Assembly (NCBI GenBank): GCA_964641455.1 | Contig: CAZXLH010000002.1 | Location: 50,774-114,773, forward strand | DNA length: 64,000 bases | Source of the DNA: an uncultured Eubacteriales bacterium | GTDB lineage: Bacteria; Bacillota; Sulfobacillia; Fermentithermobacillales; Fermentithermobacillaceae | Direction: 5' to 3' | Shown: positions 1-64,000 of the stretch, piece by piece | How the letters are laid out: every line of letters starts with the position of its first letter | How positions within the stretch are numbered: position 1 is the first letter of the stretch | Translations under genes and position numbers: made by a program | Notes under the pieces: model-generated | What the model saw: only the letters and a program-made list of their open reading frames with translations | Told to the model about the DNA's origin: nothing | Database searches by the model: none

Positions 1-679
1 CGATCCAACCGCCAGAGAAAAATTGGTAAACGGAAACTTAAGATTGGTTCTTAGTGTAATTCAGCGGTTTTCCAACCGGGGTGAATACGTTGACGATCTT
101 TTCCAGGTAGGATGCATTGGCCTCATTAAAGCCATTGACAATTTCGATCTTAGCCAAAATGTAAAATTTTCCACTTATGCCGTTCCTATGATAATCGGTG
201 AGATAAAGCGGTATCTTAGGGACAACAACCCTATCCGTGTGTCGAGATCGCTTAGGGATACTGCTTACCGTGCACTTCAAACACGTGATTCCCTGATCGC
301 AAGATTTGGCAGAGAGCCTTCTATGAGTGAAATCTCACAACACCTAGAGACTCCGGAGGACGAAATTGTGTATGCACTTGATGCCATACAAGAGCCGATT
401 AGCCTGTTTGAACCCGTCTACCATGACGGGGGTGATCCAATATACGTCATGGACCAGGTAAAGGACGAAAAGGGAGAAGACTCAGCATGGCTTCAGGAAA
501 TATCTATCAATGAGTCTATTCAGAAATTATCCCAGCGAGAACAGGCAATAATAAGAATGAGATTTTTTGAGGGAAAAACACAAATGGAGGTTGCTCAGGA
601 AATAGGAATTTCTCAGGCTCAAGTTTCAAGGCTTGAAAAAGCGGCGCTGATACAAATGAGACAGGATATGACTCAGTAA
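1..679 (+). CDS. sigG: Sporulation sigma factor sigma-G. The gene is cut at its 5-prime end by the window start; the reading frame runs from position 2.
   Basis: The translation (DPTAREKLVNGNLRLVLSVIQRF...GEYVDDLFQVGCIGL...GISQAQVSRLEKAA) matches B. subtilis SigG regions 2-4 nearly residue for residue. Confidence 0.85.
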   Translation, partial: DPTAREKLVNGNLRLVLSVIQRFSNRGEYVDDLFQVGCIGLIKAIDNFDLSQNVKFSTYAVPMIIGEIKRYLRDNNPIRVSRSLRDTAYRALQTRDSLIARFGREPSMSEISQHLETPEDEIVYALDAIQEPISLFEPVYHDGGDPIYVMDQVKDEKGEDSAWLQEISINESIQKLSQREQAIIRMRFFEGKTQMEVAQEIGISQAQVSRLEKAALIQMRQDMTQ

Positions 680-697
680 GATAGGAGGTGTGCAATT

Positions 698-1429
698 ATG
701 GGAGGTAAGATTAGAAAGGGGTTTGCTGAGGCAGTATTACTTGCAGTAGTTGCCGGTGTGATTCTAGGTGCAGGGTGGGTTATGGCAAGGGCTTACGATA
801 CCCAAAAAGCCTATACTCCCACGAACTTGATTAGGCTGCACATAATAGGAAATTCTGATTCTTTGGAAGATCAGGAAGTAAAACTTAGAGTCAGGGATTC
901 AATAATCAATACTTTCGGCAAGAATCTGTTGTACGTAACAGATGCAAAACAGGCCGAAAGGATCATTACAGAGCTTTTGCCCGAAATTGAAAATGCCGCC
1001 CGAAAGTGCCTTGCTAAATCAGGAATTGAATACAATGCTCAAGCCAAATTGGAAACTGTGTTTTTCCCTGATAAATACTATGAAACTTCCTCGGGCCAAA
1101 CCGTTTTTCTTCCTGAAGGCGCATACAAATCACTACAGGTGGTTCTTGGAGCAGGTAAGGGGCAAAACTGGTGGTGTGTCATGTATCCCCCTATGTGCTA
1201 CATTGATATTGTAAGAGGGACTGAATTTGACCAGGTGGAGATTTACAAAACCCTTACCGAAACTGCGGTTGGCGCTGATCACTATGTTTTTGTGGATGAA
1301 GATTCCTTAAGGGAAATTCCGGTCGAATTTCGATTCTTGCTGTTAGACGTGCTTCAGAAGAGCAAGGATATTATCTCTTCCTTTTTTGCCTCAAAGCAAT
1401 TCACTTCTGAGAATAGGCCGGGAAAGTAG
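698..1429 (+). CDS. spoIIR: Stage II sporulation protein R (SpoIIR)-like.
   Basis: An RBS TAGGAGGTG precedes the ATG. There is an N-terminal TM segment, and the protein carries the SpoIIR-like motifs IRLHIIGNSDS and NWWCVMYPPMC. Confidence 0.7.
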   Translation: MGGKIRKGFAEAVLLAVVAGVILGAGWVMARAYDTQKAYTPTNLIRLHIIGNSDSLEDQEVKLRVRDSIINTFGKNLLYVTDAKQAERIITELLPEIENAARKCLAKSGIEYNAQAKLETVFFPDKYYETSSGQTVFLPEGAYKSLQVVLGAGKGQNWWCVMYPPMCYIDIVRGTEFDQVEIYKTLTETAVGADHYVFVDEDSLREIPVEFRFLLLDVLQKSKDIISSFFASKQFTSENRPGK

Positions 1430-1483
1430 AGTATTTATACTACTAATGATCCATTACACCATATACTGTTAAGGGGTGTTTAT

Positions 1484-1744
1484 GTGATCCGGGCCTCTGA
1501 TCTTTCTATGCGAGAAGTAATAAATACAGCCGATGGGCGGCGTTTAGGCAATATTGTAGATATTGAACTGGATCTTACTACCGGGAAAATAGTTGCAGTG
1601 ATAGTGCCCGGGCAACCCAAGGCTTTCGGACTTTTTGGCCATGGCGATGATTATATTATTCCATGGGATAGCATTAAGAAAATTGGTGAAGATGTTATCC
1701 TTGTAGAACTCTCCGACCGTTATCTCCGGCGGTCAACTCCCTGA
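1484..1744 (+). CDS. YlmC/YmxH-family PRC-barrel sporulation protein.
   Basis: The 86-aa translation (MIRASDLSMREVINTADGRRLG...IIPWDSI) is typical of the YlmC/YmxH family. The start is a GTG with an AAGGGG RBS 7 nt upstream. Confidence 0.7.
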   Translation: MIRASDLSMREVINTADGRRLGNIVDIELDLTTGKIVAVIVPGQPKAFGLFGHGDDYIIPWDSIKKIGEDVILVELSDRYLRRSTP

Positions 1745-1803
1745 GTTTCGCCTGCTTATCATGCTTGACTTGAGCCTTTATGTACAATACGCTTTAAAGT
1801 AAT

Positions 1804-3069
1804 ATGGCAAAGCGAAGGAGAACCAAAAAAAAGAAAATAAATAAGCAGATTCAAAATGCCGGCATTGCGGTTTTTGTATTGCTGCTTGCCCTTGTTTTGC
1901 TTTGGCCGTATTTGAGATCTGCGTTTTTGACGGCATTTGTACCCATAGGCCGAGGAACCCCTGGGATGCTTGACGAATGTATTTCCGGACAAGCTATTTA
2001 TGCCAATGGCCAGACAGTACTTGTTGCTCCGGCATCCGGTTCAATTAGGTTTAATGTCAAAAACGGTGATTCAGTTAGAGTAGGTGACGTGGTAGCGGAA
2101 ATTGGAGACAAAGATGCTTTGAGTTCTCTAAGCGAGAATCTCGTTTTGGCTCAAGAAGCCCTTCGGGCATATGATGATCAAACGTCAAACAAGTTTGCTA
2201 ATCTTACGGAAAGTATACAAGAGCGTTATGAAAATGCAGTATCAGCGTTGTACGGTATGCAAATAGCATATGCCTCAGGCAACACATCTAATCTGATTGC
2301 AACAGAAGATGAATTTTGTGAAGAATTAGAGGCGCTTTCCAGTAACCGGGCCCAATTAATGGGCCTTGAAGACCGGCGCGCTCAATTGGCTCATCAAATA
2401 GAAGTAATAAAGCAAGTTGCTTCTTCATCTTCTGTAAAAGTTCTGGCTCCTGTCTCCGGCGTTTTCTATTCTGAAATAGTTTCCCTGGATTCGAAACTGT
2501 CTATGGCCAGTTTGGCAGAAAAAGACGGGTCGGAATTATCTGTGCTTGCTCAAGAATTGGAGGATGCAGTAGAGTATCATGTTGAAGATGGGCAGAACGT
2601 GAGTCACGGAGACATGATTGGCAGGATTGTATCCGGTGAAAACGTCAAGTTTTTTATGACTGTCAAGACAGAATATCGCCCTGACATCAAAGTGGGAAGC
2701 AAGGCATCGGTAGAATCAGAGGGGCCTGCCTCACTTAGCACTACTATAAAAGAAGTAACAGACGGCAAACCTCCCGGCTATTCGATAATATCCGGAGAGA
2801 TTGAATATATCCCTCCTGATAAGTTTGTGAGAACTTCACATATTTCTCTGATTACCCGTAGAGAGCAAGGAATCATTGTGCCCTTAAAGAGCCTTGTCGA
2901 AAAGGATGGGGAAACAGGCGTTTTGGTGGTTCATAAGACCTATGCTGTTTTTCAGCCTGTTGACATAAAAATGATTAAAGGCGAACAAGCAGCGGTAGAG
3001 GGCGTCAGTGAAACAAGTGAAATAGTACTTAACGGAATCAAGTTTTTTGAAGGAAGGAGAGTTAGGTGA
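1804..3069 (+). CDS. HlyD-family membrane-fusion (periplasmic adaptor)-like protein.
   Basis: A Lys-rich N-terminus is followed by one TM segment, a biotinyl/lipoyl-like barrel (GSIRFNVKNGDSVRVGDVVAEIGDKD) and long coiled-coil stretches. There is no obvious RBS, so the start is uncertain. Confidence 0.5.
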   Translation: MAKRRRTKKKKINKQIQNAGIAVFVLLLALVLLWPYLRSAFLTAFVPIGRGTPGMLDECISGQAIYANGQTVLVAPASGSIRFNVKNGDSVRVGDVVAEIGDKDALSSLSENLVLAQEALRAYDDQTSNKFANLTESIQERYENAVSALYGMQIAYASGNTSNLIATEDEFCEELEALSSNRAQLMGLEDRRAQLAHQIEVIKQVASSSSVKVLAPVSGVFYSEIVSLDSKLSMASLAEKDGSELSVLAQELEDAVEYHVEDGQNVSHGDMIGRIVSGENVKFFMTVKTEYRPDIKVGSKASVESEGPASLSTTIKEVTDGKPPGYSIISGEIEYIPPDKFVRTSHISLITRREQGIIVPLKSLVEKDGETGVLVVHKTYAVFQPVDIKMIKGEQAAVEGVSETSEIVLNGIKFFEGRRVR

Positions 3070-3761
3070 TTAAGGCCAATCTGGAACGGGTTGCAGAAAA
3101 CATCAAAAGAGCATGTGAAAAATCAGGGCGCGATCCTGGATCAGTGCAGATCTTGGCTGTTTCGAAAAGGTTTTCCAATGAAACCATCAGTCAAGCCAGA
3201 TCTTTGGGTATTTCTTACTTTGGTGAAAATCGTGTTCAAGAGGCGAGGAGGAAGAAGCCTACAGGTATCTTTCAGGGAACTAAACTGGCTCTTATTGGTC
3301 ATCTTCAAACCAACAAAGCGTCAATGGCTGTGAGAATTTTCGATGAAGTTCAATCAGTAGATTCGTTAAAAGTGGCTCAATCCCTGTCTAAGTTCGCTGT
3401 CAAATACCGTGACGAGGCGCTGCCTGTTTATTTGCAGGTGAACATAGCAAAAGATAAGAATAAATACGGATGCTTACCTGAAGAAGCGCTGCCTCTTGCC
3501 GGCCACATTCTGGATTCAGACGGTATCAAACTGATAGGGCTTATGACAGTCGCTCCTATAGCCCATAACCCAAATGCTTCAAGGGAGCACTTTCGCAATC
3601 TGAAGATGCTTCGCGAACAACTGGTACACAGCGGCATCCCCGAAGACAATCTACGGGAACTTTCCATGGGGATGTCATCGGATTATCAAGTGGCTGTTGA
3701 GGAAGGAGCGACGGTAATCAGGCTGGGCACAGCACTATTTGGCCCTCGGAGCTATAAATAG
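3066..3761 (+). CDS. yggS: YggS/YlmE-family PLP-dependent homeostasis protein.
   Basis: The N-terminus (MIKANLERVAENIKRACEKSGRDPGSVQILAVSKRF) is typical of the YggS family. The GTG start overlaps the upstream stop codon. Confidence 0.8.
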   Translation: MIKANLERVAENIKRACEKSGRDPGSVQILAVSKRFSNETISQARSLGISYFGENRVQEARRKKPTGIFQGTKLALIGHLQTNKASMAVRIFDEVQSVDSLKVAQSLSKFAVKYRDEALPVYLQVNIAKDKNKYGCLPEEALPLAGHILDSDGIKLIGLMTVAPIAHNPNASREHFRNLKMLREQLVHSGIPEDNLRELSMGMSSDYQVAVEEGATVIRLGTALFGPRSYK

Positions 3762-3825
3762 CAGGATCTTGGCTCGCCTCTGTGGAAATTCTATCCTTGA
3801 TATCATATTTATTGGAGGGGTATCT

Positions 3826-4362
3826 ATGGGACAGGAAGAGACCAATCTAACTCCGTTGAGGGTTCCCAGGTTGACGCCTCTGGATATCCATAACAAAGAG
3901 TTTACAAAGTCTTTTCGTGGTTATAATGAAGATGAAGTAGATGAGTTCTTAGATCTCATAGTTGCTGAGTTTGAGGCATTCATACGGGAAAATGAAGAAC
4001 TTCATGCAAGCATGTCAGGCCTTGAAGCCAGGATTGGGCATTACAAAGGGCTTGAAGAGACTTTGAAAAATGCTATTGTGCTTGCTCAGAAAGCAGCGGA
4101 TCAAATCAAAGAGTCTGCTGCAAGAGAGGCAAAGGCCATAATAGAGGATGCTCATCGCCAGGCAGACAGAACAAGAAGTGAAGCAGAAGAGCTTCGCAGA
4201 AAAACCTATGAGGATCTTGAGACAGAGCGTCAAAAAGCAGTCAGGTTTAAAACAGAATTTCGTACATTGCTTCAATCCACATTGGAGATGCTTGACGACA
4301 ATGTGGATAAAGTAACACGAATCTTAGGTGAAGAAAAAGAAACCGAACACAGCATTGATTAG
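3826..4362 (+). CDS. divIVA: DivIVA cell-division protein.
   Basis: The N-terminal domain (LTPLDIHNKEFTKSFRGYNEDEVDEFLD) is the DivIVA domain, followed by coiled coil. The internal ATG at 3826 has a GGAGGGG RBS, whereas the ORF-track start at 3739 has none. Confidence 0.75.
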   Translation: MGQEETNLTPLRVPRLTPLDIHNKEFTKSFRGYNEDEVDEFLDLIVAEFEAFIRENEELHASMSGLEARIGHYKGLEETLKNAIVLAQKAADQIKESAAREAKAIIEDAHRQADRTRSEAEELRRKTYEDLETERQKAVRFKTEFRTLLQSTLEMLDDNVDKVTRILGEEKETEHSID

Positions 4363-4379
4363 CGATTGGAGATTGACAC

Positions 4380-5060
4380 ATGAAAGTGATAGGGATTGCC
4401 GGAGGGATGGGTCCTCAAGCAACATGTGATTTGTACATGAAAATAATTCAACATACCCCGGCGGAAAAGGATCAGGACCACTTGCGGGTAATAATTGATT
4501 CTAATCCAAAAATACCTGATAGAACGGCTTATATCCTCGGCAAAGGTGAAGACCCCAGGCCGTATCTTATTGAAACCGCCTGTAATGTCGAAAAGGCCGG
4601 GGCATCATTTATAGTTATTCCTTGTAATACAGCGCATTACTTTCACAAAGATGTTCAAGCTAAGGTTGGTATTCCTGTACTTCATATGATGAATGAAGTG
4701 GCCTTGCACCTAAAGGGAAAAATAAAAAAGGCAGGGATTTTGGCTACAAGCGGTACTTTGAAAATCGGGCTTTATTCAGAAGCGCTTTCGGCTGAAGGTA
4801 TAGATACGATTGTACCCGGCGAAAAAAGCCAAGGCCAAGTGATGGAGTCTATATACTTGGTTAAATCCGGCAAGGTTGAACGTGCAAGAGAACTTATAAT
4901 TGAGCAAGGCAAAGCGCTTTCAGCTCGTGGCGCTGACGTAGTTATCGCAGGGTGCACTGAGATACCGCTCATATTGAAACAAGGCGACTTGGACATTGAC
5001 GTAATAGATGCAACTGATGTGTTGGCCAGAGCATGTGTGAAATTTGCCCTTGAGAAGTAA
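4380..5060 (+). CDS. Aspartate/glutamate-family amino-acid racemase, aspartate-racemase-like.
   Basis: The N-terminus (MKVIGIAGGMGPQAT) and the motifs PCNTAH and GCTE are characteristic of the Asp/Glu racemase family. Confidence 0.7.
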   Translation: MKVIGIAGGMGPQATCDLYMKIIQHTPAEKDQDHLRVIIDSNPKIPDRTAYILGKGEDPRPYLIETACNVEKAGASFIVIPCNTAHYFHKDVQAKVGIPVLHMMNEVALHLKGKIKKAGILATSGTLKIGLYSEALSAEGIDTIVPGEKSQGQVMESIYLVKSGKVERARELIIEQGKALSARGADVVIAGCTEIPLILKQGDLDIDVIDATDVLARACVKFALEK

Positions 5061-5080
5061 TAAACGTGGAGGTGTGGTAG

Positions 5081-6685
5081 TTGAAAGCCAGAGTATTTAC
5101 CAACGGCAACTTCTGGGTTTCAGGCAGAGATTTAAGGCGAAGAGACAGTTTGGCTGCCCTAAACGGTAGAATTGTTTGTGTAGGAGATTACAATCAATGT
5201 CTTGATGCTCTTCCTATTGGTATCAAGCCTGAAGTAACAGATCTTAACGGAAAGACAGTTTTGCCTGGGTTTATCGACAGCCACCTCCACCTTTTGAGTT
5301 TTGGCCTAACATTGCGCGATGTATCTTTAGTTGATATTGGCTCTATTACTGAACTGAAATCAAAGGTTAAGGCAAGGGCAGATCAAGTTTCTGAAAATAG
5401 CTGGGTCATCGGCCGGGGCTGGGATCAGGATTTATTTTTCGAAAAACGATATCCTACACGAAAAGATCTTGATGAGGCTTCAGGTGGCAGGCCTGTGTAT
5501 TTGACAAGAGTGTGTGGACATATCGCAGTTGTTTCATCAAAAGCTCTTGAGATTGCAGGTGTTAACCGGGATACTCCGGACCCGCCGGGGGGCAAAATTG
5601 ATCGGGATTCCTATGGAGATCCCACCGGTATTCTTCGTGAAACTGCTCAGGGTTTAGTACGGCCTTACATTCCCGAAACAGATTATGAAACTATGGAAGA
5701 CGCCCTCAAAAATGCCATGGAATATGTGCTTTCCAGAGGTATTACTTCGGTTCATATAAATGACGGGCAGTTAGGATTTCCGGGAACCATGGAACTTTAT
5801 AAGAAGGTTCAGCAGCAAGGTTATTCCTTAAGGGTTTATTGGGACATTCCGGGTGATCTAATGACAGACCTGTTTGAGACCCCTCTGCGATCAGGAGACG
5901 GCGATGATTACTTCAGGATTGGAGCCGTGAAACTTTTTGCCGATGGCTCTCTTGGCGGAAGAACAGCTGCCTTGGAAGCACCATACTCAGACGATCCTAA
6001 CAATCGCGGTATGTTAGTTTTGTCTCAAGATGATCTCAAACAACAGGTTTATCTGGCCCACGCCAATGGTATGCAGGTAGCCATACACGCAATAGGCGAC
6101 AGAGCTGCCAAAGTAAGCCTCGAAGCAATAAACTCGGCTCAATCCAGGCTTCCCATTAGTGGGATAAGGCACAGGTTGGTTCATGTTCAAATATTGTCGC
6201 CCCTGCTTATCACTGAAATGAGACGGGTAAGAGTGGTTGCAGATGTTCAACCCAAGTTCATATCCAGTGACATGAGATGGGCGTTAGATAGAGTAGGAAC
6301 GGCCAGAATGCGATCTTCGTATTCCTGGCGTACAATGCTAAGGGCAGGCGTACCCCTTGCCGGAGGGTCTGATTGCCCGGTTGAACCCCCGGATCCATTG
6401 TATGGCATCTACTGTGCCGTAACACGCAAAGATATGGAAGGGAATCCACCTATGGGATTTTTCCCAAATGAGAAACTTACACTTGATGAAGCTGTGAATC
6501 TGTTTACAGCCGGCGGTGCTTATGGATCATACGAGGAGAATAAGAAAGGAAGCCTTACTCCTGGGAAACTGTGTGATTTGGTAGTTTTGTCAGAAGACAT
6601 TGCTTTCGTGAGCCCTGAAGACATTAAGGATTTAGAAGTGGTCCTTACCGTGGTCGGCGGAGAAATCGCTTACAGAAAGCCCTAA
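5081..6685 (+). CDS. Amidohydrolase-3 family metal-dependent hydrolase, YtcJ-like.
   Basis: The translation contains the motif VLPGFIDSHLHLLSFG, is 534 aa long, and ends GGEIAYRKP. The TTG start has a GGAGGTG RBS. Confidence 0.7.
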   Translation: MKARVFTNGNFWVSGRDLRRRDSLAALNGRIVCVGDYNQCLDALPIGIKPEVTDLNGKTVLPGFIDSHLHLLSFGLTLRDVSLVDIGSITELKSKVKARADQVSENSWVIGRGWDQDLFFEKRYPTRKDLDEASGGRPVYLTRVCGHIAVVSSKALEIAGVNRDTPDPPGGKIDRDSYGDPTGILRETAQGLVRPYIPETDYETMEDALKNAMEYVLSRGITSVHINDGQLGFPGTMELYKKVQQQGYSLRVYWDIPGDLMTDLFETPLRSGDGDDYFRIGAVKLFADGSLGGRTAALEAPYSDDPNNRGMLVLSQDDLKQQVYLAHANGMQVAIHAIGDRAAKVSLEAINSAQSRLPISGIRHRLVHVQILSPLLITEMRRVRVVADVQPKFISSDMRWALDRVGTARMRSSYSWRTMLRAGVPLAGGSDCPVEPPDPLYGIYCAVTRKDMEGNPPMGFFPNEKLTLDEAVNLFTAGGAYGSYEENKKGSLTPGKLCDLVVLSEDIAFVSPEDIKDLEVVLTVVGGEIAYRKP

Positions 6686-7448
6686 TGCCCAGGCCCATCC
6701 CGTAGTAGATTGCGCTAATTATCAAAGAACAAAATCCGGTTCTTTTGACTGCAGAATAGAAAAATTCTTCAGGAAATATCTTTATGAGCCAATCTAGATT
6801 AGGGTCAAGCAGCCATAACTCGTTTGGGAATATTACAATATGAAAGTTAGTCCACCAGTCCGTGAAGTTCAAAGCAGGAGGTATGGTTAGCAGTAATATT
6901 AGTGCTATAAGTACAATTGCAGAGATTTTAAGTGATTTGCCCACTAGTAATTTGGCCCTGGGTACAAGCGCGGCAAACACAACTCCCAATACAATGAGGC
7001 CCAGGCAAATGCGTTTTGCCAGGAAACCTAATTGAAACAAGGCACGGACATCCTTTAAGTGTTCAATTTCATTCTGCCTGTATAGCGGCCTGAGAGTGTC
7101 GTTAATAGTCACATCCAGTTGAGGTGTGGAGTTTTTGCCTGTCAAATAACCCTGAAGCCTCATGCCAACCATTTTCAGTTCTTCCATAGGTATTCGAGCT
7201 GACTCAGGAATATCAAGTTCCTCCCATTTTGCAGTGTAGAAATCAAGGTCTAAAGCTGTAATTTGGACAGACAGTAGTATGTTGAAGCCTACAAGCCCAA
7301 CTACGAGCATAGATACAACTGCAGCTCGGGCCCAAGGCCTGGACTTATGCCTGCTTGTATTTTTACCTTTGGGCATTTTCAAATCAGCCACCCCAATGTC
7401 TTCATGTCCGACGGACACCCGATAGGTTAGTTTTACATAGTATGCCAA
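6645..7448 (-). CDS. Uncharacterised polytopic membrane protein.
   Basis: The translation has a K/R-rich N-terminus and several hydrophobic helices. Its 3-prime end overlaps the convergent amidohydrolase gene by 41 bp. The start codon is uncertain. Confidence 0.5.
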   Translation of the reverse strand: MAYYVKLTYRVSVGHEDIGVADLKMPKGKNTSRHKSRPWARAAVVSMLVVGLVGFNILLSVQITALDLDFYTAKWEELDIPESARIPMEELKMVGMRLQGYLTGKNSTPQLDVTINDTLRPLYRQNEIEHLKDVRALFQLGFLAKRICLGLIVLGVVFAALVPRAKLLVGKSLKISAIVLIALILLLTIPPALNFTDWWTNFHIVIFPNELWLLDPNLDWLIKIFPEEFFYSAVKRTGFCSLIISAIYYGMGLGIRAFCKRFLRRPR

Positions 7449-7536
7449 GGAGGCATCAAAGCAAATTCCAAAAGGTTTTGCCCTATAGTTTATACCATAT
7501 TAGGGCACTTGACAGATATGAGGGGAGGGCACGTCC

Positions 7537-8655
7537 TTGAAAACCAAGGGCTATATAAAACGTATATTTCCGGGCAACAACACTCCAGACGGATTCTTTT
7601 CTTACTATGACTACATGATGCCAAACAATGCCAACAGGGTTTTTGTGATAAAGGGAGGCCCAGGAGTTGGCAAGTCTACATTCATGTCTGCAATAGCATG
7701 GGACATGGTAGACAAAGGATATGACGTGGAAATCCACCATTGTTCATCAGACAACGGCTCAATAGACGGGGTGGTATTTCCTGAAATCGGTGTAGGAATA
7801 CTGGATGGTACCTGGCCCCATGTAGTTGATCCTAAGGTTCCCGGCGCTGTTGATGAAATTATATGGCTCGGCGAATTTTGGGACGAAGAATCAGTACGCG
7901 CAAATAAGCAAGAGATTCTGAAGGCTCAAAAGGGTGCCGAGTCGGTTTTTAGGCGTGCTTACCGTTTCCTAAAAGCTGCCCAGATTATATATGAGGACTG
8001 GGAGTCAGTCTACATCGAAGCTATGGACTTTGGTAAAGCTAATATCATTGCCAAACAGATAATTGATGAAAACTTTGGGCATATTGAAGTAGCCCCGAAA
8101 CCCGGATTTCAGCGAAAACTCTTTGCAAGTGCTATAACACCTGACGGCATGGTGAACTACCTAAACAGTATAGTGGCCCCGTGCAAGAAACGCTATGCAA
8201 TATGTGGAAATCCAGGCACAGGCAAGTCTGTTTTGCTCCACAAGGTAGCGGTGGCTGCCCTTGAGCGGGGATTTTTTGTAGAGACATATTTCTGCCCGCT
8301 GCATCCGGAAAAAGTTGAGCATGTGGTTGTTCCTGGATTAGGCCTTGCGCTGACCAAATCAATCGAGCCACATACTTATGTTCCCGGCCAGAAAGACGTA
8401 ATCGTAGAAATGAACAGTTGCCTTGGTGACAGTGTAATAGAGAAGCACTACCCGTATATCGTCAGGGCTCAGGATGAATTCCAACGGCTATTTGACTCAG
8501 GTATTTACTATATTGGCCAGGCAAAGCAGTATCATGATGCGTTGGAAAGGTGCTACGCGCCCAATATGGATTTTGCCGGTATAGAACAGCTCCGGAATAG
8601 AATCATTGAGAGGATCCTGGGTTATGCCAGGCAGGTTGAACAGGCTGGGGTTTAG
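7537..8655 (+). CDS. Uncharacterised P-loop ATPase with two Walker-A motifs.
   Basis: The translation contains GGPGVGKST and GNPGTGKSV. A GAGGGGAGGG RBS sits upstream of the TTG start. Confidence 0.65.
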   Translation: MKTKGYIKRIFPGNNTPDGFFSYYDYMMPNNANRVFVIKGGPGVGKSTFMSAIAWDMVDKGYDVEIHHCSSDNGSIDGVVFPEIGVGILDGTWPHVVDPKVPGAVDEIIWLGEFWDEESVRANKQEILKAQKGAESVFRRAYRFLKAAQIIYEDWESVYIEAMDFGKANIIAKQIIDENFGHIEVAPKPGFQRKLFASAITPDGMVNYLNSIVAPCKKRYAICGNPGTGKSVLLHKVAVAALERGFFVETYFCPLHPEKVEHVVVPGLGLALTKSIEPHTYVPGQKDVIVEMNSCLGDSVIEKHYPYIVRAQDEFQRLFDSGIYYIGQAKQYHDALERCYAPNMDFAGIEQLRNRIIERILGYARQVEQAGV

Positions 8656-8744
8656 ATTACTGTTGGGCCATTGTGTTTTGTATCCAGGTTTCGCTCTGAG
8701 GATACACTAGCTACAGTTCACACAATCTGATTGAGGTATCAAAA

Positions 8745-9074
8745 GTGGAGTTTGAACACGGCCATCAGGATGAAATTAAGCCGGAACACAGGCTAAGAAA
8801 CCTTGAAGAAACAGTCAGGCGCATTTCAGATTCCCTGGAACGGTCCAAAATAGCCGAGTATGTAGACCTTTTGAACCATCCCAGGCGTCTTATATACCTT
8901 AACTTGATAGGAGGGCTTTCCAGAGGGGTAGGGCTCGCTATTGGCTTTACAGTGCTGGGTGCGTTGCTTATATATGTTCTCACCAGGAGTTTTATATTGA
9001 ATCTTCCGCTTGTAGGCAACTTTCTTGGAGAGTTGGTATGGATAATTCAGGAGTATCTGAGAGCAAAGCCCTAG
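8745..9074 (+). CDS. Small uncharacterised membrane protein.
   Basis: The 109-aa translation has two hydrophobic helices in its C-terminal half. The start is a GTG with a GAGGT RBS. Confidence 0.5.
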   Translation: MEFEHGHQDEIKPEHRLRNLEETVRRISDSLERSKIAEYVDLLNHPRRLIYLNLIGGLSRGVGLAIGFTVLGALLIYVLTRSFILNLPLVGNFLGELVWIIQEYLRAKP

Positions 9075-9121
9075 AATGTGATGGCCACAGGGCCGGGAAT
9101 GTTATCAAATGAGTCAAAACC

Positions 9122-9652
9122 ATGAACAGGGTGAGCAAAGTGAACAGAGGCAATAGAGATACAGATGAAATCAATCCCGATTTTGATCTTGATTTTGATG
9201 TCAGAGAGTTTGAAAACAAGTTGCATTCTGAATTGAGGCGCCTGAAAAGCGGGTTTGAAGGGCTCAAAGAGAAATCGTTTTCAATGAGCCAGCAGGAATC
9301 CCTTGGGATAGAGTCAGCTTACGATCAGCACCCTGCGGACATTGGCACTGAGACTTTTGAGAGGGGCAAAGATCTGGGCCTAAAGGACGGGCTTGAGATT
9401 GGGATGGCGAGAGTTAGGGGCGCTCTGGACCGAATCAGACAGGGGAAATACGGCTTCTGCCTTAGCTGTAAGGAACCTATTCCTATTGAAAGGCTCAGAG
9501 CCGCACCTGAAGTTGAACTGTGTGTTCCATGCCAGGAAGAACAAGAGGTTGTGCCACCAAGCAGAAGGCCTGTGGAAGAACAGGTTATCAAGCAGGATTT
9601 CCCCGGCGAAGGCCATGATGAAGAGCCTGGGGATGAGCCGCCTTTGGACTAA
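9122..9652 (+). CDS. TraR/DksA-family C4 zinc-finger protein, YlyA-like.
   Basis: The translation contains CLSCKEPIP...CVPCQ. It sits immediately upstream of lspA-rluD, where B. subtilis has ylyA. Confidence 0.7.
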   Translation: MNRVSKVNRGNRDTDEINPDFDLDFDVREFENKLHSELRRLKSGFEGLKEKSFSMSQQESLGIESAYDQHPADIGTETFERGKDLGLKDGLEIGMARVRGALDRIRQGKYGFCLSCKEPIPIERLRAAPEVELCVPCQEEQEVVPPSRRPVEEQVIKQDFPGEGHDEEPGDEPPLD

Positions 9653-9707
9653 CCGGCCTGTGGTTGTATGAGGAAGGCCGAAACACAAAGATACCGGAAA
9701 ACACTGG

Positions 9708-9746
9708 AAAACACCGGGGACACTTGCCCCCGGTGTTTTATCTTTT
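9708..9746 (+). terminator. Rho-independent terminator after the ylyA-like gene.
   Basis: A perfect 12-bp stem (AAAACACCGGGG / CCCCGGTGTTTT) with an 8-nt loop is followed by ATCTTTT. Confidence 0.7.
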
Positions 9747-9835
9747 GTATGCTGTAATAAGGTTAAGTTATAATCCCTTATAGGGTTTTGTGCAAATCCA
9801 TAGCTGCCCTAGGCTAGTGAAAGTAGGCAGATACA

Positions 9836-10291
9836 TTGATGTTTTGGATTCCGTTTCTGGGAGTTGTGGTTCTGGACCAGTTGAGTAAGTGGTATATTAG
9901 ATCGAATTTTGCTCTCGGCCAGTCTCTGCCCATTATCGGTGAGTGGCTGCAGATTGTGTATAGAGAAAACGCAGGTGCCGCTTTTGGTATCCTGGCAGGC
10001 GCAAGATGGTTGTTTATTGTTACAAGCGCTATTAGTGTAGTGCTGGCCGTTTTGCTTCACCCGAAACTATATTCATTCGGGCGGCCTATGGTAATGGCGC
10101 TTGGGCTTGTTGCCGGAGGTGCTTTGGGAAACCTTATTGATAGGATACATCAAACCACAGTAACGGATTTTATATATCTAAAGTATTTTCCTGCAGTGTT
10201 TAACGTAGCCGATGCTGCAATAGTCATTGGAGCTTTCATGATTGGAATTATGTTGATTATTTTACTCCCAAAGGATGAGCCGGTGTTGTGA
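9836..10291 (+). CDS. lspA: Lipoprotein signal peptidase II.
   Basis: The translation contains the motifs NAGAAFG and FNVADAAI and has four TM helices. Confidence 0.85.
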   Translation: MMFWIPFLGVVVLDQLSKWYIRSNFALGQSLPIIGEWLQIVYRENAGAAFGILAGARWLFIVTSAISVVLAVLLHPKLYSFGRPMVMALGLVAGGALGNLIDRIHQTTVTDFIYLKYFPAVFNVADAAIVIGAFMIGIMLIILLPKDEPVL

Positions 10292-11307
10292 AAGACAGTA
10301 ATAAATCTCGTTTGCAAATAAAGGAAACTGTAACACGTTTGGTCGTACGAAATGAAAACTCAAACGACAGGTTAGATGTTTTTGCTGCTGCACAACTTGA
10401 ATCCGGTATTTCTCGATCACAAATCCAGGCCTTCATTAAGCAGGGAAGAGTTATGTTGAACGGCATGGTTGTGACTAAACCTTCGATTAGAGTGAAAACC
10501 AATGATGTTGTCGAGGTAGCAATTCCTCATCCGGAGAAATGGGATTTAGAAGCCGAGGATATTTCCTTAGACATAATATACGAAAACAATAATGTTCTTG
10601 TAGTAAATAAACCAAGGGGAATGGTGGTTCATCCGGCAGCAGGCCATAAACGAGGAACCTTAGTCAACGCAATATTAAGTTATTGTCCGGAAATCGCCGG
10701 AGTAGGGGACAACATGCGCCCGGGAATAGTTCACCGGTTAGACAAGGATACTACCGGCGTGCTGGTGGTTGCCAAAAACGAAACGACACTTAGGCAACTT
10801 CAAACTCAGATGAAGAACAGGAAGGCAAAACGGGAATATGTTGTTTTGTGTAAGGGCCGTATAGGGAAAGATCAAGGAATTGTTGATGCACCTATTGGCC
10901 GGCATCCTGTAGACCGCAAACGGATGGCTGTAATCACGACGGAGCCAGGTATTTCTCCTCGAACCAGAGCCAGAGAAGCAGTAACACAGTGGCAAGTGGT
11001 TACGAGGTTTGATTCTGCCTATACACTCATAATTGCCAGGCTGCTCACGGGTAGAACCCACCAGATTCGCGTTCATATGTCTTACATAGGCCATCCTGTA
11101 GCCGGAGATCGTGTGTATGGTAGAACAGGAAGAAAACTAAAACTTTCAGGCCAGGCGCTTCATGCATTTAGGCTTGGATTGTTTCTAGGCGAGAATTACG
11201 ATGAGTACCAGGAATTTACAGCGCCGTTACCTGCAGATTTTGCTCAGGTACTGCTTAGTCTAAAAAACAAACATAGGGAGGAGCTTCCTTCATGGTTAAT
11301 GATCTAG
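10288..11307 (+). CDS. rluD: RluA-family 23S rRNA pseudouridine synthase, RluD-like, with an N-terminal S4 domain.
   Basis: The translation contains HRLDKDTTGVLVVAKN. Its GTGA start overlaps the lspA stop. Confidence 0.8.
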   Translation: MKDSNKSRLQIKETVTRLVVRNENSNDRLDVFAAAQLESGISRSQIQAFIKQGRVMLNGMVVTKPSIRVKTNDVVEVAIPHPEKWDLEAEDISLDIIYENNNVLVVNKPRGMVVHPAAGHKRGTLVNAILSYCPEIAGVGDNMRPGIVHRLDKDTTGVLVVAKNETTLRQLQTQMKNRKAKREYVVLCKGRIGKDQGIVDAPIGRHPVDRKRMAVITTEPGISPRTRAREAVTQWQVVTRFDSAYTLIIARLLTGRTHQIRVHMSYIGHPVAGDRVYGRTGRKLKLSGQALHAFRLGLFLGENYDEYQEFTAPLPADFAQVLLSLKNKHREELPSWLMI

Positions 11308-11963
11308 ATCGAAAACATATGGCAGAAAGGGTAGCAAAGATATTGATAGATATAGAGGCGGTAGGAGCCAGGCCTGATGAGCCCTTTACATTGACTTCCG
11401 GAACCAAGAGCCCGGTGTACATAGACTGCCGCAGATTGATTTCGTTTGTGCCTGAGAGGGAGGAGGCTGTACGGTTTTTGCAGCAGCTGGTTCAAGATTC
11501 GGTAGATGGCCCAATAGGCGCAATTGCAGGTGGCGAGACTGCAGGGATTCCGTACGCTGCTTTTCTTAGCTGGCAGATGGGGCTTCCCATGCTTTATGTA
11601 CGAAAAAAACCCAAAGGGTTTGGGAAAAACGCCATGGTCGAAGGCGATGTTATTGATGGGTCACGTGTGGTTCTTATTGAAGACCTGATTTTTGACGGTG
11701 GGAGCAAAGTGAATTTCATTGAAGGCCTCAGGAAGGCTGGGTTGGCAGTAAACCACGTGTTTACCATTGCTTCTTATGCACTTTATGACGAGTACGAGAA
11801 AACCCTTGGTTCAATTGATGCAAAGGTGTCATGGCTTACTGACTGGCCTACAATTGTTGATGTGGCAGAAGACACAGGGTATTTTAGCAAAGACGAAGCC
11901 GCCAAAGTAAGAGATTTCCTGGCAGATCCACACAGATGGTCCAGGGCACGGGGTGGAAAATAA
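11292..11963 (+). CDS. pyrE: Orotate phosphoribosyltransferase.
   Basis: An AGGGAGGAG RBS precedes the start, and the PRTase fold motif VVLIEDLIFDGGS is present. Confidence 0.8.
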   Translation: MVNDLDRKHMAERVAKILIDIEAVGARPDEPFTLTSGTKSPVYIDCRRLISFVPEREEAVRFLQQLVQDSVDGPIGAIAGGETAGIPYAAFLSWQMGLPMLYVRKKPKGFGKNAMVEGDVIDGSRVVLIEDLIFDGGSKVNFIEGLRKAGLAVNHVFTIASYALYDEYEKTLGSIDAKVSWLTDWPTIVDVAEDTGYFSKDEAAKVRDFLADPHRWSRARGGK

Positions 11964-12137
11964 TAAGGTCTTGGGTAAGCAGCCAATGAATTCTGTCCAG
12001 TGAATTCTCTAGTGAACTTAACTGAGGATTAGTTTTGATTATTGCAATAAACCCGAAACGCGAAATCCCAATGAATTGGCTATGAGAACTGGATATAAGA
12101 AAGATGGAAGGCTTTGTAAAACAGCAGTCCCGCTGAA

Positions 12138-12277
12138 AGTTGTATGAATTTCAAGCAGCTGTATAGAAAAACTACAGCTTTTGGGAAAGTTGCTCAATTT
12201 CCATACAGGTTTCTAAAAAGCTGTATAGATTCTGTACAGGTTCCGCCAGGAGTTGTATGAATTTCAAGCAGCTGTAT
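12138..12277. repeat. Two copies of a 27-bp direct repeat, AGTTGTATGAATTTCAAGCAGCTGTAT, at 12138-12164 and 12251-12277.
   Basis: The two copies are exact matches read directly from the sequence. About ten further bases upstream of each copy are weakly similar. Confidence 0.9.
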
Positions 12278-12292
12278 GGATTTTATACAGGC
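12157..12292. promoter_or_regulatory. Three operator-like palindromes of the form AGCTGTA-N9-TACAG(C/G)(T/C), at 12157-12179, 12219-12241 and 12270-12292.
   Basis: The inverted repeats were read directly from the sequence. Their centres are 61 and 51 bp apart, and they lie upstream of a lipoprotein gene. Confidence 0.45.
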
Positions 12293-12386
12293 CCCTCCGT
12301 TATTGGATGTTTGGGAACTTGGTTCGAGCAAAGGAACCTTTTGCTCCTGTTTGGAGTCTAAAAGGCTAGTTCGGAGGTGGTTACTA

Positions 12387-12839
12387 GTGAAAAAACGGTC
12401 AATGCTGTACCTATCGATATGCGTTATGGCCTTGGCGCTTATAGTATCAGGTTGTACACCGGCCCAAGAGAAAGAACCTATAGCCATGGAGCCGTCAATT
12501 GAAGAGGAGCTCCAGCAAGTCCATCCAGATGAAGATGTGAACTATACATTCAACACGCGATTTTCTCTGAATAATGCATTGGATAGGGTAGGCCAGCTCA
12601 AGAAAATGTCTATGCCCCAAGGCGAGCAATCAATGGCTTTTACCAATTCCGTAGGTGCTATTGAAGGTACTTTGATGAAACAGGATTATGAAATAAAGAA
12701 ACTTGATTTTGAACTTGCCAAGGTACTTTTCAGAGACGGTGAAATAACTCAAGAACAGTTAGACCAAAAAGAAGCTGCTTATAATGAAACTCTAAACGCT
12801 TTCAAGGCCTTCTGGGACTCGTTCGGGATTTCAGATTGA
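12387..12839 (+). CDS. Putative lipoprotein of unknown function.
   Basis: A GGAGGTGG RBS precedes a GTG start. The signal peptide ends in the lipobox LIVSGC. Confidence 0.6.
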   Translation: MKKRSMLYLSICVMALALIVSGCTPAQEKEPIAMEPSIEEELQQVHPDEDVNYTFNTRFSLNNALDRVGQLKKMSMPQGEQSMAFTNSVGAIEGTLMKQDYEIKKLDFELAKVLFRDGEITQEQLDQKEAAYNETLNAFKAFWDSFGISD

Positions 12840-12899
12840 CCATGAAACCGTAAATATGGAGCAATTGTAACTTTACTTTAGATCAAATGGGCCGGAATC

Positions 12900-12947
12900 G
12901 CCGGGAACAAGCATCGTAATCCAGGGGTTCCGGCTCAATAATTTTAT
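12900..12947 (+). terminator. Candidate intrinsic terminator after the lipoprotein gene.
   Basis: A stem (GCCGGGAAC / GGTTCCGGC) containing one bulge is followed by TCAATAATTTTAT. Confidence 0.35.
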
Positions 12948-12952
12948 AGATC

Positions 12953-13958
<1,006 letters not shown>

Positions 13959-14150
13959 CCTTATTTGATATTCTATCATTCGGAGCTTGCTCATAAATAA
14001 CCAGTCTGCAATAACGAGCAAATATCCTGCAATTTACTTCGGCATTTTCAACTGATGCATGCCCCAAACACTTTTCCAGAGAGGGCGACCCTGTGTTGTA
14101 TTGATTTCCCGGTGTACTGATTTTCCAAATCATAGGAGGTGTTCTCCAAG

Positions 14151-15767
14151 TTGAGAAAAAGACTGGTAATGGTCCTTACGGCATTGTTTCTTACCATGAG
14201 TCTTTTGGCCGGCTGTGGTCCTAAAGCTCCCGAAGAACCGGAAGGGCCTACAGTAGTTAAGGGAGGATTTTTCGAGGATTACATGACAGGCGATCCAAAG
14301 GGCCTCGACGTACAGGAAAGCACTATGTTGGTCAACTATGAACTGGCACGGCTCATGTTTAGCACGTTGGTTAGGTACAAAGGCGCCACAACTGAACTTG
14401 AGCCTGAACTTTTGGCTGAAATGCCTGAAGTGTCTCCAGATGGTTTAACCTATACCTTTGAACTTAAGCAAGGCGTAATCTTTCATGATGGTGAAACTGA
14501 GCTTAAGTCAGATGATGTAAAATTCACTATTGAACGTATGCTTTCCCCAGAAGGAAAAGGGCTTTCTGCATGGCTATTCGATCCTATAAAAGGTGCCCAG
14601 GATATAATAGACGGCAAAAGTACTTCTCTTGAAGGATTTAAGAAAATAGATGATTACAAATTCGAAATCACACTAGAGGAGCCTTATGCCCCGTTCTTGC
14701 AGAATCTTGCGGTGCCGTCGGCTTCTGTTTACTCTGAAAGCATCGTGACCGCTGCAGGCGAAGATTTTGGGATTAACCCAATGGGCACAGGCCCCTTTAA
14801 ATTAAAGAAGTATACTCCTCAGGACGAAATTGTATTGGAGAAGCATACAGAATATTTTGAAGAAGGCCTCCCCTATCTTGATGGCGTAAGGTACAGGATT
14901 TTGGCTTCGACTACCGCGATTATGGAGTTTGAGAACGAGACCCTTGACATAGTTGCAGTCGGTGTTGAAGATCACAACCGGTTTGTAGAATCCGACCTTT
15001 ACACATTGCTTGAAGCTAACCCCCTCAACACATATTACTTTCTTATAAACCAGTCTAATGAAGATTGGGCTGACTTAAGGGTTCGTAAAGCTTTGGCGCT
15101 TAGCTTTAATAAGGAGGAGTTTGTTGAGTCGTTTTATCCCGGCGGCCGGGCTGAGGTGGCTACATCCTTTGTTACCCCTGGAATACCCGGGGCGTTTGAA
15201 AAAGGTGAAGGGCCTGCATATGATTACGATTTGGAAGCGGCCAAGGCTCTTATCGAAGAAGTGGTAACAGAAACCGGCAAACCTGTCGTTGTTGAGGCCT
15301 GGCAGCGGGGCGGCGGAGATACTATTAGCGATGCTAACCTTGCATTCCAGGCCATGGCTAAGGAAGCCGGTATTGATCTTAAGATAATTCCGGTTGAAGC
15401 AGGTGTTTTCAATTCGTCAAGACGGCAGGGTGATATTCCGGCAAACTATGGCAACTGGTGGGCAGACATACCTGACGCAGACAACTACATCGGCACTTTC
15501 TTTGCACGTGGCAACCAAATGTCATCAGGATATAACAATCCGGAAATTCAAGACAAAATCGAACAAGCCAAAATAGAAGTTGACCCTGATAAGCGTGCTG
15601 AGCTTTATCAGGAAATTGAGACTGTGCTGATTGGAGATGAAGTAGCTGTAATTCCCCTGTTCCATACCAAACAGTTTCGGTTTGTACATCCAAATGTTAA
15701 GGGTGTTATTATGCACCCCACGGGAATTGTGATGATTAGCACAGCTTACAAGGAAGTACCGGAATAA
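14151..15767 (+). CDS. oppA: Oligopeptide/dipeptide ABC transporter substrate-binding lipoprotein (SBP family 5).
   Basis: The signal peptide ends LLAGC and the protein is about 540 aa. An AGGAGG RBS at 14134 is followed by a TTG at 14151. The ORF track instead starts at a GTG at 14139, which overlaps the RBS. Confidence 0.8.
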   Translation: MRKRLVMVLTALFLTMSLLAGCGPKAPEEPEGPTVVKGGFFEDYMTGDPKGLDVQESTMLVNYELARLMFSTLVRYKGATTELEPELLAEMPEVSPDGLTYTFELKQGVIFHDGETELKSDDVKFTIERMLSPEGKGLSAWLFDPIKGAQDIIDGKSTSLEGFKKIDDYKFEITLEEPYAPFLQNLAVPSASVYSESIVTAAGEDFGINPMGTGPFKLKKYTPQDEIVLEKHTEYFEEGLPYLDGVRYRILASTTAIMEFENETLDIVAVGVEDHNRFVESDLYTLLEANPLNTYYFLINQSNEDWADLRVRKALALSFNKEEFVESFYPGGRAEVATSFVTPGIPGAFEKGEGPAYDYDLEAAKALIEEVVTETGKPVVVEAWQRGGGDTISDANLAFQAMAKEAGIDLKIIPVEAGVFNSSRRQGDIPANYGNWWADIPDADNYIGTFFARGNQMSSGYNNPEIQDKIEQAKIEVDPDKRAELYQEIETVLIGDEVAVIPLFHTKQFRFVHPNVKGVIMHPTGIVMISTAYKEVPE

Positions 15768-15836
15768 TTAAGTATAGACAGTCAAAGCGAAGGTGCGCCG
15801 CAAAGCGCACCTTCCCGCTACACGGGGTGATATTAT

Positions 15837-16754
15837 ATGGTCAACTACATTGTTCGCCGACTCCTTATTGCCATTCCAGTCTTAATCGGGATAACACTTA
15901 TTACATTTATTTTGCTCAACGTTGTTCCTGGCGATCCCGTGGAAATCATGCTGAAACGGTCAGATGACGCTACCATTGAAAAAGTCCGCGAGCAGCTCGG
16001 ATTAAACGATCCGTTAGCCGTTCAATACGGAAGGTTTGTGCGCAATGCTTGTAAGGGCGATCTTGGCAAATCGTTTATTACCGGATTACCGGTATCCGGT
16101 ATGATCAAAACTGCGTTTCCAAACACCATAAGGCTTGCGCTCACTGCGTTTGTGGTTGCAAGTATCATAGGGCTCATAGTTGGGATTGTATCGGCGGTCA
16201 AACAATATTCATTCCTGGATCACTTTCTTATGATTGGCGCGCTCTTAGGCATTAGCGCCCCTGCTTTTTGGGTAGCTACCATTGCCCAACTGATATTTGG
16301 GCTTAAACTAAAGCTCTTGCCTATTTCAGGGTATTCAAGCCCTAAAGATATGATTTTGCCTGCCTTGGTACTGGGAACCAGATATGCCGCTTCAATAGCA
16401 AGATATACCCGAACTACTTTGCTTGATGTCATAAGGCAAGATTACATTCGCACAGCCAGGGCAAAAGGCTTGGCAGAGAAAACAGTGGTATTTGGCCATG
16501 CCCTGAAGAATGCCTTGATACCGGTTGTAACTATTATGGGAATGCAGATAGGTGGGCTCTTAACCGGAGCACTCATGGTCGAAACTATCTTTGCCATCCC
16601 GGGAGTCGGAAGATTGTCGGTTTGGGCACTGAATAACCGGGACTTTCCTCTGGTTCAAGGTACGGTTCTTTTTAACGCATGTATATTTGTATTCGTAAAC
16701 ATTCTGGTAGATGTCATGTACGGCTATCTTGACCCGAGAATAAGACTGCGCTAG
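15837..16754 (+). CDS. oppB: ABC transporter permease, OppB/DppB type.
   Basis: The translation has the N-terminus MVNYIVRRLL and six TM helices, and a GGGGTGA RBS precedes the start. Confidence 0.85.
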   Translation: MVNYIVRRLLIAIPVLIGITLITFILLNVVPGDPVEIMLKRSDDATIEKVREQLGLNDPLAVQYGRFVRNACKGDLGKSFITGLPVSGMIKTAFPNTIRLALTAFVVASIIGLIVGIVSAVKQYSFLDHFLMIGALLGISAPAFWVATIAQLIFGLKLKLLPISGYSSPKDMILPALVLGTRYAASIARYTRTTLLDVIRQDYIRTARAKGLAEKTVVFGHALKNALIPVVTIMGMQIGGLLTGALMVETIFAIPGVGRLSVWALNNRDFPLVQGTVLFNACIFVFVNILVDVMYGYLDPRIRLR

Positions 16755-16765
16755 GAGGTGGGAAC

Positions 16766-17701
16766 GTGGCAAGAAGAACGGAAAACAAAAAGAAAGAAGA
16801 GGTTCTGCAGACATCAGAAGCAAAACAAGAAAGTTCCCATTCCTTGTGGAGCGATTCATGGAAGCGCCTAAAGAGGAATCGTCCGGCCATAGCAGGGCTT
16901 GTATTCATCATATTGCTGACTTTGTCAGCAATATTTGCCCCGTGGTTGGCACCTGCAGATCCTTTGAAGCAGGATCTGCCTAACCGCCTGAAACTTCCAG
17001 GAGCTCCTTCGAACATTACCCGGAATGGTACCTATATTTTAGGGTCTGATACCCTCGGCAGGGACATTCTTTCCAGGCTATTATACGGCGCAAGAATATC
17101 TTTGACTGTTGGGATAGTTACGCAGTTTCTAATAACGGTAATCGGAGTTGCACTTGGTGCTTTGGCAGGATATTACGGGGGTTGGATTGACATGCTTGTG
17201 ATGCGCACAGGAGACATTCTGTTTGCATTTCCCGACCTCCTTTTCTACATCGGGATAATGTTTGCCCTTGGCCCTGGTATCTACAATATGTTTCTTGCAT
17301 TGTCGATAATCGGATGGGCCGGGCGAGCCAGGCTTGTACGTGGCCAGTTTCTTTCGCTTCGTGAATCTGAGTATGTTGAGGCAGCTCGTGCACAAGGCTT
17401 ATCCGATGCCAGGATCATTTTCCACCATATCCTACCTAATTCCTTGGGGCCAATAATTGTATCCATCACCATGGGGATTCCCGGTTCCATGCTCTCAGAG
17501 GCTTCTCTCTCCTACTTGGGATTGGGTATTCTGCCTCCTACTCCCAGCTGGGGCAACATGATTGGTGATGCCAGGCCTTATTTGCGTGCCAATCCGTGGT
17601 TCTCTGTATGGCCAGGCATTGCAATAGTTCTAACTGTCCTGTCATTTAACCTATTGGGCGATGGGCTGCGGGATGCCCTTGATCCCAGGCTGAAAAGATG
17701 A
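16766..17701 (+). CDS. oppC: ABC transporter permease, OppC/DppC type.
   Basis: An AGGAGGTG RBS precedes a GTG start, and the permease is polytopic. Confidence 0.8.
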   Translation: MARRTENKKKEEVLQTSEAKQESSHSLWSDSWKRLKRNRPAIAGLVFIILLTLSAIFAPWLAPADPLKQDLPNRLKLPGAPSNITRNGTYILGSDTLGRDILSRLLYGARISLTVGIVTQFLITVIGVALGALAGYYGGWIDMLVMRTGDILFAFPDLLFYIGIMFALGPGIYNMFLALSIIGWAGRARLVRGQFLSLRESEYVEAARAQGLSDARIIFHHILPNSLGPIIVSITMGIPGSMLSEASLSYLGLGILPPTPSWGNMIGDARPYLRANPWFSVWPGIAIVLTVLSFNLLGDGLRDALDPRLKR

Positions 17702-17831
17702 TTAAGACAAATAACCGTGGATACCTTTTAAATCATAGGATACTTGTAGAATCAAGGGTTAAGTTAAAGAATCTCAAGCAAACTGCAAACGAGCAGTTCT
17801 TATTGACCGAGATTTGAAGGGAGAGCTTGAT

Positions 17832-19034
17832 TTGAACAATTGCCTCAGATATGGAAGCAAATATGTCAAATTGGCTACGGTTTGCAAAGGGTTACTTACT
17901 TTTGCGATCGCTTTGGGTGTTATCTGTATTCTGGGATGTCAACCTGAACCGACTCCTCCTGATGCAGAGATACTAACAAGAGCAAACAAAATCATAGAAA
18001 CAACAATACAAGAGGCAAAGATTTGCGATGAGGAAGCCATTTTTACTATTACGGCTTCGGTAGAAGACGGCAGAGTTATCTTAGCCGGAGAGACAACTGA
18101 GCTGGAAATCAAGGAAACTATTGTACTGGAGATTTTGGATATTCCCGGAGTAAAGGTAATTGACGAAGTAACAATGTTTCCTGCTGCAGAACTGGGCGAT
18201 AAGATATGGGCAGTTGTCAAAGAGCCTGTAATCAATCTAGGCGATGCTCCGGGCCAATCTGAAGGCAAGAACACAGTAACTCAGGCCAGAATGGGCGATA
18301 TCGTACTTGTTCTGCTTAAGAAGGATGATTGGTACCTGGTTCAGATGGAAGATAAGTATCTTGGCTGGGCTGATCCTAATCACATTACGCTTTATGATTT
18401 AACATCCCTTAATGATTATTGGTCTGGGCAAGTTGCTCTGATTGAAACCAAAATGGCAGAGGCATTGGACGAACCTGAGGGCCAGCAATTATTTAGCCGG
18501 TGGCTGGTGCAGGGAACGGTGCTCCCTCTTGCTTCCGTTGATCCTGAGTGGTCTCAACTTAAACTTCCCGATGGCAACATCTGCTTTGTCAGAACTTCCG
18601 GTATCAAGAGTTTTTCTAACAGGGATAGTGTGTTTGCCGAAAAAAAGAGTGCCGAGGACGTAATTGCAACGGCGAAGCAGTATATAGGCCTTCCCTATCT
18701 GTGGGGCGGTTGCACTTCATACGGGTTTGACTGCTCAGGTTTTACTCAGTTTTGCATGAAAATAAATGGTTATCACATTAGGCGAGACGCTGATATCCAA
18801 TATGAACAAGGTGAACCGGTGAGAGCAATAGTCGACTTGAAACCAGGCGACCTGGTGTTTTTTGAAACATATAGGCCCGGCCCTTCACATGTAGGGATTT
18901 ACATAGGCGATTATCGTTACATTCATGCAGGGAGCAGTGCCGGAGTTGCCATTAATAGTTTCTACCCTTCCCACTCTGACTACTCAGCGTCTTTAGCCGG
19001 CAAATTCTTAGAAGGACGTCGAATCATCAAATAA
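17832..19034 (+). CDS. SH3b-domain NlpC/P60 (C40) peptidase lipoprotein, YkfC-like gamma-D-Glu-L-diamino-acid endopeptidase.
   Basis: The C-terminal C40 domain carries the motifs [14 protein letters not shown] and H-x-G. The lipobox-like sequence is ICILGC. The start was taken at the TTG after a GAAGGGAGAG RBS; the ORF track starts at 17814. Confidence 0.7.
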
Positions 19035-19059
19035 GGCAACCGGCAGAGGTGAGGTCATT

Positions 19060-20076
19060 ATGAATAATTTGTCAGCAGGTGAACCATTGTTGCAAGTATG
19101 CGATCTTACTACCAAGTTTTTCACCGACGACGGTGTTGTAACAGCCGTGGACAGAGTATCCTTCAATATTGGGGAAGGCGAGACTTTGGGGATGGTTGGT
19201 GAATCAGGATGTGGTAAGTCAGTTACATCATTGTCTATCATGCGGCTTATTCCTTCGCCTCCTGGAAAAATAACATCTGGGGAAGTTACTTTCGAAGGTG
19301 AGGACTTGCTTGCAAAATCGGAAGCAGAGATGCGTTCAGTGCGAGGAAACAAGATCTCGATGATATTTCAAGAGCCAATGACATCACTGAATCCTGTTTA
19401 CACTATAGGAACTCAAATATCTGAAACTATACTTTTACATCAAGACGTATCCAAGGAGGATGCCAAGCACAAAACCATTCAAATGCTCAAATTGGTTGGC
19501 ATTCCAGAGCCTGAGAGGCGGTATGTAGAATATCCACACCAATTGTCAGGTGGTATGAGGCAGCGTGTGATGATAGCCATGGCTCTGTCCTGTAACCCAA
19601 AACTACTAGTGGCAGACGAACCTACAACTGCCCTTGACGTTACGATTCAGGCTCAGATACTTGATTTGATTAGGCGTCTTAGGGCTGAAACAGGAATGAG
19701 TGTGCTTCTTATAACCCATGATCTTGGAGTAATCGCTGAGATGGCACACCGGGTTGTAGTCATGTATGCCGGCCAGATATTTGAAGAAGCTTCTTGTGAA
19801 GCTCTTTTTGAAACGCCGTGTCATCCGTATACTACTGCGCTTTTGAGGTCAATTCCCCGCATGGATGCAGACAGGGGCCGCCTGCATGTTATCGAAGGTA
19901 TGGTTCCGAATCTGCTTGAATTACCTGACGGTTGTAGATTTCATCCCAGGTGTAGTGAGGCTGAAGAGATTTGCAGAGAAGCCGTTCCTGAACTACTCAC
20001 TTTAGAGGGCAACCATAGGGTTCGGTGCTTTAAGAGAGGCTCCGGACCTGAGGAGGTGAGCCAATGGGCACAATAG
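19060..20076 (+). CDS. oppD: Oligopeptide ABC transporter ATP-binding protein.
   Basis: The translation has the Walker A motif GESGCGKS, the signature LSGGMRQR, and an OppD-type C-terminal domain. A GAGGTGAGG RBS precedes the start. Confidence 0.85.
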
Positions 20077-21092
20077 CAGAGATTACGGATGTAAATGTTG
20101 AACAACCTATGCTTGATCCCAACCACCTTATGGAAGTAAACGGGTTGGTCAAATGGTTTCCGATTAGAGGTGGAGTGTTTCAGAAAACCATTGGCCACGT
20201 TAAAGCAGTAGATGACGTGAGTTTTTTTATCAGACATGGAGAGACTCTTGGGCTTGTGGGTGAAAGCGGGTGTGGAAAAACCACTACCGCCAGGACCATG
20301 CTCAGGTTAATTGAACCGACTGAAGGGGAAGTGGTTTTTGATGGTGTAAACTTACTGAACTTAGGAAAAGACGAGTTAAGTAAGATTCGCCCAAAAATGC
20401 AAGTGATCTTCCAAGACCCTTACGGTTCGCTCAACCCTCGGTTTACAGTCGGTGAAATAATAGGAGAAGCGCTGGAGTTTCATGGGATGGCCAGAGGGAA
20501 AGAACTAAATGACAGAGTGTCCCACCTTTTGGAAATGGTAGGGCTTTCTCCGTATCATGTTCAACGGTATCCCCACGAATTTTCCGGCGGGCAACGCCAG
20601 AGGATAGGCATAGCCAGAGCTATTGCTACTGACCCCAAACTGATAGTGTGTGACGAACCTGTTTCCGCTCTTGATGTATCGATACAAAGCCAGATACTGA
20701 ATCTGTTGGAAGACCTCCAGGAGCAATTTGGGGTGTCTTATCTTTTTATAGCTCATGGATTGCATGTAGTTAAGCACATATCTGATCGTGTAGGCGTGAT
20801 GTATCTTGGGAAGATAATTGAAGTCGCTGAAAGCAATAATATCTATGAAAATCCTTTACACCCTTATACCAGGGCACTGATTTCGGCTATACCCATCCCA
20901 AACCCAAAAGCCAAGCGGCATCGTATCATTCTTGAAGGTGATGTTCCTAGCCCTGTAAATCCGCCTTCAGGATGCGGGTTTCGGACTCGGTGCCGGTTTG
21001 CGGCCAAGATTTGCGAGAATGAAGAGCCTGTTTTAGGCGAAGTGGCTACAGGCCATTTCGTAGCATGCCATAATTTTGATCGGTTATTATGA
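20064..21092 (+). CDS. oppF: Oligopeptide ABC transporter ATP-binding protein.
   Basis: The translation has the Walker A motif GESGCGKT and the signature FSGGQRQR. Its start overlaps the end of oppD. Confidence 0.85.
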
Positions 21093-21158
21093 AGTTTCGT
21101 TTTGAATCAAGTTAGGTTCAGAGATGAACATTGCCGACTCCTTCCCTCTCTTGTGACA

Positions 21159-21197
21159 GAGGCGGTATTCCCCAAAAGGCCAAGGCAATACCGCCTC
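21159..21197. other. Intergenic hairpin with an 11-bp stem (GAGGCGGTATT / AATACCGCCTC), flanked on both sides by the direct repeat TCTTGTG.
   Basis: The hairpin sits between the convergent oppF and LysM genes. Neither side has a strong U-tract. Confidence 0.4.
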
Positions 21198-21209
21198 ATA
21201 TCTTGTGGA

Positions 21210-22106
21210 TTAGCCCAGCGCTCCGCCAGACGTAGGAATCAGCACTACTTGCCCTGGTACGAGCACATTAGGATCTGCAATTTGTGGGTTAAATGCGATA
21301 AGTTCATTTAAACTAACTGCAAATCTTTGCGCGATAGAGAACATGGTATCACCGGATTGCACAACATATTTTCTGCCTGGAGAAGGAGCAGGCCCTGGGC
21401 CCGGCGTAGGAGGCATTGGTCTTTTGGGCACAACAATGATCTCTCCTACTATAATCATATCCGGATTCCTTACCTGAGGATTAGCTCTTATCAAAGCTTC
21501 GAGTGAAACCCCGAACCGTCTCGCTATGCTGAACATAGTGTCACCAGATTGAACCACGTATTGAGTAGTTTCTGCCGGAGGCATTGCAGGAGGTTCAGCC
21601 GGTGGCTTAGAAGGTGGCGGAACTGAAACATCAGGTAAGGTTATCTTACATTTCTCGGCGATTTTACGTACCAGATGCATTTGGTCTGCCTTTCGCCGGG
21701 TTACCCTTTCCAATATGGCTCGTTGGATCGGCTCTGATGCATGTGGATCGATTTTGATGTATCCATTGTCAATTACGTGCATGAAATGGCGATGGATAAC
21801 TATGATGCATGTTGTGAAGTCATCAGGAACGGTTATGGCGATGACAGTACCTTTATCCTCCACTCCCATGACAGCCATTAACTCAGTGCAATCAGCAAGT
21901 ACGTGATTGTGAATTGAGGCCAGTTGCTCTGCTTCATCAAGACAATTATGTTGCCCGGATAATGTCAGGCACTTTTCCAGTGTTGGAACTATCTGTTTTT
22001 CAGTTGTCCAAGTAAGAATGCAAGCATCACGAAGGGTGCTTTCAGTCATTTCTTCTCTCCCCCCGGATCGATAAAAATGGGACATGACGGTAGCCTTCTC
22101 TTCCAA
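21210..22106 (-). CDS. Protein with two C-terminal LysM domains separated by proline-rich linkers and an unknown ~150-aa N-terminal domain.
   Basis: The motif YVVQSGDTMFSIA occurs twice. There is no signal peptide or TM segment. The gene is transcribed divergently from lexA. Confidence 0.65.
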   Translation of the reverse strand: MEEKATVMSHFYRSGGREEMTESTLRDACILTWTTEKQIVPTLEKCLTLSGQHNCLDEAEQLASIHNHVLADCTELMAVMGVEDKGTVIAITVPDDFTTCIIVIHRHFMHVIDNGYIKIDPHASEPIQRAILERVTRRKADQMHLVRKIAEKCKITLPDVSVPPPSKPPAEPPAMPPAETTQYVVQSGDTMFSIARRFGVSLEALIRANPQVRNPDMIIVGEIIVVPKRPMPPTPGPGPAPSPGRKYVVQSGDTMFSIAQRFAVSLNELIAFNPQIADPNVLVPGQVVLIPTSGGALG

Positions 22107-22271
22107 CCTATGTCCTTGAATTACTTTTGGTTACTTTGCCGGCATGTGTATGGCCAATTTATATCCTTGTTAGCCGGCCTTCTATGTTTACCTCCGCAAT
22201 CTTGAGGCGGGCGATGAAAACTACCAAACTGACGTTTGCTTTTCAAGTGAATTGATGGTACACTCTTTCTG

Positions 22272-22286
22272 AGAAGCCATGCTTCT
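22272..22286. promoter_or_regulatory. Palindrome AGAAGC-CAT-GCTTCT about 30 bp upstream of the lexA start, overlapping a second CTTCT-TTT-AGAAG palindrome. It is a candidate operator.
   Basis: The palindromes were read directly from the sequence. The intergenic region contains no GAAC-N4-GTTC Cheo box. Confidence 0.3.
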
Positions 22287-22315
22287 TTTAGAAGTATACA
22301 CAAGGAGAGGTGAAA

Positions 22316-22927
22316 ATGGAGAAACTAACCTTCCAGCAAGCCAGGGTACTTGAAGCCATCCGTCAATATATACGTGAGGTTGGTTATCCCCCATCAGTAA
22401 GAGAATTAGGCAAAAGGTTGGGCCTAAAATCGACTGCCACTGTTCATAGCCACCTCAGAACCCTTGAACGCAAGGGCTATTTACGTAGAACCGCTCAGAA
22501 GTCACGTGCTTTTACTATTGTAGAAGATACAGAAAATGATCAGCCGGCACCTGCTGTGATGGTACCTATAGTAGGCATGGTCCGTGCCGGCGTTCCGGTA
22601 CTGGCTGTTGAAAATATAGAAGAGTTTGTGCCTTTGCCCCGCTCGTTTGTTAGGAGTGAAAATGTATTCATGCTTCAAGTAGAGGGCGACAGCATGATAG
22701 GTGCAGGTATTTTCAGCGGTGATTTCGTACTTGTAAGGCAGCAGGAAACGGCAGATAACGGAGATATCGTTGTAGCGCTTATCGATGATGAAGCAACAGT
22801 AAAAACCTTTTACAGAGAAAAACATACAATCAGGCTTCAACCGGAAAATCCCAAACTCAAACCAATATACTCAAAAAATGTTCGTATACTTGGTAAAGTA
22901 ATCGGGTTATACCGGTCATTCCACTAA
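22316..22927 (+). CDS. lexA: LexA SOS repressor.
   Basis: The N-terminal winged HTH reads GYPPSVRELGKRLGLKSTATVHSHLRTLERKGYL, and the C-terminal S24 peptidase carries the cleavage-site sequence VAG and an S...K dyad. An AAGGAGAGG RBS lies 6 nt before the ATG. Confidence 0.85.
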   Translation: MEKLTFQQARVLEAIRQYIREVGYPPSVRELGKRLGLKSTATVHSHLRTLERKGYLRRTAQKSRAFTIVEDTENDQPAPAVMVPIVGMVRAGVPVLAVENIEEFVPLPRSFVRSENVFMLQVEGDSMIGAGIFSGDFVLVRQQETADNGDIVVALIDDEATVKTFYREKHTIRLQPENPKLKPIYSKNVRILGKVIGLYRSFH

Positions 22928-22946
22928 TTTATCAGCCACTTTAGTT

Positions 22947-24308
22947 TTACATCACTTTTACATCACTGCAGGCATCCAGAGCGTCCTTGCCTTTCATGCA
23001 CGCATAAATAACATGTTCTTTGGTCAGCCCACCCTGTAAGTAGGCTGAATACGGGTATGTAAATGGCCCATCGCATGACAACTCAATTGACGCACCTTCA
23101 ACAAAGGTGCCGGCAGCCATGATTACTTTGTGAGTGTAACCTGGCATATCCCATGGTTCAGGAGACGCATAAGAATCTATAGGTGACGAAGCTTGTATAG
23201 CCCTTGCCAGGGCCTTTAGTGCTTCAGGTGTTTCAAGAGTAATCTCTTGGACTATGTCTCCCCTCTCTTCAAATGGGCCGGGATCTACTTTGTAGCCTAA
23301 CTTATCGAAAAACAAAGCGGCGAAGCACGCTCCTTTTAGGGCCTCTCCTACCACTTTTGGCGCAAGAAAGAGGCCTTGGTATATATCCCTGTATCCGTAA
23401 GGATTGCTTCCTACTTCTTTCCCAAGCCCTGGTGCGTAAAGCGATCTGGCTACAAGCTCAACACACTTCTCAGTGCCCACCACATAACCTCCTGTGGCTG
23501 CTAACCCGCCTCCCGGATTCTTGATTAATGAACCTGCTGTTATGGAAACCCCGAGAACAGGCGGTTCATAAGAATCTGTGAATTCACAGTAACAATTATC
23601 AACAAATGTTATGATGTTAGGCCATCTTCGGTTTACTACTTCCATGAATTGTTTAAGCGATGACATAGATACTGTTTTTCTGTGAGAATATCCTCTGGAA
23701 CGTTGGATAAGTATTAACCTGGTTCTTGGCGTGATATGGTTTTCAAGTTCTGCCTCAAGTGAATCTTTGTCAATGATTTCGGTTTCAAAATCAATAAGGC
23801 ATGAACTTTCACTGTAGCTAATTCCTAAGTCTTGCAGGCTACCTCTGGTTATGTCAGAAAGCGGCTTTCCGGAGCTGTCGATGCCGATAACAGGTTGCAA
23901 TGTTTCATATGGCGTTCCTGTAACAGACAGAAGCTCATCACCGGGCCGTAGCAACCCGAAAAGCACGGTTTTCAGAACATGGGTTCCCGAGGTCCAAGCC
24001 AGGCGTACAAGGGAAGATTCACTTCCAAAAACACGTGCAAACAGTTGTTCCAGCCCCTCCCTTCCCATATCTTGATATCCATAGCCGCTGGACGGCCACA
24101 TATGGGCAAGGGAGATTCTGGCCCGGTTAAAGGCTTGAAGCACTTTGATTTGATTTGAGAACACCAAATTATCTATACGATTCCAAACTTCCGTAAGTTC
24201 ATATGTACATTCCAAAGCAAGGCTAAGGGTATTTTGTGTAACACCAAACCGATTATGATTATGTTTCAACGTTTCATCATCCCAACAGTATTTTTTTGAA
24301 GCGGTCAA
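22947..24308 (-). CDS. YnbB-family PLP-dependent enzyme (Cys/Met-metabolism family, the so-called aluminium-resistance family).
   Basis: The gene lies downstream of hflX exactly as ynbB does in B. subtilis. The protein is 453 aa. Confidence 0.65.
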   Translation of the reverse strand: MTASKKYCWDDETLKHNHNRFGVTQNTLSLALECTYELTEVWNRIDNLVFSNQIKVLQAFNRARISLAHMWPSSGYGYQDMGREGLEQLFARVFGSESSLVRLAWTSGTHVLKTVLFGLLRPGDELLSVTGTPYETLQPVIGIDSSGKPLSDITRGSLQDLGISYSESSCLIDFETEIIDKDSLEAELENHITPRTRLILIQRSRGYSHRKTVSMSSLKQFMEVVNRRWPNIITFVDNCYCEFTDSYEPPVLGVSITAGSLIKNPGGGLAATGGYVVGTEKCVELVARSLYAPGLGKEVGSNPYGYRDIYQGLFLAPKVVGEALKGACFAALFFDKLGYKVDPGPFEERGDIVQEITLETPEALKALARAIQASSPIDSYASPEPWDMPGYTHKVIMAAGTFVEGASIELSCDGPFTYPYSAYLQGGLTKEHVIYACMKGKDALDACSDVKVM

Positions 24309-25563
24309 CGTCTACCGGATCTAACCTGCATGTTACTTTGGCTCCTGAGTCTTCATGAACTTCTTCAAGTATTGTGCCTACCTCCCTAATTTCCGACATC
24401 ACATCCCACCTTGAATAGGGTATGGACCACGAAACCACTTGTGTATTAGCCAGAAGTTGCTTTTCAACTAACATGGCAAGTTTCTCTAACCCATTACCTT
24501 TAAGAGCTGAAATTGCTACTGCACGGCTTTGCATTTTCGTGATTTCTTCGAGGTTAGCATGGGCAACTTTGTCGGCTTTGTTGAAGGCAGTAATAATTGG
24601 GCTTTCTCCTGCACCTAATTCTTTTATCACTTTGTTTACCGTTTTTACTTGTTGCATCCATGTAGGTGAAGAAACGTCTACAACGTGAATAAGTACGTCT
24701 GCTTCAAGCGATTCCTCAAGGGTTGATCGAAAAGCGAAAATCAACTCATGAGGCAATCCCTGAATGAACCCAACTGTATCAGAAAGCAGTACAGGTTTGC
24801 CGGAAGGCAAGGCCCATCTTCTGGTCCAAGGATCAAGGGTGGCAAAGAGCATATCATCGCAAAGCACTTCTTCGCCGGTCAGCGCCCTAAAAAGCGTAGA
24901 CTTGCCTGTATTTGTATAGCCTATAAGCGAAACCTGCACAATCCGCGAATCTTTTCTTCGTTTTCTCTGTTCTTCCCTGACCGTACGCACTTTGTCAATC
25001 TCTTTGGTAAGCTGTGCTATTCTGCGTCTGAGCACCCGGCGGTCTACTTCAAGTTTCTGCTCTCCCGGCCCTCTGGTTCCAATGCCGGCCCCGAGGCCGG
25101 ACATGGCTGTTCCATGGCCGGTAAGGCGTGTAAGTTCATGCCTTCTGGTAGCAAGTTCAACTTGCAGTTTACCTTCTTTGGTTTTGGCCCGCTGAGCAAA
25201 AATTCTAAGTATCACTTCGGTGCGATCCAGTACAGTCGTTCCAAGCGCATCTTCAAGGTTCTTGGATTGAGTAGGAGAAATCTGCCCGTCAACCAGCACA
25301 CAGGATGCCTCGTAATCGGCTGCCAATTGCGCTACTTCTTGCACCTTGCCTTTGCCCAAATAGGTGGCAGGATCAGGCGCCGGCCGTTCCTGTATCACTG
25401 TTTCCGCCACTTCCATGCCTAAGGTCTCGGCAAGACGCAAAAGTTCTTGAGCAGACTCTTCAGGGGTCAGGATAAGTTGATTTTGATTACTCGCACTTAG
25501 CGATTTACTATCCACCGAACAAATAATAGCCTTAATGTTTTCTGATTTTGTTGGACTATTCAA
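24277..25563 (-). CDS. hflX: GTPase HflX.
   Basis: The translation has the G-domain motif GYTNTGKSTLFRALTG and the HflX N-terminal domain. Confidence 0.85.
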   Translation of the reverse strand: MNSPTKSENIKAIICSVDSKSLSASNQNQLILTPEESAQELLRLAETLGMEVAETVIQERPAPDPATYLGKGKVQEVAQLAADYEASCVLVDGQISPTQSKNLEDALGTTVLDRTEVILRIFAQRAKTKEGKLQVELATRRHELTRLTGHGTAMSGLGAGIGTRGPGEQKLEVDRRVLRRRIAQLTKEIDKVRTVREEQRKRRKDSRIVQVSLIGYTNTGKSTLFRALTGEEVLCDDMLFATLDPWTRRWALPSGKPVLLSDTVGFIQGLPHELIFAFRSTLEESLEADVLIHVVDVSSPTWMQQVKTVNKVIKELGAGESPIITAFNKADKVAHANLEEITKMQSRAVAISALKGNGLEKLAMLVEKQLLANTQVVSWSIPYSRWDVMSEIREVGTILEEVHEDSGAKVTCRLDPVDVDRFKKILLG

Positions 25564-25694
25564 ATATGTCCCTCCTGCTTTTGGACTGGTCCTGTTTCAA
25601 TTATACACTATAGCTAATCGAGTTTTTGGCTCGGGACACGTGGGCTGCCAGACTGCAGGTTAGCACAAAGTGCTAAGCAGCTACAACCTGTTTT

Positions 25695-26690
25695 CTAAGC
25701 CAGCGATGTCTCCAGCAATTCCCTTGGGGTTATGAGCATCAGATCTTTACGGCTGAAAGAGCCTTCTTTGACAAGACGGACTGCTTGCCTGCGAATAGCC
25801 CGTTCAACAAGATTTCTTACCATTCTGGCATTAGAAGGAATTCTTTCTTGGGAAATCTTCTCACGGATAATGTTTTTTAGCACTGTGTGTGATTCATGGG
25901 AAAGGCGGTATTCGCGCTTTTCCAGCATCAGGCAGGCTATTTGCACCAGTTCATCTATTGTATAGTCAGGAAAACTCAGATGGATAGGAAAGCGTGAGCG
26001 CAGCCCAGGGTTGGTGCTGAGAAAATGCTCCATTTCTTTAGGGTAACCTGCCAAAATGAACACCATTTGCTTGGCGTGATCCTCCATTCCTTTTACAATG
26101 CAATCAATGCATTCCTTTCCAAAGTCCTTTTCCCCGCCTCGTGCCAGGGAATAAGCTTCATCTATGAAAAGAATTCCGCCCAGCGCTTTGCGTATATGTT
26201 CCCTTGTTTTTTGAGCTGTGTGGCCAATGTACTCCCCTACAAGGTCAGCCCTTTCTACTTCGATTATGTGGCCCTTGGGCAGGAGCCCACCTTCAAAAAG
26301 CAGCCTACCCAGTATGCGTGCAATAGTGGTTTTTCCTGTTCCCGGGTTACCTTTGAAAATCATATGAAGTATTGTATTTTCTTCTGCAAGGCCTGCCTTA
26401 CCTCTACGTTTTTGAATTTCTGAAAATGCGTAGATTTCAAATATTAGCTCTTTTACATGAGATAAGCCTATTAGTGCGTTGAGTTCCTCAAGGGCGCTTT
26501 GTTCGTTTGCCGATTGTCTTTTCTTATGAACCCTTCTAAGAAATTGGTCTGTTTTATCGAAGGACGAGTTGTTTTTGTGGCTGGATACAACTCTTAAAAT
26601 CGGCCTGTTGTCATAATGTAGGATATTTCCGTACACCCAACAATACCTCCCCCGGACAATTGAATCTTCCAGCAGGATCATTATACGCAT
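25695..26690 (-). CDS. spoVK: Stage V sporulation protein K-like AAA+ ATPase.
   Basis: The translation has the Walker A motif GNPGTGKTT. The gene lies next to hflX, as spoVK does in B. subtilis. The start was taken at the internal ATG (MRIMILL); the ORF-track TTG at 26717 has no RBS. Confidence 0.7.
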   Translation of the reverse strand: MRIMILLEDSIVRGRYCWVYGNILHYDNRPILRVVSSHKNNSSFDKTDQFLRRVHKKRQSANEQSALEELNALIGLSHVKELIFEIYAFSEIQKRRGKAGLAEENTILHMIFKGNPGTGKTTIARILGRLLFEGGLLPKGHIIEVERADLVGEYIGHTAQKTREHIRKALGGILFIDEAYSLARGGEKDFGKECIDCIVKGMEDHAKQMVFILAGYPKEMEHFLSTNPGLRSRFPIHLSFPDYTIDELVQIACLMLEKREYRLSHESHTVLKNIIREKISQERIPSNARMVRNLVERAIRRQAVRLVKEGSFSRKDLMLITPRELLETSLA

Positions 26691-26774
26691 TGAGGCCTGG
26701 AGGTGATAGCAAACCAACTGGGCAGAAGGCCGGTTGCCTGTCTGCCCAGTGACTTTTGCTTGGCTCGGTACGGC

Positions 26775-26996
26775 TTATTTAAGGGGGATGTCATCCCAAT
26801 CTTGCTTCTTGCTTCTTGGTTTGCCCTGCTTTTGAGATTTGCTGTCGTCTACTAGATTCGTATACATCTCCGGGTCTTGATCAAAAGCGTTCTTGCAACT
26901 GTCTGAGCAAAAATGATAGGTTTGCCCCCTAAAAGCTGATCTAACGGATTTTTTGTCATCCCTAACATTCATGCCGCAAACCGGATCTTTTGGCAT
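26775..26996 (-). CDS. YHS/TRASH-domain metal-binding protein.
   Basis: The translation contains PVCGMNV...YHFCSDSCK. Confidence 0.6.
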   Translation of the reverse strand: MPKDPVCGMNVRDDKKSVRSAFRGQTYHFCSDSCKNAFDQDPEMYTNLVDDSKSQKQGKPRSKKQDWDDIPLK

Positions 26997-27129
26997 ACTG
27001 TCACCTCCCTCAGCAAGTACCGCTTATTGAGAGGAGTATACCCAAAGATATCTATTTCATGCTGTGATACCCACACGTTCTAATCCAGAGTTAGGATCAG
27101 TTTTGGACAAAACTACTTGCCTTTGAATC

Positions 27130-27396
27130 TTATGATTCTTTAGATGTGGTTTGCTCTTTCTTGTCTCTTTGGCCTAACACGTTGATTGGTTTAATTGGAT
27201 TAATAGTTGAAATTGCATGTTTGTATATAAGCATTTGCTTTCCATCTACATCAAGCAGCACAGTGTAGCTATCAAAACCCTTAACCAGGCCTTTTAACTG
27301 AAATCCGTTGACAAGGTATACTGTTGTGAGGATGTTATCCTTTCTGATCTGGTTTAAGTACCCGTCTTGAAGATTTATTTCGCTTTTCGCACTCAT
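27130..27396 (-). CDS. hfq: RNA chaperone Hfq.
   Basis: The translation carries the Sm1/Sm2 motifs ([35 protein letters not shown]...IYKHAISTI). Confidence 0.85.
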
Positions 27397-27430
27397 AATA
27401 GTTCCCTCCAGTTATCCTCTACTGCATATG

Positions 27431-28384
27431 CTAGTGCTTATTCCGGAGCCACTTATCAATTAGAGGTCGGACTTGCTCTATAAGTTGATTTCGAGATTTA
27501 TGCTTGCCAAAGGGCAGCCAAATTATGCCTTCTTCTCTGGAAAACCATGTTAATTGCCTTTTTGCAAACCGCCTGGTATTGCGTTTCAGCAACCTCTTTG
27601 TTTCCTGTTCAGTGGTTAGCCCTTTGAGCATCCAGTATACCTCTTTGTAGCCAAGCCCTTGCATACTGGGGAGTTCTTCGGAATAACCCATGTTTACAAG
27701 GTTCTTGACCTCATCTACAAGGCCGCGGCTAAATTGGACGTCTACTCTATCATCGATTGTTTCATATAATTCTTGACGATCCCACCTGAGTCCTATCATC
27801 ATAGAATCATATATACGACACTGCTTTATGTGTTTCCTTGCAGAAATAGGTTGATTGGTGGCTTTATGGTACTCAATCGCCCGTATGACCCGTTTGAGAT
27901 CGTTAGGATGAAGATCCTGATAAGACTCGGGATCAATGTCTTTGAGTATAGTATGAACTGCAAGGTTTCCCTTACTTTTTGCAAGCTGCTTGAGTTTGTG
28001 CCGCAATTCCCTGTTAGGTGGTGCATCATCCAGGGGAAAATCATTCAACAGGGCTCTTATGTAAAATCCGGTTCCCCCTACTATGCAAGGAAGACGGCCC
28101 CTGTTTGTAATCTCCTTGGTTGCCTTCTTGGCACGCCACTGAAATTCCTGTACGCTCCATGGTTCGTCAGGATGTTTTATGTTTATCAAATGGTGCCGAA
28201 CTTGCTCCATTTGCCTTGGTGTGGCTTTGTCTGTGCCAATATCCATGTAACGATAAACCTGCATAGAGTCTGCAGAAATAATTTCAATAGGATATATTTT
28301 GGCCAGGTCCAGCGACAACCTGGACTTTCCAGAGGCTGTCGGGCCCGTTATTACTAAGACTTTAGTCAATACTGAATCGGACAC
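27431..28384 (-). CDS. miaA: tRNA dimethylallyltransferase.
   Basis: The translation contains the P-loop GPTASGKS and the motif ISADSMQVYR. Confidence 0.85.
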   Translation of the reverse strand: MSDSVLTKVLVITGPTASGKSRLSLDLAKIYPIEIISADSMQVYRYMDIGTDKATPRQMEQVRHHLINIKHPDEPWSVQEFQWRAKKATKEITNRGRLPCIVGGTGFYIRALLNDFPLDDAPPNRELRHKLKQLAKSKGNLAVHTILKDIDPESYQDLHPNDLKRVIRAIEYHKATNQPISARKHIKQCRIYDSMMIGLRWDRQELYETIDDRVDVQFSRGLVDEVKNLVNMGYSEELPSMQGLGYKEVYWMLKGLTTEQETKRLLKRNTRRFAKRQLTWFSREEGIIWLPFGKHKSRNQLIEQVRPLIDKWLRNKH

Positions 28385-28454
28385 CCTTTCAAAAATCTAC
28401 CAACCAAGCACTTCTCATTATACATTATGGATGCCATTATGCACGCTTAAAACC

Positions 28455-30215
28455 CTAACGCCCAAAGAATCTTCGGATTTCATCATATGGTACTTGAAAT
28501 ACTGTCGGCCTTCCGTGGGGGCATGTTCTTGCCGCTGGGTTATCCCATAGAGAATGTATTAGGGCTAATGCTTCTTCTCGTGTCAAAGGTCGTTTTCCCT
28601 TTACCGATGCATGGCACGCAGCTGTTGCTATTTGAGCTTTAGCTAAGGCTCTCTCAGGCGATACTTTGGATTCAGGTGCTTCATAGATTGACAACAAGAT
28701 CTCTTTAACAGAGTTTGCAGGAAGTGATTTACCCAGGATCAAAGGGACTTTGGTTACCAATATGGTTCTTGTACCTATTGTCCTTGTCGAAAACCCTACC
28801 TTCTCCAGAATATCAATATGTTCTTCGTAAAGAGCGGCTTCTTTTGGTTCCAACTGAGTAATCTCGGGAATTAAGAGCTCTTGGCTGCTGCTTTCTCCTC
28901 TGGAAAGACATTGATAAGCCAGGCTTTCAGCAAGGGCATGCTGATCAACGATGAGAAGGGAGTCTAAAGCCTTAACCACAATGTATGTATTTTGGAGCGT
29001 GCCTAAAATTTCCCATTCATGAGTGCCATTGCTCAGACTCAAGCCAAGGTTGCACATTGAATGAGCACTCGATTCAGCCTTCTCACGGAAAGATAAGGGT
29101 TGCCGGTTCTTCCAATGTATCTGCGGCCCAGGGTATCTATAAGCGTTTTCCCGGTTAGCGGGACTGCCATATCCCGATTCGGGCCCACGTACCGGTTGTC
29201 CGCTGTGGGCAGATTCACTCAGATATCCTGCCCCGGCCAGCGCGTATTTTACGCTGTCAGTGACAAACTGCCTGATTTTGTTTTCGTTTCGAAACTTGAT
29301 CTCTGCTTTTGTGGGATGTACGTTTACATCGATTTGCCCGGGTTCAACGGAGATTTCCAAAAAAGCCACAGCATAAGTTTTTGGCGGAATAAGCCCGGCG
29401 TATGCAGAATCAAGAGCCCACCCAAGTACAGGATTCCTGACAGGCCTTCGATTCACTGAAAAGAGTTGACGATCCCTTCTTCTCCTGCAAAGCCTTGGCA
29501 AACCCACAAATCCTGTGATACCTGTGTCTTCATCTTCGCCTGCCACCTTTATCATTGACTCAACGGCTTTAGGCCCGAAAATATTGGCCAAAGCATCTTC
29601 CAATCCGTTTCCCGACGTATGTAACACTACTCTGCCTTGTGAACTTAGTGTAAAACTAATGTGAGGCCAAGCAAGTGCCAAATGCTCCACTGTTTCGATC
29701 ACAGCGTTTCTTTCCCTGCTTGTTGATTTTACGAATTTAAGACGGGCAGGGATGTTAAAGAACAGGTCCCTTACTGTAACGGTTGTTCCCGTGGGCAACC
29801 CCTTATCTTTTGCTTCCAGCACCTTGCCGCCCTCAACATAAACACAGATTCCTGATTGAGCATCTTTAGTTTTGGTTTCAAGAGTGAATTTTGAGCATGA
29901 CGCAATTGAAGGTAAGGCCTCACCCCTGAAACCCAGCGTTTCTATGTTTCCCAGGTCATTTACCGTGCTGATTTTTGATGTTGCAAATCTCTCAATTGAC
30001 AAAATTGCATCTTCATGCGACATACCGGTTCCGTTGTCCCATACTCTTACCAGTTTCATTCCTCCGTCCAGAACTTCTACGGATATTCTGGTTGCACCTG
30101 AGTCTATTGAGTTTTCAACAAGTTCCTTTACGACTGAAGCAGGGCGTTCTATTACTTCCCCTGCAGCAATCTGGCTGGATAACAAAGGGTCTAACTTTTT
30201 GACTATGCAAGGCAT
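28455..30215 (-). CDS. mutL: DNA mismatch repair protein MutL.
   Basis: The N-terminus is a GHKL ATPase (IAAGEVIERPASVVKELVENSIDSGA) and a C-terminal dimerisation domain is present. Confidence 0.85.
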   Translation of the reverse strand: MPCIVKKLDPLLSSQIAAGEVIERPASVVKELVENSIDSGATRISVEVLDGGMKLVRVWDNGTGMSHEDAILSIERFATSKISTVNDLGNIETLGFRGEALPSIASCSKFTLETKTKDAQSGICVYVEGGKVLEAKDKGLPTGTTVTVRDLFFNIPARLKFVKSTSRERNAVIETVEHLALAWPHISFTLSSQGRVVLHTSGNGLEDALANIFGPKAVESMIKVAGEDEDTGITGFVGLPRLCRRRRDRQLFSVNRRPVRNPVLGWALDSAYAGLIPPKTYAVAFLEISVEPGQIDVNVHPTKAEIKFRNENKIRQFVTDSVKYALAGAGYLSESAHSGQPVRGPESGYGSPANRENAYRYPGPQIHWKNRQPLSFREKAESSAHSMCNLGLSLSNGTHEWEILGTLQNTYIVVKALDSLLIVDQHALAESLAYQCLSRGESSSQELLIPEITQLEPKEAALYEEHIDILEKVGFSTRTIGTRTILVTKVPLILGKSLPANSVKEILLSIYEAPESKVSPERALAKAQIATAACHASVKGKRPLTREEALALIHSLWDNPAARTCPHGRPTVFQVPYDEIRRFFGR

Positions 30216-32912
30216 TTAGTTATCATCCTGTTTCTCTTGCACCTCTTGTTTAAAGGTATGCAGTATTTCCAATGCTTGAAAAGGGGTTATGTGGTTAATG
30301 TCCAAAGATTTGATGTGAGATATGATTGCCTTGTAATTCTCAGGCATAGGTTCGTAAGGCTCTTGGTTGGCAATACCGAGCAAAAGCGGTTGGCCTTCTG
30401 GCGTAGGCAGAGTACCGGTACTTCTCGCTGCCACCTGCCCTAATATCCCCTTTTTGGATCCGCCTTTGCGGGCTTCTGTTTCAAGGCCGTGGAGAATTTC
30501 CCTGGCCCTGGCGATAACATCAGCCGGCAACCCTGCCATCCGCGCTACATCAATTCCGAAACTTCCTTGTGCAACCCCTTTGACAACTTTTCTTAGAAAT
30601 ATAATATCATCGCCTGATTTCTTGACTGTTACATTGTAATTAGCTATTCCGGGCCTTAAGTCGGAAAGCAGCGTAAGTTCACGGTAATGAGTGGCTACCA
30701 ATCCTTTGGCTCCCACAGTCTTTTGGTCTGCCAAATACTCTACAACCGCCCACGCAACAGAGAGGCCGTCAAAAGTGCTTGTCCCTCTGCCTATTTCATC
30801 GAGTATTACAAGGCTGTTTGATGTGGCGCCTTTAAGAATTCTTGATACTTCGTTCATTTCTACCATAAAAGTGGATTGCCCCAACACCAAGTCGTCATAT
30901 GCCCCTACCCGGGCAAAAATTCTGTCTACACATGCTATTGTGCAGGATTTACAGGGCACAAACGAACCCATTTGAGCCATAAGTACTATAAGAGCCGTTT
31001 GACGGCAATACGTCGATTTGCCGCCCATATTGGGCCCTGTGATTATCAAGATGCTTTGCTTTTGATCCAGGGCCAGATCATTGGGAACGAATTCACCTGG
31101 CGCAAGCACTCTTTCAAGCACCGGATGCCGTCCTTCTTTTATAATAATAGGCCCTTTTTCAGTTACTTCAGGTTTGACATACCCGTATAGGCCGGCTACT
31201 TCAGCCAGGCTACAGTAGACATCCAGTTGAGCTATTGCAATGGCCGTGTTTTGAAGCCTTCTTATGTGAGCTTCTATAACGTCACGCTGCTTGCAGAAAA
31301 GCCTGTATTCTTCCTTAAACAGTTTCTCTTCAGCGCCAAGAATAGCTGTTTCTTTCTCCTTGAGTTCAGGGGTAATAAACCTTTCAGCCGAGACGAGAGT
31401 TTGCTTTCTTATGTAATCGTCTGGCACAAGGTCCAGATTTGCTTTGGTCACTTCCAGGTAGTACCCGAAAACTTTGTTGTATCCTACTCGGAGAGATTTA
31501 ATGCCGGTTCTTTTTCGCTCTTTTGCTTCTAATTCAATGAGCCATCTCTTGCCACCTGCTGACAGGTCTCTTAGTTCATCAATTTGTTTGCTGTATCCGG
31601 GCCGTATTAACCCTCCTTCAGTTACAGAGAGCGGTGGGTTGTCAACTATGGCTTCTCTTACGGCAGATATTATCTCGGGTATTTCATCTAAATTTTGCCT
31701 TATTTGCTTGAGTAATTCAGGGCAGTCACCGGATATTTGTTCTTTGAGTAAAGGCACTTTTTCCAAGGAAGAGGCAATTGCTACCAAATCCCTGGCGTTG
31801 CACGTCTTGTAAGTTATTTTGGTTACTAACCTTTCAAGGTCTCTTATCCCTGTAAGGGTGTTTCGCAGGTTGCTTCTTAAAGCGAAACTGCTGTGAATTT
31901 CCTCTACGGCATCGAGCCTTTTACGTATCATAGACGGATCTCTCAACGGACGTTGTATCCATTTCTTCAGAAGCCGTGAACCCATTGATGTGCAACATTC
32001 ATCTAAAACCCAAGCGAGAGAACCATAAAATTCGCCTTGAAGCCTTTGAGTAAGCTCAAGATTCCTTCTTGTTGAGTGGTCAAGTTCAACAAAAGCATCT
32101 TTAAGATAAAGGCTGGGCTTTTTTAAGTGGCTTAGTTTAACCATTTGAGTGTCTTCTAAGTATGACAAAAGGCCTGAAAGCGCCTTGTATGCTGCATCAG
32201 GCAGGCCCTGTAGGTCCCACTGGCTTAGGAATAATGTCCGGTAACTGTCAATATCGTAATCTGAGTCTTCCCGAAAACTGGTGTAAACGCCAGGTAAGTT
32301 TTTCACCACGGCCCTTAAGAGGCTTGTCCCTTTGAGGCTCTTAGGAAACACACATTCTTTCGGCAAAAGGCGGGAAATCTCATCTACCACATTGCCTTGA
32401 ACCTGGCTTTGGCCAGCACCAAGCACATCTTGTTCAAACCAGGCCAGCAATACTTCGCCTGTTGACAAATCACATGAGCATAAGCCTACAGCATAAGTTG
32501 CCTCTGTGTTATCATGGCCGGCGTAAATTGCAGTCATGTAGTTTGCTGCTGCATCCTCTGCGCCTTCCCAATATGTACCTGGGGTTATTACCCTAACAAC
32601 GTCGCGTTTAACCAACCCTTTTGCCTTTGCAGGGTCCTCGACTTGTTCGCATATGGCAACTTTGTAACCTTTTGATATTAATGTTCTTATATAGTCATCT
32701 GCTGAATGATGAGGCACTCCGCACATGGGAACCTTCTTTGTTCTTCTTGAACCACGGCTCGTAAGCGTGATGCCGAGTTCTCGCGAGCCTATCTCAGCGT
32801 CTTCAAAGAACATTTCATAAAAATCGCCTAGCCTAAAGAAAAGCAAGCAACCTTCATATTTAGCCTTCAAAGATTTATATTGACTCATCATTGGAGTTGT
32901 GTTTTTTGACAA
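30216..32912 (-). CDS. mutS: DNA mismatch repair protein MutS.
   Basis: The protein is 898 aa, starts TPMMSQY, has the Walker A motif GPNMGGKST, and carries a helix-turn-helix domain V. Confidence 0.9.
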   Translation of the reverse strand: MSKNTTPMMSQYKSLKAKYEGCLLFFRLGDFYEMFFEDAEIGSRELGITLTSRGSRRTKKVPMCGVPHHSADDYIRTLISKGYKVAICEQVEDPAKAKGLVKRDVVRVITPGTYWEGAEDAAANYMTAIYAGHDNTEATYAVGLCSCDLSTGEVLLAWFEQDVLGAGQSQVQGNVVDEISRLLPKECVFPKSLKGTSLLRAVVKNLPGVYTSFREDSDYDIDSYRTLFLSQWDLQGLPDAAYKALSGLLSYLEDTQMVKLSHLKKPSLYLKDAFVELDHSTRRNLELTQRLQGEFYGSLAWVLDECCTSMGSRLLKKWIQRPLRDPSMIRKRLDAVEEIHSSFALRSNLRNTLTGIRDLERLVTKITYKTCNARDLVAIASSLEKVPLLKEQISGDCPELLKQIRQNLDEIPEIISAVREAIVDNPPLSVTEGGLIRPGYSKQIDELRDLSAGGKRWLIELEAKERKRTGIKSLRVGYNKVFGYYLEVTKANLDLVPDDYIRKQTLVSAERFITPELKEKETAILGAEEKLFKEEYRLFCKQRDVIEAHIRRLQNTAIAIAQLDVYCSLAEVAGLYGYVKPEVTEKGPIIIKEGRHPVLERVLAPGEFVPNDLALDQKQSILIITGPNMGGKSTYCRQTALIVLMAQMGSFVPCKSCTIACVDRIFARVGAYDDLVLGQSTFMVEMNEVSRILKGATSNSLVILDEIGRGTSTFDGLSVAWAVVEYLADQKTVGAKGLVATHYRELTLLSDLRPGIANYNVTVKKSGDDIIFLRKVVKGVAQGSFGIDVARMAGLPADVIARAREILHGLETEARKGGSKKGILGQVAARSTGTLPTPEGQPLLLGIANQEPYEPMPENYKAIISHIKSLDINHITPFQALEILHTFKQEVQEKQDDN

Positions 32913-32954
32913 GACATTGGCCCTCCGGTTATCTTTCGATCTTAATTCAGGTAC

Positions 32955-34331
32955 TTACAGGTTTTCACATAGGGGGCCCTTTAGGTACCATGTACCTGTT
33001 TCTTCAATTTTCACATTTACCAGGTCTCCGGTCTGTGGCTTACGAGATGTGCAAACCACAAGTTTATTGGTACGGGTTCGTCCACGCATATATTGAGAAT
33101 GTTTCAGATCAGGCCCTTCAACCAGAATTTCTTGGACGGTTCCTAAAAGAGGCGCGTTGATGCTTTTGGTAATCTCATTTTGAATTTCTACAAGGTGTTG
33201 GAGCCGCTGTGATTTGACATTTCGAGGGATGTGATTGCCCATCTTGGCGGCAGCGGTGCCGGTTCTTGGCGAAAAAACAAAAGTAAACGCACCATCAAAC
33301 CTTACACGCTTTATAAGATTAACAGTATCCTCAAAATCTTCATCAGTTTCTCCCGGAAAACCCACTATGATATCAGTTGTAATGGAAGCTCCGGGAATTT
33401 GCTCTTTAATATAATCTACCAGTTCAAGGTACTCATCGCTGGAATACCCTCTGTGCATCTGTTTTAGTATTCTATCGCTTCCTGACTGAAGGGGAAGGTG
33501 AAAATGTTCGCAAACGTGCTTGGATTGTCTTATTGAATCTACCATATTCCTGGAAAAATCCCTTGGATGGGATGTAAAGTATCTTATTCTGCACGTTCCC
33601 GGCATTCGATCAAGGTCTTGCAGCAGTTCTGCAAATCCATATCCTTTATTAAGGTCCATTCCGTAAGCGTTGACGTTTTGCCCCAAAAGCGTGATTTCTG
33701 CGTAACCCTGGCTAATAAGTTGACTAACTTCGTCTAATATGAATTCAGGCTCACGGGATACCTGCGGCCCCCTAACAAAAGGAACTATGCAATAAGTGCA
33801 AAAGTTGTCACACCCATACATTATGGTGACATATGCGCTTACTCCCGGAACTTTGCATTTGGGCAAGCATTCCGGGAGCATTTGCGTAGCCTTGCTTCGA
33901 TGTGCTTCTACTCTTCCGGGAGAAATAGCAGTAAGCAATTTCTCAGACTGGTTATCCATAATTTTATCTATAAGTTCAGGAATCTTATCTATATGTCCGG
34001 GCCCTGCTGCAATTTGTACATACGGAACCCGCTGTTTGATTCTTTCTATTGTTTGTGGCAGTTGAGCCATGCACCCTGACAGTACTATGACAGGGGGTTT
34101 GCTGCTTTTGGTTGAAGCAGCAAGTCTTCCCAGCCAACTCCACACCTTATCTTCAGCAGACTTTCTGACTGCACATGTGTTTACCACAACAACATCGGCT
34201 TCCTTGGCAGTTTGAGCTAAACGAAACCCTCTTTTCTGAAGAAGCCCTTCTATTGTTTGTGAATCTCTTTCATTCATTTGGCAGCCAAAGGTCTCTATGA
34301 AATAGGTAACCTCAGTATTATTCATATTCAC
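32955..34331 (-). CDS. miaB: tRNA-i6A37 methylthiotransferase MiaB.
   Basis: The translation contains ETFGCQMNERDS and the radical-SAM motif CxxxCxxC (CDNFCTYC), plus a TRAM domain. Confidence 0.85.
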   Translation of the reverse strand: MNMNNTEVTYFIETFGCQMNERDSQTIEGLLQKRGFRLAQTAKEADVVVVNTCAVRKSAEDKVWSWLGRLAASTKSSKPPVIVLSGCMAQLPQTIERIKQRVPYVQIAAGPGHIDKIPELIDKIMDNQSEKLLTAISPGRVEAHRSKATQMLPECLPKCKVPGVSAYVTIMYGCDNFCTYCIVPFVRGPQVSREPEFILDEVSQLISQGYAEITLLGQNVNAYGMDLNKGYGFAELLQDLDRMPGTCRIRYFTSHPRDFSRNMVDSIRQSKHVCEHFHLPLQSGSDRILKQMHRGYSSDEYLELVDYIKEQIPGASITTDIIVGFPGETDEDFEDTVNLIKRVRFDGAFTFVFSPRTGTAAAKMGNHIPRNVKSQRLQHLVEIQNEITKSINAPLLGTVQEILVEGPDLKHSQYMRGRTRTNKLVVCTSRKPQTGDLVNVKIEETGTWYLKGPLCENL

Positions 34332-34450
34332 TTTATATGCACCCCGGAAGCCTTTGTTAAAGTTCTTAACCTTGCGATTATAATGCTGTCTACCCTATTA
34401 TAAGAGTGTCTGGGCAAGGGCACAAACTTTAGCCGCAAGTGACAGCAACC

Positions 34451-35659
34451 TTATTCAATATCCATCTGTTCAATGTTGGTTGCGCATTCTTCAGTTAGTT
34501 TCTCAATATCCAGATGTTTTTCCGCTTTGACTGTTTCATTAAGGCGGGGCTTGGTTACAGGATGTTTAGGCACGAATACCGAGCAGCAATCTTCGTAAGG
34601 CAAACAAGAGATATCGTACGTGCCAATTTCTTCTGCCATTTGAATGGTTTCTATCTTGTCGAAGCAAATAAGCGGCCTTAATACCGGAAACCCGGCTGCT
34701 TCTTCAATTACCTGTAAACTTTGCAAAGTCTGGCTTGCGACTTGCCCCAAACTTTCACCTGTGAATATAGCCATTCCACCCAGTTTGCGACAAACTTCTG
34801 AAGCCACTCTCATCATCATGCGCCTCATAATGGTTACCCGGTATTTTTCCGGGCATTTTTCCATAATCTCAGTCTGGATTTTGGTAAACGGAGCGATAAA
34901 CAGCCTCAGCCTTGGGTTATACTGTCTCAGCACACGGCATATATCGACTACCTTATCCCTTGCTCGTTCCCCGGTTATAGGGTAACTCCAGAAATGGAGG
35001 GCATCAATGGCCACTCCCCGCTTCATAGCCATGTAACCGGCTACCGGGCTGTCTATTCCTCCTGAAATAAGCAGTATGCCTTTACCTGATGAACCTACCG
35101 GCAAGCCACCTGGGCCTCTTTTTTGATTCCAATATACATAGGTGCCTTGCTTGCGAATTTCAATTGCCAAATGAATATCAGGATTGTGCACATCTACTGT
35201 CAGCCCAGGTACATTTCGAAGGATTGCAGCCCCTATTTCTTGGTTAACTTCAGGCGATTTAAGTGGGAAACTCTTGTCGGCACGTCTTGTATCTACCTTG
35301 AAAGTGACTGCTTCTGACAAAGATTGGCTTTGCGAAAAAGCTATTTGCTCAATTGCTTGTTTGATGGCCAATATGGCTGTTTGCTTTATCTTGCTCAAAT
35401 CATTCTCTACGGCAAAAGCGGGGTTAACCGCTACAATACCAGGCACCCGGGAAAGTTTGTCTAGATAGGCTTCTTCTTCGTCTGCTTCAATTCCGGAAAC
35501 GTAAAACCTTCCGTAAGACTTGGATATTTGCGCGCCGGTATGGTTATGTGTATTGACAATTGCCTGCTTAATATTTCGTTGCAGGATATCTTCAAATTGC
35601 CGCCGGTTTTGCCCTTTGAGGCCTATTTCGCCATATCGGATTAAGAAGAGTTTCTTCAT
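34451..35659 (-). CDS. thiI: tRNA 4-thiouridine synthase ThiI.
   Basis: A THUMP domain precedes the PP-loop motif SGGIDSPVA. Confidence 0.8.
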   Translation of the reverse strand: MKKLFLIRYGEIGLKGQNRRQFEDILQRNIKQAIVNTHNHTGAQISKSYGRFYVSGIEADEEEAYLDKLSRVPGIVAVNPAFAVENDLSKIKQTAILAIKQAIEQIAFSQSQSLSEAVTFKVDTRRADKSFPLKSPEVNQEIGAAILRNVPGLTVDVHNPDIHLAIEIRKQGTYVYWNQKRGPGGLPVGSSGKGILLISGGIDSPVAGYMAMKRGVAIDALHFWSYPITGERARDKVVDICRVLRQYNPRLRLFIAPFTKIQTEIMEKCPEKYRVTIMRRMMMRVASEVCRKLGGMAIFTGESLGQVASQTLQSLQVIEEAAGFPVLRPLICFDKIETIQMAEEIGTYDISCLPYEDCCSVFVPKHPVTKPRLNETVKAEKHLDIEKLTEECATNIEQMDIE

Positions 35660-35714
35660 CTTTTTTGTGCTCCTTCAGCTGTATGTTGTTTTCAGGTTCA
35701 AGTTTTTCGTGCTG

Positions 35715-36935
35715 TTAAATCCTCTTCTGGCGCCAAGGCCCAAGTTCCTTCAAGGAATCTTCCAGGGCTGATACTGTGGCTTCTACGTCAGCGGCAGTAG
35801 TGAAGAGTGACATTGAAAACCTAATCGCTGATAAGGCTTCCTCTTCGCTTCTCCCCAGGGCGAGAATTACCGGGCTTGGTTTGGCTCTGTGAGAAGAACA
35901 TGCAGATCCTGTAGAAACAAACACATTTCGCTTTTCCAAGGCGTGCAAAATGGTTTCTCCCCGAAAACCCGGAAATGAGAAATTGGCAATATGAGGGGCT
36001 GCGCCTTGCTGTTCTGGCCCATGAAGTATTGCATCTGGCACTGCATCCGTAATTCCTGAAATGAGCCGGTTTCTAAGGCCAAGGAGGTTTTCTCTAAACT
36101 TATCTGCGTTGTTTAACCATATGTCACACGCTATGCCAAAACCTGCAATCCCGGGTACATTTTCCGTGCCTGATCGAAAGCCCTGTTCCTGTCCGCCGCC
36201 AAAAATCAAGGGGTGCATGGGGATCCCTTTACGAACATACAGTGCTCCTACGCCCTTAGGCCCGTGAATTTTATGGGAACTGATACTTAGCAGATCTACG
36301 CCCCACTTTTTAACGTCTATTTCAAGCCTTGCAAAGCCTTGGACTGCATCCACATGGAACCTAGGCCGTTTTGGCCCTAAACTGGATAACATGGTTCCAA
36401 TTTCTGAGCAAGGCTCGACAGCGCCAATTTCATTTTGAACAAGCATAATCGATACTAAGCATGTATCTTCCCTTACACAGGAGATAACTTCATCCGGATC
36501 TACTTTCCCTTCTTCATTAACCTCGACAATGGTTACTTCATAACCCATTTCCTTAAGATATTCTACTGTAGCCATAATTGACGGATGTTCCACAGAAGAA
36601 GTAATTACGTGCCTGTACTTGGGGCCTGCCGACCTTAAGCTTCCGAATATGGCCCAATTGTTGGCCTCAGTGCCTCCTGAAGTAAAGAAAATTTCATTTT
36701 CATTTGCCCCAATTAAGGATGCAACGGAACTTCTGGCCTTTCTTAGCAGTTTTTCTGATTGAGATCCCAGCCTGTGAAGTGATGATGGGTTTCCAAACTC
36801 GTCTTCCAGTACACCGGACATAACTTCTGCCACCTGGGGAAACGGCCTTGTTGTTGAAGAATTGTCCATATAAATAATTCCCGGAACATTTTGGAATTTG
36901 ACAGTCAATCTTATACCTCCATTAACTAGTGCCAT
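35715..36935 (-). CDS. Cysteine desulfurase (NifS/NifZ/IscS family), the likely partner of ThiI.
   Basis: The class-V aminotransferase carries the motifs SSHKIHGPKG and SACSS. The true start may be the internal MDNSSTT at 36869; no RBS is visible at either candidate start. Confidence 0.75.
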   Translation of the reverse strand: MALVNGGIRLTVKFQNVPGIIYMDNSSTTRPFPQVAEVMSGVLEDEFGNPSSLHRLGSQSEKLLRKARSSVASLIGANENEIFFTSGGTEANNWAIFGSLRSAGPKYRHVITSSVEHPSIMATVEYLKEMGYEVTIVEVNEEGKVDPDEVISCVREDTCLVSIMLVQNEIGAVEPCSEIGTMLSSLGPKRPRFHVDAVQGFARLEIDVKKWGVDLLSISSHKIHGPKGVGALYVRKGIPMHPLIFGGGQEQGFRSGTENVPGIAGFGIACDIWLNNADKFRENLLGLRNRLISGITDAVPDAILHGPEQQGAAPHIANFSFPGFRGETILHALEKRNVFVSTGSACSSHRAKPSPVILALGRSEEEALSAIRFSMSLFTTAADVEATVSALEDSLKELGPWRQKRI

Positions 36936-37096
36936 ACGGGCTTTCCATTTCTATATTATCCTTTTTGACGGCTATGTTCTCACCTGAATACAGGTATTTG
37001 GCATATAGGCGGGAACTTTTGCCGGGCTGCAAACATATGTACAATAAGATTACAAAGATCATAGCAAACTAAACTCTTTTACTTGGAGTGTATACA

Positions 37097-37843
37097 TTGA
37101 GTAAGAAAATTGACAGGCATCTGTTTGGGCTTGCTGGAAAAGCGATTTCAGATTATCAACTTATACAGCCAGGTGACCGTATACTTATCGGAGTTTCAGG
37201 TGGCAAAGACAGCTTGTTTATGGCATGGATTCTTTCTGATATCAAGAAACGCTCTCCTGTGAAATTTTCTCTCGAGGCGGCAACAATCACTTTGGGAGAG
37301 CCCTGGCAGTTCAGTGAAAAAGATATCAGCCGTGTCGGCCAATTTCTGGCCGGATTGGGTATACCTTACCATGTTGTTCCCTCCAATATTGCGAGGGTAG
37401 TAACCGGTTATGAGACGCGAAAGACACCCTGCTCGTTATGTGCCAATTTACGTAGGGGTTATCTGCACAGATTTGCCAATGAACTGGGGATCAGAAAGGT
37501 AGCTTTGGCCCACCACATTGATGATGCTATAGAAACTCTTCTTATGAACATGTTTTATCAGGGCGGGTTACGGTGTTTCAAACCAAAGACTTACCTGTCA
37601 CGCCGTCAAATAGAGGTCATAAGGCCGTTGGTGTATTTGGAAGAACATAAAATAGCCGAAACAGCAACAAATTTAGGTTTTCCTGTGATTTCCTCAACAT
37701 GTGGCTTTTCAGGGACTACCAGCCGTCAGTTTATGAAAGATCTAATTATCGAATTGAGTCAAGATATTCCCGGGCTCAGGCGTCAAATGCGGAATGTGCT
37801 GCAGTCAATTTGGCTAAGGCCCAGCCCAAAACACAGATACTAG
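37097..37843 (+). CDS. PP-loop ATPase of the TtcA family (tRNA 2-thiocytidine synthetase-like).
   Basis: The translation contains SGGKDS and CSLCANLRRG. The start was taken at the TTG after GGAGTG. Confidence 0.6.
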   Translation: MSKKIDRHLFGLAGKAISDYQLIQPGDRILIGVSGGKDSLFMAWILSDIKKRSPVKFSLEAATITLGEPWQFSEKDISRVGQFLAGLGIPYHVVPSNIARVVTGYETRKTPCSLCANLRRGYLHRFANELGIRKVALAHHIDDAIETLLMNMFYQGGLRCFKPKTYLSRRQIEVIRPLVYLEEHKIAETATNLGFPVISSTCGFSGTTSRQFMKDLIIELSQDIPGLRRQMRNVLQSIWLRPSPKHRY

Positions 37844-38427
37844 TGATGCAGCAGCCTTGACAAACCTTTGTGCCCTTTTTTTCTGTCTTTTCGGGATGAA
37901 GCCATAATTAAGGCATATTTCAAATCTCTTACTTCTATTATGAGACGTTCAATTACCTGGGTGAGCCGTTGAATCTGCTCTCTTTCCGAGACAGTGTTGG
38001 TGCAAATTTCCCGCCTAAGGTCGAGTATCATATCTTGTACAGATAGTGCCGTATCCCGGTTATTACCTTGCACTATTGTGTCTAAGCAACCTAGCCAAGA
38101 GTGATTGTGAGTTTCGGATACGTTTGTCATTTCCTGTGAAACTGCAATGGTTGCTGAAGGTGCTACTTGCTCTTGTATACGGCTAAGCACTATGTCCGGC
38201 CATCCGGATTGGCTCTTTGAACTTACAAGGGCCTCCCTTATTTCATCGTCAGACATACCTTGTTCTTGCATTGTAGCAATCATAGATATTGCTCCCAAGG
38301 AACTTCTCGGAACCTTATTGGATGGAGTTACGCCTAACAGATGTCCGAATTTCTTGCTTATATCTTTCATGGTAGATTTGGATAACCCCAGGCTGTTACC
38401 TACATCAGACCAAAAAACTTCAGCCAT
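37840..38427 (-). CDS. Uncharacterised protein with a possible N-terminal HTH.
   Basis: A GGGGGAAG RBS is followed by an ATG. The N-terminus reads LGLSKSTMKDISKKFG and the C-terminal region is coiled-coil-like. Confidence 0.5.
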   Translation of the reverse strand: MAEVFWSDVGNSLGLSKSTMKDISKKFGHLLGVTPSNKVPRSSLGAISMIATMQEQGMSDDEIREALVSSKSQSGWPDIVLSRIQEQVAPSATIAVSQEMTNVSETHNHSWLGCLDTIVQGNNRDTALSVQDMILDLRREICTNTVSEREQIQRLTQVIERLIIEVRDLKYALIMASSRKDRKKGHKGLSRLLHH

Positions 38428-38628
38428 TTTGCTTCCCCCAACTTAGATTGGCATTGTACCGATTGTTTTTCATACGTATAATACCATACTATCCAGGAGT
38501 TGGCACTAAGCCAGGGCTACAACTATCTGCTTTTGCCACATTGTTTACGCTTAAACACCAAGTATGTTAGACTTATCGGTGGTGGTTACCCTTTATGTAA
38601 TTTTTGCTGGAGGAAGGTGCAGTTACAA

Positions 38629-40732
38629 TATGAGTAAGTTTACGTCTCTTATGCGTCCCCAATCCGTTGCTATTATAGGTGCTTCAAAGACACCTGGCAA
38701 GATTGGCAACGCAGTTGTCGAAAACATGAAGTCCTCAGGATTCAAAGGTGAGATTTACCCCATTAACCCGAAAGAAGCTGAAATAGCAGGTTTCAAGGCA
38801 TACCCTTCAATCACGGAAGTTCACAAACCAATCGACGTAGCAGTACTCTGTGTCCCGGCCAAGGTATCAGTACCTGTCGCTGAGGAATGCGGCCAGGCCG
38901 GAGTTAAGCACATGATAGTGATTACAGCAGGGTTTAAAGAGGTTGGAGCAGAAGGCCGTGCACTTGAAGATAAACTTGTTGAAATTGCCAAGAAGTACGA
39001 TATGACCATAGTGGGGCCTAACTGCCTTGGAGTCATGGACACTCACACCCCTTTCAATGCCACTTTTGCCAAAAACATGGCGCTCAAAGGGAACATAGCT
39101 TTCATTTCGCAAAGCGGTGCACTGTGTATCGCTATATTAGACTGGAGCCTCAAGACTGGGTTGGGCTTCAGCCAGTTTATTAGTTTTGGCAACAAGGCTG
39201 ACCTTAATGAGGCTGACTTTATTGAAATTGCAAGTAACGACCCGAACACCAAGGTTATCTGTTTGTATCTGGAAGACATAGTAGATGGGCCTAGATTTAT
39301 TGAAGCGGCAAGGGAAGCCACCAAACGAGTTCCTGTTATTGTACTTAAGTCAGGAGTCAGTGAAGCAGGCGCTAAGGCTGCGTCGTCTCATACAGGCGCT
39401 CTTGCAGGTTCAGATACTGCTTATGAAACTGCTTTCCGGCATGCCGGAGTGCTCAGGGCGTCAAACATGACCGAGTTGTTCGATTTGGCCAGTGCATTTA
39501 CAAGCCAGCCTATACCCAATGGCAAACGAATTGCAGTTATTACTAACTCCGGGGGCCCTGGGATTGTAGCAAGTGACTCAATAGAATTGGGCGGGCTTGA
39601 AATGGCAAGGTTCAGCGAAAAGACTTTGAACTCACTTAAAGAGACTATGCCATCGATGGCAAACATTCATAACCCAATAGACGTTATCGGAGATGCCCAC
39701 TACGACCGGTACGAAAATGCACTGGATGCAGCTCTTTCTGATCCAAATGTTGATGCAGCCACTGTTCTTCTCAGCCCGACTGCCGTTATAGAAGTTGACA
39801 AAGTTGCTGAGGTAATCGTGGAAAAAGGAAAGAAATATCCTGAGAAGCCGGTAGTAGCAGCATTTACAGGCGGTTATGCAGTAGAAAACGCTGTTTCGTA
39901 TCTCAGAGAACATGGTGTGCCTACCTATGCATTCCCCGAGCCCGGAGTGGCTACGCTCCGAGGAATGGCAAAGTTTGCAGAACTTAGAAAATCTATTCAG
40001 CAAGGTGAAGAATGGGCCTTTGACGATGTGGGCAAGGAGGAAGTTGCCAAGATTTTCGATAAAGTCCGCCAGGATGGGCGTGATCTCCTTCTGAGCCCTG
40101 AAGCGGCCAGAGTGGCTGAACTCTACAAGATTCCTGCAGCTCCTTCCCGGTTGGCGACCACAGAAGATGAAGCTGAAAAGTTTGCCGTAGAAATGGGTTT
40201 TCCGGTAGTCATGAAAATTGCTTCCCCTGATATTATGCACAAGACTGATATCGGCGGAGTCAAAATTGGACTTAAGTCCAAAGAAGAAGTAAGGGCTGCT
40301 TTTACTTCAATCATGGAGAACTCCAAAAAGGCAGCTCCTGATGCCAAAATTTACGGCGTAGAAGTTCAGAAAATGATGCCTAAGGGCGATGAGATCATAA
40401 TTGGCATGATTAAAGATCCGACCTTCGGGCCAATGGTTGCTTTTGGTTCAGGTGGAATCCTGGTTAACTTACTCCAAGATGCATCGTTTAGGTTAGCGTC
40501 AGGGCTCACCAAACATGAAATAGATGAAATGATTAAGGAAACCAAGGCATATACCATATTGAAAGGGTTTAGAGGTGCGGAGCCAGATGATATCCCGGCA
40601 ATTGCCGAAGCAGTTGCCAGAGTGGCTCAACTGTGCAGAGATTTCCCTGAGATATCTGAACTGGATATAAACCCGGTTTTTGCGTATCCTAAGGGACTGA
40701 GTGCACTTGATATCAAAATCAAGCTCTCATAA
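38629..40732 (+). CDS. ADP-forming acetate--CoA ligase, a fused alpha/beta NDP-forming acyl-CoA synthetase.
   Basis: The N-terminus carries a CoA-binding domain (VAIIGASKTPGKIGN) plus a succinyl-CoA-synthetase-like domain, and the C-terminus an ATP-grasp domain. A GGAGGAAGG RBS precedes the ATG at 38629. Confidence 0.8.
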
Positions 40733-40744
40733 CATTTGATAAAA

Positions 40745-40788
40745 AGGTAACCGGTGCACTAGGCTTCGAGCCTATGCCCCGGTTACCT
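40745..40788 (-). terminator. Nested hairpin (AGGTAACCGG ... CCGGTTACCT, with an inner AGGCT-TCG-AGCCT) whose U-tract lies on the minus strand.
   Basis: The structure was read directly from the sequence. The plus strand has AAAAA before the stem and no T-run after it. Confidence 0.35.
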
Positions 40789-40816
40789 GACAGTCACTCA
40801 TAAGGGAGGTTTGGGT

Positions 40817-41053
40817 GTGCGCACACAAACTACCGGTTCAAAATATATGTCTGAGTTTCATAAACACTTAAGATCCACGTATGAGGAAAAAGAAGACCAA
40901 ATCAAATTGTCTCAGAACCCTCCAATCGAACCCTATGATAGTTACAAGCGATCTAAGGCAAAACTGCGGAAACGCCGCCCGGAACTTGTCTTGGAGCCAA
41001 AGCCCTACAATGACGAAATCTGGGATCCTGATTTAACCTATATTCCTGAGTAA
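40817..41053 (+). CDS. Small charged hypothetical protein of about 78 aa.
   Basis: An AAGGGAGG RBS lies 7 nt before a GTG. The 3-prime end overlaps the convergent PHP gene by 16 bp. Confidence 0.35.
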   Translation: MRTQTTGSKYMSEFHKHLRSTYEEKEDQIKLSQNPPIEPYDSYKRSKAKLRKRRPELVLEPKPYNDEIWDPDLTYIPE

Positions 41054-41991
41054 ACAATTAAACTTGTTGTTCCTACAAGTTGTTTCATTATCTCAACAGA
41101 TTCGTAGCTAACACCATGACTGCCTATCATCGCACCTTCTGTCGATGAGGTACTGTGAAAATCCGAGCCTCCGGTAATCAGTAGTTTGTTTTCCCGCGCC
41201 ATATACCAATATCTTTGCTGAAGGCTATGATCGTGCTCAGGATGGCACACCTCTATTCCTTGAAGCCCGTTTTCTACAAGTTCGTGGAGCAGGTAATCTG
41301 CATTGGCAGTTCCGGGATGAGCCCATACAGCAATACCCTTTGCTTGCCGTATAACTTTTATTGATTCGACAGGATTGAGGTGAAACCTCTCTACATATGC
41401 AGGCCTCCCTATCCCAAGATAGAGATCGAACCCCTCTTCAATACTGCTAATGTATCCTTTTTCAATCATTGCTTCAGCAACATGGGGCCTCCCAACTGAT
41501 TCTCCCTTCGATAGTTCAAGTACTCTGCATAACTCAATCTGTATACCAAGATGATTAAGTTTTTCAACCATGGCTTTGATTCTAAGATGACGTGACTCTC
41601 TGAGCTGTGACAATACCTTTGATAACTGATGGTTGTCAGGATCAATAAAATAACCTAAAATGTGTATTTCCCTTCCACCCCACTGGCTATTTATCTCTAT
41701 ACCTGGAATTACTTCGATACTTCCATGCTTGATATCATCACTTTGATTAGTAGGGTATACTCTAGCCAGTTGTTCATATCCGGAAACCGTATCATGATCA
41801 CATATTGAAACCGTCCTCAAACCCAATTTATGTGAATAACTAACTACCTGCTGTGGTGTATATTGACCATCAGAGGCAGTAGTATGAATATGAAGATCAC
41901 ATAAATTAGAAATTGGATCTTCTCGGCCAGTGACATCACTACCCGAGAGATCTTTGCGAAGTATCCGGCCGTCACTGACACATGGGTGCAT
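41038..41991 (-). CDS. PHP-domain metal-dependent phosphoesterase (TrpH/YciV-like).
   Basis: The translation contains LCDLHIHTTASDG...ICDHD. Confidence 0.7.
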   Translation of the reverse strand: MHPCVSDGRILRKDLSGSDVTGREDPISNLCDLHIHTTASDGQYTPQQVVSYSHKLGLRTVSICDHDTVSGYEQLARVYPTNQSDDIKHGSIEVIPGIEINSQWGGREIHILGYFIDPDNHQLSKVLSQLRESRHLRIKAMVEKLNHLGIQIELCRVLELSKGESVGRPHVAEAMIEKGYISSIEEGFDLYLGIGRPAYVERFHLNPVESIKVIRQAKGIAVWAHPGTANADYLLHELVENGLQGIEVCHPEHDHSLQQRYWYMARENKLLITGGSDFHSTSSTEGAMIGSHGVSYESVEIMKQLVGTTSLIVYSGI

Positions 41992-41999
41992 CCTGATAA

Positions 42000-42302
42000 C
42001 TAATTTCTGGGACTAACAATGAGTTTGATAGCTGTCCGTTCCTGACCATCTATAGTGATGTCAGTAAATGCGGGAACACATACAAGGTCAACTCCGCTTG
42101 GCGCCACAAACCCACGTGCAATAGCAACTGCCTTAATGGCTTGGTTGATAGCCCCTGCGCCTATGCCTTGAATTTCGGCGTACCCGCGCTCTCTAATAAC
42201 TCCGGCTAGCGCCCCTGCAACAGCATTAGGGCTTGACTTTGAGGAAACTTTGAGAACTTCAACGGACGTGGTATCTCGGCGATCTACGTTGGCTACTCCC
42301 AA
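42000..42302 (-). CDS. spoVS: Stage V sporulation protein S.
   Basis: The translation VEVLKVSSKSSPNAVAGALAGVIRERG...GAGAINQAIKAVAIARGFVAPSG is nearly identical to B. subtilis SpoVS. The start is a TTG preceded by a GGAGGG RBS, which gives a 13-aa N-terminal extension. Confidence 0.85.
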   Translation of the reverse strand: MGVANVDRRDTTSVEVLKVSSKSSPNAVAGALAGVIRERGYAEIQGIGAGAINQAIKAVAIARGFVAPSGVDLVCVPAFTDITIDGQERTAIKLIVSPRN

Positions 42303-42481
42303 TCTTATCCCTCCAAAGTAAATTAATTAACTGCGGCAATTGTAAATAACCTATAACTTGAACTACCGAATCTTGGTGTATTTCCATTCTACTGGTAATC
42401 CATGTATTTGACAAGGAGAATTTACCCTTAGAAAGCAAATATTGACTTCTTTGGGTAAGATTCAATCATATTGGGACTGTG

Positions 42482-43261
42482 TCATTCTCTTATTAGTATA
42501 CGCTCAATTTTTTCAGCTCTGCCGGAAGGGTTAATAGCACATAAAACTGCACATAACTGTCGCTTCCCTTTGGCTGGCTCATGACGAACGGGTAATTGCG
42601 TTAGGAACTTCTTAATGATAGTTTTGCGCTTGACCCCGATGACTCCTTCATAACTGCCCGTCATGCCAACATCGGTTATATACGCAGTGCCATCAGGCAA
42701 TATAGTTTCATCAGCAGTTTGTACATGAGTATGGGTTCCAAAGAATGCACTCACTCTTCCGTCAACATACCAACCTGCAGCTATCTTTTCCGACGACGCT
42801 TCGCCATGGAAATCTACAATAATCACCGGAGTGATAGTTTGCATCTGAGCGAGTTCAGCATCCAGGACCCTAAAGGGGCAATCAAAATTCTGCGGAGAAA
42901 ACACTCTCCCGCAAACATTTATTACTCCCACAGTTGTGCTATTGCGAGCTGTGAACACACCTGAACCTTTGCCTGGAATGCCTGGGGGATAATTTGCAGG
43001 CCTTAGAATTCTGTTTTGTGATTCTATTACCGGATAGATCTCTTTCTTATCCCATATGTGATTTCCTGAAGTTATCACGTCTACCCCCATGGAAAACAGT
43101 TCTTCAGCCACTTTCTTGGTAAGGCCTGCGCCGCCTGCGGCATTTTCTCCGTTGACAATAGTAAAGTCTACTTCGTAGTCATCAATTAATTGGGGTAGCC
43201 TGGATTTCAGAAATGACCGGCCCGGGGAGCCAAATATATCTCCGATAAATAGTAAATTCAT
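42482..43261 (-). CDS. ymdB: YmdB-family (TIGR00282) metallophosphoesterase, a 2',3'-cyclic-nucleotide phosphodiesterase.
   Basis: The N-terminus reads MNLLFIGDIFGSPGR...NGENAAGG. The gene lies between rny and spoVS, as ymdB does in B. subtilis. Confidence 0.8.
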   Translation of the reverse strand: MNLLFIGDIFGSPGRSFLKSRLPQLIDDYEVDFTIVNGENAAGGAGLTKKVAEELFSMGVDVITSGNHIWDKKEIYPVIESQNRILRPANYPPGIPGKGSGVFTARNSTTVGVINVCGRVFSPQNFDCPFRVLDAELAQMQTITPVIIVDFHGEASSEKIAAGWYVDGRVSAFFGTHTHVQTADETILPDGTAYITDVGMTGSYEGVIGVKRKTIIKKFLTQLPVRHEPAKGKRQLCAVLCAINPSGRAEKIERILIRE

Positions 43262-43270
43262 GAATATACC

Positions 43271-43825
43271 TCACTTATGAAACACTAGCACCTTTTCACC
43301 TTCGCGTAATGCAACCAGTCTTTTGGGGCACTCAAGTTCCTTAATTTTGTCAAGCATTTCCTGTAAGAAGAATCTGGCCGACCAAGAAAAATCAGTGTCT
43401 GTAATGAGTGAATCATCTAAATCCAACAGTATGGGGACTTGGTCTGTAACCAGTGAAACAGTGAGGCTAAGCTCACCTGTAGATAACGAAGCAACGTCTC
43501 TTTCTACATGAAAAGAGTGGAAATCGTCTATGGTTTCCCAATTGCATTCAATAATGCTGCCGGTTTGCTTGGCCAACGAGAGGTATGCATCTATTGACTG
43601 TAGATACAGCGACTGCAATTTCTCACGTTTTGACTTGCTGACAGGGCCTTGGCACAAAAACACCAACTTTAGCCCTCGCCTTTCCGGGTCAAAGGTGATT
43701 TTTGATACCTGGGGGAAAGCTATGAGTAGCGCAGCCAAAACTTCAACATCTTTTTGAGATACTTGTTTGCCCCTCTGTTCGTGCTTATCTATATTTGTTT
43801 TTCTTTGAGTTGTATTATCAGACAT
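43271..43825 (-). CDS. Hypothetical protein with no recognisable domain.
   Basis: The start was taken at an ATG (MSDNTTQRK) with a GGAG RBS; the ORF track extends to a TTG at 43900. The gene sits tightly between rny and ymdB, 9 bp from ymdB. Confidence 0.5.
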   Translation of the reverse strand: MSDNTTQRKTNIDKHEQRGKQVSQKDVEVLAALLIAFPQVSKITFDPERRGLKLVFLCQGPVSKSKREKLQSLYLQSIDAYLSLAKQTGSIIECNWETIDDFHSFHVERDVASLSTGELSLTVSLVTDQVPILLDLDDSLITDTDFSWSARFFLQEMLDKIKELECPKRLVALREGEKVLVFHK

Positions 43826-43935
43826 TGTTTTGCTCCGTTTCAGCCTCTGGGCCTCTGATTGGCAAACTTGTTTGAATAGAGGCGCCGGCCCGCCTGGCAA
43901 AACCGGTTCCGACGCCTCAGTTTTTGCGTTAAATA

Positions 43936-45465
43936 CTACTTTGCGTAACCTATAGCCCTTGTCTCCCTAATCACGGTAACCTTAATTTGACCAGGGTATT
44001 CAAGTTCTTTTTCAATCTTGTTGACAATATCCCGTGCCAAAGTCACTGACCCGAGATCGTCAATTCTTTCAGGTTTGACCATGATCCTTATTTCACGGCC
44101 GGCTTGTATGGCATATGACTTTTCAACGCCCTCAAAGGAGTTGGCGATGTCTTCAAGCTTTTCAAGCCGCTTGAGATACATCTCCAAAGTTTCGCGTCTT
44201 GCTCCGGGACGCGCAGCAGAAATGGCATCAGCCGCCGCTACCAAGAACGCTTCGACAGACTGTGGCTCTACATCGCCATGATGTGCCTCAATGGCACGAA
44301 TGACGGCTTTTGATTCCCTGTATCTCTTAAGCAAATTAACTCCAATGGCTACGTGAGAGCCTTCAACCTCGTGATCTACAGACTTTCCAATATCGTGAAG
44401 AAGCCCTGCCCGTTTAGCAACAGTTACGTCAGCACCTATTTCAGCGGCCATATTTGCCGCCAATTGTGCAACCTCAATGGAATGCTTGAGTACATTCTGG
44501 CCATAACTGGTTCTGAACTTAAGCCTGCCTAAAAGCCTAATAAGTTCCGGGTGGAGCCCGTGAACACTAAGATTGAGCGCTGCTTGCTCGCCTTCTTGTT
44601 TGATAACTGAATCTACATCCTTTTGAGCTTTTTCAACCATCTCTTCTATGCGAGCAGGATGGATACGGCCGTCAGCTACAAGCCTTTCCAGTGCAATACG
44701 GGCAACTTCCCTTCTTATTGGGTCGAAACCTGACAAAATGACAGCTTCGGGAGTATCATCGATTATGAGTTCAATCCCTGTAAGAGTTTCGAGGGTTCTG
44801 ATATTCCTGCCTTCTCTCCCGATTATCCTGCCTTTCATCTCGTCATTTGGCAGTTCAACTACAGATACGGTATTCTCTGCTACGTGATCGGCTGCACATC
44901 GTTGAATCGCCAGGGCAACTATGCTTCGTGACTTCTGCTCTGCTTCGGCCCTTGCCTGTTCTTCAGCGTCTCTGATTAGCCTTGCAGTTTCGCCCTTAAG
45001 GGTCTCTCTGACCTCCTGAAGGATTTTTTCCCGGGCACTTTCTCTTGACAGCCCTGAAATACGCTCCAATTCTTTCATGGAAGATTCGTATAGCGTTTCA
45101 AGTTCCCGTTCTTTTTGAGCAAACGCCTTTTCTTGTTTTGACATGGCTTCTTCTCGCTGAGTTAAAAATTCCTGCCTTCTGTCAAGCGATTCCTCTTTCT
45201 TGATCAACCTACGTTCAAAGCGTTTTACTTCCTGACGCCTTTCACGTATTTCTTTATCGATTTCAGCCCTGATTTTTTGGGCACTGTCTCTGGCTTCAAG
45301 AAGGATTTCCCGGTGTTTGTTCTCAGCGCTTTTGGTGGACTGTTCCAATATTCTCTTAGCTTCAGTTTCTGCTGACGTTATCTTTGCTTCACCGATTATT
45401 CGCCGTAGCAAGTATCCTATTGAAGCCCCTACAACAAAGAGTACAACATACAAGATATACTGCAA
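43936..45465 (-). CDS. rny: Ribonuclease Y.
   Basis: An N-terminal TM segment and coiled coil are followed by a KH domain ([12 protein letters not shown]) and an HD domain (LLHDIGK). The start is a TTG after AGGAGGTG. Confidence 0.9.
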
Positions 45466-45490
45466 ATGCTGTCACCTCCTCCATAAACGG

Positions 45491-45512
45491 AAAAAGCCGA
45501 GCAGCGCTCGGC
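45491..45512 (-). terminator. Intrinsic terminator after recX. The stem is GCCGAGC-gct-GCTCGGC followed by TTTTT, and it sits about 11 nt upstream of the rny RBS.
   Basis: The hairpin and U-tract were read from the reverse-complemented sequence. Confidence 0.5.
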
Positions 45513-45720
45513 ATACTGGCTCAATTATGTTAATACCTGGTTTTAGGACCATCTATATAAACAAACAACAATTTGTGAAATTGACTATGACTTATATATT
45601 CACAAGATCAAAAACACCTAGAATCTTTGAACAGTCAAAACAATGTTATCACCGTCAGTTGTTCACGTTAAACAGTAAATTATCCAGGCATCAATTCGCA
45701 TCAAAGCCAGCATCACACGG

Positions 45721-46191
45721 CTACTCTACGTCACTTACCCGACCGAATGTCCTCACTACCGATAATATGGTTGCTTCGGTAAATCCTCTTCGAAATAACC
45801 ATCTGGCCAGGCGTTGCGTGTCTTTCAATGTCCATTGGGTTTTGCCTTTTGCATACTGTCTTGCCGCAGTACGCGCCAGGCTTCGCTCATCTAACTCTGC
45901 GTAAACTTCGTCAATCAAAGTTTCCGCAAGTTGCTTATCGAAACGACGTTTCCTGAGTTCGTAAAAGCAACGTTTCTTGCCACAAGGTTTATTTCGTATA
46001 ATTGCATCCAAAATATTTTTGGCAAGCACTGTATCGTTAAGATAACCCCATTCCTTAAGTTTCTCAATACATGTGTCTATTTCACCCGACGTAAATTCTT
46101 TTCGCGAGAGCATAAATTTCATCTGGCCTGAACTAACTTGCCGCCTTGCCAAGATTCTCAGGGCAGCATTCATGACACTCTTATTTCCCAT
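45721..46191 (-). CDS. recX: RecX regulatory protein.
   Basis: The translation is 156 aa with RecX helical repeats and overlaps the end of recA. Confidence 0.75.
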
Positions 46192-47248
46192 GGCGTTTAC
46201 CGGACTTTGACTTTGAATCCTTAACTTCTTTAGTTTTAGCCTTATCCTCTTCTTCTTGCGCTTCAGGCCTTAATAGGTCCTTGATTTTGGATTCTACCTC
46301 TTTGCTGATTTCAGGATGGCTCTTAAAGAATTCCCTGGCGTTTTCTTTACCCTGTCCAAGTTGTGTTTTCCCGTAATAATACCAGGTTCCCGTTCTGGTG
46401 ATAATGCCCTTTTCTACACCTACGTCCAAGAGTGAACCTTCACGGGAAATGCCTTCTCCAAAGATTATGTCGACCTCTGCATCCTTAAAAGGCGGAGACA
46501 ACTTATTCTTTACAACTCTTATCCTGGTTCTTGCACCTATGGTTTCCTGCCCTTTTTTCAGATTTTCAATTCTTCTTACATCGAGCCTCACTGAAGAATA
46601 AAATTTAAGGGCTCTCCCACCAGGAGTAACTTCAGGATTTCCGAACATTACGCCAATCTTCTCACGCACTTGATTTATGAAAATGGCAGTTGACTTTGAC
46701 TTAGCCACCACAGCAGTAAGTTTCCTTAGTGCTTGGGACATCAAACGCGCCTGAAGGCCTACGTGGGCATCACCCATTTCGCCTTCGATTTCAGCGCGTG
46801 GAGCCAAAGCTGCCACAGAATCTACTACGATGCAATCCACAGCACCGCTTCTAACCAAAGCTTCGACTATTTCCAATGCTTGTTCTCCGGTATCAGGTTG
46901 GGAAATAAGAAGGTTTTCTATGTCCAACCCTAGATTCTTTGCATACATAGGGTCCAAGGCATGTTCAGCATCGATAAATGCAGCAATTCCTCCCGCTTTC
47001 TGTGCTTCTGCAACGATGTGCAGAGCCACGGTTGTCTTACCTGAACCTTCTGGGCCATAGATCTCCACAATTCGCCCTCGAGGTATACCTCCGATTCCAA
47101 GAGCAATGTCCAATGCCAGGGCACCGGTTGGAATAACATCTACTTGCAATTTCTGAGAAGATTCTCCATACCTCATTATGGAACCTTTGCCGAACTGCTT
47201 CTCTATTTGCGCAACCGCCAACTCCAGAGCCTTTTCTTTTTCTAACAT
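46181..47248 (-). CDS. recA: Recombinase RecA.
   Basis: The translation contains GPEGSGKTT, the L1/L2 loops, and [14 protein letters not shown]. Confidence 0.95.
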
Positions 47249-47276
47249 CTAAATTGATTCACTCCTTAGAGTCGCC

Positions 47277-47306
47277 ATATAACCCTGACAGTCCATTCCC
47301 AGTCAA
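47277..47306 (-). promoter_or_regulatory. Putative sigma-A promoter for recA, reading TTGACT-N18-TTATAT on the minus strand.
   Basis: The hexamers were read from the reverse complement. A half Cheo-like box, CGAACATTTGTGT, lies at 47345-47357. Confidence 0.4.
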
Positions 47307-47360
47307 GTATAACATCAGCAAGAACAAGGAGCAATCACATATTACACAAATGTTCGCCTA

Positions 47361-47990
47361 TCACCCAGGCGGTAGTTGTACGCTGCCAAGAACCGAGTAT
47401 AAGGGGCCTTGAGGGTATAATTGACTTTCCATTAGGAGTACATCTGAAACATCCCAGTGTAAATTGACTGACGCGGTACTTTCCGACTCTAAATACTTGT
47501 TTCTGAAGGCCCGGAAACTTTGTTCCCAGAGCATGCGTTGGCCGGAATTGCCCTTCTGCCTGTTCCCACGCCTTTTGTTTCTTGCCAGAGTTATGTGAGG
47601 CTGAAAAGGCCTGTTTTCCTCAAACCCAAGGCTACTTAACCCTGTACGCAAATTGCCGGCAAGGTTTATGAGTTCATGTTTCCCCTTATCGATTCCGATG
47701 TGAAAGACCCGTGGGCAGCCCTTATATGGAAAGGTTGAGGGCTTTCCCAGTGAAAGCGTAAATGGTGCAGTATTTGTAGCCGACGCTTGAATCACGTCCA
47801 ATATGCAAGGTATTGACGTTCTTTGTACATTATTGCCGAGGAATTGAAGTGTAATGTGCAAATTCTTAACAGACACAAATCGGCAATCCGGGAAAACCGG
47901 TTTTGCTTGCGTAGTGAAACGTTCCAAAAACACTTTTATTTCTGAAGGCAAAGACAAAGCCACAAACCCTCTAAAAACATCAGTTTTCAT
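47361..47990 (-). CDS. RNA 2',3'-cyclic phosphodiesterase (2H family, ThpR/LigT-like).
   Basis: The translation has two H-x-T-x motifs, HITLQF and HITLAR. Confidence 0.65.
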   Translation of the reverse strand: MKTDVFRGFVALSLPSEIKVFLERFTTQAKPVFPDCRFVSVKNLHITLQFLGNNVQRTSIPCILDVIQASATNTAPFTLSLGKPSTFPYKGCPRVFHIGIDKGKHELINLAGNLRTGLSSLGFEENRPFQPHITLARNKRRGNRQKGNSGQRMLWEQSFRAFRNKYLESESTASVNLHWDVSDVLLMESQLYPQGPLYSVLGSVQLPPG

Positions 47991-47995
47991 TGAAC

Positions 47996-49252
47996 TTATC
48001 TCCTGTGTTTTTGATGTTCTACTAAATAACGATACAAGACATACAATGCTCGTTGAGCTGCGTATTGTTTGGTTCTTGGCCTCGATGACGGATAAACTAT
48101 TTTGTCTGCAATAACTCCATATTTTTTGTGGCTGAGGCCTATGTATACAGTGCCTAAAGGCGCGTTTGGGGTACCTCCCTCAGGGCCTGCGAACCCGGTA
48201 GTCGCCAAACCCAAGTCGGCCCCAGCAAGAAGGCGGACACTGTCTGCCATATATTTTGCAACTTGTTCGTTTACTGCTTGGTCCTTGTGTACAACTTCCG
48301 GGGGTACCCCCAGGCTGGACATTTTGACTTTGGAGTCGTAAGCGATCATTCCCATTTTGAAGTATTTTGAACTTCCCGGGACCTCACTTAGCCTGTGACA
48401 TATTAAGCCTCCTGTTACAGACTCGGCTATAGCTACAGTCAGCCCTTTGGTTCTAAGCAGCCTGCCTACGGCTTGTTCCAATGTTTCGCTGTTTCTGCCA
48501 TATACATGATGCCCCAATCGCTTCCGCACTTCTTTTTCTACCTGAGAAATCATTGAAGCAGCTTCTTTTTCATTGCCGGTCTGAGCGGCTATTCTAAGCC
48601 TTACCTGTCCCGCCCCTGCGTAAGGCGCTACAGTTGGGTTTTTGTACGTGAGCAGGTCTTTGACCGTCTCAGCTACCATGGATTCGCCAAGACCTACTAT
48701 ATTGAGATTGACATAATGGATAGGCTCCAAATCCGGAAAGTGCTGCTTTATAAGCGGTACCACGTAGTTTTCAAACATAGGTTTCATTTCAGAGGGAGGC
48801 CCAGGAAGCAGCACTGCAAAGGTTTTATCAAACTTTATCGCTTGGCCGGGAGCCGTGCCTACCTCATTTGGGAGGAAAACCCCGCCATCTACAACATAGG
48901 CCTGTTTTTTATCGGAATCACCGCTTTTCCGATTACGTTTTGCAAACCATCTGTGCATGTTGTTCCATGCATTTTCATCAAATACCAGGTCTCGGTTCAG
49001 AGCAGAAGCGAGGCAACGAGCTGTTACATCGTCTTGAGTTGGGCCAAGCCCTCCTGTAGCTATAATAAGATCGGCTCGCTTGATTGAATCTTCAAAAGCC
49101 AAAAGAAGCCTTTTTGGATTATCTCCCACGGTAACTCTTCTATATACGTTTACCCCAATATCTCTCAGACGAGAAGAAAGATACTGGGCGTTTGTATCAA
49201 TAATTTCGCCCAGTAGAAGTTCAGTGCCTATGGAAAGGATTTCTGCGTTCAA
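47996..49252 (-). CDS. cinA: Competence/damage-inducible protein CinA.
   Basis: The N-terminus reads MNAEILSIGTELLLGEIIDTNAQYL and the C-terminus carries a CinA domain. The gene is upstream of recA, as cinA is in B. subtilis. Confidence 0.85.
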   Translation of the reverse strand: MNAEILSIGTELLLGEIIDTNAQYLSSRLRDIGVNVYRRVTVGDNPKRLLLAFEDSIKRADLIIATGGLGPTQDDVTARCLASALNRDLVFDENAWNNMHRWFAKRNRKSGDSDKKQAYVVDGGVFLPNEVGTAPGQAIKFDKTFAVLLPGPPSEMKPMFENYVVPLIKQHFPDLEPIHYVNLNIVGLGESMVAETVKDLLTYKNPTVAPYAGAGQVRLRIAAQTGNEKEAASMISQVEKEVRKRLGHHVYGRNSETLEQAVGRLLRTKGLTVAIAESVTGGLICHRLSEVPGSSKYFKMGMIAYDSKVKMSSLGVPPEVVHKDQAVNEQVAKYMADSVRLLAGADLGLATTGFAGPEGGTPNAPLGTVYIGLSHKKYGVIADKIVYPSSRPRTKQYAAQRALYVLYRYLVEHQKHRR

Positions 49253-49280
49253 AAAACCACCCCCGAAAATGAGCCGGAGT

Positions 49281-50819
49281 TTATACCCCTCTGATTATTC
49301 TACTCTTTCGAACAGGTGGTTTCCTCCATTTCCAAGAGAGTTTAGCCGGCAATTCAAGATATTCCTTTAGCCTTTCCCCTGAAACTGCTTCCTTTTCAAA
49401 TAACTCGTGAGATAATTCTCTGACAACGGTTTGATATTTCTTGAGTATCTTGGCCGCTGCAATTTCTGCATTCCTTATAATGTCGTTAGTAGCTCTTGCT
49501 ATAATGTCGTGAGAAGCTGTTTCCCTGTCTACAATTCCAATTGGCGACATTCCATACATTACAATTCTTTTGGCGATGTCAAGCGCCCTTTGAAAGTCAT
49601 TTGCCGCTCCTGTGCTTTTAGAACCAAACACTAGATTTTCTGCAATTGCCCCGGCCACAAGAATCTCAATTTCTTCCTCGAGCACTTCCCTGGGATACAG
49701 GTATCTGTCCTCTTGTGGCGCATGTCTCACAAATCCAAGAGCGTTGCCTCTGGGTGATACCGTTACATGGGCAACAGACCCTGGCCTTACTGTTTCCGCC
49801 ACAACGGCATGTCCGGCCTCATGAGCACATATGCGTTGCATTTCTGCATCTGATGGGCGCCTTTCAAGTTTCTCGCCTAAAATTACTTTATTTAGGGCTT
49901 CAGCCAGATCATCTGAACTTATTTCTTGTCCGCCTCTGCGTAGCGTGCCTATGGCAGCTTCATTGCAAAGGCTCTCAAGATGAGCTCCTGAAAGGCCAAA
50001 TGTCTCCCTCGCCAGGTTTTCAAGGTTAACTTCACTTGCCACCGGTTTGTTGCGAAGGTGGAGTTTAAGAATCTCCAGCCTCCCATGTTTGTCCGGAAGA
50101 TCCACCGTTACCGTTCGATCAAACCTTCCGGGCCTGAGGATCGCCGGATCCAACAAATCCGGCCTGTTAGTGGCAGCTACCACAAGGATTCTGACGTCGT
50201 TGTCAAATCTCAACCCATCCATTTCAACCAGCAATTGATTTAGGGTTTGATCATATTCCAAATGGCCAACTTGAGAACCACGCTTGCCGGCCAATACTTC
50301 AATTTCGTCAATAAATATTATTGCTCCGGACTTTTTACGCTCTCTTGCAAGGTTTCTGGCCCTGGAAAACAGTTCTCTTATTCGCTGAGCGCCAAGGCCT
50401 GCATATACTTCAATAAATTCAGAACCTGATGCTGAAATGAATACAGAATCAGTGTAGTTGGCTGCAGCTTTTGCAAGCAGTGTCTTTCCTGTTCCCGGGG
50501 GGCCAGACAACAGTACTCCTTTTAGGGGCCTGATTCCTAAAAGACTGGCTCTTTCATAGTCACCCAAAAACTCTAAGGCTTCTATTAGCTCCCTCTTCGC
50601 CACTTCTTGGCCTCCTACGTCTTCAAATCTGACGTTAGATGTTTCGGCCATAACGGCTCCGACTTTACGCTTGCCAAAGTTTCTTATTTGGCCACCTGAG
50701 GTATATAGAAAATAAGCAAGCCCGAGCACTATGAGAACAGGAAAAACATTAACTTTCAAGGCAATAAGGAAGGCCATAACGCCAAGTGCACCACCAAGCA
50801 CCACTTCTTTTTGGTTCAT
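49281..50819 (-). CDS. Short FtsH-family AAA+ zinc metalloprotease with a single N-terminal TM segment and no large extracytoplasmic domain.
   Basis: The translation has the Walker A motif GPPGTGKT, the second region of homology, and the zinc motif HEAGHAV. It is 512 aa. Confidence 0.7.
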   Translation of the reverse strand: MNQKEVVLGGALGVMAFLIALKVNVFPVLIVLGLAYFLYTSGGQIRNFGKRKVGAVMAETSNVRFEDVGGQEVAKRELIEALEFLGDYERASLLGIRPLKGVLLSGPPGTGKTLLAKAAANYTDSVFISASGSEFIEVYAGLGAQRIRELFSRARNLARERKKSGAIIFIDEIEVLAGKRGSQVGHLEYDQTLNQLLVEMDGLRFDNDVRILVVAATNRPDLLDPAILRPGRFDRTVTVDLPDKHGRLEILKLHLRNKPVASEVNLENLARETFGLSGAHLESLCNEAAIGTLRRGGQEISSDDLAEALNKVILGEKLERRPSDAEMQRICAHEAGHAVVAETVRPGSVAHVTVSPRGNALGFVRHAPQEDRYLYPREVLEEEIEILVAGAIAENLVFGSKSTGAANDFQRALDIAKRIVMYGMSPIGIVDRETASHDIIARATNDIIRNAEIAAAKILKKYQTVVRELSHELFEKEAVSGERLKEYLELPAKLSWKWRKPPVRKSRIIRGV

Positions 50820-51352
50820 AGTTCCGGGCCTCCCTTGATGTCTTTAAGATCCTTAATTCTGTAAAGATATTTTTCTTTAAGACGAAGTTGAATATAGATA
50901 TTATTGTCATTTACCGTAAGATTGAAGTCTTCTATGCCCATGTTCTTTAACACCAGGCTCGATTGATTGGCCATATCGCCAAAGTTCCCTCGCAGCCTGG
51001 CTTCCTCTACGTAGAAATGGATTAAGTCATACGCTTTTTCCAAGGTTTCGTCAGAATCGTCTCGAATCACGACTTCATAAGCTCGTTGGCCAACTATGTT
51101 TTGAACTGAGTCTTCAATCTTCTTATATGCCAAAGACAGATCATCAACATAACCAAGGCTCACATCAATTGTAATTGTGTCCTCTATTGACTCAATATCA
51201 GCCCTAAGAACATCGGGATTCTCGGACAGGCACTTTTTAAGAGGCCTTTCTATCCGAAAGACCCGGTAGGAATAGTGGGCAAGCGCTAATACCATCAATG
51301 CTAAGAACGCCCACAACAGCACATATTCCCATCGCATGTTTCTCATGGACAT
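50816..51352 (-). CDS. Small bitopic membrane protein of unknown function, translationally coupled to the FtsH-like gene.
   Basis: A GGAGAGG RBS is followed by an ATG (MSMRNMRWEY). One TM segment is present. The stop overlaps the downstream gene's start codon in an ATGA arrangement. Confidence 0.5.
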   Translation of the reverse strand: MSMRNMRWEYVLLWAFLALMVLALAHYSYRVFRIERPLKKCLSENPDVLRADIESIEDTITIDVSLGYVDDLSLAYKKIEDSVQNIVGQRAYEVVIRDDSDETLEKAYDLIHFYVEEARLRGNFGDMANQSSLVLKNMGIEDFNLTVNDNNIYIQLRLKEKYLYRIKDLKDIKGGPEL

Positions 51353-51561
51353 TGTGTCTTCCTCTCCAAATTTACAAAATAGACATACAGTTGACATAAG
51401 TATATCAATGATAGACAGGCTGTTCGAAGGTAATAGATGGACACATCTAAAGAGTTTGGCAAGGCTCCTATACTTGGCTATTTCAACAAGAATATGAAAG
51501 TGCCTAACCGATGCCGGGACATGCATCGGTTAGGTTGATTGTGCGTACAAATTAGCGGTTT

Positions 51562-52449
51562 CTAGCGCCTAAGGAATTCACAGACTCCTTTGGCTAAACC
51601 TCTGGCTACTGACTCCTGAAACCAATTCTGCCTCAAGAGGTTTACATCATTCCAGTTTGTCACAAATCCTATTTCCATCAAGGCTGCCGGCATATATGTT
51701 TGATTGAGTACGTAGTATGGGCCTTTTTGAACATCGATCATTCTAAGCCCTGTGTAGTCAGATACAGCCTGGGCAAGTGTTTTCGCCAATCGTTGCGATT
51801 CCCAAGAGCCATTCCTGTAAAAGCCCATGACTCCCGATACTTGCGAGTCATTGGGATATGCATTTATATGTATGCTGAGAAAAAGATCAGCACCCCTTGA
51901 ATTAGCTATAGAAACCCTGGCAAGCAGGTCATCTGCAGGTGGCCACCAGTCACTGCCTGGTGAATAGTCACCGTACCTGGTCATAATAACAACTGCCCCT
52001 TGAGATTCAAGGTATTTTCTGACTTTGGCCGCTATGTCAAGAGTAAAGTTCTTTTCTTTATCGCCCCAATAAGATATAGCTCCGGGTTCAGGCCCGCCAT
52101 GGCCAGGGTCTATCACGATTACTCTGTTTCTCAGTGGCCCCGATCCTCTTGAAACACTGTTTGCCCTTTCAAGAGCGTTCCAAGTAAGAGGGCCGGCAAT
52201 TCCGTCGACGGCCAAACCTGCACTTCTTTGAAACTCTATTGTTGCAAATTGGGTCCTTGAGCCGAAAATCCCATCAATAGGCCCTGGATTAAAACCGGCA
52301 TTCATAAGAGATTCCTGCAAATTGGCCACACTGTCTCCATAACTTCCCAATCGAAGGAGAGAAGCTGCGTGGCCTTGAATAGGAATAAGCACAGTGATTA
52401 GTATTAGTGTAATTACTGCTATAATTGTTGATAGCCTAGGTTTTGGCAT
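51562..52449 (-). CDS. N-acetylmuramoyl-L-alanine amidase (Amidase_3) with an N-terminal PG_binding_1 domain.
   Basis: An AGGAGG RBS is followed by an ATG (MPKPRLS), then a signal peptide. The translation contains LVDGIFGSRT and VIVIDPGHGG. Confidence 0.7.
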   Translation of the reverse strand: MPKPRLSTIIAVITLILITVLIPIQGHAASLLRLGSYGDSVANLQESLMNAGFNPGPIDGIFGSRTQFATIEFQRSAGLAVDGIAGPLTWNALERANSVSRGSGPLRNRVIVIDPGHGGPEPGAISYWGDKEKNFTLDIAAKVRKYLESQGAVVIMTRYGDYSPGSDWWPPADDLLARVSIANSRGADLFLSIHINAYPNDSQVSGVMGFYRNGSWESQRLAKTLAQAVSDYTGLRMIDVQKGPYYVLNQTYMPAALMEIGFVTNWNDVNLLRQNWFQESVARGLAKGVCEFLRR

Positions 52450-52559
52450 TAATGGTGTCCTCCTTCTTGCTTGACATAACGTGGTTATATTACATACTAC
52501 CTGATAAAAACAGGTATTCACCAGGAAAAATAAGGTTATCCATGGTTTGAGGGGGTAAT

Positions 52560-54842
52560 TTGGGTATGTCTAGTTCGGATATAGGCTATGTACTACGGGA
52601 TCTACGCCAGGATCCCAGATTCATGGCTTGCATAACTGGCTGGCATCATTTATCGGCTACTCCGGCTGATTATCTCGCTATCCCACATGACTTGCATCCT
52701 TCATTGAAACAAGCACTGAGCCAAAAGGGAATAAACGCGCTTTACGCTCACCAGCGAGATTCTTATGATCGAATTTCAAATGGCGAAGATATTTGTGTGG
52801 TAACTCCGACGGCATCAGGCAAGACTATGTGTTACAATTTGCCTGTGTTGGATTCGATCCTCAAGAATGATGCAACTTGTGCTTTATACATATTTCCGAC
52901 TAAAGCGCTTGCCCAAGATCAACTGGTTGAACTTCGTAATATGTGTAAGCCGGGTGGGTTTTCGATAAGATGTTTTAGTTATGATGGCGATACACCTTCA
53001 TACAAAAGAGGCATTGCGAGGCAAGCAGGGCAGATTATAATTACTAATCCAGACATGCTGCATCTGGCTATTCTTCCTCACCATTGTGCATGGGCCGGTT
53101 TTTTTGCCAGGTTGAAATATGTAATTATTGATGAAATGCATCACTACAGAGGGGTTTTCGGAAGCCATGTAGCCAATGTTTTAAGGAGGCTTATGCGAAT
53201 TTGCCTCTTCTATGGAACAACACCTCAATTCATTTTGGCTTCTGCAACAATTGCAAACCCAGGCGAGTTGGCTTCGGCTCTAACAGGCAGATCAGTGTCG
53301 TTGGTTGACAAGAGCGGTGCCCCGGTGTCAGAGAAGGATTTTATTTTTTACAACCCCCCCGCTCTTAGCAGTGAAGGTTCAATCAGGCAATCGGCAATAA
53401 ATGCTGCATCAAGGATTGCTTTACGGTTTGTTAGAAACAACATTCAAACTTTGATTTTTGCAAAATCCAGAAAGTCATGTGAATTGCTGGTACAATACCT
53501 TAGAAATTCGTTCACTGATGAGCCTAAGAAAGGCAAAGTTCAGGGTTATCGGGGTGGGTACTTACCTAAGCAACGAAGGGCAATAGAGGAAGGCCTTCGG
53601 AACGGAGATATTATAGGCGTAGCTGCCACCAACGCGTTAGAACTGGGAATAGATATAGGCAATCTTGATGTGGTGGTTATGGCGGGTTACCCGGGAACCA
53701 TATCCAGCACTTGGCAGCAAGCAGGCAGAGCCGGAAGAAGGCAAGCAAAGTCTGTTGTTATCTTAATAGCAGCAAGTTCTCCCCTTGACCAGTTTATAAT
53801 AAGCAACCCTGATTACTTCTTTGCCCAAAGCCCTGAACACGCAATGGTAAATCCCAATAACCCCTATATCCTTGAGCAACATGCAATGTGTGCAGTTTAC
53901 GAGCTTCCGTTTAGCACCGATGACATAGCATTCAGAGGCATAAGGATTCAACCTATCTTGGAAGATTTGGCCAAAAGAAAAATCCTGGACAAAGATTCAT
54001 GCAGGTGGAATTGGCCTTCGAATGGTTTTCCTGCAGCCGGGGTGAGTCTGAGATCTGCTGCCTGTGACAATTTTACTGTAATAGATATAACTCATAACTA
54101 TAAAACCATAGGCCGGGTTGACCGGGCTTCGGCTCCAATATTAATCCACGAGCAGGCTATCTATATGCATAAGGGGCAGCAATATCAAGTTATCAAATTA
54201 GATTATCAAAGCGGAAAAGCTTATGTAAAACAAGTTAACGTAGATTATTATACTGACGCTAACCTGGCTGTAGGCATCAAGGTCATGTCAGTTGAGAAAT
54301 CTTCCCGGGCCTTCCCTGTCAAATTCGGTAAGCTCTGTGTTACTGCGCTTGCCACCGTTTACAGAAAGATTAGGCTTTATACCAACGAGAATATCGGATC
54401 AGGCGAAATAAGCATTCCTGAAGCCAATTTGCATACCCAAGGCACATGGTTCCATATCCCCGATGATCTATGCAGTAACATCGAGCCATACTTGATAGGG
54501 CGTATACTTTTCGGAATCGCTAATGTGTTATCGAATATTGCTCCTTTGTTTCTTATGAGCGACAAGCAAGATTTGGGAGTCTCAGTAGAAGTTCGTTCTG
54601 CCTATGACGGTAAGCCTACGATATACTTATATGATTCTCATCCAGGCGGGCTGGGTTTGGCGGAAAAGACGTTCCATATTCTTCCCTATATCATAAAAGC
54701 CGGCCTTGATTTAATTTCATCTTGCCAGTGCCCAAAAGGTTGTCCCGGATGTGTGGGCCCTGAGCAAAAAGCCGGCCATTATGTTAAGATTTCGTGCCTT
54801 GAGGTGCTTGGTGCCATAAGTTCAAGGGTTAGGCCCAATTAA
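52560..54842 (+). CDS. DEAD/DEAH-box helicase with a C-terminal DUF1998 4-Cys domain (MrfA/YprA family).
   Basis: The helicase motifs I (TASGKT), II (DEMH) and VI (QAGRAGR) are present. The C-terminus reads CQCPKGCPGCV. Confidence 0.75.
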   Translation: MGMSSSDIGYVLRDLRQDPRFMACITGWHHLSATPADYLAIPHDLHPSLKQALSQKGINALYAHQRDSYDRISNGEDICVVTPTASGKTMCYNLPVLDSILKNDATCALYIFPTKALAQDQLVELRNMCKPGGFSIRCFSYDGDTPSYKRGIARQAGQIIITNPDMLHLAILPHHCAWAGFFARLKYVIIDEMHHYRGVFGSHVANVLRRLMRICLFYGTTPQFILASATIANPGELASALTGRSVSLVDKSGAPVSEKDFIFYNPPALSSEGSIRQSAINAASRIALRFVRNNIQTLIFAKSRKSCELLVQYLRNSFTDEPKKGKVQGYRGGYLPKQRRAIEEGLRNGDIIGVAATNALELGIDIGNLDVVVMAGYPGTISSTWQQAGRAGRRQAKSVVILIAASSPLDQFIISNPDYFFAQSPEHAMVNPNNPYILEQHAMCAVYELPFSTDDIAFRGIRIQPILEDLAKRKILDKDSCRWNWPSNGFPAAGVSLRSAACDNFTVIDITHNYKTIGRVDRASAPILIHEQAIYMHKGQQYQVIKLDYQSGKAYVKQVNVDYYTDANLAVGIKVMSVEKSSRAFPVKFGKLCVTALATVYRKIRLYTNENIGSGEISIPEANLHTQGTWFHIPDDLCSNIEPYLIGRILFGIANVLSNIAPLFLMSDKQDLGVSVEVRSAYDGKPTIYLYDSHPGGLGLAEKTFHILPYIIKAGLDLISSCQCPKGCPGCVGPEQKAGHYVKISCLEVLGAISSRVRPN

Positions 54843-54949
54843 CAGCGATTTCTACCTTGTAACTGTTATACCCTATGTTTTTCACTCATAACTATAAGCA
54901 ACCAAGGCTCTCTTTTTAACTCTTATTCTTGTCGAAAGGAGGAATATGA

Positions 54950-55675
54950 TTGCTCATTTCTTTAAAGCCACGTCATCGTGAGCGGGTGTTAATCTTCATT
55001 GCTTTTGCCTTGTTGGTTGCCGGTGCAAAAATAGGCGTCACGTTTCATGACAAAAGCGTTGCGGCCAATATAACCCCTTTAACTCGTGTAAAAACATCAG
55101 AACCGGTTATAGGCGTCATGGTTGACGTATCACAGGCTACTGCTGAATCTGTGGCTCAATGCTTAGGTGTTTTTGAATCTGCCGGCATTAAAGCCACCTG
55201 GTTTTGCTCGGCCACTTTTGCAGAAGCTCATGATGATTTGATACAGCAAATTATTGATAATGGCCATGAATTAGGGCTTTCGGGCACCGATGATAAGGCC
55301 ATGGACCGGCTTGACGATGCGGAAATTGAACTGCGGTTGGTTAGGGCAAGGGAAGCTCTTATTAAGACTGCCGAACCTATGCCCTTCTTTTATGCACCTG
55401 CAGGCCGTTTCAATAAGAAACTTGTAAATGCAGCTTTTGAGCAAGGGTTCTACTCAGTCAAAGGCTCCATTGACGGGAAAGCCCTTAGAGGAAAAGTAGA
55501 CAGCGTAGTAAGGAAGGTTGGCGGTTCTGCCAAGCCTGGCGACATACTTATAATACGCATAGGCAAGAAAGGCATGGTTCCCAAACCTGAGTATATTGAA
55601 AATCTGGCAACATACCTTAAAATTCAAGGAATGTCTATGGTAAGCCTGTCTACCCTGGTAAGAGGGATACGATAA
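54950..55675 (+). CDS. Polysaccharide-deacetylase-like (NodB-fold) protein with an N-terminal TM segment.
   Basis: An AAGGAGG RBS lies 6 nt before the TTG. Fold similarity is only moderate and the catalytic motifs were not verified. Confidence 0.45.
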   Translation: MLISLKPRHRERVLIFIAFALLVAGAKIGVTFHDKSVAANITPLTRVKTSEPVIGVMVDVSQATAESVAQCLGVFESAGIKATWFCSATFAEAHDDLIQQIIDNGHELGLSGTDDKAMDRLDDAEIELRLVRAREALIKTAEPMPFFYAPAGRFNKKLVNAAFEQGFYSVKGSIDGKALRGKVDSVVRKVGGSAKPGDILIIRIGKKGMVPKPEYIENLATYLKIQGMSMVSLSTLVRGIR

Positions 55676-55719
55676 CAGTTTGCTTATGAAGGCACCCGGT
55701 TTTCGCCAGGTTACCGGTT

Positions 55720-56916
55720 TTACTGAAGCCTCAGGTTACTGAAATATATGATAAGTTTTGAGGCCAGGCGTGCCATCAGCCGCCAGGGTGTTCGGGGGTT
55801 TACCCAGACACCTGCTACAAGTTCAGAATGTGCCACTACCTGGTCGCCTAAGCAAAGGGTAGCCTGGCCTATTACAGTTCCGGCAGGGCACGGTGCTTTA
55901 ATTGTGCCGGGTAAGTCAACGTGTATTCTTAAGCCCAGTGCGTATCTGGGTACACAGGCATGCAAATTATTTAGGCAATGTATTGGAACATATTTCTCAG
56001 TCGAATTGGATGCCGGCAGAGTAACAACAGTTTCTCCTGCCGACACTACTTTCACAAACCTGAAATTCTCAAAGCCGTATTCCAAAAGTTCGGCAGCATC
56101 ATGCCATCTGTCGTTGCTGTCAAGCACAATTGCCAAAAGACGCATTCCGTTTTTGGTTGCTGACGTAACAAGGCACTGTCCTGCAGCTTGAGTAGTACCT
56201 GTCTTGACACCGTCTACTTCGGGAAGAAGCCAAAGCAGCCGGTTGGTATTTTGAAGAGACAAGACTATATTTGTTTCAGCTTCAATAACATCTTTTTCTT
56301 TAGTGGCAACAAGGTTCTTAAAATAAGGGTGCCTAAGACAAACTCTGGCTATGAGTGCAAGGTCAAATGCAGTTGTGTAATGATTTGGATCAGTAAGCCC
56401 ATGAGGGTTTTCAAATCTGGTGTTTATCGCCCCCAGTTGCTTAGCCCGTTGATTCATTAAGGTGAAAAATTCCGAGGCAGATCCATGTCCTATATGTTCT
56501 GCAATTGCCCAAGCTGCATCATTGCCTGAATTTAACATTAACCCGTATAAGAGGCCTGTCAAACTAAACTTATTACCGGCTCTAAGATGCATAGACGAAC
56601 CGGGCTGAAACGCAGCGTCACGGGATACCTCAACTATGTCTTCCAAACGTCCTCGTTCCAACGCAATAAGGGCAGTCATCATCTTGGTCAGGCTGGCAGG
56701 ATGCATTCGGCTAAACCCTTGTTTCTCAAAAATTATGGAACCGGTTTGCCATTCCATCAATATTGCAGCCCTGGCAGATACTTGTGGCTGCCAGGATGGC
56801 CCGGCCCCCTGGCAATAAGCAAAATGTGTGTTATGGCTGTCTACGCAGGCAAGTATTATGAGCACTAAACACAATATTCCCGGTAACTTGCTCCTTCTAG
56901 AAGATAACACGCTCAT
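55720..56916 (-). CDS. Serine-type D-Ala-D-Ala carboxypeptidase (S11, DacB/DacF-like).
   Basis: The SxxK motif is ASLTKMMT, an SGN motif is present, and a signal peptide follows the internal ATG that has a GGAGTGA RBS. Confidence 0.75.
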   Translation of the reverse strand: MSVLSSRRSKLPGILCLVLIILACVDSHNTHFAYCQGAGPSWQPQVSARAAILMEWQTGSIIFEKQGFSRMHPASLTKMMTALIALERGRLEDIVEVSRDAAFQPGSSMHLRAGNKFSLTGLLYGLMLNSGNDAAWAIAEHIGHGSASEFFTLMNQRAKQLGAINTRFENPHGLTDPNHYTTAFDLALIARVCLRHPYFKNLVATKEKDVIEAETNIVLSLQNTNRLLWLLPEVDGVKTGTTQAAGQCLVTSATKNGMRLLAIVLDSNDRWHDAAELLEYGFENFRFVKVVSAGETVVTLPASNSTEKYVPIHCLNNLHACVPRYALGLRIHVDLPGTIKAPCPAGTVIGQATLCLGDQVVAHSELVAGVWVNPRTPWRLMARLASKLIIYFSNLRLQ

Positions 56917-56989
56917 ACCATCACTCCGAGTTTCTGAGAGGATCAAAAACATCATATGGGAATCCTTACGACGGTATGATGCTTAATAT

Positions 56990-57874
56990 CTATATTTCCT
57001 TGTTATACCGAAAGATCAAGTCTTTAACCGGCCCGTAAGGGCCTCCTTCACCCAGTTCTTGTCCGTTTAATGTTATAGTGAGCACCCAGGGTTTACCGGC
57101 CCGCACATAAATTTCATTGTCTGCGGTAACGTCAACAGATTCATTTGGCCCCACGGTTTTCTCAGTTACAATTTGGCCATCGGCTCTTACTTGAATCCAA
57201 CATGTAGTATCTTCACCCGGCAAAGTCCGAAGTGTAACCTCCAAAGGGGTTTGATTAATTTCAAAAACAGTAGTTTGCTCGTTTGGGTCGGATCTTTCAA
57301 TTGAAGCTTCCGCCGGTTCTTCCACAGGATCGCCCTTGCCTCCAGGCTGTTCCGGTTGAGGTTCAGTTTGGCCATTGCCATTATCGTTTTCAAGGTCTGC
57401 ACTCTGGCCGGGTACAGCTCGACGAAATATGTTGTTAAATACTTTAGCAGCTCCCCAAATTGCTGCCACTATGAGAACCAGTATAATCATTGTGGTTACT
57501 ATGTTGGTGCGGCCCTTTTTCCTCCTGCGTTTGCCTCTCCTAACACCTGTTGCCGGAGGATGCGCAGTGGAAATTTTGTGAGTTTGAGTTTTATTTGCAA
57601 CTTTCCCTTCACAAATTTCCCCATAAATCCGAGAAACTTCTAAACCATCCAAGCCTAAGAACTCAGCGTAAGATTTGAGAAATGCCCTAAAATAAGTCTT
57701 GCCAGGTGGAATATTATCGTCCCCGGCTTCTACTGCCATAAGGTATTTGGAGCGGATTTTGGTCTGCTCTTGTACTTCTTCAAGGGATAATCCCAGGTTT
57801 TCCCTTCGTGCCCTGATAGTTTCACCTATCTCAATTAACTTGTCGCGTGAATCATTAATAACCTCCTCAGCCAC
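56990..57874 (-). CDS. rodZ: RodZ-like cytoskeleton protein with an HTH, a TM segment and a DUF4115 domain.
   Basis: An AAGGAGGG RBS precedes a GTG. The N-terminal HTH reads LSLEEVQEQTKIRSKYLMAVE, followed by a TM segment and a C-terminal beta-rich domain. Confidence 0.7.
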   Translation of the reverse strand: MAEEVINDSRDKLIEIGETIRARRENLGLSLEEVQEQTKIRSKYLMAVEAGDDNIPPGKTYFRAFLKSYAEFLGLDGLEVSRIYGEICEGKVANKTQTHKISTAHPPATGVRRGKRRRKKGRTNIVTTMIILVLIVAAIWGAAKVFNNIFRRAVPGQSADLENDNGNGQTEPQPEQPGGKGDPVEEPAEASIERSDPNEQTTVFEINQTPLEVTLRTLPGEDTTCWIQVRADGQIVTEKTVGPNESVDVTADNEIYVRAGKPWVLTITLNGQELGEGGPYGPVKDLIFRYNKEI

Positions 57875-57893
57875 GTTCTTCCCTCCTTCACGC

Positions 57894-59210
57894 TCATGGC
57901 CTCAATCTGGTGATCGTTCTCGGGAACGGGCTGGCTTCTCTCACATGGTCAAGGCCACATAACCAAGCTACAACACGTTCTATTCCCATCCCAAAACCGC
58001 TATGTGGTACAGCACCGTATTTCCTTAGGTCCAGATACCATTGATACTCTGCCACAGAAAGATTATGTTGTTTAATCCTGTCCAAAAGCAAATCATAGTC
58101 GTAAATTCGCTCGCCACCGCCTATGATCTCCCCATGTCCTTCAGGCGCTAACAGATCAGCTCCCAGCACTGTCTCAGGGTTATTGGAATCCGGTTGCATA
58201 TAGAAAGCTTTTATCTTCGTTGGGTAATGTGTGACGAAAACAGGTTTGCGATAATGAGATGCTATCTCTGTCTCGTGGGGAGCGCCAAAATCATCACCCC
58301 ACGTAATATCCATTCCTTTTTGAACTAACATTTCGATGGCTTCGGTATAAGTAATTCTCGGGAAAGGAGGCTCAATCACAGATAAGTCTTCAGGATCCCG
58401 GCCCAATTCCCTCAGCTCTGATTCGCAGTTTTCAAGCACCTTTCTAACCACATAAGTTACCATTCTTTCCTCAAGACCCAGTAACTCATCAAACTGCATA
58501 AACGCCGCTTCAGGCTCAACCATCCAAAATTCAGTCAAATGACGGCGTGTCTTGGATTTTTCAGCCCTGAATGTGGGCCCAAAACAGTATACTTTTCCCA
58601 AAGACATAATAGCAGCTTCATTGTAAAGTTGGCCGCTTTGGCTCAAGAAAGCATGTTCTCCAAAGTACTCAACAGAGAATAGAGTTGTAGTGCCCTCACA
58701 TGCAGACGGTGTGAAAATAGGTGCGTCAACATTCATAAACCCTTCTTGGTTAAGAAAATCCCGGCAAGCCCTTATGATTTCAGCTCGTATCTTCAGAATA
58801 TCTCTTTGACGAGGAGTGCGCATCCATAAATGCCTGTTATCAAGCAGAAACTCAACTCCGTGCTCCTTAAGGGTTATAGGATAGTCATCAAACGCCTCAG
58901 ATACAATCGTACAATCAGTCAGCCCCAGTTCATATCCGCCCGGAGCCCTGGAATCTTTTTTGACGATGCCTTCGACGGTGAGGCACGACTCTTGATTGAG
59001 TCTCTCCAACCGCTCAAAGAGATCTTTACCTATGTCTTTTTGTGAAGCGACACATTGCATTGTGCCTGTACCGTCACGCAGTATCACAAAAATTACCTTA
59101 CCTGATGATCGTTTGTTGTATAGCCATCCTTTTAGCCGGATTTTGCGGTTTTCATACGAACCTACTTTGCCTATTGTACTACTATATGTTGTTTCAGCAG
59201 ATGAGTTCAT
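57894..59210 (-). CDS. asnS: Asparagine--tRNA ligase.
   Basis: The class-IIb synthetase is 438 aa with an N-terminal OB fold (GWLYNKRSSGKVIFVILRDGTG) and motifs 2 and 3. Confidence 0.85.
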   Translation of the reverse strand: MNSSAETTYSSTIGKVGSYENRKIRLKGWLYNKRSSGKVIFVILRDGTGTMQCVASQKDIGKDLFERLERLNQESCLTVEGIVKKDSRAPGGYELGLTDCTIVSEAFDDYPITLKEHGVEFLLDNRHLWMRTPRQRDILKIRAEIIRACRDFLNQEGFMNVDAPIFTPSACEGTTTLFSVEYFGEHAFLSQSGQLYNEAAIMSLGKVYCFGPTFRAEKSKTRRHLTEFWMVEPEAAFMQFDELLGLEERMVTYVVRKVLENCESELRELGRDPEDLSVIEPPFPRITYTEAIEMLVQKGMDITWGDDFGAPHETEIASHYRKPVFVTHYPTKIKAFYMQPDSNNPETVLGADLLAPEGHGEIIGGGERIYDYDLLLDRIKQHNLSVAEYQWYLDLRKYGAVPHSGFGMGIERVVAWLCGLDHVREASPFPRTITRLRP

Positions 59211-59276
59211 GATGACACTTCCTCCTCAAACTTGTCCTGTACTTAGTGTAGCATTCATAGTTAAACTTGGTAAGGG

Positions 59277-61970
59277 TTACTCCGGGCCTACCGGCTGTTC
59301 CCGCAATTGCTTTAGGATTAGTCCAAGTTCATCCATGGTTTTTCCATAGCCTGCCCAATCTCCGTTTCTAAGCCTGTCTTGGGCCTCGGCCCAAAGCTCA
59401 TTGGCTCTTTCAATAAGATTCGATAGGCCGGCTGCTTCGATTTCTCCTGCAGGTGGTTCGGCTACGGGCCCCACCAGCTTATTTAAAGCATCTTCGACTG
59501 TAGTTCCCATAACAACCTGGCCGCCGGCATACATCAAAACACGCTTGAGTTCAGGTATTTTTACTTTTTCTGCTTGGATATACAAAGGTTCTACGTACAG
59601 GAATGAGCCATCCATTGGGATAGTCACAAGGTTTCCTCTTATCACTTGGGACCCAACCTGGCCCCAAAGTGTCGTAGCTTCTGAAATAGACGGATTTTGA
59701 GAAATAAGTGATTCGACTTGCATTGGCCCTGGTATATGTTTGTCTTTTGGCAAAACATAAAGCAGCATCTCTCCGTACCTTTCAGGGTCACATCTTACTG
59801 CCAGCCAAGCTGTCATGTTGGGCTTTCCCCTGGGTGTGAAAGGTATGATTTGCACATATTCAGTAGCAGTTTCCCCAGGCAAAGCAATCAAGATGTAGTA
59901 TGGCTCTACAGGTATTTCCTGATTGCCATAGATCTCCATTGGAATTTCCCAGTAGTCTTCCTTGTTGTAGTAAACTTGCGGATCGGTCATATGGTAAGTT
60001 GTAAGCATCCTGGTTTGCACTGTAAACATGTCCTGTGGAAAACGGATATGTTGCTTGAGTTCCTCTGGCATCTCATCCAGGGGCTTGGTCAACTGAGGGA
60101 AAACCTTCTCGTAAGTTTGCAACACCGGATCTGATTTATCAGCGCTGTAAAACACCGTTTCACCACTATAAGCATCGATTACCACTTTTACGGCATTTCT
60201 CATGTAGTTGACCCTTAATTGGGAGTCCGGTTGGCTATACGGATAGTTTGACGACACAGTATAGCCGTCAATGAACCAGTACAGTTTGCCTTCTGCAAGC
60301 ACCAGATATGGATCTTGGTCATATAGGAAAAAAGGTGCGATTGTTTTGGCCCGGCCAACAATGTTCCGATTCATGATTAGCCTTGAATCCGGGGTCAAAG
60401 CTCCTGACACTAATATCTGATAGTCCCGGAACCGAATGGTAAAAGCAAGTTTCTTAAGAAAATTGTTTAGGCTTATGCCTGCATCGCCCTGATAAAATGT
60501 AGGCTCTATCGTTTGAGAATCCAGTTTGGGATAATCGAATTCAGGCTCTTTGGTATTTACAATCACATAATGATTGGTCAGTTCTCCAAAATATAGTTCC
60601 GGCCGGGTGAGCAAAAGATCAGTTAGGGTCTTGGGAGGTACGTCTTTAAAGTAAAATGCCGGCATACCTTCTCGTGTTACTTCCCGTGAAGGGCTCATTA
60701 CCATGCCGTATCCATGAGTATATTTCAGGTGTAAGTTAACCCAGGTTTTTGCTTCCGCAGGCAAGAGGTTTATGTCCAATTCCCTGGGTGAAAGCAATAC
60801 TTGCCGAAGGTTGCCGTCTACAGTGTACCTGTCTATATCTACATCATTGAACTTGTAATACATCCTTATTTCTTGCACTTGGCTGAATGTGTCGCTGAGC
60901 ACACGGTAGTCCCATAGCCTTAGGTTGCTGATTGTATCCGGGTTAGCCAGGATATCGTCCCTGGCCAATGAGTCATCTGCAGGATATTCAACAATTTCAA
61001 TGTTATCTAACCCAAACGCGTGCCTGGTAAATTGTATGTTTTTCTCAATAAAAGGCTCTTCATATGCAATTTCGTTAGGAGATACGGTAAACTGCTGAAT
61101 GAAAGCAGGGTATGCATACCCGACTGCAAGAGACATAACTACGAGCCCAACAACAGCATATCCTACCCACCTGAAATTGTGCATAATAAGGCCCAGCAAC
61201 GAAAAGGCCACACCCGCCAACGCTACGGCAATTAGCCCTTTGTAAGTCGGAACCTGGGCATAAATGTCAGTATAAGAAGCTCCAAAGGCTACTCCCCTGG
61301 GAGAGTACATGAGATTCCAAATGTTGATCTTATAGTTCCACGCCCTTAGCCCAAACAATACAGCAGACAGAATCGACAGGTGGATGCGTGCCCTTCGAAC
61401 TACGATAATCCTTCTTTCGCCGAAACGTATGTCGCCGAAGATAAAATACATTATCCCCGAAAGAACCAAAGCTGCAATAAAAGCAACCCATAAGTGTTGC
61501 TGAAGCAGGCTAATGAACGGTAAAGTAAAAATGTAAAACCCTACGTCTTTCCCGAAAAACGGATCATTTATTTCAAACGGAGTAGCATTTAAGTGAGCCA
61601 AAATTACATGCCACTGGCTGTATCCGGACAATCCGCCCAGTATCCCTACTACCACAGAGATTATCAGAACCCAGCGCCCCATTCTTTCAGGCGAACGAAT
61701 GGGTACCGGCATAACCAGCCCGCCTACTACGTTTAGGTCACGCCGCCTCCACATAACCGCCATTAAATTAGCAAAAGCTACTGCAAAGAACAACAATCCC
61801 CCGGCTAGAGCTACAAGCCACCTGGCTTTAAAAATTGTCCAATATACAGAACTGTAGCCTAATTCTTCAAACCACAATATGTCCGTGTAAAATTTTGCTA
61901 TTCCTGTTGAGGCCAGAACTATGGCCACAGCTATGCCTATTAAGATCCAAAGCCATCGTTGTGTAGGCAT
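59277..61970 (-). CDS. UPF0182-family large polytopic membrane protein.
   Basis: The protein is 897 aa, its N-terminus (TDILWFEELGY) is typical of UPF0182, and it has about seven TM helices followed by a large soluble domain. Confidence 0.75.
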   Translation of the reverse strand: MPTQRWLWILIGIAVAIVLASTGIAKFYTDILWFEELGYSSVYWTIFKARWLVALAGGLLFFAVAFANLMAVMWRRRDLNVVGGLVMPVPIRSPERMGRWVLIISVVVGILGGLSGYSQWHVILAHLNATPFEINDPFFGKDVGFYIFTLPFISLLQQHLWVAFIAALVLSGIMYFIFGDIRFGERRIIVVRRARIHLSILSAVLFGLRAWNYKINIWNLMYSPRGVAFGASYTDIYAQVPTYKGLIAVALAGVAFSLLGLIMHNFRWVGYAVVGLVVMSLAVGYAYPAFIQQFTVSPNEIAYEEPFIEKNIQFTRHAFGLDNIEIVEYPADDSLARDDILANPDTISNLRLWDYRVLSDTFSQVQEIRMYYKFNDVDIDRYTVDGNLRQVLLSPRELDINLLPAEAKTWVNLHLKYTHGYGMVMSPSREVTREGMPAFYFKDVPPKTLTDLLLTRPELYFGELTNHYVIVNTKEPEFDYPKLDSQTIEPTFYQGDAGISLNNFLKKLAFTIRFRDYQILVSGALTPDSRLIMNRNIVGRAKTIAPFFLYDQDPYLVLAEGKLYWFIDGYTVSSNYPYSQPDSQLRVNYMRNAVKVVIDAYSGETVFYSADKSDPVLQTYEKVFPQLTKPLDEMPEELKQHIRFPQDMFTVQTRMLTTYHMTDPQVYYNKEDYWEIPMEIYGNQEIPVEPYYILIALPGETATEYVQIIPFTPRGKPNMTAWLAVRCDPERYGEMLLYVLPKDKHIPGPMQVESLISQNPSISEATTLWGQVGSQVIRGNLVTIPMDGSFLYVEPLYIQAEKVKIPELKRVLMYAGGQVVMGTTVEDALNKLVGPVAEPPAGEIEAAGLSNLIERANELWAEAQDRLRNGDWAGYGKTMDELGLILKQLREQPVGPE

Positions 61971-61993
61971 TTCGGAATCAAGCCTCCTTTCTC

Positions 61994-63394
61994 TTAACTA
62001 CCGGAGTCTGCTAACATCCAATCCCAAATTGCCATGTATTCCTCTTTGGTCATCAGAGGCTCAAATTCATCAACTATTTCCTTACCAACTACAGCATTAT
62101 CCCATAAAAGATCTATCGTTGTGAGCGCAAGCAATTTAGCCGGTAAAATATATGCTGTGTCAGGATCGTCTACCATGTACTCCTCAGAATGCGCAGCTCC
62201 TTTGGCTCCTCCGCACGAGGGGTGAATAGCCGGCAGAATATGCATTATGTCTCCCATATCAGATGATCCGGTGCTATGAGCGCCCATCCCAACCATATGC
62301 TTTCCTACAAGGTTTTCCGCATTATCTCTAAGCACAAGATCAAGCAATTGGTTGCTCCACCTTGGAAGATAACCCGGAATATCTTCTATCTCAACTTGTG
62401 CGCCTATAGCATCTGCACCGGCCCTAAGCGCCTTTGTTACCTTTCTGTTGGCATCTTTGATTGCTTCCAGGGATTTACCTCTTACGTAAGTTTCCAGCCT
62501 GACATCTGCCGGAACAACGTTAACAAGATCTCCTCCTTTAGTAATAATTGGGTGCACCCTAATATGATCTTCGTCTTTGAACGTTTCTCGATGAAGGTGG
62601 ATTCCCATGAGCCCTAACATTGCAGCATTAAGAGCATTAACACCCAAATGAGGTGTTGCCCCTGCATGAGCCTCTTTGCCCTTATACCTTACAAGTTTTC
62701 CGATAAACCCGTTGGAAGTTCCGCCTACAATGATCTTTTTGTCAGGCCCAAGAGCCGCCATGTGCACCAGCATTGCAATATCGATGTCGTCAAAGAATCC
62801 CCTAGCCAAAAGTTCTTGCTTACCTCCAAGAAACCGGATCTTGCCTTCTTTCCTGAGTTTTTGCCTGTATTCTACTTCAACATACTCTTCGGCAGGCACT
62901 CCAAGAAAAGTAATTTTGCCTGACAAAAACTCCATTGCACCGGAACTTACAAGCCCAATGGCGGAACCTATCATGGAAGCTACCTGTCCGTTATGGCCAC
63001 ACGCGTGAGCCGCTCCGGTCATAGGGTCAGCGTATGGATGGCCAGGGCATACTACAGCATCAAGTTCACCCATAATGCACACGTTAGGCCCATCGTTCAT
63101 CGAATCCAGTACTCCGGATACACCGGTTATCCCAAGACTATCAGTGATATCCAGGCCAAGTTCGCCAAAACACTGCTTGACGAGTGTTGAGGTTCTAACC
63201 TCTTTATATCCAAGTTCTGGATGGGCCATTATATCTTGTCCAAGATCTATGATTTTCTTCCGGTTATTATCTATTTGGTGCATTACTGCATATTTTAACT
63301 TATCTTTGGTCATAGAGCTAATCTGCCTGCCTTTCGAATTGCTATAGCACTGTATTAGTTTTTCTATTACACGTCTCTGATTTCCTTTAAACAT
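61994..63394 (-). CDS. M20D-family amidohydrolase/peptidase.
   Basis: The translation contains HACGHNG and a metal-binding Asp/Glu pattern. The true start is probably the internal MTKDKLKY at about 63313. Confidence 0.7.
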   Translation of the reverse strand: MFKGNQRRVIEKLIQCYSNSKGRQISSMTKDKLKYAVMHQIDNNRKKIIDLGQDIMAHPELGYKEVRTSTLVKQCFGELGLDITDSLGITGVSGVLDSMNDGPNVCIMGELDAVVCPGHPYADPMTGAAHACGHNGQVASMIGSAIGLVSSGAMEFLSGKITFLGVPAEEYVEVEYRQKLRKEGKIRFLGGKQELLARGFFDDIDIAMLVHMAALGPDKKIIVGGTSNGFIGKLVRYKGKEAHAGATPHLGVNALNAAMLGLMGIHLHRETFKDEDHIRVHPIITKGGDLVNVVPADVRLETYVRGKSLEAIKDANRKVTKALRAGADAIGAQVEIEDIPGYLPRWSNQLLDLVLRDNAENLVGKHMVGMGAHSTGSSDMGDIMHILPAIHPSCGGAKGAAHSEEYMVDDPDTAYILPAKLLALTTIDLLWDNAVVGKEIVDEFEPLMTKEEYMAIWDWMLADSGS

Positions 63395-63405
63395 ATAGGC
63401 AATCT

Positions 63406-63438
63406 TAGAGCGCCTGGATTTCCCAGCCAGGCGCTCTA
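63406..63438. other. Perfect 12-bp-stem hairpin (TAGAGCGCCTGG / CCAGGCGCTCTA) lying between two genes on the same strand.
   Basis: The hairpin was read from the sequence. AAAAAG follows it on the plus strand, so a minus-strand T-run would sit upstream of the stem rather than downstream. Confidence 0.4.
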
Positions 63439-63501
63439 AAAAGTTTCCCTATGTAAATCTAAGATATACCCTTAATTAAGGTTGGCCTGGGATAATCAAT
63501 A

Positions 63502-64000
63502 CTAAAAACCCATAAATTCTTGCACTATCTCCCGAACTCCTTCAGAAAACGGTTTTTGAGCTACGTAAGGCACATTTCGTTTGACTATTTCATGAGCATT
63601 GCTGACAGTTGCTTTCATACCCGACCATATCAGCATGTCAAGATCGTTAAGGCCGTCTCCAATTGCCAAGACCTCTTCCCTGTCTACGTTCATAGAATTG
63701 GTTAGCAGCTTAAGAGCTTTGGCTTTGGATACTCCCGGTGGCTGAATTTCAAGCAAGTGTGGCATGCTTTTGATCACTGTTACTTTCGGTTGCCACCTGG
63801 CATTCAGACTGGCCAGAATTCGGTCAGATTGCTCTGCAGGCACTCTCAATACAATTTGGGTTGGAGATCCTGGAATCTCCCTTAGAGAATCAACTATGTT
63901 TATTTTGTATCCTAACACGTCTGAATACCGCTGTGTTTCGGCACCTTTTACGTGGGTGTACATATCCTTGCTCACCACAAAGTAAAACGGGTATTCAAGT
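63502..64000 (-). CDS. Cof-type HAD-IIB hydrolase, 3-prime portion only; the 5-prime end runs past the window edge.
   Basis: The translation contains the C-terminal motifs (LAIGDGLNDLDML). The reading frame stays open up to position 64000. Confidence 0.65.
   Translation of the reverse strand, partial: LEYPFYFVVSKDMYTHVKGAETQRYSDVLGYKINIVDSLREIPGSPTQIVLRVPAEQSDRILASLNARWQPKVTVIKSMPHLLEIQPPGVSKAKALKLLTNSMNVDREEVLAIGDGLNDLDMLIWSGMKATVSNAHEIVKRNVPYVAQKPFSEGVREIVQEFMGF

Follow-up and report, generated by a model that had tools for sequence, protein, structure and literature searches.

In the 64-kb stretch of DNA analysed here (the window), the 423-nt spacer between two plus-strand genes, a pyrE-like gene and a lipoprotein gene, carries an array of six 19-nt palindrome-like modules (within 12127–12300). 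The array is absent from the corresponding spacers of all relatives but the closest one, and a homologous unit with the same order of modules is found at a non-orthologous locus in the MAG of another organism. We interpret the array, with about even confidence, as a modular element of palindromic repeats comparable to REP/BIME or BOX sequences, present at low copy number and copied en bloc.

Organization of the array

The array and its surroundings comprise the following features, the L046 array being the homologous one described further below:

11292–11963, plus strand: phosphoribosyltransferase gene (pyrE-like), upstream neighbour
12127–12239, plus strand: 113-nt higher-order unit of spacer, s1, s2, spacer, s3, spacer and s4 (blastn and alignment against the L046 array)
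12138–12164, plus strand: copy 1 of the 27-nt exact repeat, covering s1 and the start of s2
12140–12158, plus strand: module s1 (A type), TTGTATGAATTTCAAGCAG, left half good, right half degenerate (22.9 bits; three mismatches to the consensus palindrome)
12159–12177, plus strand: module s2 (B type), CTGTATAGAAAAACTACAG, the sole site with full AGCTGTA/TACAGCT arms (palindrome scan, matrix)
12190–12208, plus strand: module s3, TTGCTCAATTTCCATACAG, of which the right half alone is intact; reads as an inverted A-like module (13.9 bits on the plus strand, 12.4 bits on the minus strand)
12221–12239, plus strand: module s4 (D-like), CTGTATAGATTCTGTACAG (palindrome scan, matrix)
12251–12277, plus strand: copy 2 of the 27-nt exact repeat, covering s5 and the start of s6
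12253–12271, plus strand: module s5, exactly equal to s1, TTGTATGAATTTCAAGCAG (repeat search, matrix)
12272–12290, plus strand: module s6 (D type), CTGTATGGATTTTATACAG, the best palindrome (26.4 bits)
12333–12361, plus strand: promoter-like GGAAC-N18-GTC, outside the array (alignment of seven orthologous upstream regions)
12387–12839, plus strand: lipoprotein gene, 150 aa, GTG start, GGAGGTG ribosome-binding site, lipobox VSGC, no Pfam family

The modules occupy positions 12140–12290 and follow each other at start-to-start distances of 19, 31, 31, 32 and 19 nt, leaving gaps of either 0 or 12–13 nt that are filled by the spacers CTTTTGGGAAAG, GTTTCTAAAAAG and GTTCCGCCAGGAG. Their consensus is the 19-nt palindrome-like sequence CTGTATGAA-T-TTCATACAG. 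The boundary of the array is sharp, and the rest of the intergenic region is free of module-like sequence. An initial annotation of this DNA had described three AGCTGTA-N9-TACAGCT palindromes. Three palindromes do exist, but the full 7-nt arms are found only at the first of them; the second and third end in TACAGG, which reduces their complementary arms to the 5-nt CTGTA/TACAG. The pattern CTGTA-N9-TACAG occurs three times in the window (12159, 12221 and 12272), each time within the array, while about 0.03 occurrences are expected by chance and none of 100 shuffles reached three. Beyond these palindromes the array contains three degenerate modules in register with them, s1, s3 and s5. A position matrix built from the modules of all three arrays (window, L014 and L046) gave the six window sites scores of 14–26 bits. 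When the whole window was scanned with this matrix nothing else rose above noise: a single 11-bit match was obtained at 19912, compared to 0–6 such matches per shuffle.

The exact 27-bp direct repeat reported earlier, AGTTGTATGAATTTCAAGCAGCTGTAT, is present in two copies at 12138–12164 and 12251–12277, 113 nt apart from start to start, and at 85% identity the homology extends to 41 nt (12127–12167 versus 12240–12280). The window array has thus undergone a recent internal duplication. Tandem Repeats Finder called the 114-nt period of the L046 array and no array in the window, because the window units have diverged too far. The sequence following s6, GCCCCTCCG, resembles an L046 spacer, GCCCCGCCG. 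Short direct repeats noted just upstream are also real (CCAATGAATT-type, at 11983, 11997 and 12068); they lie outside the array and score negatively against the module matrix, and we therefore rejected them as decayed modules. Two further readings of the array were discarded. A CRISPR array does not fit, since the spacers measure 0–13 nt and are themselves repeated and the whole 114-nt unit repeats. A coding function was dismissed, since the ORFs that cross the array on the minus strand overlap the starts of genuine genes and 113 nt, the length of the period, is not divisible by three.

Genomic neighbourhood and lipoprotein promoter

The array is surrounded by the pyrE-like, rluD, lspA, lipoprotein and opp genes, and the scanned part of the window (about 3–49 kb) encodes housekeeping functions, e.g. 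mutS, mutL, recA, rny, miaA and hflX. No regulator, recombinase or transposase gene was found near the array within this part. The only DNA-binding proteins nearby are LexA, encoded 10 kb away, and a DksA/TraR zinc-finger protein. The lipoprotein is predicted with confidence to fold into a helical hairpin (pLDDT 86.8); comparison of the model with the PDB yielded no significant match and hence no assignable function. Its family is small, with members seen only in uncultured Bacillota.

Just upstream of the lipoprotein ribosome-binding site all orthologues share the element GGAAC-N18-GTC, whether or not an array is present, and from its sequence we take it as a putative ECF-type promoter. The array stops 42 nt short of this element, leaving it untouched. 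Judged from the alignment, the array is not needed for GGAAC-N18-GTC and is not part of the conserved promoter of the lipoprotein gene. Directly after GTC, the window and L014 lack 5 nt (AAATA-like) that the other orthologues have.

Several other observations were made in this region. A non-coding stretch of about 65 nt (12918–12986) begins about 80 nt after the lipoprotein stop codon and is 87–95% identical in relatives whose lipoprotein is only 67–80% identical. It contains TTTACATAATGTATATTATAGGACG, which includes a near-palindrome TACAT-A-ATGTA, and has no match in Rfam. Being far better conserved than the array, this stretch may, going by its conservation, be the real regulatory or RNA element of the neighbourhood. 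It lies in a segment of 1.3 kb without convincing ORF (12840–14138) between the lipoprotein gene and oppA; in relatives the gap between the lipoprotein and the NlpC/P60 gene amounts to 0.3–1.2 kb. In the window the NlpC/P60 peptidase gene (17814–19034) is located inside an opp-type peptide ABC transporter operon (14139–21092) with the order oppA, B, C, NlpC/P60, D, F, and relatives show the order lipoprotein, NlpC/P60, LysM, lexA without opp genes. An ENA contig of the same strain (L001, 7904–9577) has a single 557-aa product in place of rluD and the pyrE-like gene. The window counterpart consists of two overlapping ORFs, 10288–11307 and 11292–11963, and the fusion probably reflects a frameshift or differing gene calls in an assembly of 3x coverage.

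The array in orthologous spacers

We compared the contigs of eight members of the lipoprotein family besides the window's own protein. Contigs of the same strain do not differ from the window. Relatives whose contigs extend far enough retain the order lspA, rluD, pyrE, lipoprotein, with a pyrE–lipoprotein spacer of about 120 to 600 nt. No module was detected in this spacer in any relative with a lipoprotein of 57–80% identity. The only relative with an array is L014/L015 (lipoprotein 90% identical), where it is in register with that of the window. Its module content differs: the s3 position is a perfect palindrome, the s4 position is degenerate, and about 100 nt of unrelated AT-rich sequence are added between array and promoter region. 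In comparison to L018, the window array is accompanied by about 60 nt of unique sequence (12080–12139). The initial annotation took a regulon-wide distribution of the motif as pointing to a dedicated regulator and named conservation in orthologous intergenic regions as a further check. No further site was found in the 64-kb window or in about 100 kb of relatives, and the array is missing from orthologous spacers outside the closest relative, L014.

Several independent assemblies have contigs that terminate within the array or at its edge (L002, L003, L004, L014/L015, L046 and L068). Those of L002 and L003 stop at the identical base, even though no exact repeat inside the array is longer than 27 nt. 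These breaks could result from tandem repetition, strain variation or low coverage (about 3x for L001) rather than from dispersed copies.

A homologous unit at a non-orthologous locus

A species-representative genome collection was scanned for two CTGTAT-N8-TACAG sites 12–42 nt apart, which gave 34 loci. One of them, L046 (DUTL01000288.1), belongs to a Candidatus Fermentithermobacillaceae MAG and is the one locus found in that MAG. The array begins 5 nt downstream of a DUF523 gene (2-thiouracil desulfurase family), counted from its stop codon, and runs to the contig end. It comprises a 114-nt unit repeated in tandem at least 2.1 times, with 96% identity between the copies. Each unit consists of module A (CTGTATGATTTTCGAGCTG), module B (CTGTATGAAAAAACTACAG), a spacer, module C (CTGTATGATTTTCAGTCCG), a spacer, module D (CTGTATGAATTCCATACAG) and the spacer GCCCCGCCGTAGG. 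Order and spacing of the modules equal those of s1, s2, s3 and s4 in the window. By blastn the L046 unit matches window positions 12129–12240 with 70.8% identity over 113 nt (E about 1e-7). Counting on the alignment ourselves, we obtained identities of 79–89% for modules A, B and D and of about 45–69% for the spacers; for s2 and the L046 B module 17 of 19 positions agree (counted by eye). The 31–32-nt spacing is kept in both genomes.

The L046 locus is not orthologous to that of the window. In relatives with a DUF523 protein of 73–75% identity no array is present, and a convergent tRNA-Leu(cag) comes after the gene; a Logan contig of the same species breaks 33 nt past the DUF523 stop codon, at the start of the array. 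Both arrays, that of the window and that of L046, are located past a gene 3' end and have the same orientation relative to this gene. A 415,192-nt NCBI contig, GCA_053529315.1, carries a lipoprotein fragment of 80% identity. A contig of equal length, which we take to be this one, holds a DUF523 homologue with 73% identity to the L046 protein. On this basis the window organism and L046 fall into one clade, and the window organism presumably belongs to the Candidatus Fermentithermobacillaceae. Since homology at non-orthologous sites covers the whole unit including module order and spacers, the unit appears to have been copied as a block. Operator sites that evolved independently would share only a binding consensus, which favours block copying over them. 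The suggestion of a past duplication or insertion made in the initial annotation is thereby borne out: the array is a lineage-specific block missing in the spacers of relatives, it shows internal duplication, and a homologous unit exists at another locus.

The pattern was also sought in other collections. In JGI metagenomes the A–B junction pattern had no match and the D-module pattern two chance matches without arrays. Four scans of viral contigs gave no match for the A–B junction and B-module patterns; single palindromes were seen inside phage genes, and none was related to the window array. The same scans contained phage non-coding arrays of a different motif, CTGTACA-N5-TGTACAG, which are unrelated to the window array. 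A literature search with the motif formula and the module sequences returned nothing relevant apart from a mention of the LysR-type TGT-N11-ACA.

Comparison with known binding sites

The spacer (11964–12386) was scanned for published consensus sequences with set mismatch limits. No match was obtained for TnrA/GlnR, Rex, CodY, CIRCE, cre, WalR, Fur, PadR, CRP or TyrR, and the LexA boxes CTGT-N8-ACAG and CGAAC-N4-GTTCG (up to two mismatches) are absent, in agreement with the earlier view that the motif does not conform to LexA, TnrA, Rex or CodY sites. The E. coli-type SOS box CTGT-N8-ACAG shares the arms CTGTAT/ATACAG with the array, whose centre is however three nt longer. The sequences CAAACTGACGTTTG upstream of lexA (22225–22238) and CGAACATTTGTGTA upstream of recA (47343–47356), neither of which is a CTGTA-N9-TACAG site, likely serve this lineage as LexA boxes and would represent a variant form of the Gram-positive CGAAC-N4-GTTCG. 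As lexA of the window genome is preceded by CAAAC-N4-GTTTG, close to the Gram-positive type, LexA appears to use this box here.

Two known types of array come close to that of the window. NtrC/ZraR-type activator sites of Desulfovibrionaceae have the form CTGTAT-N7-ATACAG, lie 31–32 nt apart and sometimes abut a degenerate 19-mer, so that consensus and geometry are nearly those of the window. They are situated 70–80 nt upstream of a perfect TGGCAC-N5-TTGCT and beside the activator gene, both of which are missing at the window array. The best sigma-54 -24/-12 match (TGGCAC-N5-TTGCW) in the spacer covers 6 of 12 positions, and none with 11 or more was found anywhere in the 64 kb, compared to 11–12 of 12 in the sigma-54 promoters of the Desulfovibrionaceae analogues. 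Among gut Desulfovibrionaceae MAGs, L038 and L056 carry arrays upstream of sigma-54 promoters of ZraP-like (PF13801) genes, which encode small secreted envelope proteins; the L038 array adjoins a sigma-54 response regulator and a histidine kinase. The L048 array is located directly upstream of an outer-membrane efflux gene and downstream of a weaker -24/-12 match.

The second type consists of three or four CTGTA-N9-TACAG sites in a row that directly precede operons encoding an HTH_3 protein and then HipA (Yersinia, Paraburkholderia, Iodobacter). Such arrays upstream of hipB-hipA-like operons were seen at L032–L036, L043, L044, L047, L049 and L051 in Yersinia, Paraburkholderia, Trinickia, Caballeronia and Iodobacter. 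Pfam confirms HTH_3 and HipA for L032 and L034, and the other loci examined were assigned by ORF similarity or by conserved array sequence alone; the Trinickia and Caballeronia loci resemble those of Yersinia, Paraburkholderia and Iodobacter judging by their ORFs. From their sequence and position these 27-nt-spaced arrays are probably HipB operators, with a consensus unlike the E. coli TATCC-N8-GGATA. They are always found next to their own regulator, whereas the window array has neither hipBA nor an Xre gene nearby, differs in spacing and has non-homologous flanks. The hipBA and sigma-54 arrays of other phyla are analogues and not homologues of the window array. In Macrococcus/Macrococcoides (L052, L061, L063 and L064) we noticed long arrays of 61-nt period with the unit hairpin GCGGCTGTA-N9-TACAGCCGC.

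Comparison with intergenic repeat families

Enterobacterial REP/BIME sequences and Pseudomonas REPINs are imperfect palindromic units in intergenic DNA. They are found in both orientations and joined by short linkers, often after the 3' ends of genes and in tens to hundreds of copies per genome. The window array resembles them in being an intergenic, non-coding cluster of modular palindromes whose content varies between close relatives. It differs in its units, AT-rich 19-mers instead of GC-rich units of about 35 nt, in its single locus per genome so far, and in that no RAYT is known for it. BOX elements of Streptococcus pneumoniae are composed of boxA, boxB repeated n times and boxC, with defined terminal modules and about 100 copies per genome. 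Here the likeness lies in modules that are tandemly repeated, lost or rearranged between copies, in the Gram-positive host, in the intergenic location and in strong predicted hairpins, while no sequence similarity to BOX was found.

The array thus displays imperfect palindromic units, modular clusters, characteristic linkers and a place in intergenic DNA, along with homologous copies at non-orthologous loci, although at two loci only and in different genomes. There is one array in the 64-kb window and one locus in the L046 MAG, i.e. two loci in two or three genomes, and the high copy number that is a hallmark of REP, BIME and BOX families may not hold for it. No RAYT/IS200-like transposase was found among the window genes scanned, which cover about 3–49 kb. 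Neither a target-site duplication nor defined element ends were recognized at the array. Considered as a MITE, it has near-inverted ends (TTGTAT... and ...ATACAG), and relatives provide empty sites; a duplication could not be seen, and the flanking sequences have diverged too much for the junctions to be placed. By analogy, the 31–32-nt phasing (three turns) would count against a repeat element, being just what cooperative protein-binding arrays show.

The assignment to the REP/BIME or BOX kind is based on the absence from orthologous spacers, the rearranged modules of L014, the tandem expansion in L046, the location at gene 3' ends and the contig ends. Four modules and spacers of 12–13 nt make up a higher-order unit of 113–114 nt. 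From these comparisons we infer the following mode of spread and of possible protein binding. In a few Candidatus Fermentithermobacillaceae-like genomes the unit would have entered variable intergenic spacers by block copying or have expanded inside them, and local duplication, module loss and module decay would have shaped the array later. The module sequence is presumably maintained through recognition by a dimeric DNA-binding protein or a mobilising enzyme. Neighbouring genes would be affected secondarily, by hairpins in read-through transcripts or by a protein bound upstream of the promoter.

Alternative explanations

A working multi-operator array remains the foremost competitor, a possibility that we hold only tentatively. 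A dimeric helix-turn-helix regulator would bind the 19-nt palindromes cooperatively, three turns apart, and either repress or activate the lipoprotein gene or block read-through from pyrE, the L046 copy belonging to the same small regulon. Palindromes far above chance, a 31–32-nt spacing common to both genomes and modules better conserved than spacers all agree with this, as does the regulatory role of a near-identical consensus and geometry at hipBA operons and at sigma-54 promoters of ZraP-like genes. It is because this architecture serves at least two unrelated HTH families elsewhere that we retain the operator explanation at this level. The defining companions of the known operator and activator arrays are, however, absent at the window array, and the multi-operator regulatory region put forward in the initial annotation gained no support from the tests proposed for it: there is no adjoining regulator gene, no sigma-54 promoter and no other site in 64 kb, and the promoter-like element of the lipoprotein gene stays in place in orthologous spacers from which the array is missing. 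The L046 array, moreover, follows a gene 3' end where relatives have a convergent tRNA and thus does not lie in a promoter region, and homologous spacers and module order are unexpected for operators evolving independently. An intermediate explanation, which we regard as unlikely, combines binding with mobility: the 113-nt unit would be a low-copy, block-mobile cassette of phased 19-nt palindromes for a putative dimeric DNA-binding protein, moved between unrelated intergenic sites in this uncultured Bacillota class and imposing control, a roadblock or an insulator on the adjoining gene. The gene so controlled here would be that of an envelope lipoprotein with an ECF-like promoter.

An element acting at the RNA level seems improbable. 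The array would be transcribed with pyrE or as a leader, and a long hairpin would stabilise, process or terminate the transcript. The plus strand indeed folds into one long hairpin of -55.4 kcal/mol (z = -4.8; none of 200 shuffles was as stable) compared to z = -2.1 for the minus strand, the L046 array reaches z = -5.9 (plus) and -4.6 (minus), and the orientation relative to the upstream gene is the same in both genomes. Yet any series of palindromes folds well, so that such z-scores are expected. G-T and A-C mismatches in the module stems (10 versus 5) give no clear strand signal, and the centre of the dyad differs between the window and L046. A scan of 12140–12290 found no intrinsic terminator, with neither a U-tract nor a GC-rich stem; a combined scan for sigma-70 promoters and terminators returned nothing inside the array, and Rfam 15 gave no match in the window at the gathering score nor at E ≤ 1 in 11900–14200. 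We consider it quite improbable that the array is the relic edge of a mobile element or plasmid, with iterons, integrase arm sites or transposase-binding sites left after loss of the element. The left half CTGTATGA is indeed repeated directly in each of the four L046 modules, as in iterons or end-binding sites; the L046 array occupies the place of a tRNA-Leu gene found in relatives, and such genes are classic targets of integration; and the window array comes with the unique sequence at 12080–12139. Against this, no rep, integrase or transposase gene or pseudogene is found near the array, blastn of the array revealed no similarity to plasmid or phage records, the scans of viral contigs likewise showed none, the window contains no tRNA, and a transposon end would not be tandemly repeated at 96% identity.

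Implications

CTGTA-N9-TACAG arrays serve HipB-type antitoxins and ZraR-type sigma-54 activators in other phyla, which is a caution against naming a regulator from the palindrome alone. If the operator explanation holds, the array would be a handle for finding the regulator of an envelope lipoprotein. If instead the array is a modular repeat element, little would be learned about regulation of the lipoprotein gene. Recognizing it would then be of use in annotation, where the array would not be mistaken for an operator, and in assembly, as contigs break at it. Use as a strain marker is possible, since module content differs between close relatives. The array would then also represent the first modular family of intergenic palindromic repeats to be described from the uncultured class Candidatus Fermentithermobacillia.

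Follow-up and report, generated by a model that had tools for sequence, protein, structure and literature searches.

An NlpC/P60 peptidase gene stands inside a peptide-import operon in an uncultured Eubacteriales bacterium, which raises the question of what the enzyme cleaves, on which side of the membrane it does so and how this relates to the cargo of the transporter. The window, that is the whole stretch of 64,000 nucleotides that was analysed, contains at 14151-21092 six co-directional plus-strand ORFs in the order substrate-binding protein (SBP)-permease-permease-[NlpC/P60]-ATPase-ATPase. The sequence-only reading had described an Opp/Dpp operon with an embedded C40 peptidase, and the six ORFs and their Pfam domains bear this out:

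14151..15767, plus strand: substrate-binding lipoprotein of SBP family 5, Opp/Dpp type (Pfam SBP_bac_5, E 1e-81)
15837..16754, plus strand: permease, OppB/DppB type (BPD_transp_1_N and BPD_transp_1)
16766..17701, plus strand: permease, OppC/DppC type (OppC_N and BPD_transp_1)
17832..19034, plus strand: BON-SH3b-SH3b-NlpC/P60 lipoprotein, putatively of YkfC/DPP-VI type and predicted to be exported (Pfam, PDB matches, AF2 model); hereafter P60
17832..17939, plus strand: predicted signal peptide of P60 with lipobox I-L-G-C (read directly from the sequence)
17961..18176, plus strand: BON domain of P60, residues about 44-115 (Pfam, family profile, model topology)
18207..18617, plus strand: two SH3b domains of P60, the first (SH3b1) with Thr150 and Tyr176 (alignments to 3H41 and 3NPF)
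18651..19031, plus strand: NlpC/P60 catalytic domain, with Cys301, Arg318, Asp319 and His353 invariant (alignments)
19060..20076, plus strand: ATPase, OppD/DppD type (ABC_tran and oligo_HPY)
20064..21092, plus strand: ATPase, OppF/DppF type (ABC_tran and oligo_HPY)
21159..21197, no strand assigned: 11-bp perfect inverted repeat, possible transcript end (sequence and predicted fold)

The importer is complete in its five components (a family-5 SBP, two permeases, one of them with OppC_N, and two oligo_HPY ATPases), all of which score far above the Pfam cut-offs. The SBP ORF is open from 14139, with AGGAGG at 14134-14139, and gene callers place its start at the TTG at 14151. The P60 ORF is open from a TTG at 17814 and its likely start is the TTG at 17832, immediately 3′ of a purine-rich GAAGGGAGAG stretch. 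Intergenic gaps, in gene order, are 69, 11, about 130 and 25 nt, oppD and oppF overlap by 13 nt, and no promoter-like or terminator-like sites between the operon genes rose above shuffled expectation. The six genes are predicted to be co-transcribed; the gap of about 130 nt between oppC and P60 leaves room for an internal promoter. The inverted repeat lies between oppF and the adjoining, convergent gene for a LysM protein, and with a z-score of only -1.5 and no T-run it provides weak evidence for a possible transcript end. A conserved dif-like site, located at a GC-skew switch, is found 1.2 kb from the operon, and lspA and lit genes are both present in the window.

P60 matches the Pfam families NLPC_P60 (5e-24) and SH3_16 (8e-7) and, amongst PDB sequences, 3PVQ (9e-27), 3NPF (2e-25) and 3H41 (5e-24). 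Foldseek analysis of its AF2 model (pLDDT 93, pTM 0.85) returned 4R0K and 3NPF with a TM score of 0.82 and 3H41 with 0.76, and superposition on these three structures covers 283-318 columns with an rmsd of 2.3-3.4 Å, matching the triangular YkfC-type packing of two SH3b domains and the catalytic domain. By both sequence and fold, the SH3b1-SH3b2-P60 portion thus matches BtYkfC, BoYkfC and BcYkfC across about 285-320 columns. The Cys-His-His triad and SH3b domains anticipated from comparison with YkfC (3H41) are found in the alignment, in which Cys301 (18732-18734, within Asp300-Cys301-Ser302), His353 (18888-18890) and His365 (18924-18926) fall on Cys238, His291 and His303 of BcYkfC. Cys301 and His353 are invariant in 31 relatives, and the third position is occupied by His, or by Gln/Asn in four of them.

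The residues that define substrate choice in this family are also present. Thr150 and Tyr176 (codon 18357-18359) of SH3b1 are the equivalents of BcYkfC Thr84 and Tyr118 (residue roles: PMC2954226, PMC4600125); Tyr176, in DKYLGW, aligns with EGYPGW in 3H41 and DDYTGW in 3NPF and corresponds to Tyr80 of BoYkfC, and T150, Q151, Y176, G178 and W179 do not vary in the 31 relatives. In the catalytic domain, Arg318-Asp319 (Asp319 codon 18786-18788) aligns with PRDS in 3H41 and PRDA in 3NPF, so that Asp319 is the counterpart of BcYkfC Asp256 and BoYkfC Asp221. Because of this Tyr and Asp, the characterised enzymes cleave stem peptides only when these are free and begin with L-Ala (PMC2954226, PMC4600125). 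Characterised enzymes that act on stem peptides alone strictly conserve the pair, which lysins lack; one Ala-to-Tyr substitution converts DvLysin to a stem-peptide enzyme (PMC4600125), and the substrates of BoYkfC, BtYkfC and BcYkfC are free tri-, tetra- and pentapeptides only (PMC4600125, Table 1). BoYkfC mutated at both positions gains weak activity towards larger substrates. These features suggest that P60 is a γ-D-Glu-L-diamino acid endopeptidase of the YkfC/DPP-VI type. It could instead be a wall-remodelling DL-endopeptidase, an autolysin similar to LytE, LytF or CwlO that acts on intact sacculi and whose place in the operon reflects co-regulation or history only. This would be in keeping with its predicted export and membrane tether, as in many autolysins, with the 35-40% identity (approximately) of the catalytic domain alone to the LytE and Acd24020 domains, and with the adjoining LysM protein gene. 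However, the autolysin matches are confined to the catalytic domain, whereas the full three-domain fold matches recycling enzymes (TM 0.76-0.82), and P60 contains no LysM or other wall-binding repeats. Moreover, relatives show no variation in the Tyr/Asp pair, by which the S2 pocket is closed and which excludes MurNAc-linked substrates in characterised enzymes (PMC4600125), while LytE has Arg-Thr in place of Arg318-Asp319. We consider an autolysin very unlikely; the three-domain matches and the Tyr176/Asp319 pair agree with the earlier assignment of the peptidase as YkfC-like and not LytF-type.

On which side of the membrane would such an enzyme act? The N-terminus of P60 comprises an n-region, an h-region and a lipobox, with Cys36 (17937-17939) at +1. 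An uncharged hydrophobic N-terminal segment is present in 98 of 111 full-length P60 relatives, at least 54 of which have a lipobox-like Cys, and among the other 13, several gene calls are truncated but still end in ..GC. We infer that P60 is exported and lipid-anchored. The predicted anchor is followed by the BON domain, which by itself scores below the 27-bit Pfam cut-off (23.5 bits, E 7e-5); PF04972 is matched by 20 of 27 family members (best E 9e-13), and a profile of the family detects Rv0899 (3e-7), OsmY (1.5e-4), DolP/YraP (5e-3) and also Kbp in the PDB. DSSP analysis of the AF2 model gives the topology alpha-beta-beta-alpha-beta (H44-62, E71-78, E81-88, H91-102, E108-115), and Gly86 is invariant among relatives. 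The sequence-only reading, which already labelled the peptidase a lipoprotein, mentioned neither the BON domain nor cleavage ahead of uptake. Its proposal of coupled uptake and cleavage is supported with respect to the linkage but needs revision in order: if P60 is exported and lipid-anchored, cleavage should precede uptake and take place outside the membrane.

The embedded arrangement is a widespread cassette and not a local oddity. Of the 54 species loci with a full-length relative, 22 have the gene order A-B-C-P60-D-F; these 22 fall into three phyla (Bacillota, Thermotogota and Chloroflexota), with hosts that include Thermosediminibacter oceani, Fervidicola, Thermovenabulum, many Pseudothermotoga and a Chloroflexota MAG. 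Since it recurs to this extent, the order is not due to chance. The order is kept in unrelated chromosomal contexts, and SBP identity between the Bacillota and Thermotogota cassettes is 56-62%. P60 is not strictly dependent on this transporter, since the gene occurs without it at the same chromosomal site in 13 relatives and follows a different Opp-type system in 13 more. The transporter genes show presence/absence variation among relatives at this locus beside the dif-like site.

The absence of ykfA and ykfB that had been reported for this locus is upheld for the scanned window ORFs of at least 150 aa (all but five, mostly overlapping or on the opposite strand), in which neither Peptidase_S66, the domain of the LD-carboxypeptidase YkfA, nor MR_MLE, that of the epimerase YkfB, was found, and the window also lacks the type of D-aminoacylase that sister cassettes have. 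In the latter, an MR_MLE gene is located directly 5′ of the SBP gene (L015, L032, L047) or between oppC and P60 (L074), and its best PDB match is the B. subtilis L-Ala-D/L-Glu epimerase YkfB (3e-106). A homologue of D-aminoacylase/N-acyl-D-Glu deacylase (1M7J 2e-99, 3GIP 3e-90) is encoded directly 3′ of oppF in L006, L015 and L048 and in L063, a Bacteroidota genome, adjoins the gene of a DPP-VI-like P60, and a DAP dehydrogenase gene is found upstream of the cassette in L006, L038 and L039. This gene company supports a probable role in murein-peptide use; the functional link between transporter and peptidase is likewise backed by the cross-phylum embedding and by the YkfB-type epimerase genes in orthologous cassettes.

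The SBP has the signal peptide MRKRLVMVLTALFLTMSLLAG followed by Cys, with a lipobox, and among solved structures it is closest to 8UPI (3e-55) and E. coli DppA (1DPP, 2e-46). The Asp that anchors the free alpha-amino group of the ligand (DppA Asp408 in our numbering, 8UPI Asp413) is conserved, within WWADIPD in nearly all embedded-cassette SBPs and within WWADYPD/WWADFPD in two. The position equivalent to DppA Arg355, which we take to be the carboxylate clamp for the ligand, varies across the cassette SBPs, and the ligands of 8UPI, the nearest solved relative, are amino-acid amides, not peptides. None of the NCBIfam equivalog cut-offs (DppA, OppA, MppA, NikA, GsiB etc.) was reached, and nickel permease models score about as high as peptide ones. 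Family-5 systems also carry nickel, opines and oligosaccharides, and these scores, the dif-like site and the variable presence of the transporter genes are what might be expected if the transporter were not a peptide importer and its adjacency to P60 an accident of a plastic locus beside the chromosome terminus. Retention of the embedded order in unrelated contexts in three phyla, the SBP identity between Bacillota and Thermotogota, the conserved amine-anchoring Asp and the murein-dipeptide enzymes attached to sister cassettes all argue against this explanation, which we find scarcely credible.

The transporter cargo is predicted to be one or both products of murein-peptide cleavage. A related alternative retains the module but changes its cargo or sequence of events: the transporter would compete with the enzyme for tri- or tetrapeptides and import these whole, or would carry mDAP, Lys or mDAP-D-Ala, the diamino-acid half, instead of L-Ala-D-Glu, and the peptidase would mainly detoxify or trim peptides or destroy signalling muropeptides. 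The entire tripeptide is the ligand of both E. coli MppA and B. subtilis DppE, DAP dehydrogenase genes adjoin three cassettes, and the SBP retains the amine-anchoring Asp only, its DppA-like carboxylate clamp being variable. However, the YkfB-type epimerase and N-acyl-D-Glu-deacylase-like genes of sister cassettes point to cytoplasmic L-Ala-D-Glu, and an exported enzyme encoded in the importer's own operon would deplete an intact-peptide cargo. We judge this alternative unlikely.

The reading that we prefer, and consider likely, is that the module serves to cleave peptidoglycan stem peptides outside and then import the products. Its basis is gene order, domains, key residues, export signals, synteny and what sister cassettes have in accessory genes; from these we predict what the enzyme does, where it is located, what is transported and that the genes are co-transcribed. 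P60 would be exported, lipid-anchored at Cys36 and kept by its BON domain on the outer surface of the cytoplasmic membrane, where its YkfC/DPP-VI-type site would be limited to free stem peptides whose N-terminal L-Ala is unsubstituted, namely tri-, tetra- and pentapeptides released by muramoyl-L-alanine amidases. Cleavage would yield L-Ala-D-Glu and the diamino-acid part; the co-encoded lipoprotein SBP would capture one or both products for import by the OppBCDF-type transporter, and breakdown would be completed by cytoplasmic enzymes encoded elsewhere, or, in sister cassettes, alongside (YkfB-type epimerase, D-aminoacylase-like hydrolase and DAP dehydrogenase). The host bacterium thus probably recovers or scavenges wall fragments, and the cassette is a conserved, undescribed variant of the known murein-peptide recycling pathway. 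A bolder version, which we regard as rather doubtful, is that the BON-YkfC lipoprotein is a dedicated extracytoplasmic pre-processing subunit that docks via BON on the SBP/permease complex or the membrane and passes L-Ala-D-Glu directly to the transporter, and that the cassette scavenges necromass murein peptides in thermophilic anaerobic communities, instead of simply recycling the cell's own, and has been kept intact and passed between Bacillota, Thermotogota and Chloroflexota as one unit. If true, it would imply widespread scavenging of murein peptides from dead neighbours.

Compared with known systems, P60 shares the SH3b1-SH3b2-NlpC/P60 arrangement and the Cys-His-His triad with BcYkfC (3H41), BtYkfC (3PVQ/4R0K), BoYkfC (3NPF) and B. 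sphaericus DPP VI. [quoted passage not shown] Identity to this group is only 25-30%, however, and P60 differs in its lipoprotein anchor and in the BON domain of about 75 residues that is added at the N-terminus, in the replacement of BcYkfC Ser257 by Ala, as in the Bacteroides enzymes, and in the location of its gene inside an ABC importer operon and not beside ykfB. DvLysin of Desulfovibrio vulgaris (3M1U) is likewise a lipoprotein in which a further N-terminal domain precedes two SH3b domains and NlpC/P60, but the present comparison gave it no BON match, its overall fold match to the P60 model is much weaker (TM about 0.5), and Ala and Asn replace Tyr and Asp in this enzyme, which cleaves intact peptidoglycan (PMC4600125). 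In E. coli (MppA/OppBCDF with MpaA and YcjG) and Chlamydia (OppABCDF with YkfC) the peptidase is cytoplasmic and encoded elsewhere, and MpaA, a zinc amidase, is unrelated. The B. subtilis dppABCDE-ykfABCD genes similarly link a Dpp-type importer to YkfC for murein peptide use, but there ykfA-D follow the transporter genes, whereas P60 lies between permease and ATPase genes in a window without ykfA/ykfB; B. subtilis YkfC has no signal peptide and works on peptides already taken up (PMC2954226), unlike the predicted exported P60. A route with outside cleavage was proposed for B. cereus, in which a signal-bearing ykfC adjoins oppA (Xu et al., 2010; PMC2954226). The ykfB-ykfC-oppA arrangement in that model, with an exported YkfC encoded beside a peptide SBP, extracellular cleavage and subsequent import of L-Ala-D-Glu, resembles the module described here, but it comprises an SBP gene only, with neither a complete transporter nor a BON domain, both of which are encoded in the window operon.

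The six open reading frames of the operon are all co-directional, and together with their Pfam assignments they bear out both the coordinates and the gene order that the sequence-only reading had proposed.

Genes of the operon (14139/14151-21092, plus strand) with Pfam assignments
Gene 1 (A): family-5 substrate-binding protein, SBP (E 1e-81)
Genes 2 and 3 (B, C): permeases, with an OppC_N domain in the second
Gene 4 (17832-19034, plus strand): NlpC/P60 protein, hereafter P60
Genes 5 and 6 (D, F): ATPases, both with the oligo_HPY extension typical of Opp/Dpp systems

The transporter thus has the architecture of an Opp/Dpp importer. Spacings between the genes are 69, 11, ~130 and 25 nt, with a 13-nt overlap of D and F. 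An AGGAGG motif (14134-14139) lies ahead of the TTG start of the SBP gene at 14151, which is also the start chosen by gene callers on identical metagenome contigs, and P60 residues are numbered from the TTG at 17832, which follows a GGGAGAG motif. Consensus scans revealed no promoter- or terminator-like site above shuffled expectation within the operon, and nothing in the gap between oppC and the P60 gene, so an internal promoter or terminator is unsupported. The operon promoter presumably lies in the preceding 1.3 kb (12840-14138). This region has a GC content of 40% compared with ~45% elsewhere, includes the dif-like site described below and contains only short ORFs (13192-13446 and 13586-13870) lacking family matches. 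Known RNA elements such as a riboswitch or a T-box were also considered for this upstream region, but neither it nor the window as a whole gave an Rfam match.

By sequence, the closest solved structures to P60 are two Bacteroides enzymes entered in the PDB as 'dipeptidyl-peptidase VI', 3PVQ (9e-27) and 3NPF (2e-25), and YkfC of B. cereus (BcYkfC; 3H41, 5e-24). These alignments span the first SH3b domain through to the end of the catalytic domain, whereas matches to LytE and further autolysins are confined to the final ~100 residues. An AlphaFold2 model of P60, built from an alignment of 31 relatives (pLDDT 93, pTM 0.85), was matched by Foldseek to 4R0K, 3PVQ and 3NPF with TM scores of 0.81-0.84 (rmsd 2.3-2.7 A over 283-286 columns) and to 3H41 with a TM score of 0.76. 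The YkfC subfamily has been defined by a Cys238-His291-His303 triad, Asp237, an Arg255-Asp256 pair and Tyr118 of SH3b1 (Xu et al.; PMC2954226). In the printed alignments Cys301, His353 and His365 of P60 correspond to the BcYkfC triad, confirming the C40 catalytic signature noted earlier, while Tyr176 aligns with Tyr118 of BcYkfC and Tyr80 of BoYkfC, and Asp319 with Asp256 and Asp221, respectively. Tyr176, Arg318-Asp319, Asp300-Cys301-Ser302 and His353 are invariant in the 31-relative alignment, and the third triad position is His, with Gln or Asn in four sequences. P60 hence possesses all the sequence and fold features of the YkfC/DPP-VI subfamily. Since the triad is kept and the matches and residues are of YkfC type, neither the triad loss nor the LytF-type affinity that would have spoken against the original assignment was found.

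The identity of these residues bears on whether P60 might instead be an autolysin. In biochemical work the substrates of BcYkfC, BtYkfC and BoYkfC were limited to free peptides of three to five residues; 'recycling' enzymes of this kind strictly conserve the Tyr and Asp, lysins have other residues at these positions, and an Ala-to-Tyr change in DvLysin abolished its activity on large substrates (PMC4600125). An autolysin would share the catalytic part of P60, as LytE does, but LytE carries Thr at the position of Asp319, and we regard this alternative as improbable. We favour the reading in which P60 is an exported stem-peptide endopeptidase that supplies the co-encoded importer, and predict this with reasonable, though not full, confidence.

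The signal peptide of P60 ends in a lipobox (ILG|C36) and is followed by a domain (residues 44-115) with a helix-strand-strand-helix-strand order and an invariant Gly. In isolation this domain matches Pfam BON with an E-value of 7e-5 and a score of 23.5 bits, which is below the 27-bit gathering score, although 20 of 27 orthologous domains match BON (best 9e-13). A profile of the domain also finds BON proteins in the PDB, namely Rv0899 (3e-7), OsmY (1.5e-4), 6V4V, DolP/YraP (5e-3) and Kbp. BON domains are associated with the cell envelope, and in the case of DolP anionic phospholipid is bound. An uncharged hydrophobic segment at the N terminus is present in 98 of 111 full-length relatives of P60, and a lipobox-like Cys in at least 54; of the 13 lacking such a segment, several resemble truncated gene calls that retain the ..GC end, and the Thermotogota members have a signal peptide without the Cys. 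The SBP is likewise a lipoprotein (LLAG|C). Two lipoprotein-processing genes, lit (intramolecular transacylase; 6645-7448, minus strand) and lspA (signal peptidase II; 9836-10291, plus strand), are located a few kb upstream of this operon encoding two predicted lipoproteins. The signal peptide and lipobox of P60 suggest that the enzyme should act at the outer face of the membrane, in which case cleavage should precede uptake. The same was proposed for B. cereus, in which a signal-bearing ykfC adjoins an oppA gene (Xu et al.; PMC2954226). In contrast, the peptidases of B. subtilis, E. coli and Chlamydia are cytoplasmic, giving the reverse order (PMC2954226; PMC9928106).

Further cell-wall genes are clustered towards the far end of the window (51562-57874), followed by a peptidase gene.

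Cell-wall gene cluster and M20 peptidase gene
51562-52521, minus strand: muramoyl-L-alanine amidase (Amidase_3 and PG_binding_1)
54950-55675: polysaccharide deacetylase
55720-56955, minus strand: DD-carboxypeptidase (Peptidase_S11)
56990-57874, minus strand: RodZ-like gene
61994-63394, minus strand: M20 peptidase

An amidase of this type would release the free stem peptides that P60 is predicted to cut.

The closest solved relatives of the SBP are the amino-acid-amide binder 8UPI (3e-55) and E. coli DppA (2e-46), with B. subtilis DppE and E. coli MppA more distant. The Asp that forms a salt bridge with the ligand alpha-amine (Asp413 in 8UPI and, by our reading of the numbering, Asp408 in DppA) lies in a WWADIPD motif that is kept in nearly all SBPs of embedded cassettes, two of which have WWADYPD or WWADFPD. 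Conservation of this residue suggests that the SBP ligand probably has a free alpha-amino group, the candidates being L-Ala-D-Glu, the diamino-acid half and the intact stem peptide. A DppA-like dipeptide clamp was set aside as evidence, since the residue aligned with DppA Arg355 is Arg in the window SBP but Trp, Ser or Ile in orthologues. A transporter for non-peptide substrates that adjoins P60 by accident would sit with the NCBIfam equivalog scores, all of which are below their cut-offs; set against the alpha-amine Asp and the conserved embedding and partner enzymes described below, this seems very improbable indeed.

To place the operon among its relatives, we scanned one genome per species, which returned 80 loci, added loci from exact look-up and mapped the window proteins onto both sets (L-numbers denote these loci). 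A full-length P60 relative is encoded in 54 of them.

Arrangements of the P60 gene in 54 loci
Embedded as A-B-C-P60-D-F, as in the window: 22 loci, transporter identities 56-91%
3' of a different Opp-type system, A'B'C'D'F': 13 loci, 24-59% identity to the window transporter
Alone, with no adjoining Opp-type system: 13 loci
Outside these three groups: 6 loci (L068, L026, L012, L028, L062, L063)

Members of the embedded group include Thermosediminibacter oceani, Fervidicola ferrireducens, Tepidanaerobacteraceae, Thermovenabulum, about ten Pseudothermotoga species and a Chloroflexota MAG. In the second group A'B'C'D'F' lies directly upstream of P60 at the same chromosomal site (L008, L018, L019, L021, L022, L025, L027, L030, L031, L035, L036, L043 and L046); an unannotated opposite-strand ORF separates transporter and P60 in at least one A'B'C'D'F' locus (L088). 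Amongst the remaining loci, L026 has D'-F' upstream of P60 on a cut contig, L012 and L028 are truncated upstream of P60, and L062 and L063 are Bacteroidota outgroups. In L068 (6449-11232), from a Bacillota MAG of high GC content, P60-D-F is preceded by a gene for an MFS transporter on the opposite strand, with no A-B-C detectable upstream of P60, representing either a cassette remnant or a rearrangement. In a neighbour-joining tree of P60 rooted on Bacteroidota DPP-VI-like sequences, the deeper branches are embedded loci, and the window protein falls within a Candidatus Fermentithermobacillaceae clade in which all three arrangements are present. This topology would fit an ancestral cassette whose transporter genes were later lost or replaced.

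P60 is consistently the least conserved cassette gene; compared with the closest embedded locus, L009, protein identity is 81-91% for the transporter and 66% for P60. However, nucleotide identity between the two is flat at ~75% over oppABC, the P60 catalytic domain and oppDF, with declines confined to the BON and SH3b2 segments. No breakpoint is therefore seen, and a mosaic or recent transfer of the transporter around a resident P60 is unsupported. In L006 (Pseudothermotoga thermarum, CP002351) oppD is split by ~0.8 kb carrying two short opposite-strand ORFs (~8565-9369), so the transporter may be inactivated in that strain.

Clustering of the ORFs flanking the embedded loci, with annotation of representatives, identified four recurrent partners. 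An MR_MLE epimerase gene, whose best solved relative is the B. subtilis L-Ala-D/L-Glu epimerase YkfB (1JPM/1TKK, 3e-106), precedes the SBP gene co-directionally at a distance of 17-194 nt in L015, L032 and L047. In L074 (2251-10746, Ardenticatenaceae, Chloroflexota) the order is SBP-B-C-[YkfB-like MR_MLE]-[SH3b-SH3b-P60]-D-F, and therefore both murein-peptide enzymes are embedded between the permease and ATPase genes. A D-aminoacylase-like hydrolase is encoded directly 3' of oppF in L006, L015 and L048 and also adjoins the DPP-VI-like gene of L063; this protein is closely related to D-aminoacylase (1M7J, 2e-99) and to an N-acyl-D-glutamate deacylase from Bordetella (3GIP, 3e-90). As L-Ala-D-Glu is formally an N-acyl-D-glutamate, this hydrolase could be a plausible alternative to the epimerase route. 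A diaminopimelate dehydrogenase scoring above the TIGR01921 cut-off is encoded upstream of the cassette in L006, L038 and L039, and an M28 peptidase in five Pseudothermotoga loci. The substrate of each partner is plausibly a P60 cleavage product or a derivative thereof, and the epimerase and deacylase favour L-Ala-D-Glu as cargo. The same module with another cargo or order of events, for which the other candidate ligands and the diaminopimelate dehydrogenase partner leave some room, appears unlikely in view of the epimerase and deacylase partners and the predicted export of P60.

None of the four partners lies beside the operon in the window, and Peptidase_S66 and MR_MLE domains are absent from all scanned window ORFs of at least 150 aa, so the earlier statement that ykfA and ykfB are missing holds for these 64 kb. 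An Amidohydro_3 gene (5081-6685, plus strand) was rejected as counterpart of the Pseudothermotoga hydrolase, relatedness being undetectable beyond 47 residues; its product resembles the uncharacterised 3ICJ. It is in tandem with an aspartate-racemase-family gene (4380-5060, plus strand) that also exceeds the cut-off of the CuyB cysteate racemase model. This pair, 7.5 kb upstream of the operon and syntenic in relatives, is possibly tied to the use of D-amino-acid peptides. In two Clostridia MAGs a 36-37% identical amidohydrolase divergently adjoins P60 (L051, 6167-7732; L059, 6051-7613).

The window shares with Fermentithermobacillaceae MAGs a neighbourhood running from a dksA-like gene through lspA, rluD, a phosphoribosyltransferase gene, a 187-aa ORF and the operon to a LysM gene (minus strand), lexA, a methionine-gamma-lyase-family gene (minus strand) and hflX (minus strand). 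This synteny, along with identity to named MAGs, is the basis for placing the window near Candidatus Fermentithermobacillaceae. At 12955-12980 (minus strand), 1.2 kb upstream of the SBP gene, the 26-mer GTCCTATAATATACATTATGTAAACT is identical at 23 of 26 positions to the B. subtilis dif core; no such site arose in 100 shuffles. It recurs at the syntenic place in 26 related loci (from L008-L055, L089 and L090) with 0-5 substitutions and in the same orientation, always beside the P60 gene or its transporter, and is probably the chromosome dimer resolution site. In the A'B'C'D'F' loci it is mostly upstream of the transporter, and in L008 between F' and P60. GC skew switches from positive to negative at ~21000-22500, the 3' end of the operon, as does gene orientation. 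The dif-like site lies 8-9 kb to the left of this switch, with the entire operon between the two. The operon is therefore likely to lie at the replication terminus, where plasticity may contribute to transporter gene gain and loss. A second dif-like site was not found, the next best match in the whole window having 10 mismatches, so there is no sign of an Xer-mediated (IMEX-like) insertion of the cassette.

The LysM gene (21210-22106, minus strand) encodes a 298-aa protein with two LysM domains, giving SafA-type matches and a weak YneA match, and is divergent from lexA (22310-22927, plus strand), a pairing kept in most relatives. The layout resembles the SOS cell-division-inhibitor pair yneA-lexA of B. 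subtilis, but the window protein is much longer. With the sigma-70-family factor and SpoIIR encoded at the window start (23-1429), the SafA-type LysM domains indicate that the organism has sporulation genes.

Recycling of peptidoglycan peptides is well understood only in E. coli, in which uptake is followed by cleavage; its course in monoderm bacteria and in thermophiles of deep-branching lineages is largely conjectural, and the 'cleave outside, import the dipeptide' route of B. cereus is a 2010 proposal. The cassette joins an enzyme predicted to be exported and a complete importer in a single operon, to which sister genomes add an epimerase or a D-aminoacylase-like hydrolase, and hence offers a compact, genetically defined system for a clean test of the outside-cleavage route, the SBP cargo and the function of a BON domain attached to a hydrolase. 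Several hundred genes from digester and hot-spring metagenomes that are labelled 'C40 family peptidase' or 'peptide ABC transporter' could also be annotated better with its help. Coupling of such enzymes to Opp/Dpp systems has already been established or proposed in B. subtilis, B. cereus, Bacteroides, E. coli and Chlamydia, E. coli employing MpaA, which is unrelated to P60. Searches of the literature, the incomplete coverage of which makes this weak evidence of novelty, gave no description of BON combined with NlpC/P60 or of ykfC within transporter operons. Compared with the known systems, the new elements are the BON domain and lipid anchor of P60, the fixed position of its gene inside a complete importer operon, after the genes for the permeases and before those for the ATPases, and the breadth of the cassette over thermophilic anaerobic lineages.

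Follow-up and report, generated by a model that had tools for sequence, protein, structure and literature searches.

A putative CAAAC-N4-GTTTG variant of the Gram-positive LexA operator at the lexA promoter of an uncultured Bacillota family

LexA operators of Gram-positive bacteria and their known variants

The Cheo or DinR box of B. subtilis, other Firmicutes, and Actinobacteria has the sequence CGAAC-N4-GTTCG, and the layout of the Gram-positive LexA box is described as GAAC-N4-GTTC (PMC4951493). The search patterns for LexA operators of the clostridia C. difficile, C. perfringens, and C. acetobutylicum include GAAC-N4-GTTT, and the C. difficile protein binds the recA operator AGAACAAATGTTTGTA in vitro, as recorded by surface plasmon resonance (PMC4234289). 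In Verrucomicrobia, the LexA motif is TGTTC-N4-GAACA, and changes in helix 3 have been proposed to alter the readout of the half-site (PMC4951493). The residues of helix III that contact DNA in E. coli LexA are Ser39, Asn41, Ala42, Glu44, and Glu45 (PMC3091678).

The window considered here, meaning the whole 64-kb stretch of DNA that was analysed, carries lexA and recA of a member of an uncultured thermophilic Bacillota family. Judged from sequence, its lexA looks like an ordinary autoregulated gene, whose operator departs only mildly, in a lineage-specific way, from the known LexA box of Gram-positive bacteria and clostridia. This reading removes an apparent anomaly: the lexA gene of the family would not be without an operator, and the SOS circuit looks conventional.

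The lexA locus and the palindrome at its promoter

The lexA gene (22316-22927, + strand) encodes a protein of 203 amino acids with the Pfam domains LexA_DNA_bind (2e-25) and Peptidase_S24 (2e-36). Up to position 47, helix 3 included, it can be aligned with E. coli LexA without gaps, and its recognition helix reads S39-T40-A41-T42-V43-H44-S45-H-L. The self-cleavage parts are also kept, namely the Ala-Gly site and the catalytic Ser and Lys residues, with RAG, GDSM, and TVK at matching positions in an alignment to the LexA proteins of E. coli and T. maritima. Both domains, the cleavage site, and the Ser/Lys dyad being present, the protein qualifies as an intact LexA, and its description as Gram-positive-type in a first-pass annotation holds for the recognition helix. 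The helix 3 pattern S-x-x-T-V-H-x-H-L and the intact self-cleavage domain are features shared with the LexAs that use Cheo boxes. Divergent from lexA lies a gene for a protein with two LysM domains (21210-22049, - strand; Pfam), in which a signal peptide or membrane segment is not detected. This divergent gene order of lexA and a LysM gene is a classic one. By its orthologues, the LysM gene appears to start at about 22049 with MTESTL..., so that the real intergenic region is 22050-22315.

Neither GAAC nor GTTC occurs in 22107-22315, as had been reported before, and the same is true of 22050-22315. Such a lack is found in 20% of 5000 shuffles of the 209 bp (P about 0.2). The accompanying statement that an AGAAGC palindrome is the only dyad symmetry of the region was mistaken. 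Within 22107-22315, at 22225-22238, lies the perfect 5-4-5 palindrome CAAAC-TGAC-GTTTG, a putative LexA operator without strand orientation, which had been missed because only GAAC and GTTC were searched. It differs from the Cheo box by a symmetric pair of changes, G to A at the second position and C to T at the thirteenth, and it is the sole exact match in the 64-kb window.

The conservation of this box becomes apparent in the related genomes. A genome scan with the LexA protein yielded 14 relatives, labelled Candidatus Fermentithermobacillaceae or Bacillota MAGs and derived from anaerobic digesters, with LexAs 74-88% identical to that of the window, along with 23 more distant lexA loci. When the 260 bp upstream of lexA are compared among the 15 family sequences (window plus 14 relatives), four blocks alone can be aligned, the flanks being otherwise unalignable. 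These blocks are (C/G)CAAAC-N4-GTTTGC, an extended -10 of the form TG-n-TA(A/C/G)ACT, the ribosome-binding site, and the start codon; besides promoter -10 and ribosome-binding site, the CAAAC box is thus the only element of the region conserved in relatives. Both arms, CAAAC and GTTTG(C), are the same in 15/15 genomes, and the spacer takes nine forms (TGAC, TTAT, TTAC, TAAC, ACAA, ACCA, TGGC, TAGC, and TTGC). Furthermore, all 15 exact copies of CAAAC-N4-GTTTG in 212,849 bases of family DNA stand at lexA. In a scan of the window with a matrix built from the lexA sites, the lexA box scores 24.3 bits and the runner-up 13.6. The alignment of relatives had been named beforehand as a possible refutation of the absence of a Cheo box; a box did turn up, in a variant form and not as the standard Cheo sequence. 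An alignment of orthologous promoters finds the LexA site at once.

The box stands in a fixed geometry with a promoter that is deduced from conservation only. A probable -35 element, TTGCTT (22236-22241, +), is placed 17 nt upstream of the conserved -10 and shares 3 nt with the right arm of the box; its TTGC is invariant in the alignment of lexA upstream regions. The likely extended -10, TGgTACACT (22256-22264, +), has invariant TG-T-A-ACT columns and reads TGgTAAACT in most relatives. From the end of the box to the TG of this element, the distance is 17-18 nt in 15/15 genomes. The lexA transcript is predicted to start at about 22271-22272. A simple scan of 22000-22340 for sigma-70 promoters and terminators called nothing; the lexA promoter was missed by such a consensus scan because 8/12 positions match. 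The ribosome-binding site, read from the sequence, is AAGGAGAGGTG (22302-22312, +), with invariant GG..G columns in the alignment.

Several properties of a Gram-positive LexA operator are found together in the lexA box: arms of 5 nt around a spacer of 4 nt, conserved arms with a free spacer, and a place within or adjoining the (predicted) promoter of an SOS gene. Like the Cheo box, it is a 14-bp palindrome at the lexA promoter that overlaps the -35. Unlike the Cheo box, it has A and not G at position 2 and T and not C at position 13 in 15/15 genomes. Accordingly, the half-site core in both arms is AAAC and GTTT, and the GAAC and GTTC tetramers are absent from the box. Its spacer TGAC is less AT-rich than those of typical Cheo boxes. 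Compared with the clostridial operator, the right half GTTT(G) is identical, but the clostridial sites keep GAAC in one half, whereas both halves are AAAC/GTTT at lexA here; the recA gene of the family, by contrast, keeps CGAAC with a degenerate second half, GTGTA. As in the Verrucomicrobia, the GAAC-N4-GTTC theme is varied while the dyad spacing is kept. However, the verrucomicrobial case is a real specificity change with mutagenesis and several regulon members behind it, whereas here each half-site differs by one transition, which falls within the known degeneracy, and a GAAC half still stands at recA. At each of the distant Clostridia lexA loci found with LexA, one to five boxes stand at similar distances, mostly GAAC-N4-GTTC or GAAC-N4-GTTTG. 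Symmetric AAAC-N4-GTTT occurs at three distant lexA loci, those of a Lachnospiraceae MAG, Ca. Gallimonas, and a Christensenella MAG. In 80 diverse recA promoters among the metagenome matches listed for RecA, all from distant relatives with at most 72% identity, 28 boxes are GAAC/GTTC, 8 GAAC/GTTT, 3 AAAC/GTTT, and 1 AAAC/GTTC. A GTTTG half-site for LexA is already established; particular to this family is its occurrence in both halves, invariantly. A search for LexA boxes in lineages that resemble Clostridia should thus admit RAAC-N4-GTTY and not only strict GAAC/GTTC.

Since the box has the 5-4-5 layout of Gram-positive LexA sites, differs by one transition per half, and resembles boxes of Clostridia, it is most likely a LexA operator. 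The probability that lexA is autoregulated through this putative Cheo-type operator at 22225-22238 is put at roughly 0.8. A LexA dimer would bind the 14-bp palindrome, and as its right arm overlaps the presumed -35 TTGCTT of the extended -10 promoter, the bound protein would block RNA polymerase. RecA-stimulated self-cleavage would then release LexA. In the right arm, C to T at the same time makes the TTG of the -35, which would account for the sequence of this arm. The left-arm G-to-A change would have no such promoter reason, yet A is found there in 15/15 genomes. Its invariance without promoter constraint argues that LexA accepts, and perhaps prefers, AAAC half-sites, and suggests selection for A at the lexA operator. 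The proposal that autoregulation is weak or lost is at odds with a Cheo-type palindrome overlapping the -35 that is invariant in 15/15 genomes.

The space between the two divergent genes holds further sequence features. Upstream of the LysM gene, at 22100-22140 on the - strand, a conserved GTAACCAAAA-N12-(G)ACATAGG(C/T)TGAAA is observed, the same as in three relatives (L004, L005, and L007). The sequence is similar to promoters used in the mother cell during sporulation (SigK/SigE-like, AC-N17-CATA---T). Despite the classic gene order, the LysM protein may belong to the spore coat and not be an SOS division inhibitor of the YneA kind. Additionally, a small acidic ORF of 92-103 aa, which is divergent from lexA and has the conserved C-terminus EPENFWLDQDIWPWP, separates lexA from the LysM gene in 7/14 relatives. 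It lies on the - strand at 2525-2833 in L001, 2538-2816 in L002, 2530-2817 in L003, 2472-2774 in L006, 2471-2782 in L008, 2556-2858 in L011, and 2526-2819 in L013, and is missing from the window, L004, L005, and L007. The CAAAC box is situated 75-120 nt upstream of its start, and the ORF could be a LexA-controlled gene.

Rival readings of the lexA upstream region

The palindrome to which attention had been drawn initially does exist. AGAAGC-cat-GCTTCT, AGAAGCcatGCTTCT (AGAAGCCATGCTTCT), lies at 22272-22286 on the + strand as the sole exact match in the 64-kb window, and CTTCT-TTT-AGAAG overlaps it at 22282-22294 (+). It is very improbable, however, that these two repeats are the LexA operator of the lineage and replace a Cheo box. 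The perfect 6-3-6 dyad adjoins the promoter, at about +1 to +15, and its outer bases AGAA...TTCT resemble AGAAC-N4-GTTCT, but the AGAA and TTCT tetramers are 7 nt apart as against 6 in that sequence, and G takes the place of the C of GAAC, the most conserved position of that tetramer. When the 209 bp are shuffled 5000 times, 35% of the shuffles contain one or more perfect inverted repeats with arms of 6 nt and a loop of 0-10 nt. Moreover, the dyad and its spacing are not conserved in the orthologous promoters. The AGAAG/CTTCT arms are kept in 2/14 relatives with a variable gap (5 nt in the window, 4 in L001, 6 in L006), which argues against a protein-binding dyad; the other 12 have no such dyad and keep only a purine-rich start and the pyrimidine tract TTCTCTCA. 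The CAAAC box, 47 bp upstream, is the better candidate. The palindrome, positioned at or after the predicted transcript start, is thus probably not an operator, an idea largely refuted by conservation, and is probably fortuitous.

Since the predicted lexA leader would begin with the 15 nt of the palindrome, AGAAG and CTTCT might instead act as RNA, either in an mRNA-stabilising 5' stem-loop or through anti-Shine-Dalgarno pairing that tunes translation. The pyrimidine tract (CTTCT in the window, TTCTCTC in relatives) is conserved in the closer relatives and is able to pair with the ribosome-binding site. RNAalifold, applied to 9 leaders, joins the tract to GGAGAGGT in its consensus, and compensatory change is found in 2/8 pairs; this pairing is weak, with an energy of only -2.9 kcal/mol and a covariation term of about 0. 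The fold of the single 60-nt leader is not significant (z = -0.81, 38/200 shuffles as good), and no Rfam family reaches its gathering score in the whole 64-kb window, so no tRNA, riboswitch, or T-box is found there. The start of the transcript is itself a prediction from the promoter. A function of this kind is therefore rather unlikely, and a role of the palindrome in leader structure has a low probability. Most likely, the palindrome arose by chance from the combination of a purine-rich start with a pyrimidine tract able to pair weakly with the ribosome-binding site. Another possibility concerns the CAAAC box, which might be the site of a different transcription factor controlling lexA, LexA autoregulation having been lost. 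The canonical GAAC is absent, and the motif is not found at recA or elsewhere in the window and the 212,849 bases of family DNA, so what ties it to the LexA regulon is its position and architecture. Nevertheless, the box shares the LexA layout with one different base per half, and its position relative to the lexA start matches the LexA boxes of other Clostridia. Mixed GAAC/GTTTG and symmetric AAAC/GTTT boxes stand at lexA and recA promoters of other lineages, clostridial LexA binds GTTTG half-sites (PMC4234289), and no other regulator gene is linked to the lexA locus in the gene neighbourhood examined. A foreign regulator is thus improbable, and autoregulation by LexA through the CAAAC box is the preferred reading.

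The recA site, LexA residue 41, and other genes of the window

The candidate operator was examined at two SOS promoters, those of lexA and recA. The recA gene (46181-47248, - strand; Pfam RecA 2e-140) is followed by recX (Pfam). The half-Cheo match upstream of it, CGAACATTTGTGT(A), is indeed present on the - strand at 47343-47356, one base away from where the first-pass annotation had placed it. The putative weak operator there, CGAAC-ATTT-GTGTA (CGAACATTTGTGTA), has a canonical left half, CGAAC, and a degenerate right half, GTGTA, and fails to match the lexA-derived matrix. Family RecA homologues retrieved by protein search gave eight contigs and, with the window, nine upstream regions. CGAACA-N3-GT(G/A)TA is present in 6/9 of these promoters, window included, with differing flanks; the exceptions are L125 with CGAACACGCGTACT, L124 with a degenerate site, and L121, where it is absent. 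A likely promoter spans 47306-47334 (-), with the -35 TTGCTC at 47329-47334, a 17-nt spacer, and the extended -10 TGtTATACT at 47306-47314. In the alignment of the nine regions, the TTGC of the -35 and the extended -10 TGTTATACT are conserved, and 8 nt separate the box from the -35 downstream of it. Of the eight retrieved loci, seven share the gene order cinA-ligT-recA-recX-rny; L124 has two genes between ligT and recA.

The recA match is thus a conserved element and probably a weak operator, and in the proposed circuit this weaker CGAAC-N4-GTGTA site just upstream of the -35 would act beside the lexA box. As CGAAC is conserved at recA, the LexA of the family would still use the canonical half-site and probably accepts both GAAC and AAAC. 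The earlier suggestion of a diverged LexA motif in this lineage is therefore right only to a mild degree, with CAAAC-N4-GTTTG at lexA and a canonical CGAAC half kept at recA. The specificity of the lineage appears not to have switched; at most, the second position is read as a purine, G or A. In L121, the region upstream of recA (2880-2960) keeps the promoter and has lost CGAAC-N4-GTGTA, a sign that the family may do without LexA control of recA or that this control varies among its members.

A protein counterpart of the AAAC half-site may be sought in helix 3. The LexAs of the family have Ala at the position of E. coli Asn41 (15/15), whereas the GAAC-using LexAs of the same data set have Ser. 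Two distant LexAs with Ala41 and the helix 'STATAY' (L026 and L030) have AAAC-N4-GTTT as their only lexA box, and in the data set of lexA loci, all 17 LexAs with 'STAT' in helix 3 have an AAAC-N4-GTTT lexA operator. None of the Ser41 LexAs (n=11) has AAAC-N4-GTTT as its only box, and GAAC-containing boxes occur in all of them. It is conceivable, though doubtful, that replacement of Ser by Ala at the Asn41 equivalent has relaxed or shifted the half-site readout of the family LexA, so that RAAC is read in place of GAAC and A is preferred, and that some Christensenellales-like Clostridia have undergone the same change, independently or jointly. As the association of Ala41 with AAAC comprises only two or three independent lineages, it is a lead and not a result. 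If true, it would represent a small, traceable step of the LexA motif in which protein and site change together. The link offers a testable, though incremental, lead on the drift of LexA specificity.

By Pfam, the other large genes of the window include mutS, mutL, an MrfA-like helicase gene, rny, cinA, and ligT, and no further classical SOS gene is found among them. Matrix and pattern scans for further boxes in the window gave weak matches only. One of these, at 45562 upstream of rny, is judged a chance match. Another, CAAACATATGTACA at 37030-37043, combines a perfect CAAAC half with a GTAC half like that of the L125 recA site. It lies in the divergent intergenic region between a cysteine-desulfurase (iscS)/ThiI operon and a PP-loop ATPase gene, and is probably due to chance because it overlaps a likely extended -10 (TGTACAAT). 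The MrfA-like helicase gene (52560-54842, +) encodes DEAD and Helicase_C domains, an HRQ1 winged helix, and an MrfA Zn-binding domain, and no LexA-type box is present in the 38-bp region upstream of it. The gene is located near the recA cluster, and its homologue in L122 stands directly upstream of cinA.

Follow-up and report, generated by a model that had tools for sequence, protein, structure and literature searches.

Two adjoining genes in the window, the whole 64-kb stretch of DNA analysed here, probably code for a membrane-bound AAA+ zinc protease of a non-canonical, two-subunit type, in which the partner protein would supply an ectodomain in trans. We put the probability of this reading, based on sequence comparison and modelling, at about 0.6. 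Comparative genomics lends strong support to the two-component membrane protease of the original prediction: the pair was kept in all 78 testable loci among the best 80 of at least 519, including those with entirely different surrounding genes. The sequence data show the anatomy of the pair, its catalytic intactness, the strict linkage of the genes and the promoter type; we infer the topologies of both proteins, the physical complex, the role of the ectodomain and the function of the partner as an adaptor.

Conservation of the gene pair

The linkage survey covered the best 80 of at least 519 genomic matches. In 76 of these 80 loci, a partner homologue detected with the partner-family HMM (E values from 1e-7 to 1e-78) ended at the protease start, and in two further loci it was found 200–300 nt upstream of the protease; the remaining two loci were contig ends. 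The partner was directly upstream and on the same strand in 78 of the 78 testable loci of this set, and four distant loci, found independently, had the same arrangement. The pair occurs in Clostridia, Negativicutes and Bacilli (Brevibacillus, Paenibacillus), so that the conservation across Clostridia, which had been suggested as a check, was found and extends beyond that class.

In the window, a gene encoding an Amidase_3 and PG_binding_1 protein is located upstream of the pair, and cinA, ligT, recA, recX and rny are located downstream. Most Clostridia loci have rimO-pgsA on one side of the pair and cinA-recA on the other; canonical ftsH, by contrast, clusters with tilS (Garcia et al. 2021, PMC8136486). 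A tseB-like gene precedes the pair in one Brevibacillus locus and in one Bacillota MAG, while genes for 3-hydroxyacyl-CoA dehydrogenase and ackA follow it in Paenibacillus and Paenactinomyces. That cinA-recA and the amidase gene lie nearby, as pointed out earlier, is correct for the window, but this is lineage-specific synteny and does not belong to the conserved unit; a general functional tie of the pair to these genes was rejected because they are missing in Bacilli and several other lineages. The conserved unit is the gene pair itself.

The idea that the two genes are merely adjacent and functionally unrelated retains next to no probability, as the comparative sequence data effectively refute it: linkage in 78 of 78 loci (among the best 80 of at least 519) persists across class-level divergence and changing neighbourhoods, and in most pairs the stop and start codons overlap and the two genes share a promoter.

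Linkage as strict as this would also be seen with a partner that is a dedicated substrate, an inhibitor or an assembly factor instead of a stoichiometric subunit.

Catalytic core and relation to FtsH

The downstream gene of the pair (49281–50819; this and all features described below are on the minus strand) encodes an FtsH paralogue of 512 aa, a membrane AAA+ zinc metalloprotease that lacks an ectodomain. The Pfam search identified an AAA domain at aa 102–240 (PF00004, 1.4e-36), AAA_lid_3 and Peptidase_M41 at aa 323–486 (PF01434, 2.8e-30). The AAA+ module with its lid (aa 62–314; 49878–50636), recognised from Pfam, invariant alignment columns (n = 51) and a PDB match, contains the Walker A motif GPPGTGKT (K112), the pore-loop Y139, the Walker B pair D171-E172, the sensor-1 N218 and the arginine fingers R229/R232, all of which are invariant or nearly so among 51 diverse family members. 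The M41 domain (49362–49853) carries the zinc site HEAGH at aa 333–337 (49809–49823) and the third ligand D408 within GAANDF, which aligns with GAANDIERA of T. maritima; H333, E334, H337 and D408 are invariant in the same 51 sequences. The catalytic motifs are kept in 74–79 of the 80 genomic loci. Judged by these conserved residues, the catalytic machinery of the short FtsH is intact, and the complete AAA+ module and HEAGH site described earlier were confirmed by Pfam and by the residue conservation (n = 51).

The score against TIGR01241, the equivalog of canonical FtsH, was 453.2 bits, below the cut-off of 600, and the alignment covered only profile positions 107–596 of 598, beginning at protease aa 18 in the FtsH TM2 region. 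Pfam found no FtsH_ext domain in the 512-aa protein. Both results bear out the expectation that the protease has essentially no extracytoplasmic domain. Among single-domain PDB matches, the AAA part scored best with FtsH (245 bits); the M41 part matched only FtsH, YME1 and AFG3L2 among the PDB sequences, with 82 bits for bacterial FtsH and 56 bits for YME1. The identity of the cytosolic part to T. maritima FtsH is 43–44%. The signatures GGQxxAKxEL and LGIRPLKG are peculiar to the short-FtsH family.

The short FtsH has in common with canonical FtsH (TIGR01241; T. maritima 7tdo/2ce7; E. coli 7vhp) the classic-clade AAA+ module, the pore-loop aromatic residue, the second region of homology, the M41 peptidase with HEXXH and an Asp ligand, the Gly/Lys-rich membrane linker and, probably, an N-in/C-in two-helix anchor. 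It differs in lacking the 70–100-aa extracytoplasmic domain that canonical FtsH has between its TM helices, in having shorter TM helices and, among the best 80 of at least 519 loci, in always being paired with a dedicated upstream gene. The mitochondrial i-AAA protease YME1 is likewise an FtsH-family protease with a reduced anchor and without an FtsH-type ectodomain. However, YME1 has one TM helix, in contrast to the hairpin predicted here, and faces the intermembrane space, and it is more distant from the short FtsH in sequence than bacterial FtsH is.

Membrane anchor of the protease

The N-terminal anchor (aa 3–40; 50700–50813) probably consists of two hydrophobic helices around the turn L21-K-V-N24-V-F-P27. 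The hydrophobic stretch of 35 residues (aa 6–40) is broken by a family-conserved G-x-N-x-x-P turn, in which G22 and N24 are each conserved in at least 90% of the family and P27 is invariant; E5 and G9 are also conserved. The AF2 monomer places helices at aa 3–20 and 26–40 (pLDDT 83–89) with about five residues between them. Across 188 family members, the N-tail and C-flank together carry about 4.7 Lys/Arg per protein versus 0.33 in the turn. The helices are short for full membrane spans, the uncharged stretch being about 15 aa in the first and 19–20 aa in the second.

The topology readings of both proteins are based on charge statistics and AF2 monomer secondary structure. They indicate that the protease is probably anchored by a two-helix hairpin with an N-in/C-in orientation and not, as the original prediction had it, by a single TM helix; the conserved turn, the modelled helices and the charge distribution all point this way. 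Such a topology fits that of canonical FtsH with the ectodomain deleted. Of the two features that would have marked the protein as a canonical FtsH, a second TM helix is probably present, as part of the hairpin, and the periplasmic domain is absent, with no match to FtsH_ext.

Partner protein

The upstream gene (50816–51352, from the ATG at 51352 to the stop at 50816) encodes a bitopic membrane protein of an uncharacterised family, with a length of 178 aa rather than the 179 aa given earlier. A short basic N-tail is followed by a single TM helix at aa ~10–29 (51266–51325), assigned by hydropathy, with a median uncharged stretch of 22 aa in 74 homologues, then by a P37-L38 stalk and by an alpha/beta domain at aa 44–170 (50843–51223) that is predicted to be extracytoplasmic. 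The helix-turn-helix motif IHFYxEEAxxRGNFGxM, carrying E117, G122 and M127, is conserved in this domain. The family comprises 855 clusters at 50% identity, stand-alone proteins of a uniform 170–190 aa, in which the TM helix, the P37-L38 stalk and residues of the ectodomain are conserved.

Neither Pfam nor NCBIfam contained a family matching the partner of the window or eight diverse homologues, and no Band_7/SPFH domain was found in them. The earlier description of one TM helix and a large domain of unknown fold is in agreement with this result, the soluble domain after the N-terminal helix being about 145 aa. When the AF2 model (pLDDT 81.8) was compared with the PDB using Foldseek, only marginal uS3-like matches were returned. 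The secondary-structure elements follow the order bb-a-b then aa-bbb, which differs from the canonical ring-building motif (a-bb-a-b), and there is no sequence-family match with ring-building-motif proteins such as SpoIIIAH, SpoIIIAG, EscJ/PrgK and FliF. The fold matches the C-terminal domains of CzcD/MamB, uS3 and the C-domains of ANL ligases as well as it does ring-building motifs, to which the resemblance is weak.

In 62 of 74 sequences, the N-flank of the partner TM helix has a higher net positive charge than the C-flank, with the reverse in only two, and the N-tail of 7 aa bears 2–3 positive charges, as is usual for a signal anchor. The 74 homologues have an acidic domain (median pI 5.3) with almost no Cys. 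From these properties and the model, the partner would be a type-II single-pass protein, N-in/C-out, with an ectodomain of about 130 aa. In the opposite orientation (N-out/C-in), the globular domain would be cytoplasmic and could act as a substrate adaptor, gate or inhibitor on the side of the AAA ring that faces the membrane. FtsH takes in its substrates through the gap between membrane and AAA ring, which makes this site a natural place for an adaptor, and the protease hairpin offers almost nothing outside to which an ectodomain could bind. Moreover, the C-flank of the partner TM helix also has 2–3 Lys/Arg, which makes the charge bias one of density instead of an absolute one. We nevertheless regard the cytoplasmic placement as unlikely, in view of the flank charges, the signal-anchor-like N-tail, the acidic and almost Cys-free domain and the strong conservation of N24 and P27 in the presumed external turn of the protease, which suggests a contact on the outside.

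A canonical FtsH split by gene fission would also give a membrane-anchored ectodomain encoded upstream of a protease, with the partner as the detached TM1 and periplasmic domain and the protease N-out with one crossing. The order and predicted orientation of the parts fit (TM helix, outside ectodomain, membrane segment, cytosolic AAA-M41), as does the start of the TIGR01241 alignment at aa 18, in the TM2 region. This origin is nonetheless quite improbable: the search of PDB sequences with the partner profile gave nothing meaningful and no FtsH chain even at E 10, although full-length FtsH entries were included; the protease has two separately conserved hydrophobic helices, the G-x-N-x-x-P break and a positive N-tail; and in every lineage there are two distinct ORFs in different frames, each with a Shine-Dalgarno sequence of its own. 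A frameshifted or mis-started canonical FtsH is excluded by the same observation, since each ORF has its own Shine-Dalgarno sequence and start in every lineage.

Translation and transcription of the pair

The start codon of the protease gene overlaps the stop codon of the partner gene, as had been noted, in an ATGA sequence (50816–50819) formed by the partner TGA and the protease ATG. This overlap would couple the translation of the two genes, and both proteins would then be made together. The Shine-Dalgarno sequence of the protease gene, GGGAGG (50829–50834), falls inside the partner gene near its 3' end; that of the partner gene is GGAGAGG (51361–51367). Stop and start codons overlap in 54 of 75 pairs, by 4 nt in 34 and by 8 nt in 11 of the 75; the intergenic distances range from -41 to +194 nt and reach about 300 nt in two further loci.

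A sigma-A type extended -10 element, TGATATACT (51399–51407), is present about 45 nt upstream of the partner start codon. Of 75 orthologous upstream regions, 65 contain the motif TGnTATA[AC]T, where shuffled sequences would give 0.9, and by this count the conserved promoter of the gene pair is of the sigma-A extended -10 type, from which the pair would be transcribed on its own. A hairpin with a 12-bp stem and an 8-nt loop (51503–51534) is located just past the amidase stop codon, and close relatives have a hairpin of a different sequence at the equivalent place in the alignment. It probably terminates the upstream amidase gene, which would set the gene pair apart as its own transcription unit.

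The leader also contains the conserved motif TTATGTCAACT (51389–51399; family consensus TTATGT[A/T/C]AACT), an 11-mer that we take to match the XerD-binding arm of dif. We rejected a complete dif site in the promoter region, with at least 7 mismatches in 28 positions and only the XerD-arm-like 11-mer conserved, and none of the WalR, Spo0A, PerR/Fur and CtsR operators, compared by eye, fits the motif. No Rfam family was found between positions 49000 and 52700.

Possible relation to sporulation

The second FtsH-family genes FtsH(P1) and FtsH(P2) of Firmicutes were reported by Garcia et al. 2021 (PMC8136486), who found that FtsH(P2) follows the distribution of SpoIID and proposed that it is a sporulation protease; the main text of the paper gives no architecture, partner gene or neighbourhood for either paralogue. 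The pair described here might be one of these SpoIID-linked paralogues and a sporulation-specific protease, with the partner as a SpoIIIAH-like ring or zipper protein in the forespore intermembrane space. We consider this possible, with the balance tilting against it. In addition to the SpoIID-like distribution of FtsH(P2) reported in that text, the named hosts are mostly endospore-forming (Brevibacillus, Paenibacillus, Thermoactinomycetaceae, Desulfosporosinus, Symbiobacterium, Sulfobacillus, Thermincola), and the 64-kb window also encodes SpoVS and a SpoVK-like ATPase. On the other hand, the host pattern is drawn from the best 80 of at least 519 loci, the likeness of the partner to ring-building motifs is weak and the conserved promoter is of the sigma-A type. 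No promoter for a sporulation sigma factor was found in the orthologous upstream regions: CATAC and GCATA were rare, CATA and GTATA did not cluster by position, and neither CATA-type nor GCATA/GTATA-type elements were enriched.

Proposed organisation of the protease

In the two-subunit protease that we favour, the large subunit would be an FtsH paralogue that keeps the complete machinery of unfoldase and peptidase, together with the Gly/Lys-rich membrane linker, held in the membrane by a minimal two-helix hairpin that exposes only a conserved turn of 3–5 residues on the outer face. The TM helix of the partner may pack against this hairpin, the first helix of which has a G-x3-G-like pattern, and the protease hexamer would be supplied in trans with what canonical FtsH carries in cis, an extracytoplasmic module. 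From outside the membrane, this module could govern assembly, localisation or the access of substrates, whereas degradation would take place in the cytoplasm, as in FtsH.

A parallel in organisation may be FtsH-HflK/HflC, in which a membrane FtsH hexamer has N-in bitopic partners whose bulk is extracytoplasmic (for the present partner, by prediction) and which modulate substrate access. HflK/C bind the periplasmic domain of FtsH, which is missing in the short FtsH. HflK and HflC have SPFH/Band_7 domains, which Pfam and NCBIfam did not detect in the 178-aa partner, and, unlike in FtsH-HflK/HflC, the partner gene is translationally coupled to the protease gene itself.

More speculatively, and in our view rather doubtfully, the partner may form an extracytoplasmic ring over the hairpin-anchored hexamer. 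The resulting 'split FtsH' holoenzyme, with a separate, exchangeable ectodomain for sensing or gating, would be an unrecognised part of the proteostasis of the envelope or the forespore membrane, widely conserved among endospore-forming Firmicutes.

Significance

Searches of the literature for the short FtsH paralogue or its partner turned up only the phylogenomic account of FtsH paralogues in PMC8136486. Members of the short-FtsH family are present in at least about 500 species, among them the genetically tractable Brevibacillus and Paenibacillus. To our knowledge, bacteria have no membrane-anchored AAA+ protease other than FtsH, and the control of substrate entry by its ectodomain and HflK/C is still debated. 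The short-FtsH family can be seen as a natural experiment on this point, in which the ectodomain is gone and, in all testable loci among the best 80, a dedicated bitopic partner is encoded alongside. A name-worthy partner family of about 855 clusters, all annotated as 'hypothetical protein', gains a concrete functional context, and the short FtsH can be tested as a candidate for the FtsH paralogue with a link to sporulation that phylogenomics had postulated.

Gene Arrangement

The protease, a 512-aa FtsH paralogue, is encoded at 49281-50819 on the reverse strand, and the gene directly upstream encodes a 178-aa bitopic protein, here called the partner (ATG at 51352, stop at 50816, reverse strand). 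The two genes meet in the sequence GGCCCGGAACTATGAACC, in which the ATGA at 50816-50819 (reverse strand) is shared by the TGA stop of the partner and the ATG of the protease, just as originally predicted. Each gene has its own Shine-Dalgarno sequence, GGGAGG 9 nt 5' of the protease ATG and GGAGAGG 8 nt 5' of the partner ATG. The same-strand neighbour upstream of the pair encodes an Amidase_3 and PG_binding_1 protein, and those downstream are cinA, ligT, recA, recX, rny, ymdB and spoVS. A 209-aa ORF without a Pfam or NCBIfam match (43271-43900, reverse strand) is located between rny and ymdB.

Domains and Ancestry of the Protease

The Pfam analysis of the 512-aa protease showed the AAA (aa 102-240), AAA_lid_3 and Peptidase_M41 (aa 323-486) domains and no match to FtsH_ext. 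The NCBIfam FtsH profile TIGR01241 aligns only over its positions 107 to 596, and the score of 453 bits is below the curated cut-off of 600. In the alignment of 51 family members (52-81% identity to the window protease), Walker A (G106-T113, including K112), pore-loop Y139 and G141, Walker B D171 and E172, sensor-1 N218, R229 and R232 of the second region of homology, H333, E334 and H337 of the HEAGH motif (aa 333-337), and D408 are invariant or nearly so. When the AAA segment was searched alone, FtsH was the best single-domain PDB match (about 245 bits), and Cdc48/VAT outscored it only through the sum of two domains. The M41 segment matched only FtsH, YME1 and AFG3L2; in T. maritima FtsH the counterpart of its GAANDF is GAANDI, the zinc-ligand motif. 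On superposition with FtsH structures, the AF2 model (pLDDT 83) shows 43-44% identity. At the sequence level, these results showed an intact, active-looking FtsH paralogue without the ectodomain. The occurrence of FtsH paralogues in Firmicutes is noted phylogenomically in PMC8136486.

Membrane Anchor of the Protease

The hydrophobic stretch of the protease covers aa 6-40 and, family-wide, consists of two uncharged segments of about 15 and 19-20 aa with a conserved turn between them. In the N-terminal alignment of the family, invariant G9 and P27 are joined by nearly invariant E5, L18 and N24; the alignment of the 51 full-length sequences adds G22, also nearly invariant. AF2 places helices at aa 3-20 and 26-40, interrupted at 21-25 (pLDDT 83-89), and a disordered Gly/Lys linker (aa 46-57) after the second helix. 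The mean number of Lys/Arg residues in 188 family members is 1.4 in the N-tail, 0.33 in the turn and 3.3 in the C-flank. The anchor thus modelled fits an N-in/C-in hairpin, which would be the topology of canonical FtsH with the ectodomain excised. As the predicted helices are short for full spans, the hairpin could be shallow. The original prediction was of a protease with one transmembrane helix and essentially no ectodomain: the latter part agrees with the missing FtsH_ext match, whereas a single-pass anchor is less likely than the hairpin in view of the conserved turn, the AF2 model and the charges.

The Partner Protein

An exhaustive profile search placed the partner in a family of 855 clusters at 50% identity, 737 of them at E <=1e-10. 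Among the 150 matches listed, almost all are 165-205 aa long and none has the length of a fusion with the protease. Every member examined is labelled 'hypothetical' or 'uncharacterized' in RefSeq/UniProt, and the 178-aa protein has no match in Pfam or NCBIfam. The family shares a short basic N-tail, one transmembrane helix, a P-L stalk motif and conserved residues in the soluble domain (Y76, D98, L104, E117, G122, F124, M127, D148, Y153 and L163-Y164).

The N-flank of the helix exceeds the C-flank in positive charge in 62 of the 74 sequences and falls below it in two; the domain has an acidic pI (median 5.3) and almost no Cys. These features predict an N-in/C-out topology, and the alternative of a cytoplasmic adaptor would put the domain on the opposite side of the membrane. 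The AF2 model (pLDDT 81.8, pTM 0.67) consists of a long transmembrane-plus-stalk helix, strand-strand-helix-strand and helix-helix-strand-strand-strand. The fold assignment is tentative, because generic ferredoxin-like domains score similarly, Foldseek gave only marginal uS3-like matches and the PDB sequence-profile search found nothing. The pair could also be a literal split of canonical FtsH; neither Foldseek nor the PDB search gave a sign that the partner domain derives from the periplasmic domain of FtsH.

Conservation of the Pair

Every close relative of the partner (46-73% identity) is followed by an FtsH-like gene encoding 512 aa, whose start overlaps it by 4 nt. Four distant FtsH-like relatives, from Anoxybacter fermentans, a Thermoanaerobacterales MAG and two other Bacillota MAGs, likewise directly follow an unannotated ORF of 170-185 aa, which aligns over its full length to the window partner.

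One genome per species was scanned with a family-specific N-terminal protease alignment and the patterns [LM]GIRPL[KR]G[IV]L and AK[RKQ]ELxEAL[ED]. At least 519 relatives were confirmed, and the best 80 loci were retained. The hosts include Fermentithermobacillaceae, Symbiobacteriaceae, Desulfosporosinus, Paradesulfitobacterium, Thermincola, Tepidanaerobacter, Thermovorax, Sulfobacillus, a Negativicutes MAG and Dethiobacteria, and, within Bacilli, Brevibacillus, Paenibacillus and Paenactinomyces. Searched with the small-protein profile, 76 of these best 80 loci have a partner homologue ending at the protease start, and two more (L044 and L084) have one 200-300 nt upstream. The remaining two are contig ends, so the genes are linked in 78/78 testable loci, and the pair is conserved across Clostridia and beyond. 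The genes overlap in 54 of 75 full-length pairs (34 by 4 nt, 11 by 8 nt) and lie within 50 nt of each other in 19.

The order ftsK-rodZ-rimO-pgsA-[pair]-cinA-ligT-recA is found in many Clostridia. In Paenibacillus and Paenactinomyces an amidohydrolase gene is upstream and those of a 3-hydroxyacyl-CoA dehydrogenase and ackA are downstream, and yet other neighbourhoods occur elsewhere. The protease gene is therefore linked to the partner and not to recA or the amidase gene; the placement next to cinA-recA and an amidase, also pointed out originally, holds for the window and varies among relatives. A gene for a protein with a TseB-like (cell-wall elongation regulator) domain is directly upstream of the pair in one Brevibacillus genome (L051, 4833-5312) and an unrelated Bacillota MAG (L031, 4840-5343), which faintly suggests a link to the envelope.

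Other Features of the Window

A near-perfect Firmicutes dif site, ACGTCCTATAATATACATTATGTAAACT, identical to B. subtilis dif at 25 of 28 positions, is located at 12955-12982 (reverse strand) in a low-GC intergenic gap. The maximum of the cumulative GC skew, at about 20-22 kb, coincides with a switch of gene orientation from forward to reverse. Because of these three features, the window probably spans the replication terminus.

A SpoVK-like AAA ATPase (25695-26717, reverse strand; 408 bits, just under the cut-off of 423), a SpoVS homologue (42000-42302, reverse strand) and DacB-, PdaB- and CwlD-like genes (51562-56955) suggest a lineage that forms endospores ('Ca. Fermentithermobacillaceae'-like MAGs). 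An MrfA-type helicase (DEAD, Helicase_C, WHD_HRQ1, MZB) is encoded at 52560-54842 (forward strand). In the relatives' loci L001-L003 such a gene is followed by one for a 416-aa RNase_H_2/DNA_pol_B_exo2 (MrfB-like) protein; in the window this exonuclease partner appears to be missing, since a polysaccharide deacetylase gene comes next. A UPF0182 large membrane protein of unknown function (59277-61970, reverse strand; 897 aa, 940 bits) adjoins asnS.

Promoter and Leader

A hairpin with a 12-bp stem (51503-51534) is located 3' of the amidase gene, and the extended -10 element TGATATACT (51399-51407, reverse strand) lies about 45 nt before the partner start codon. In 65 of the 75 orthologous upstream regions (0.9 expected from shuffles) the equivalent position holds TGnTATA[AC]T, accompanied by a weak TnGAAa -35 element, and elements of the sigma-E, K, F or G type are not enriched in the regions upstream of the pair. 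From the conserved -10, this lack of enrichment and the preceding hairpin, the pair is predicted to form a separate sigma-A-dependent unit, and its transcription possibly reads through into cinA. This predicted promoter weakens the alternative that the pair has a sporulation-specific role, for which the host range among the best 80 of at least 519 loci, the SpoIIIAH-like architecture and the co-distribution of FtsH(P2) with SpoIID, as reported in PMC8136486, would speak.

A further conserved element, CCA followed about 4-5 nt on by a T-run, spans lineages with differing upstream genes at positions -34 to -25 from the TG of the extended -10 (about 51432-51441 in the window), too far upstream for a -35 hexamer.

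The leader carries the 11-mer TTATGT[A/T/C]AACT just downstream of the -10 (51389-51399, reverse strand), with equivalents in loci from L012 to L091; 30 of the 75 loci have it with no more than one mismatch, and its orientation is constant. It is identical to the XerD-binding arm of dif; a full dif site or XerC arm is absent there. According to Karaboja et al. 2021, as cited in PMC12322038, XerD also binds non-dif sites, unloading SMC at the terminus. The 11-mer may serve as an operator or bind XerD.

Proposed Role of the Pair

No description of the protease architecture, the partner family or their linkage was found in Pfam, NCBIfam or the searchable literature. The analyses showed that the partner, a bitopic protein from an undescribed family, is obligately co-encoded and translationally coupled with the protease, and that the pair shares a conserved promoter. 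We infer that the two proteins would form a complex through their transmembrane segments, in which the partner may supply in trans an extracytoplasmic module that would govern assembly, localisation or substrate gating.
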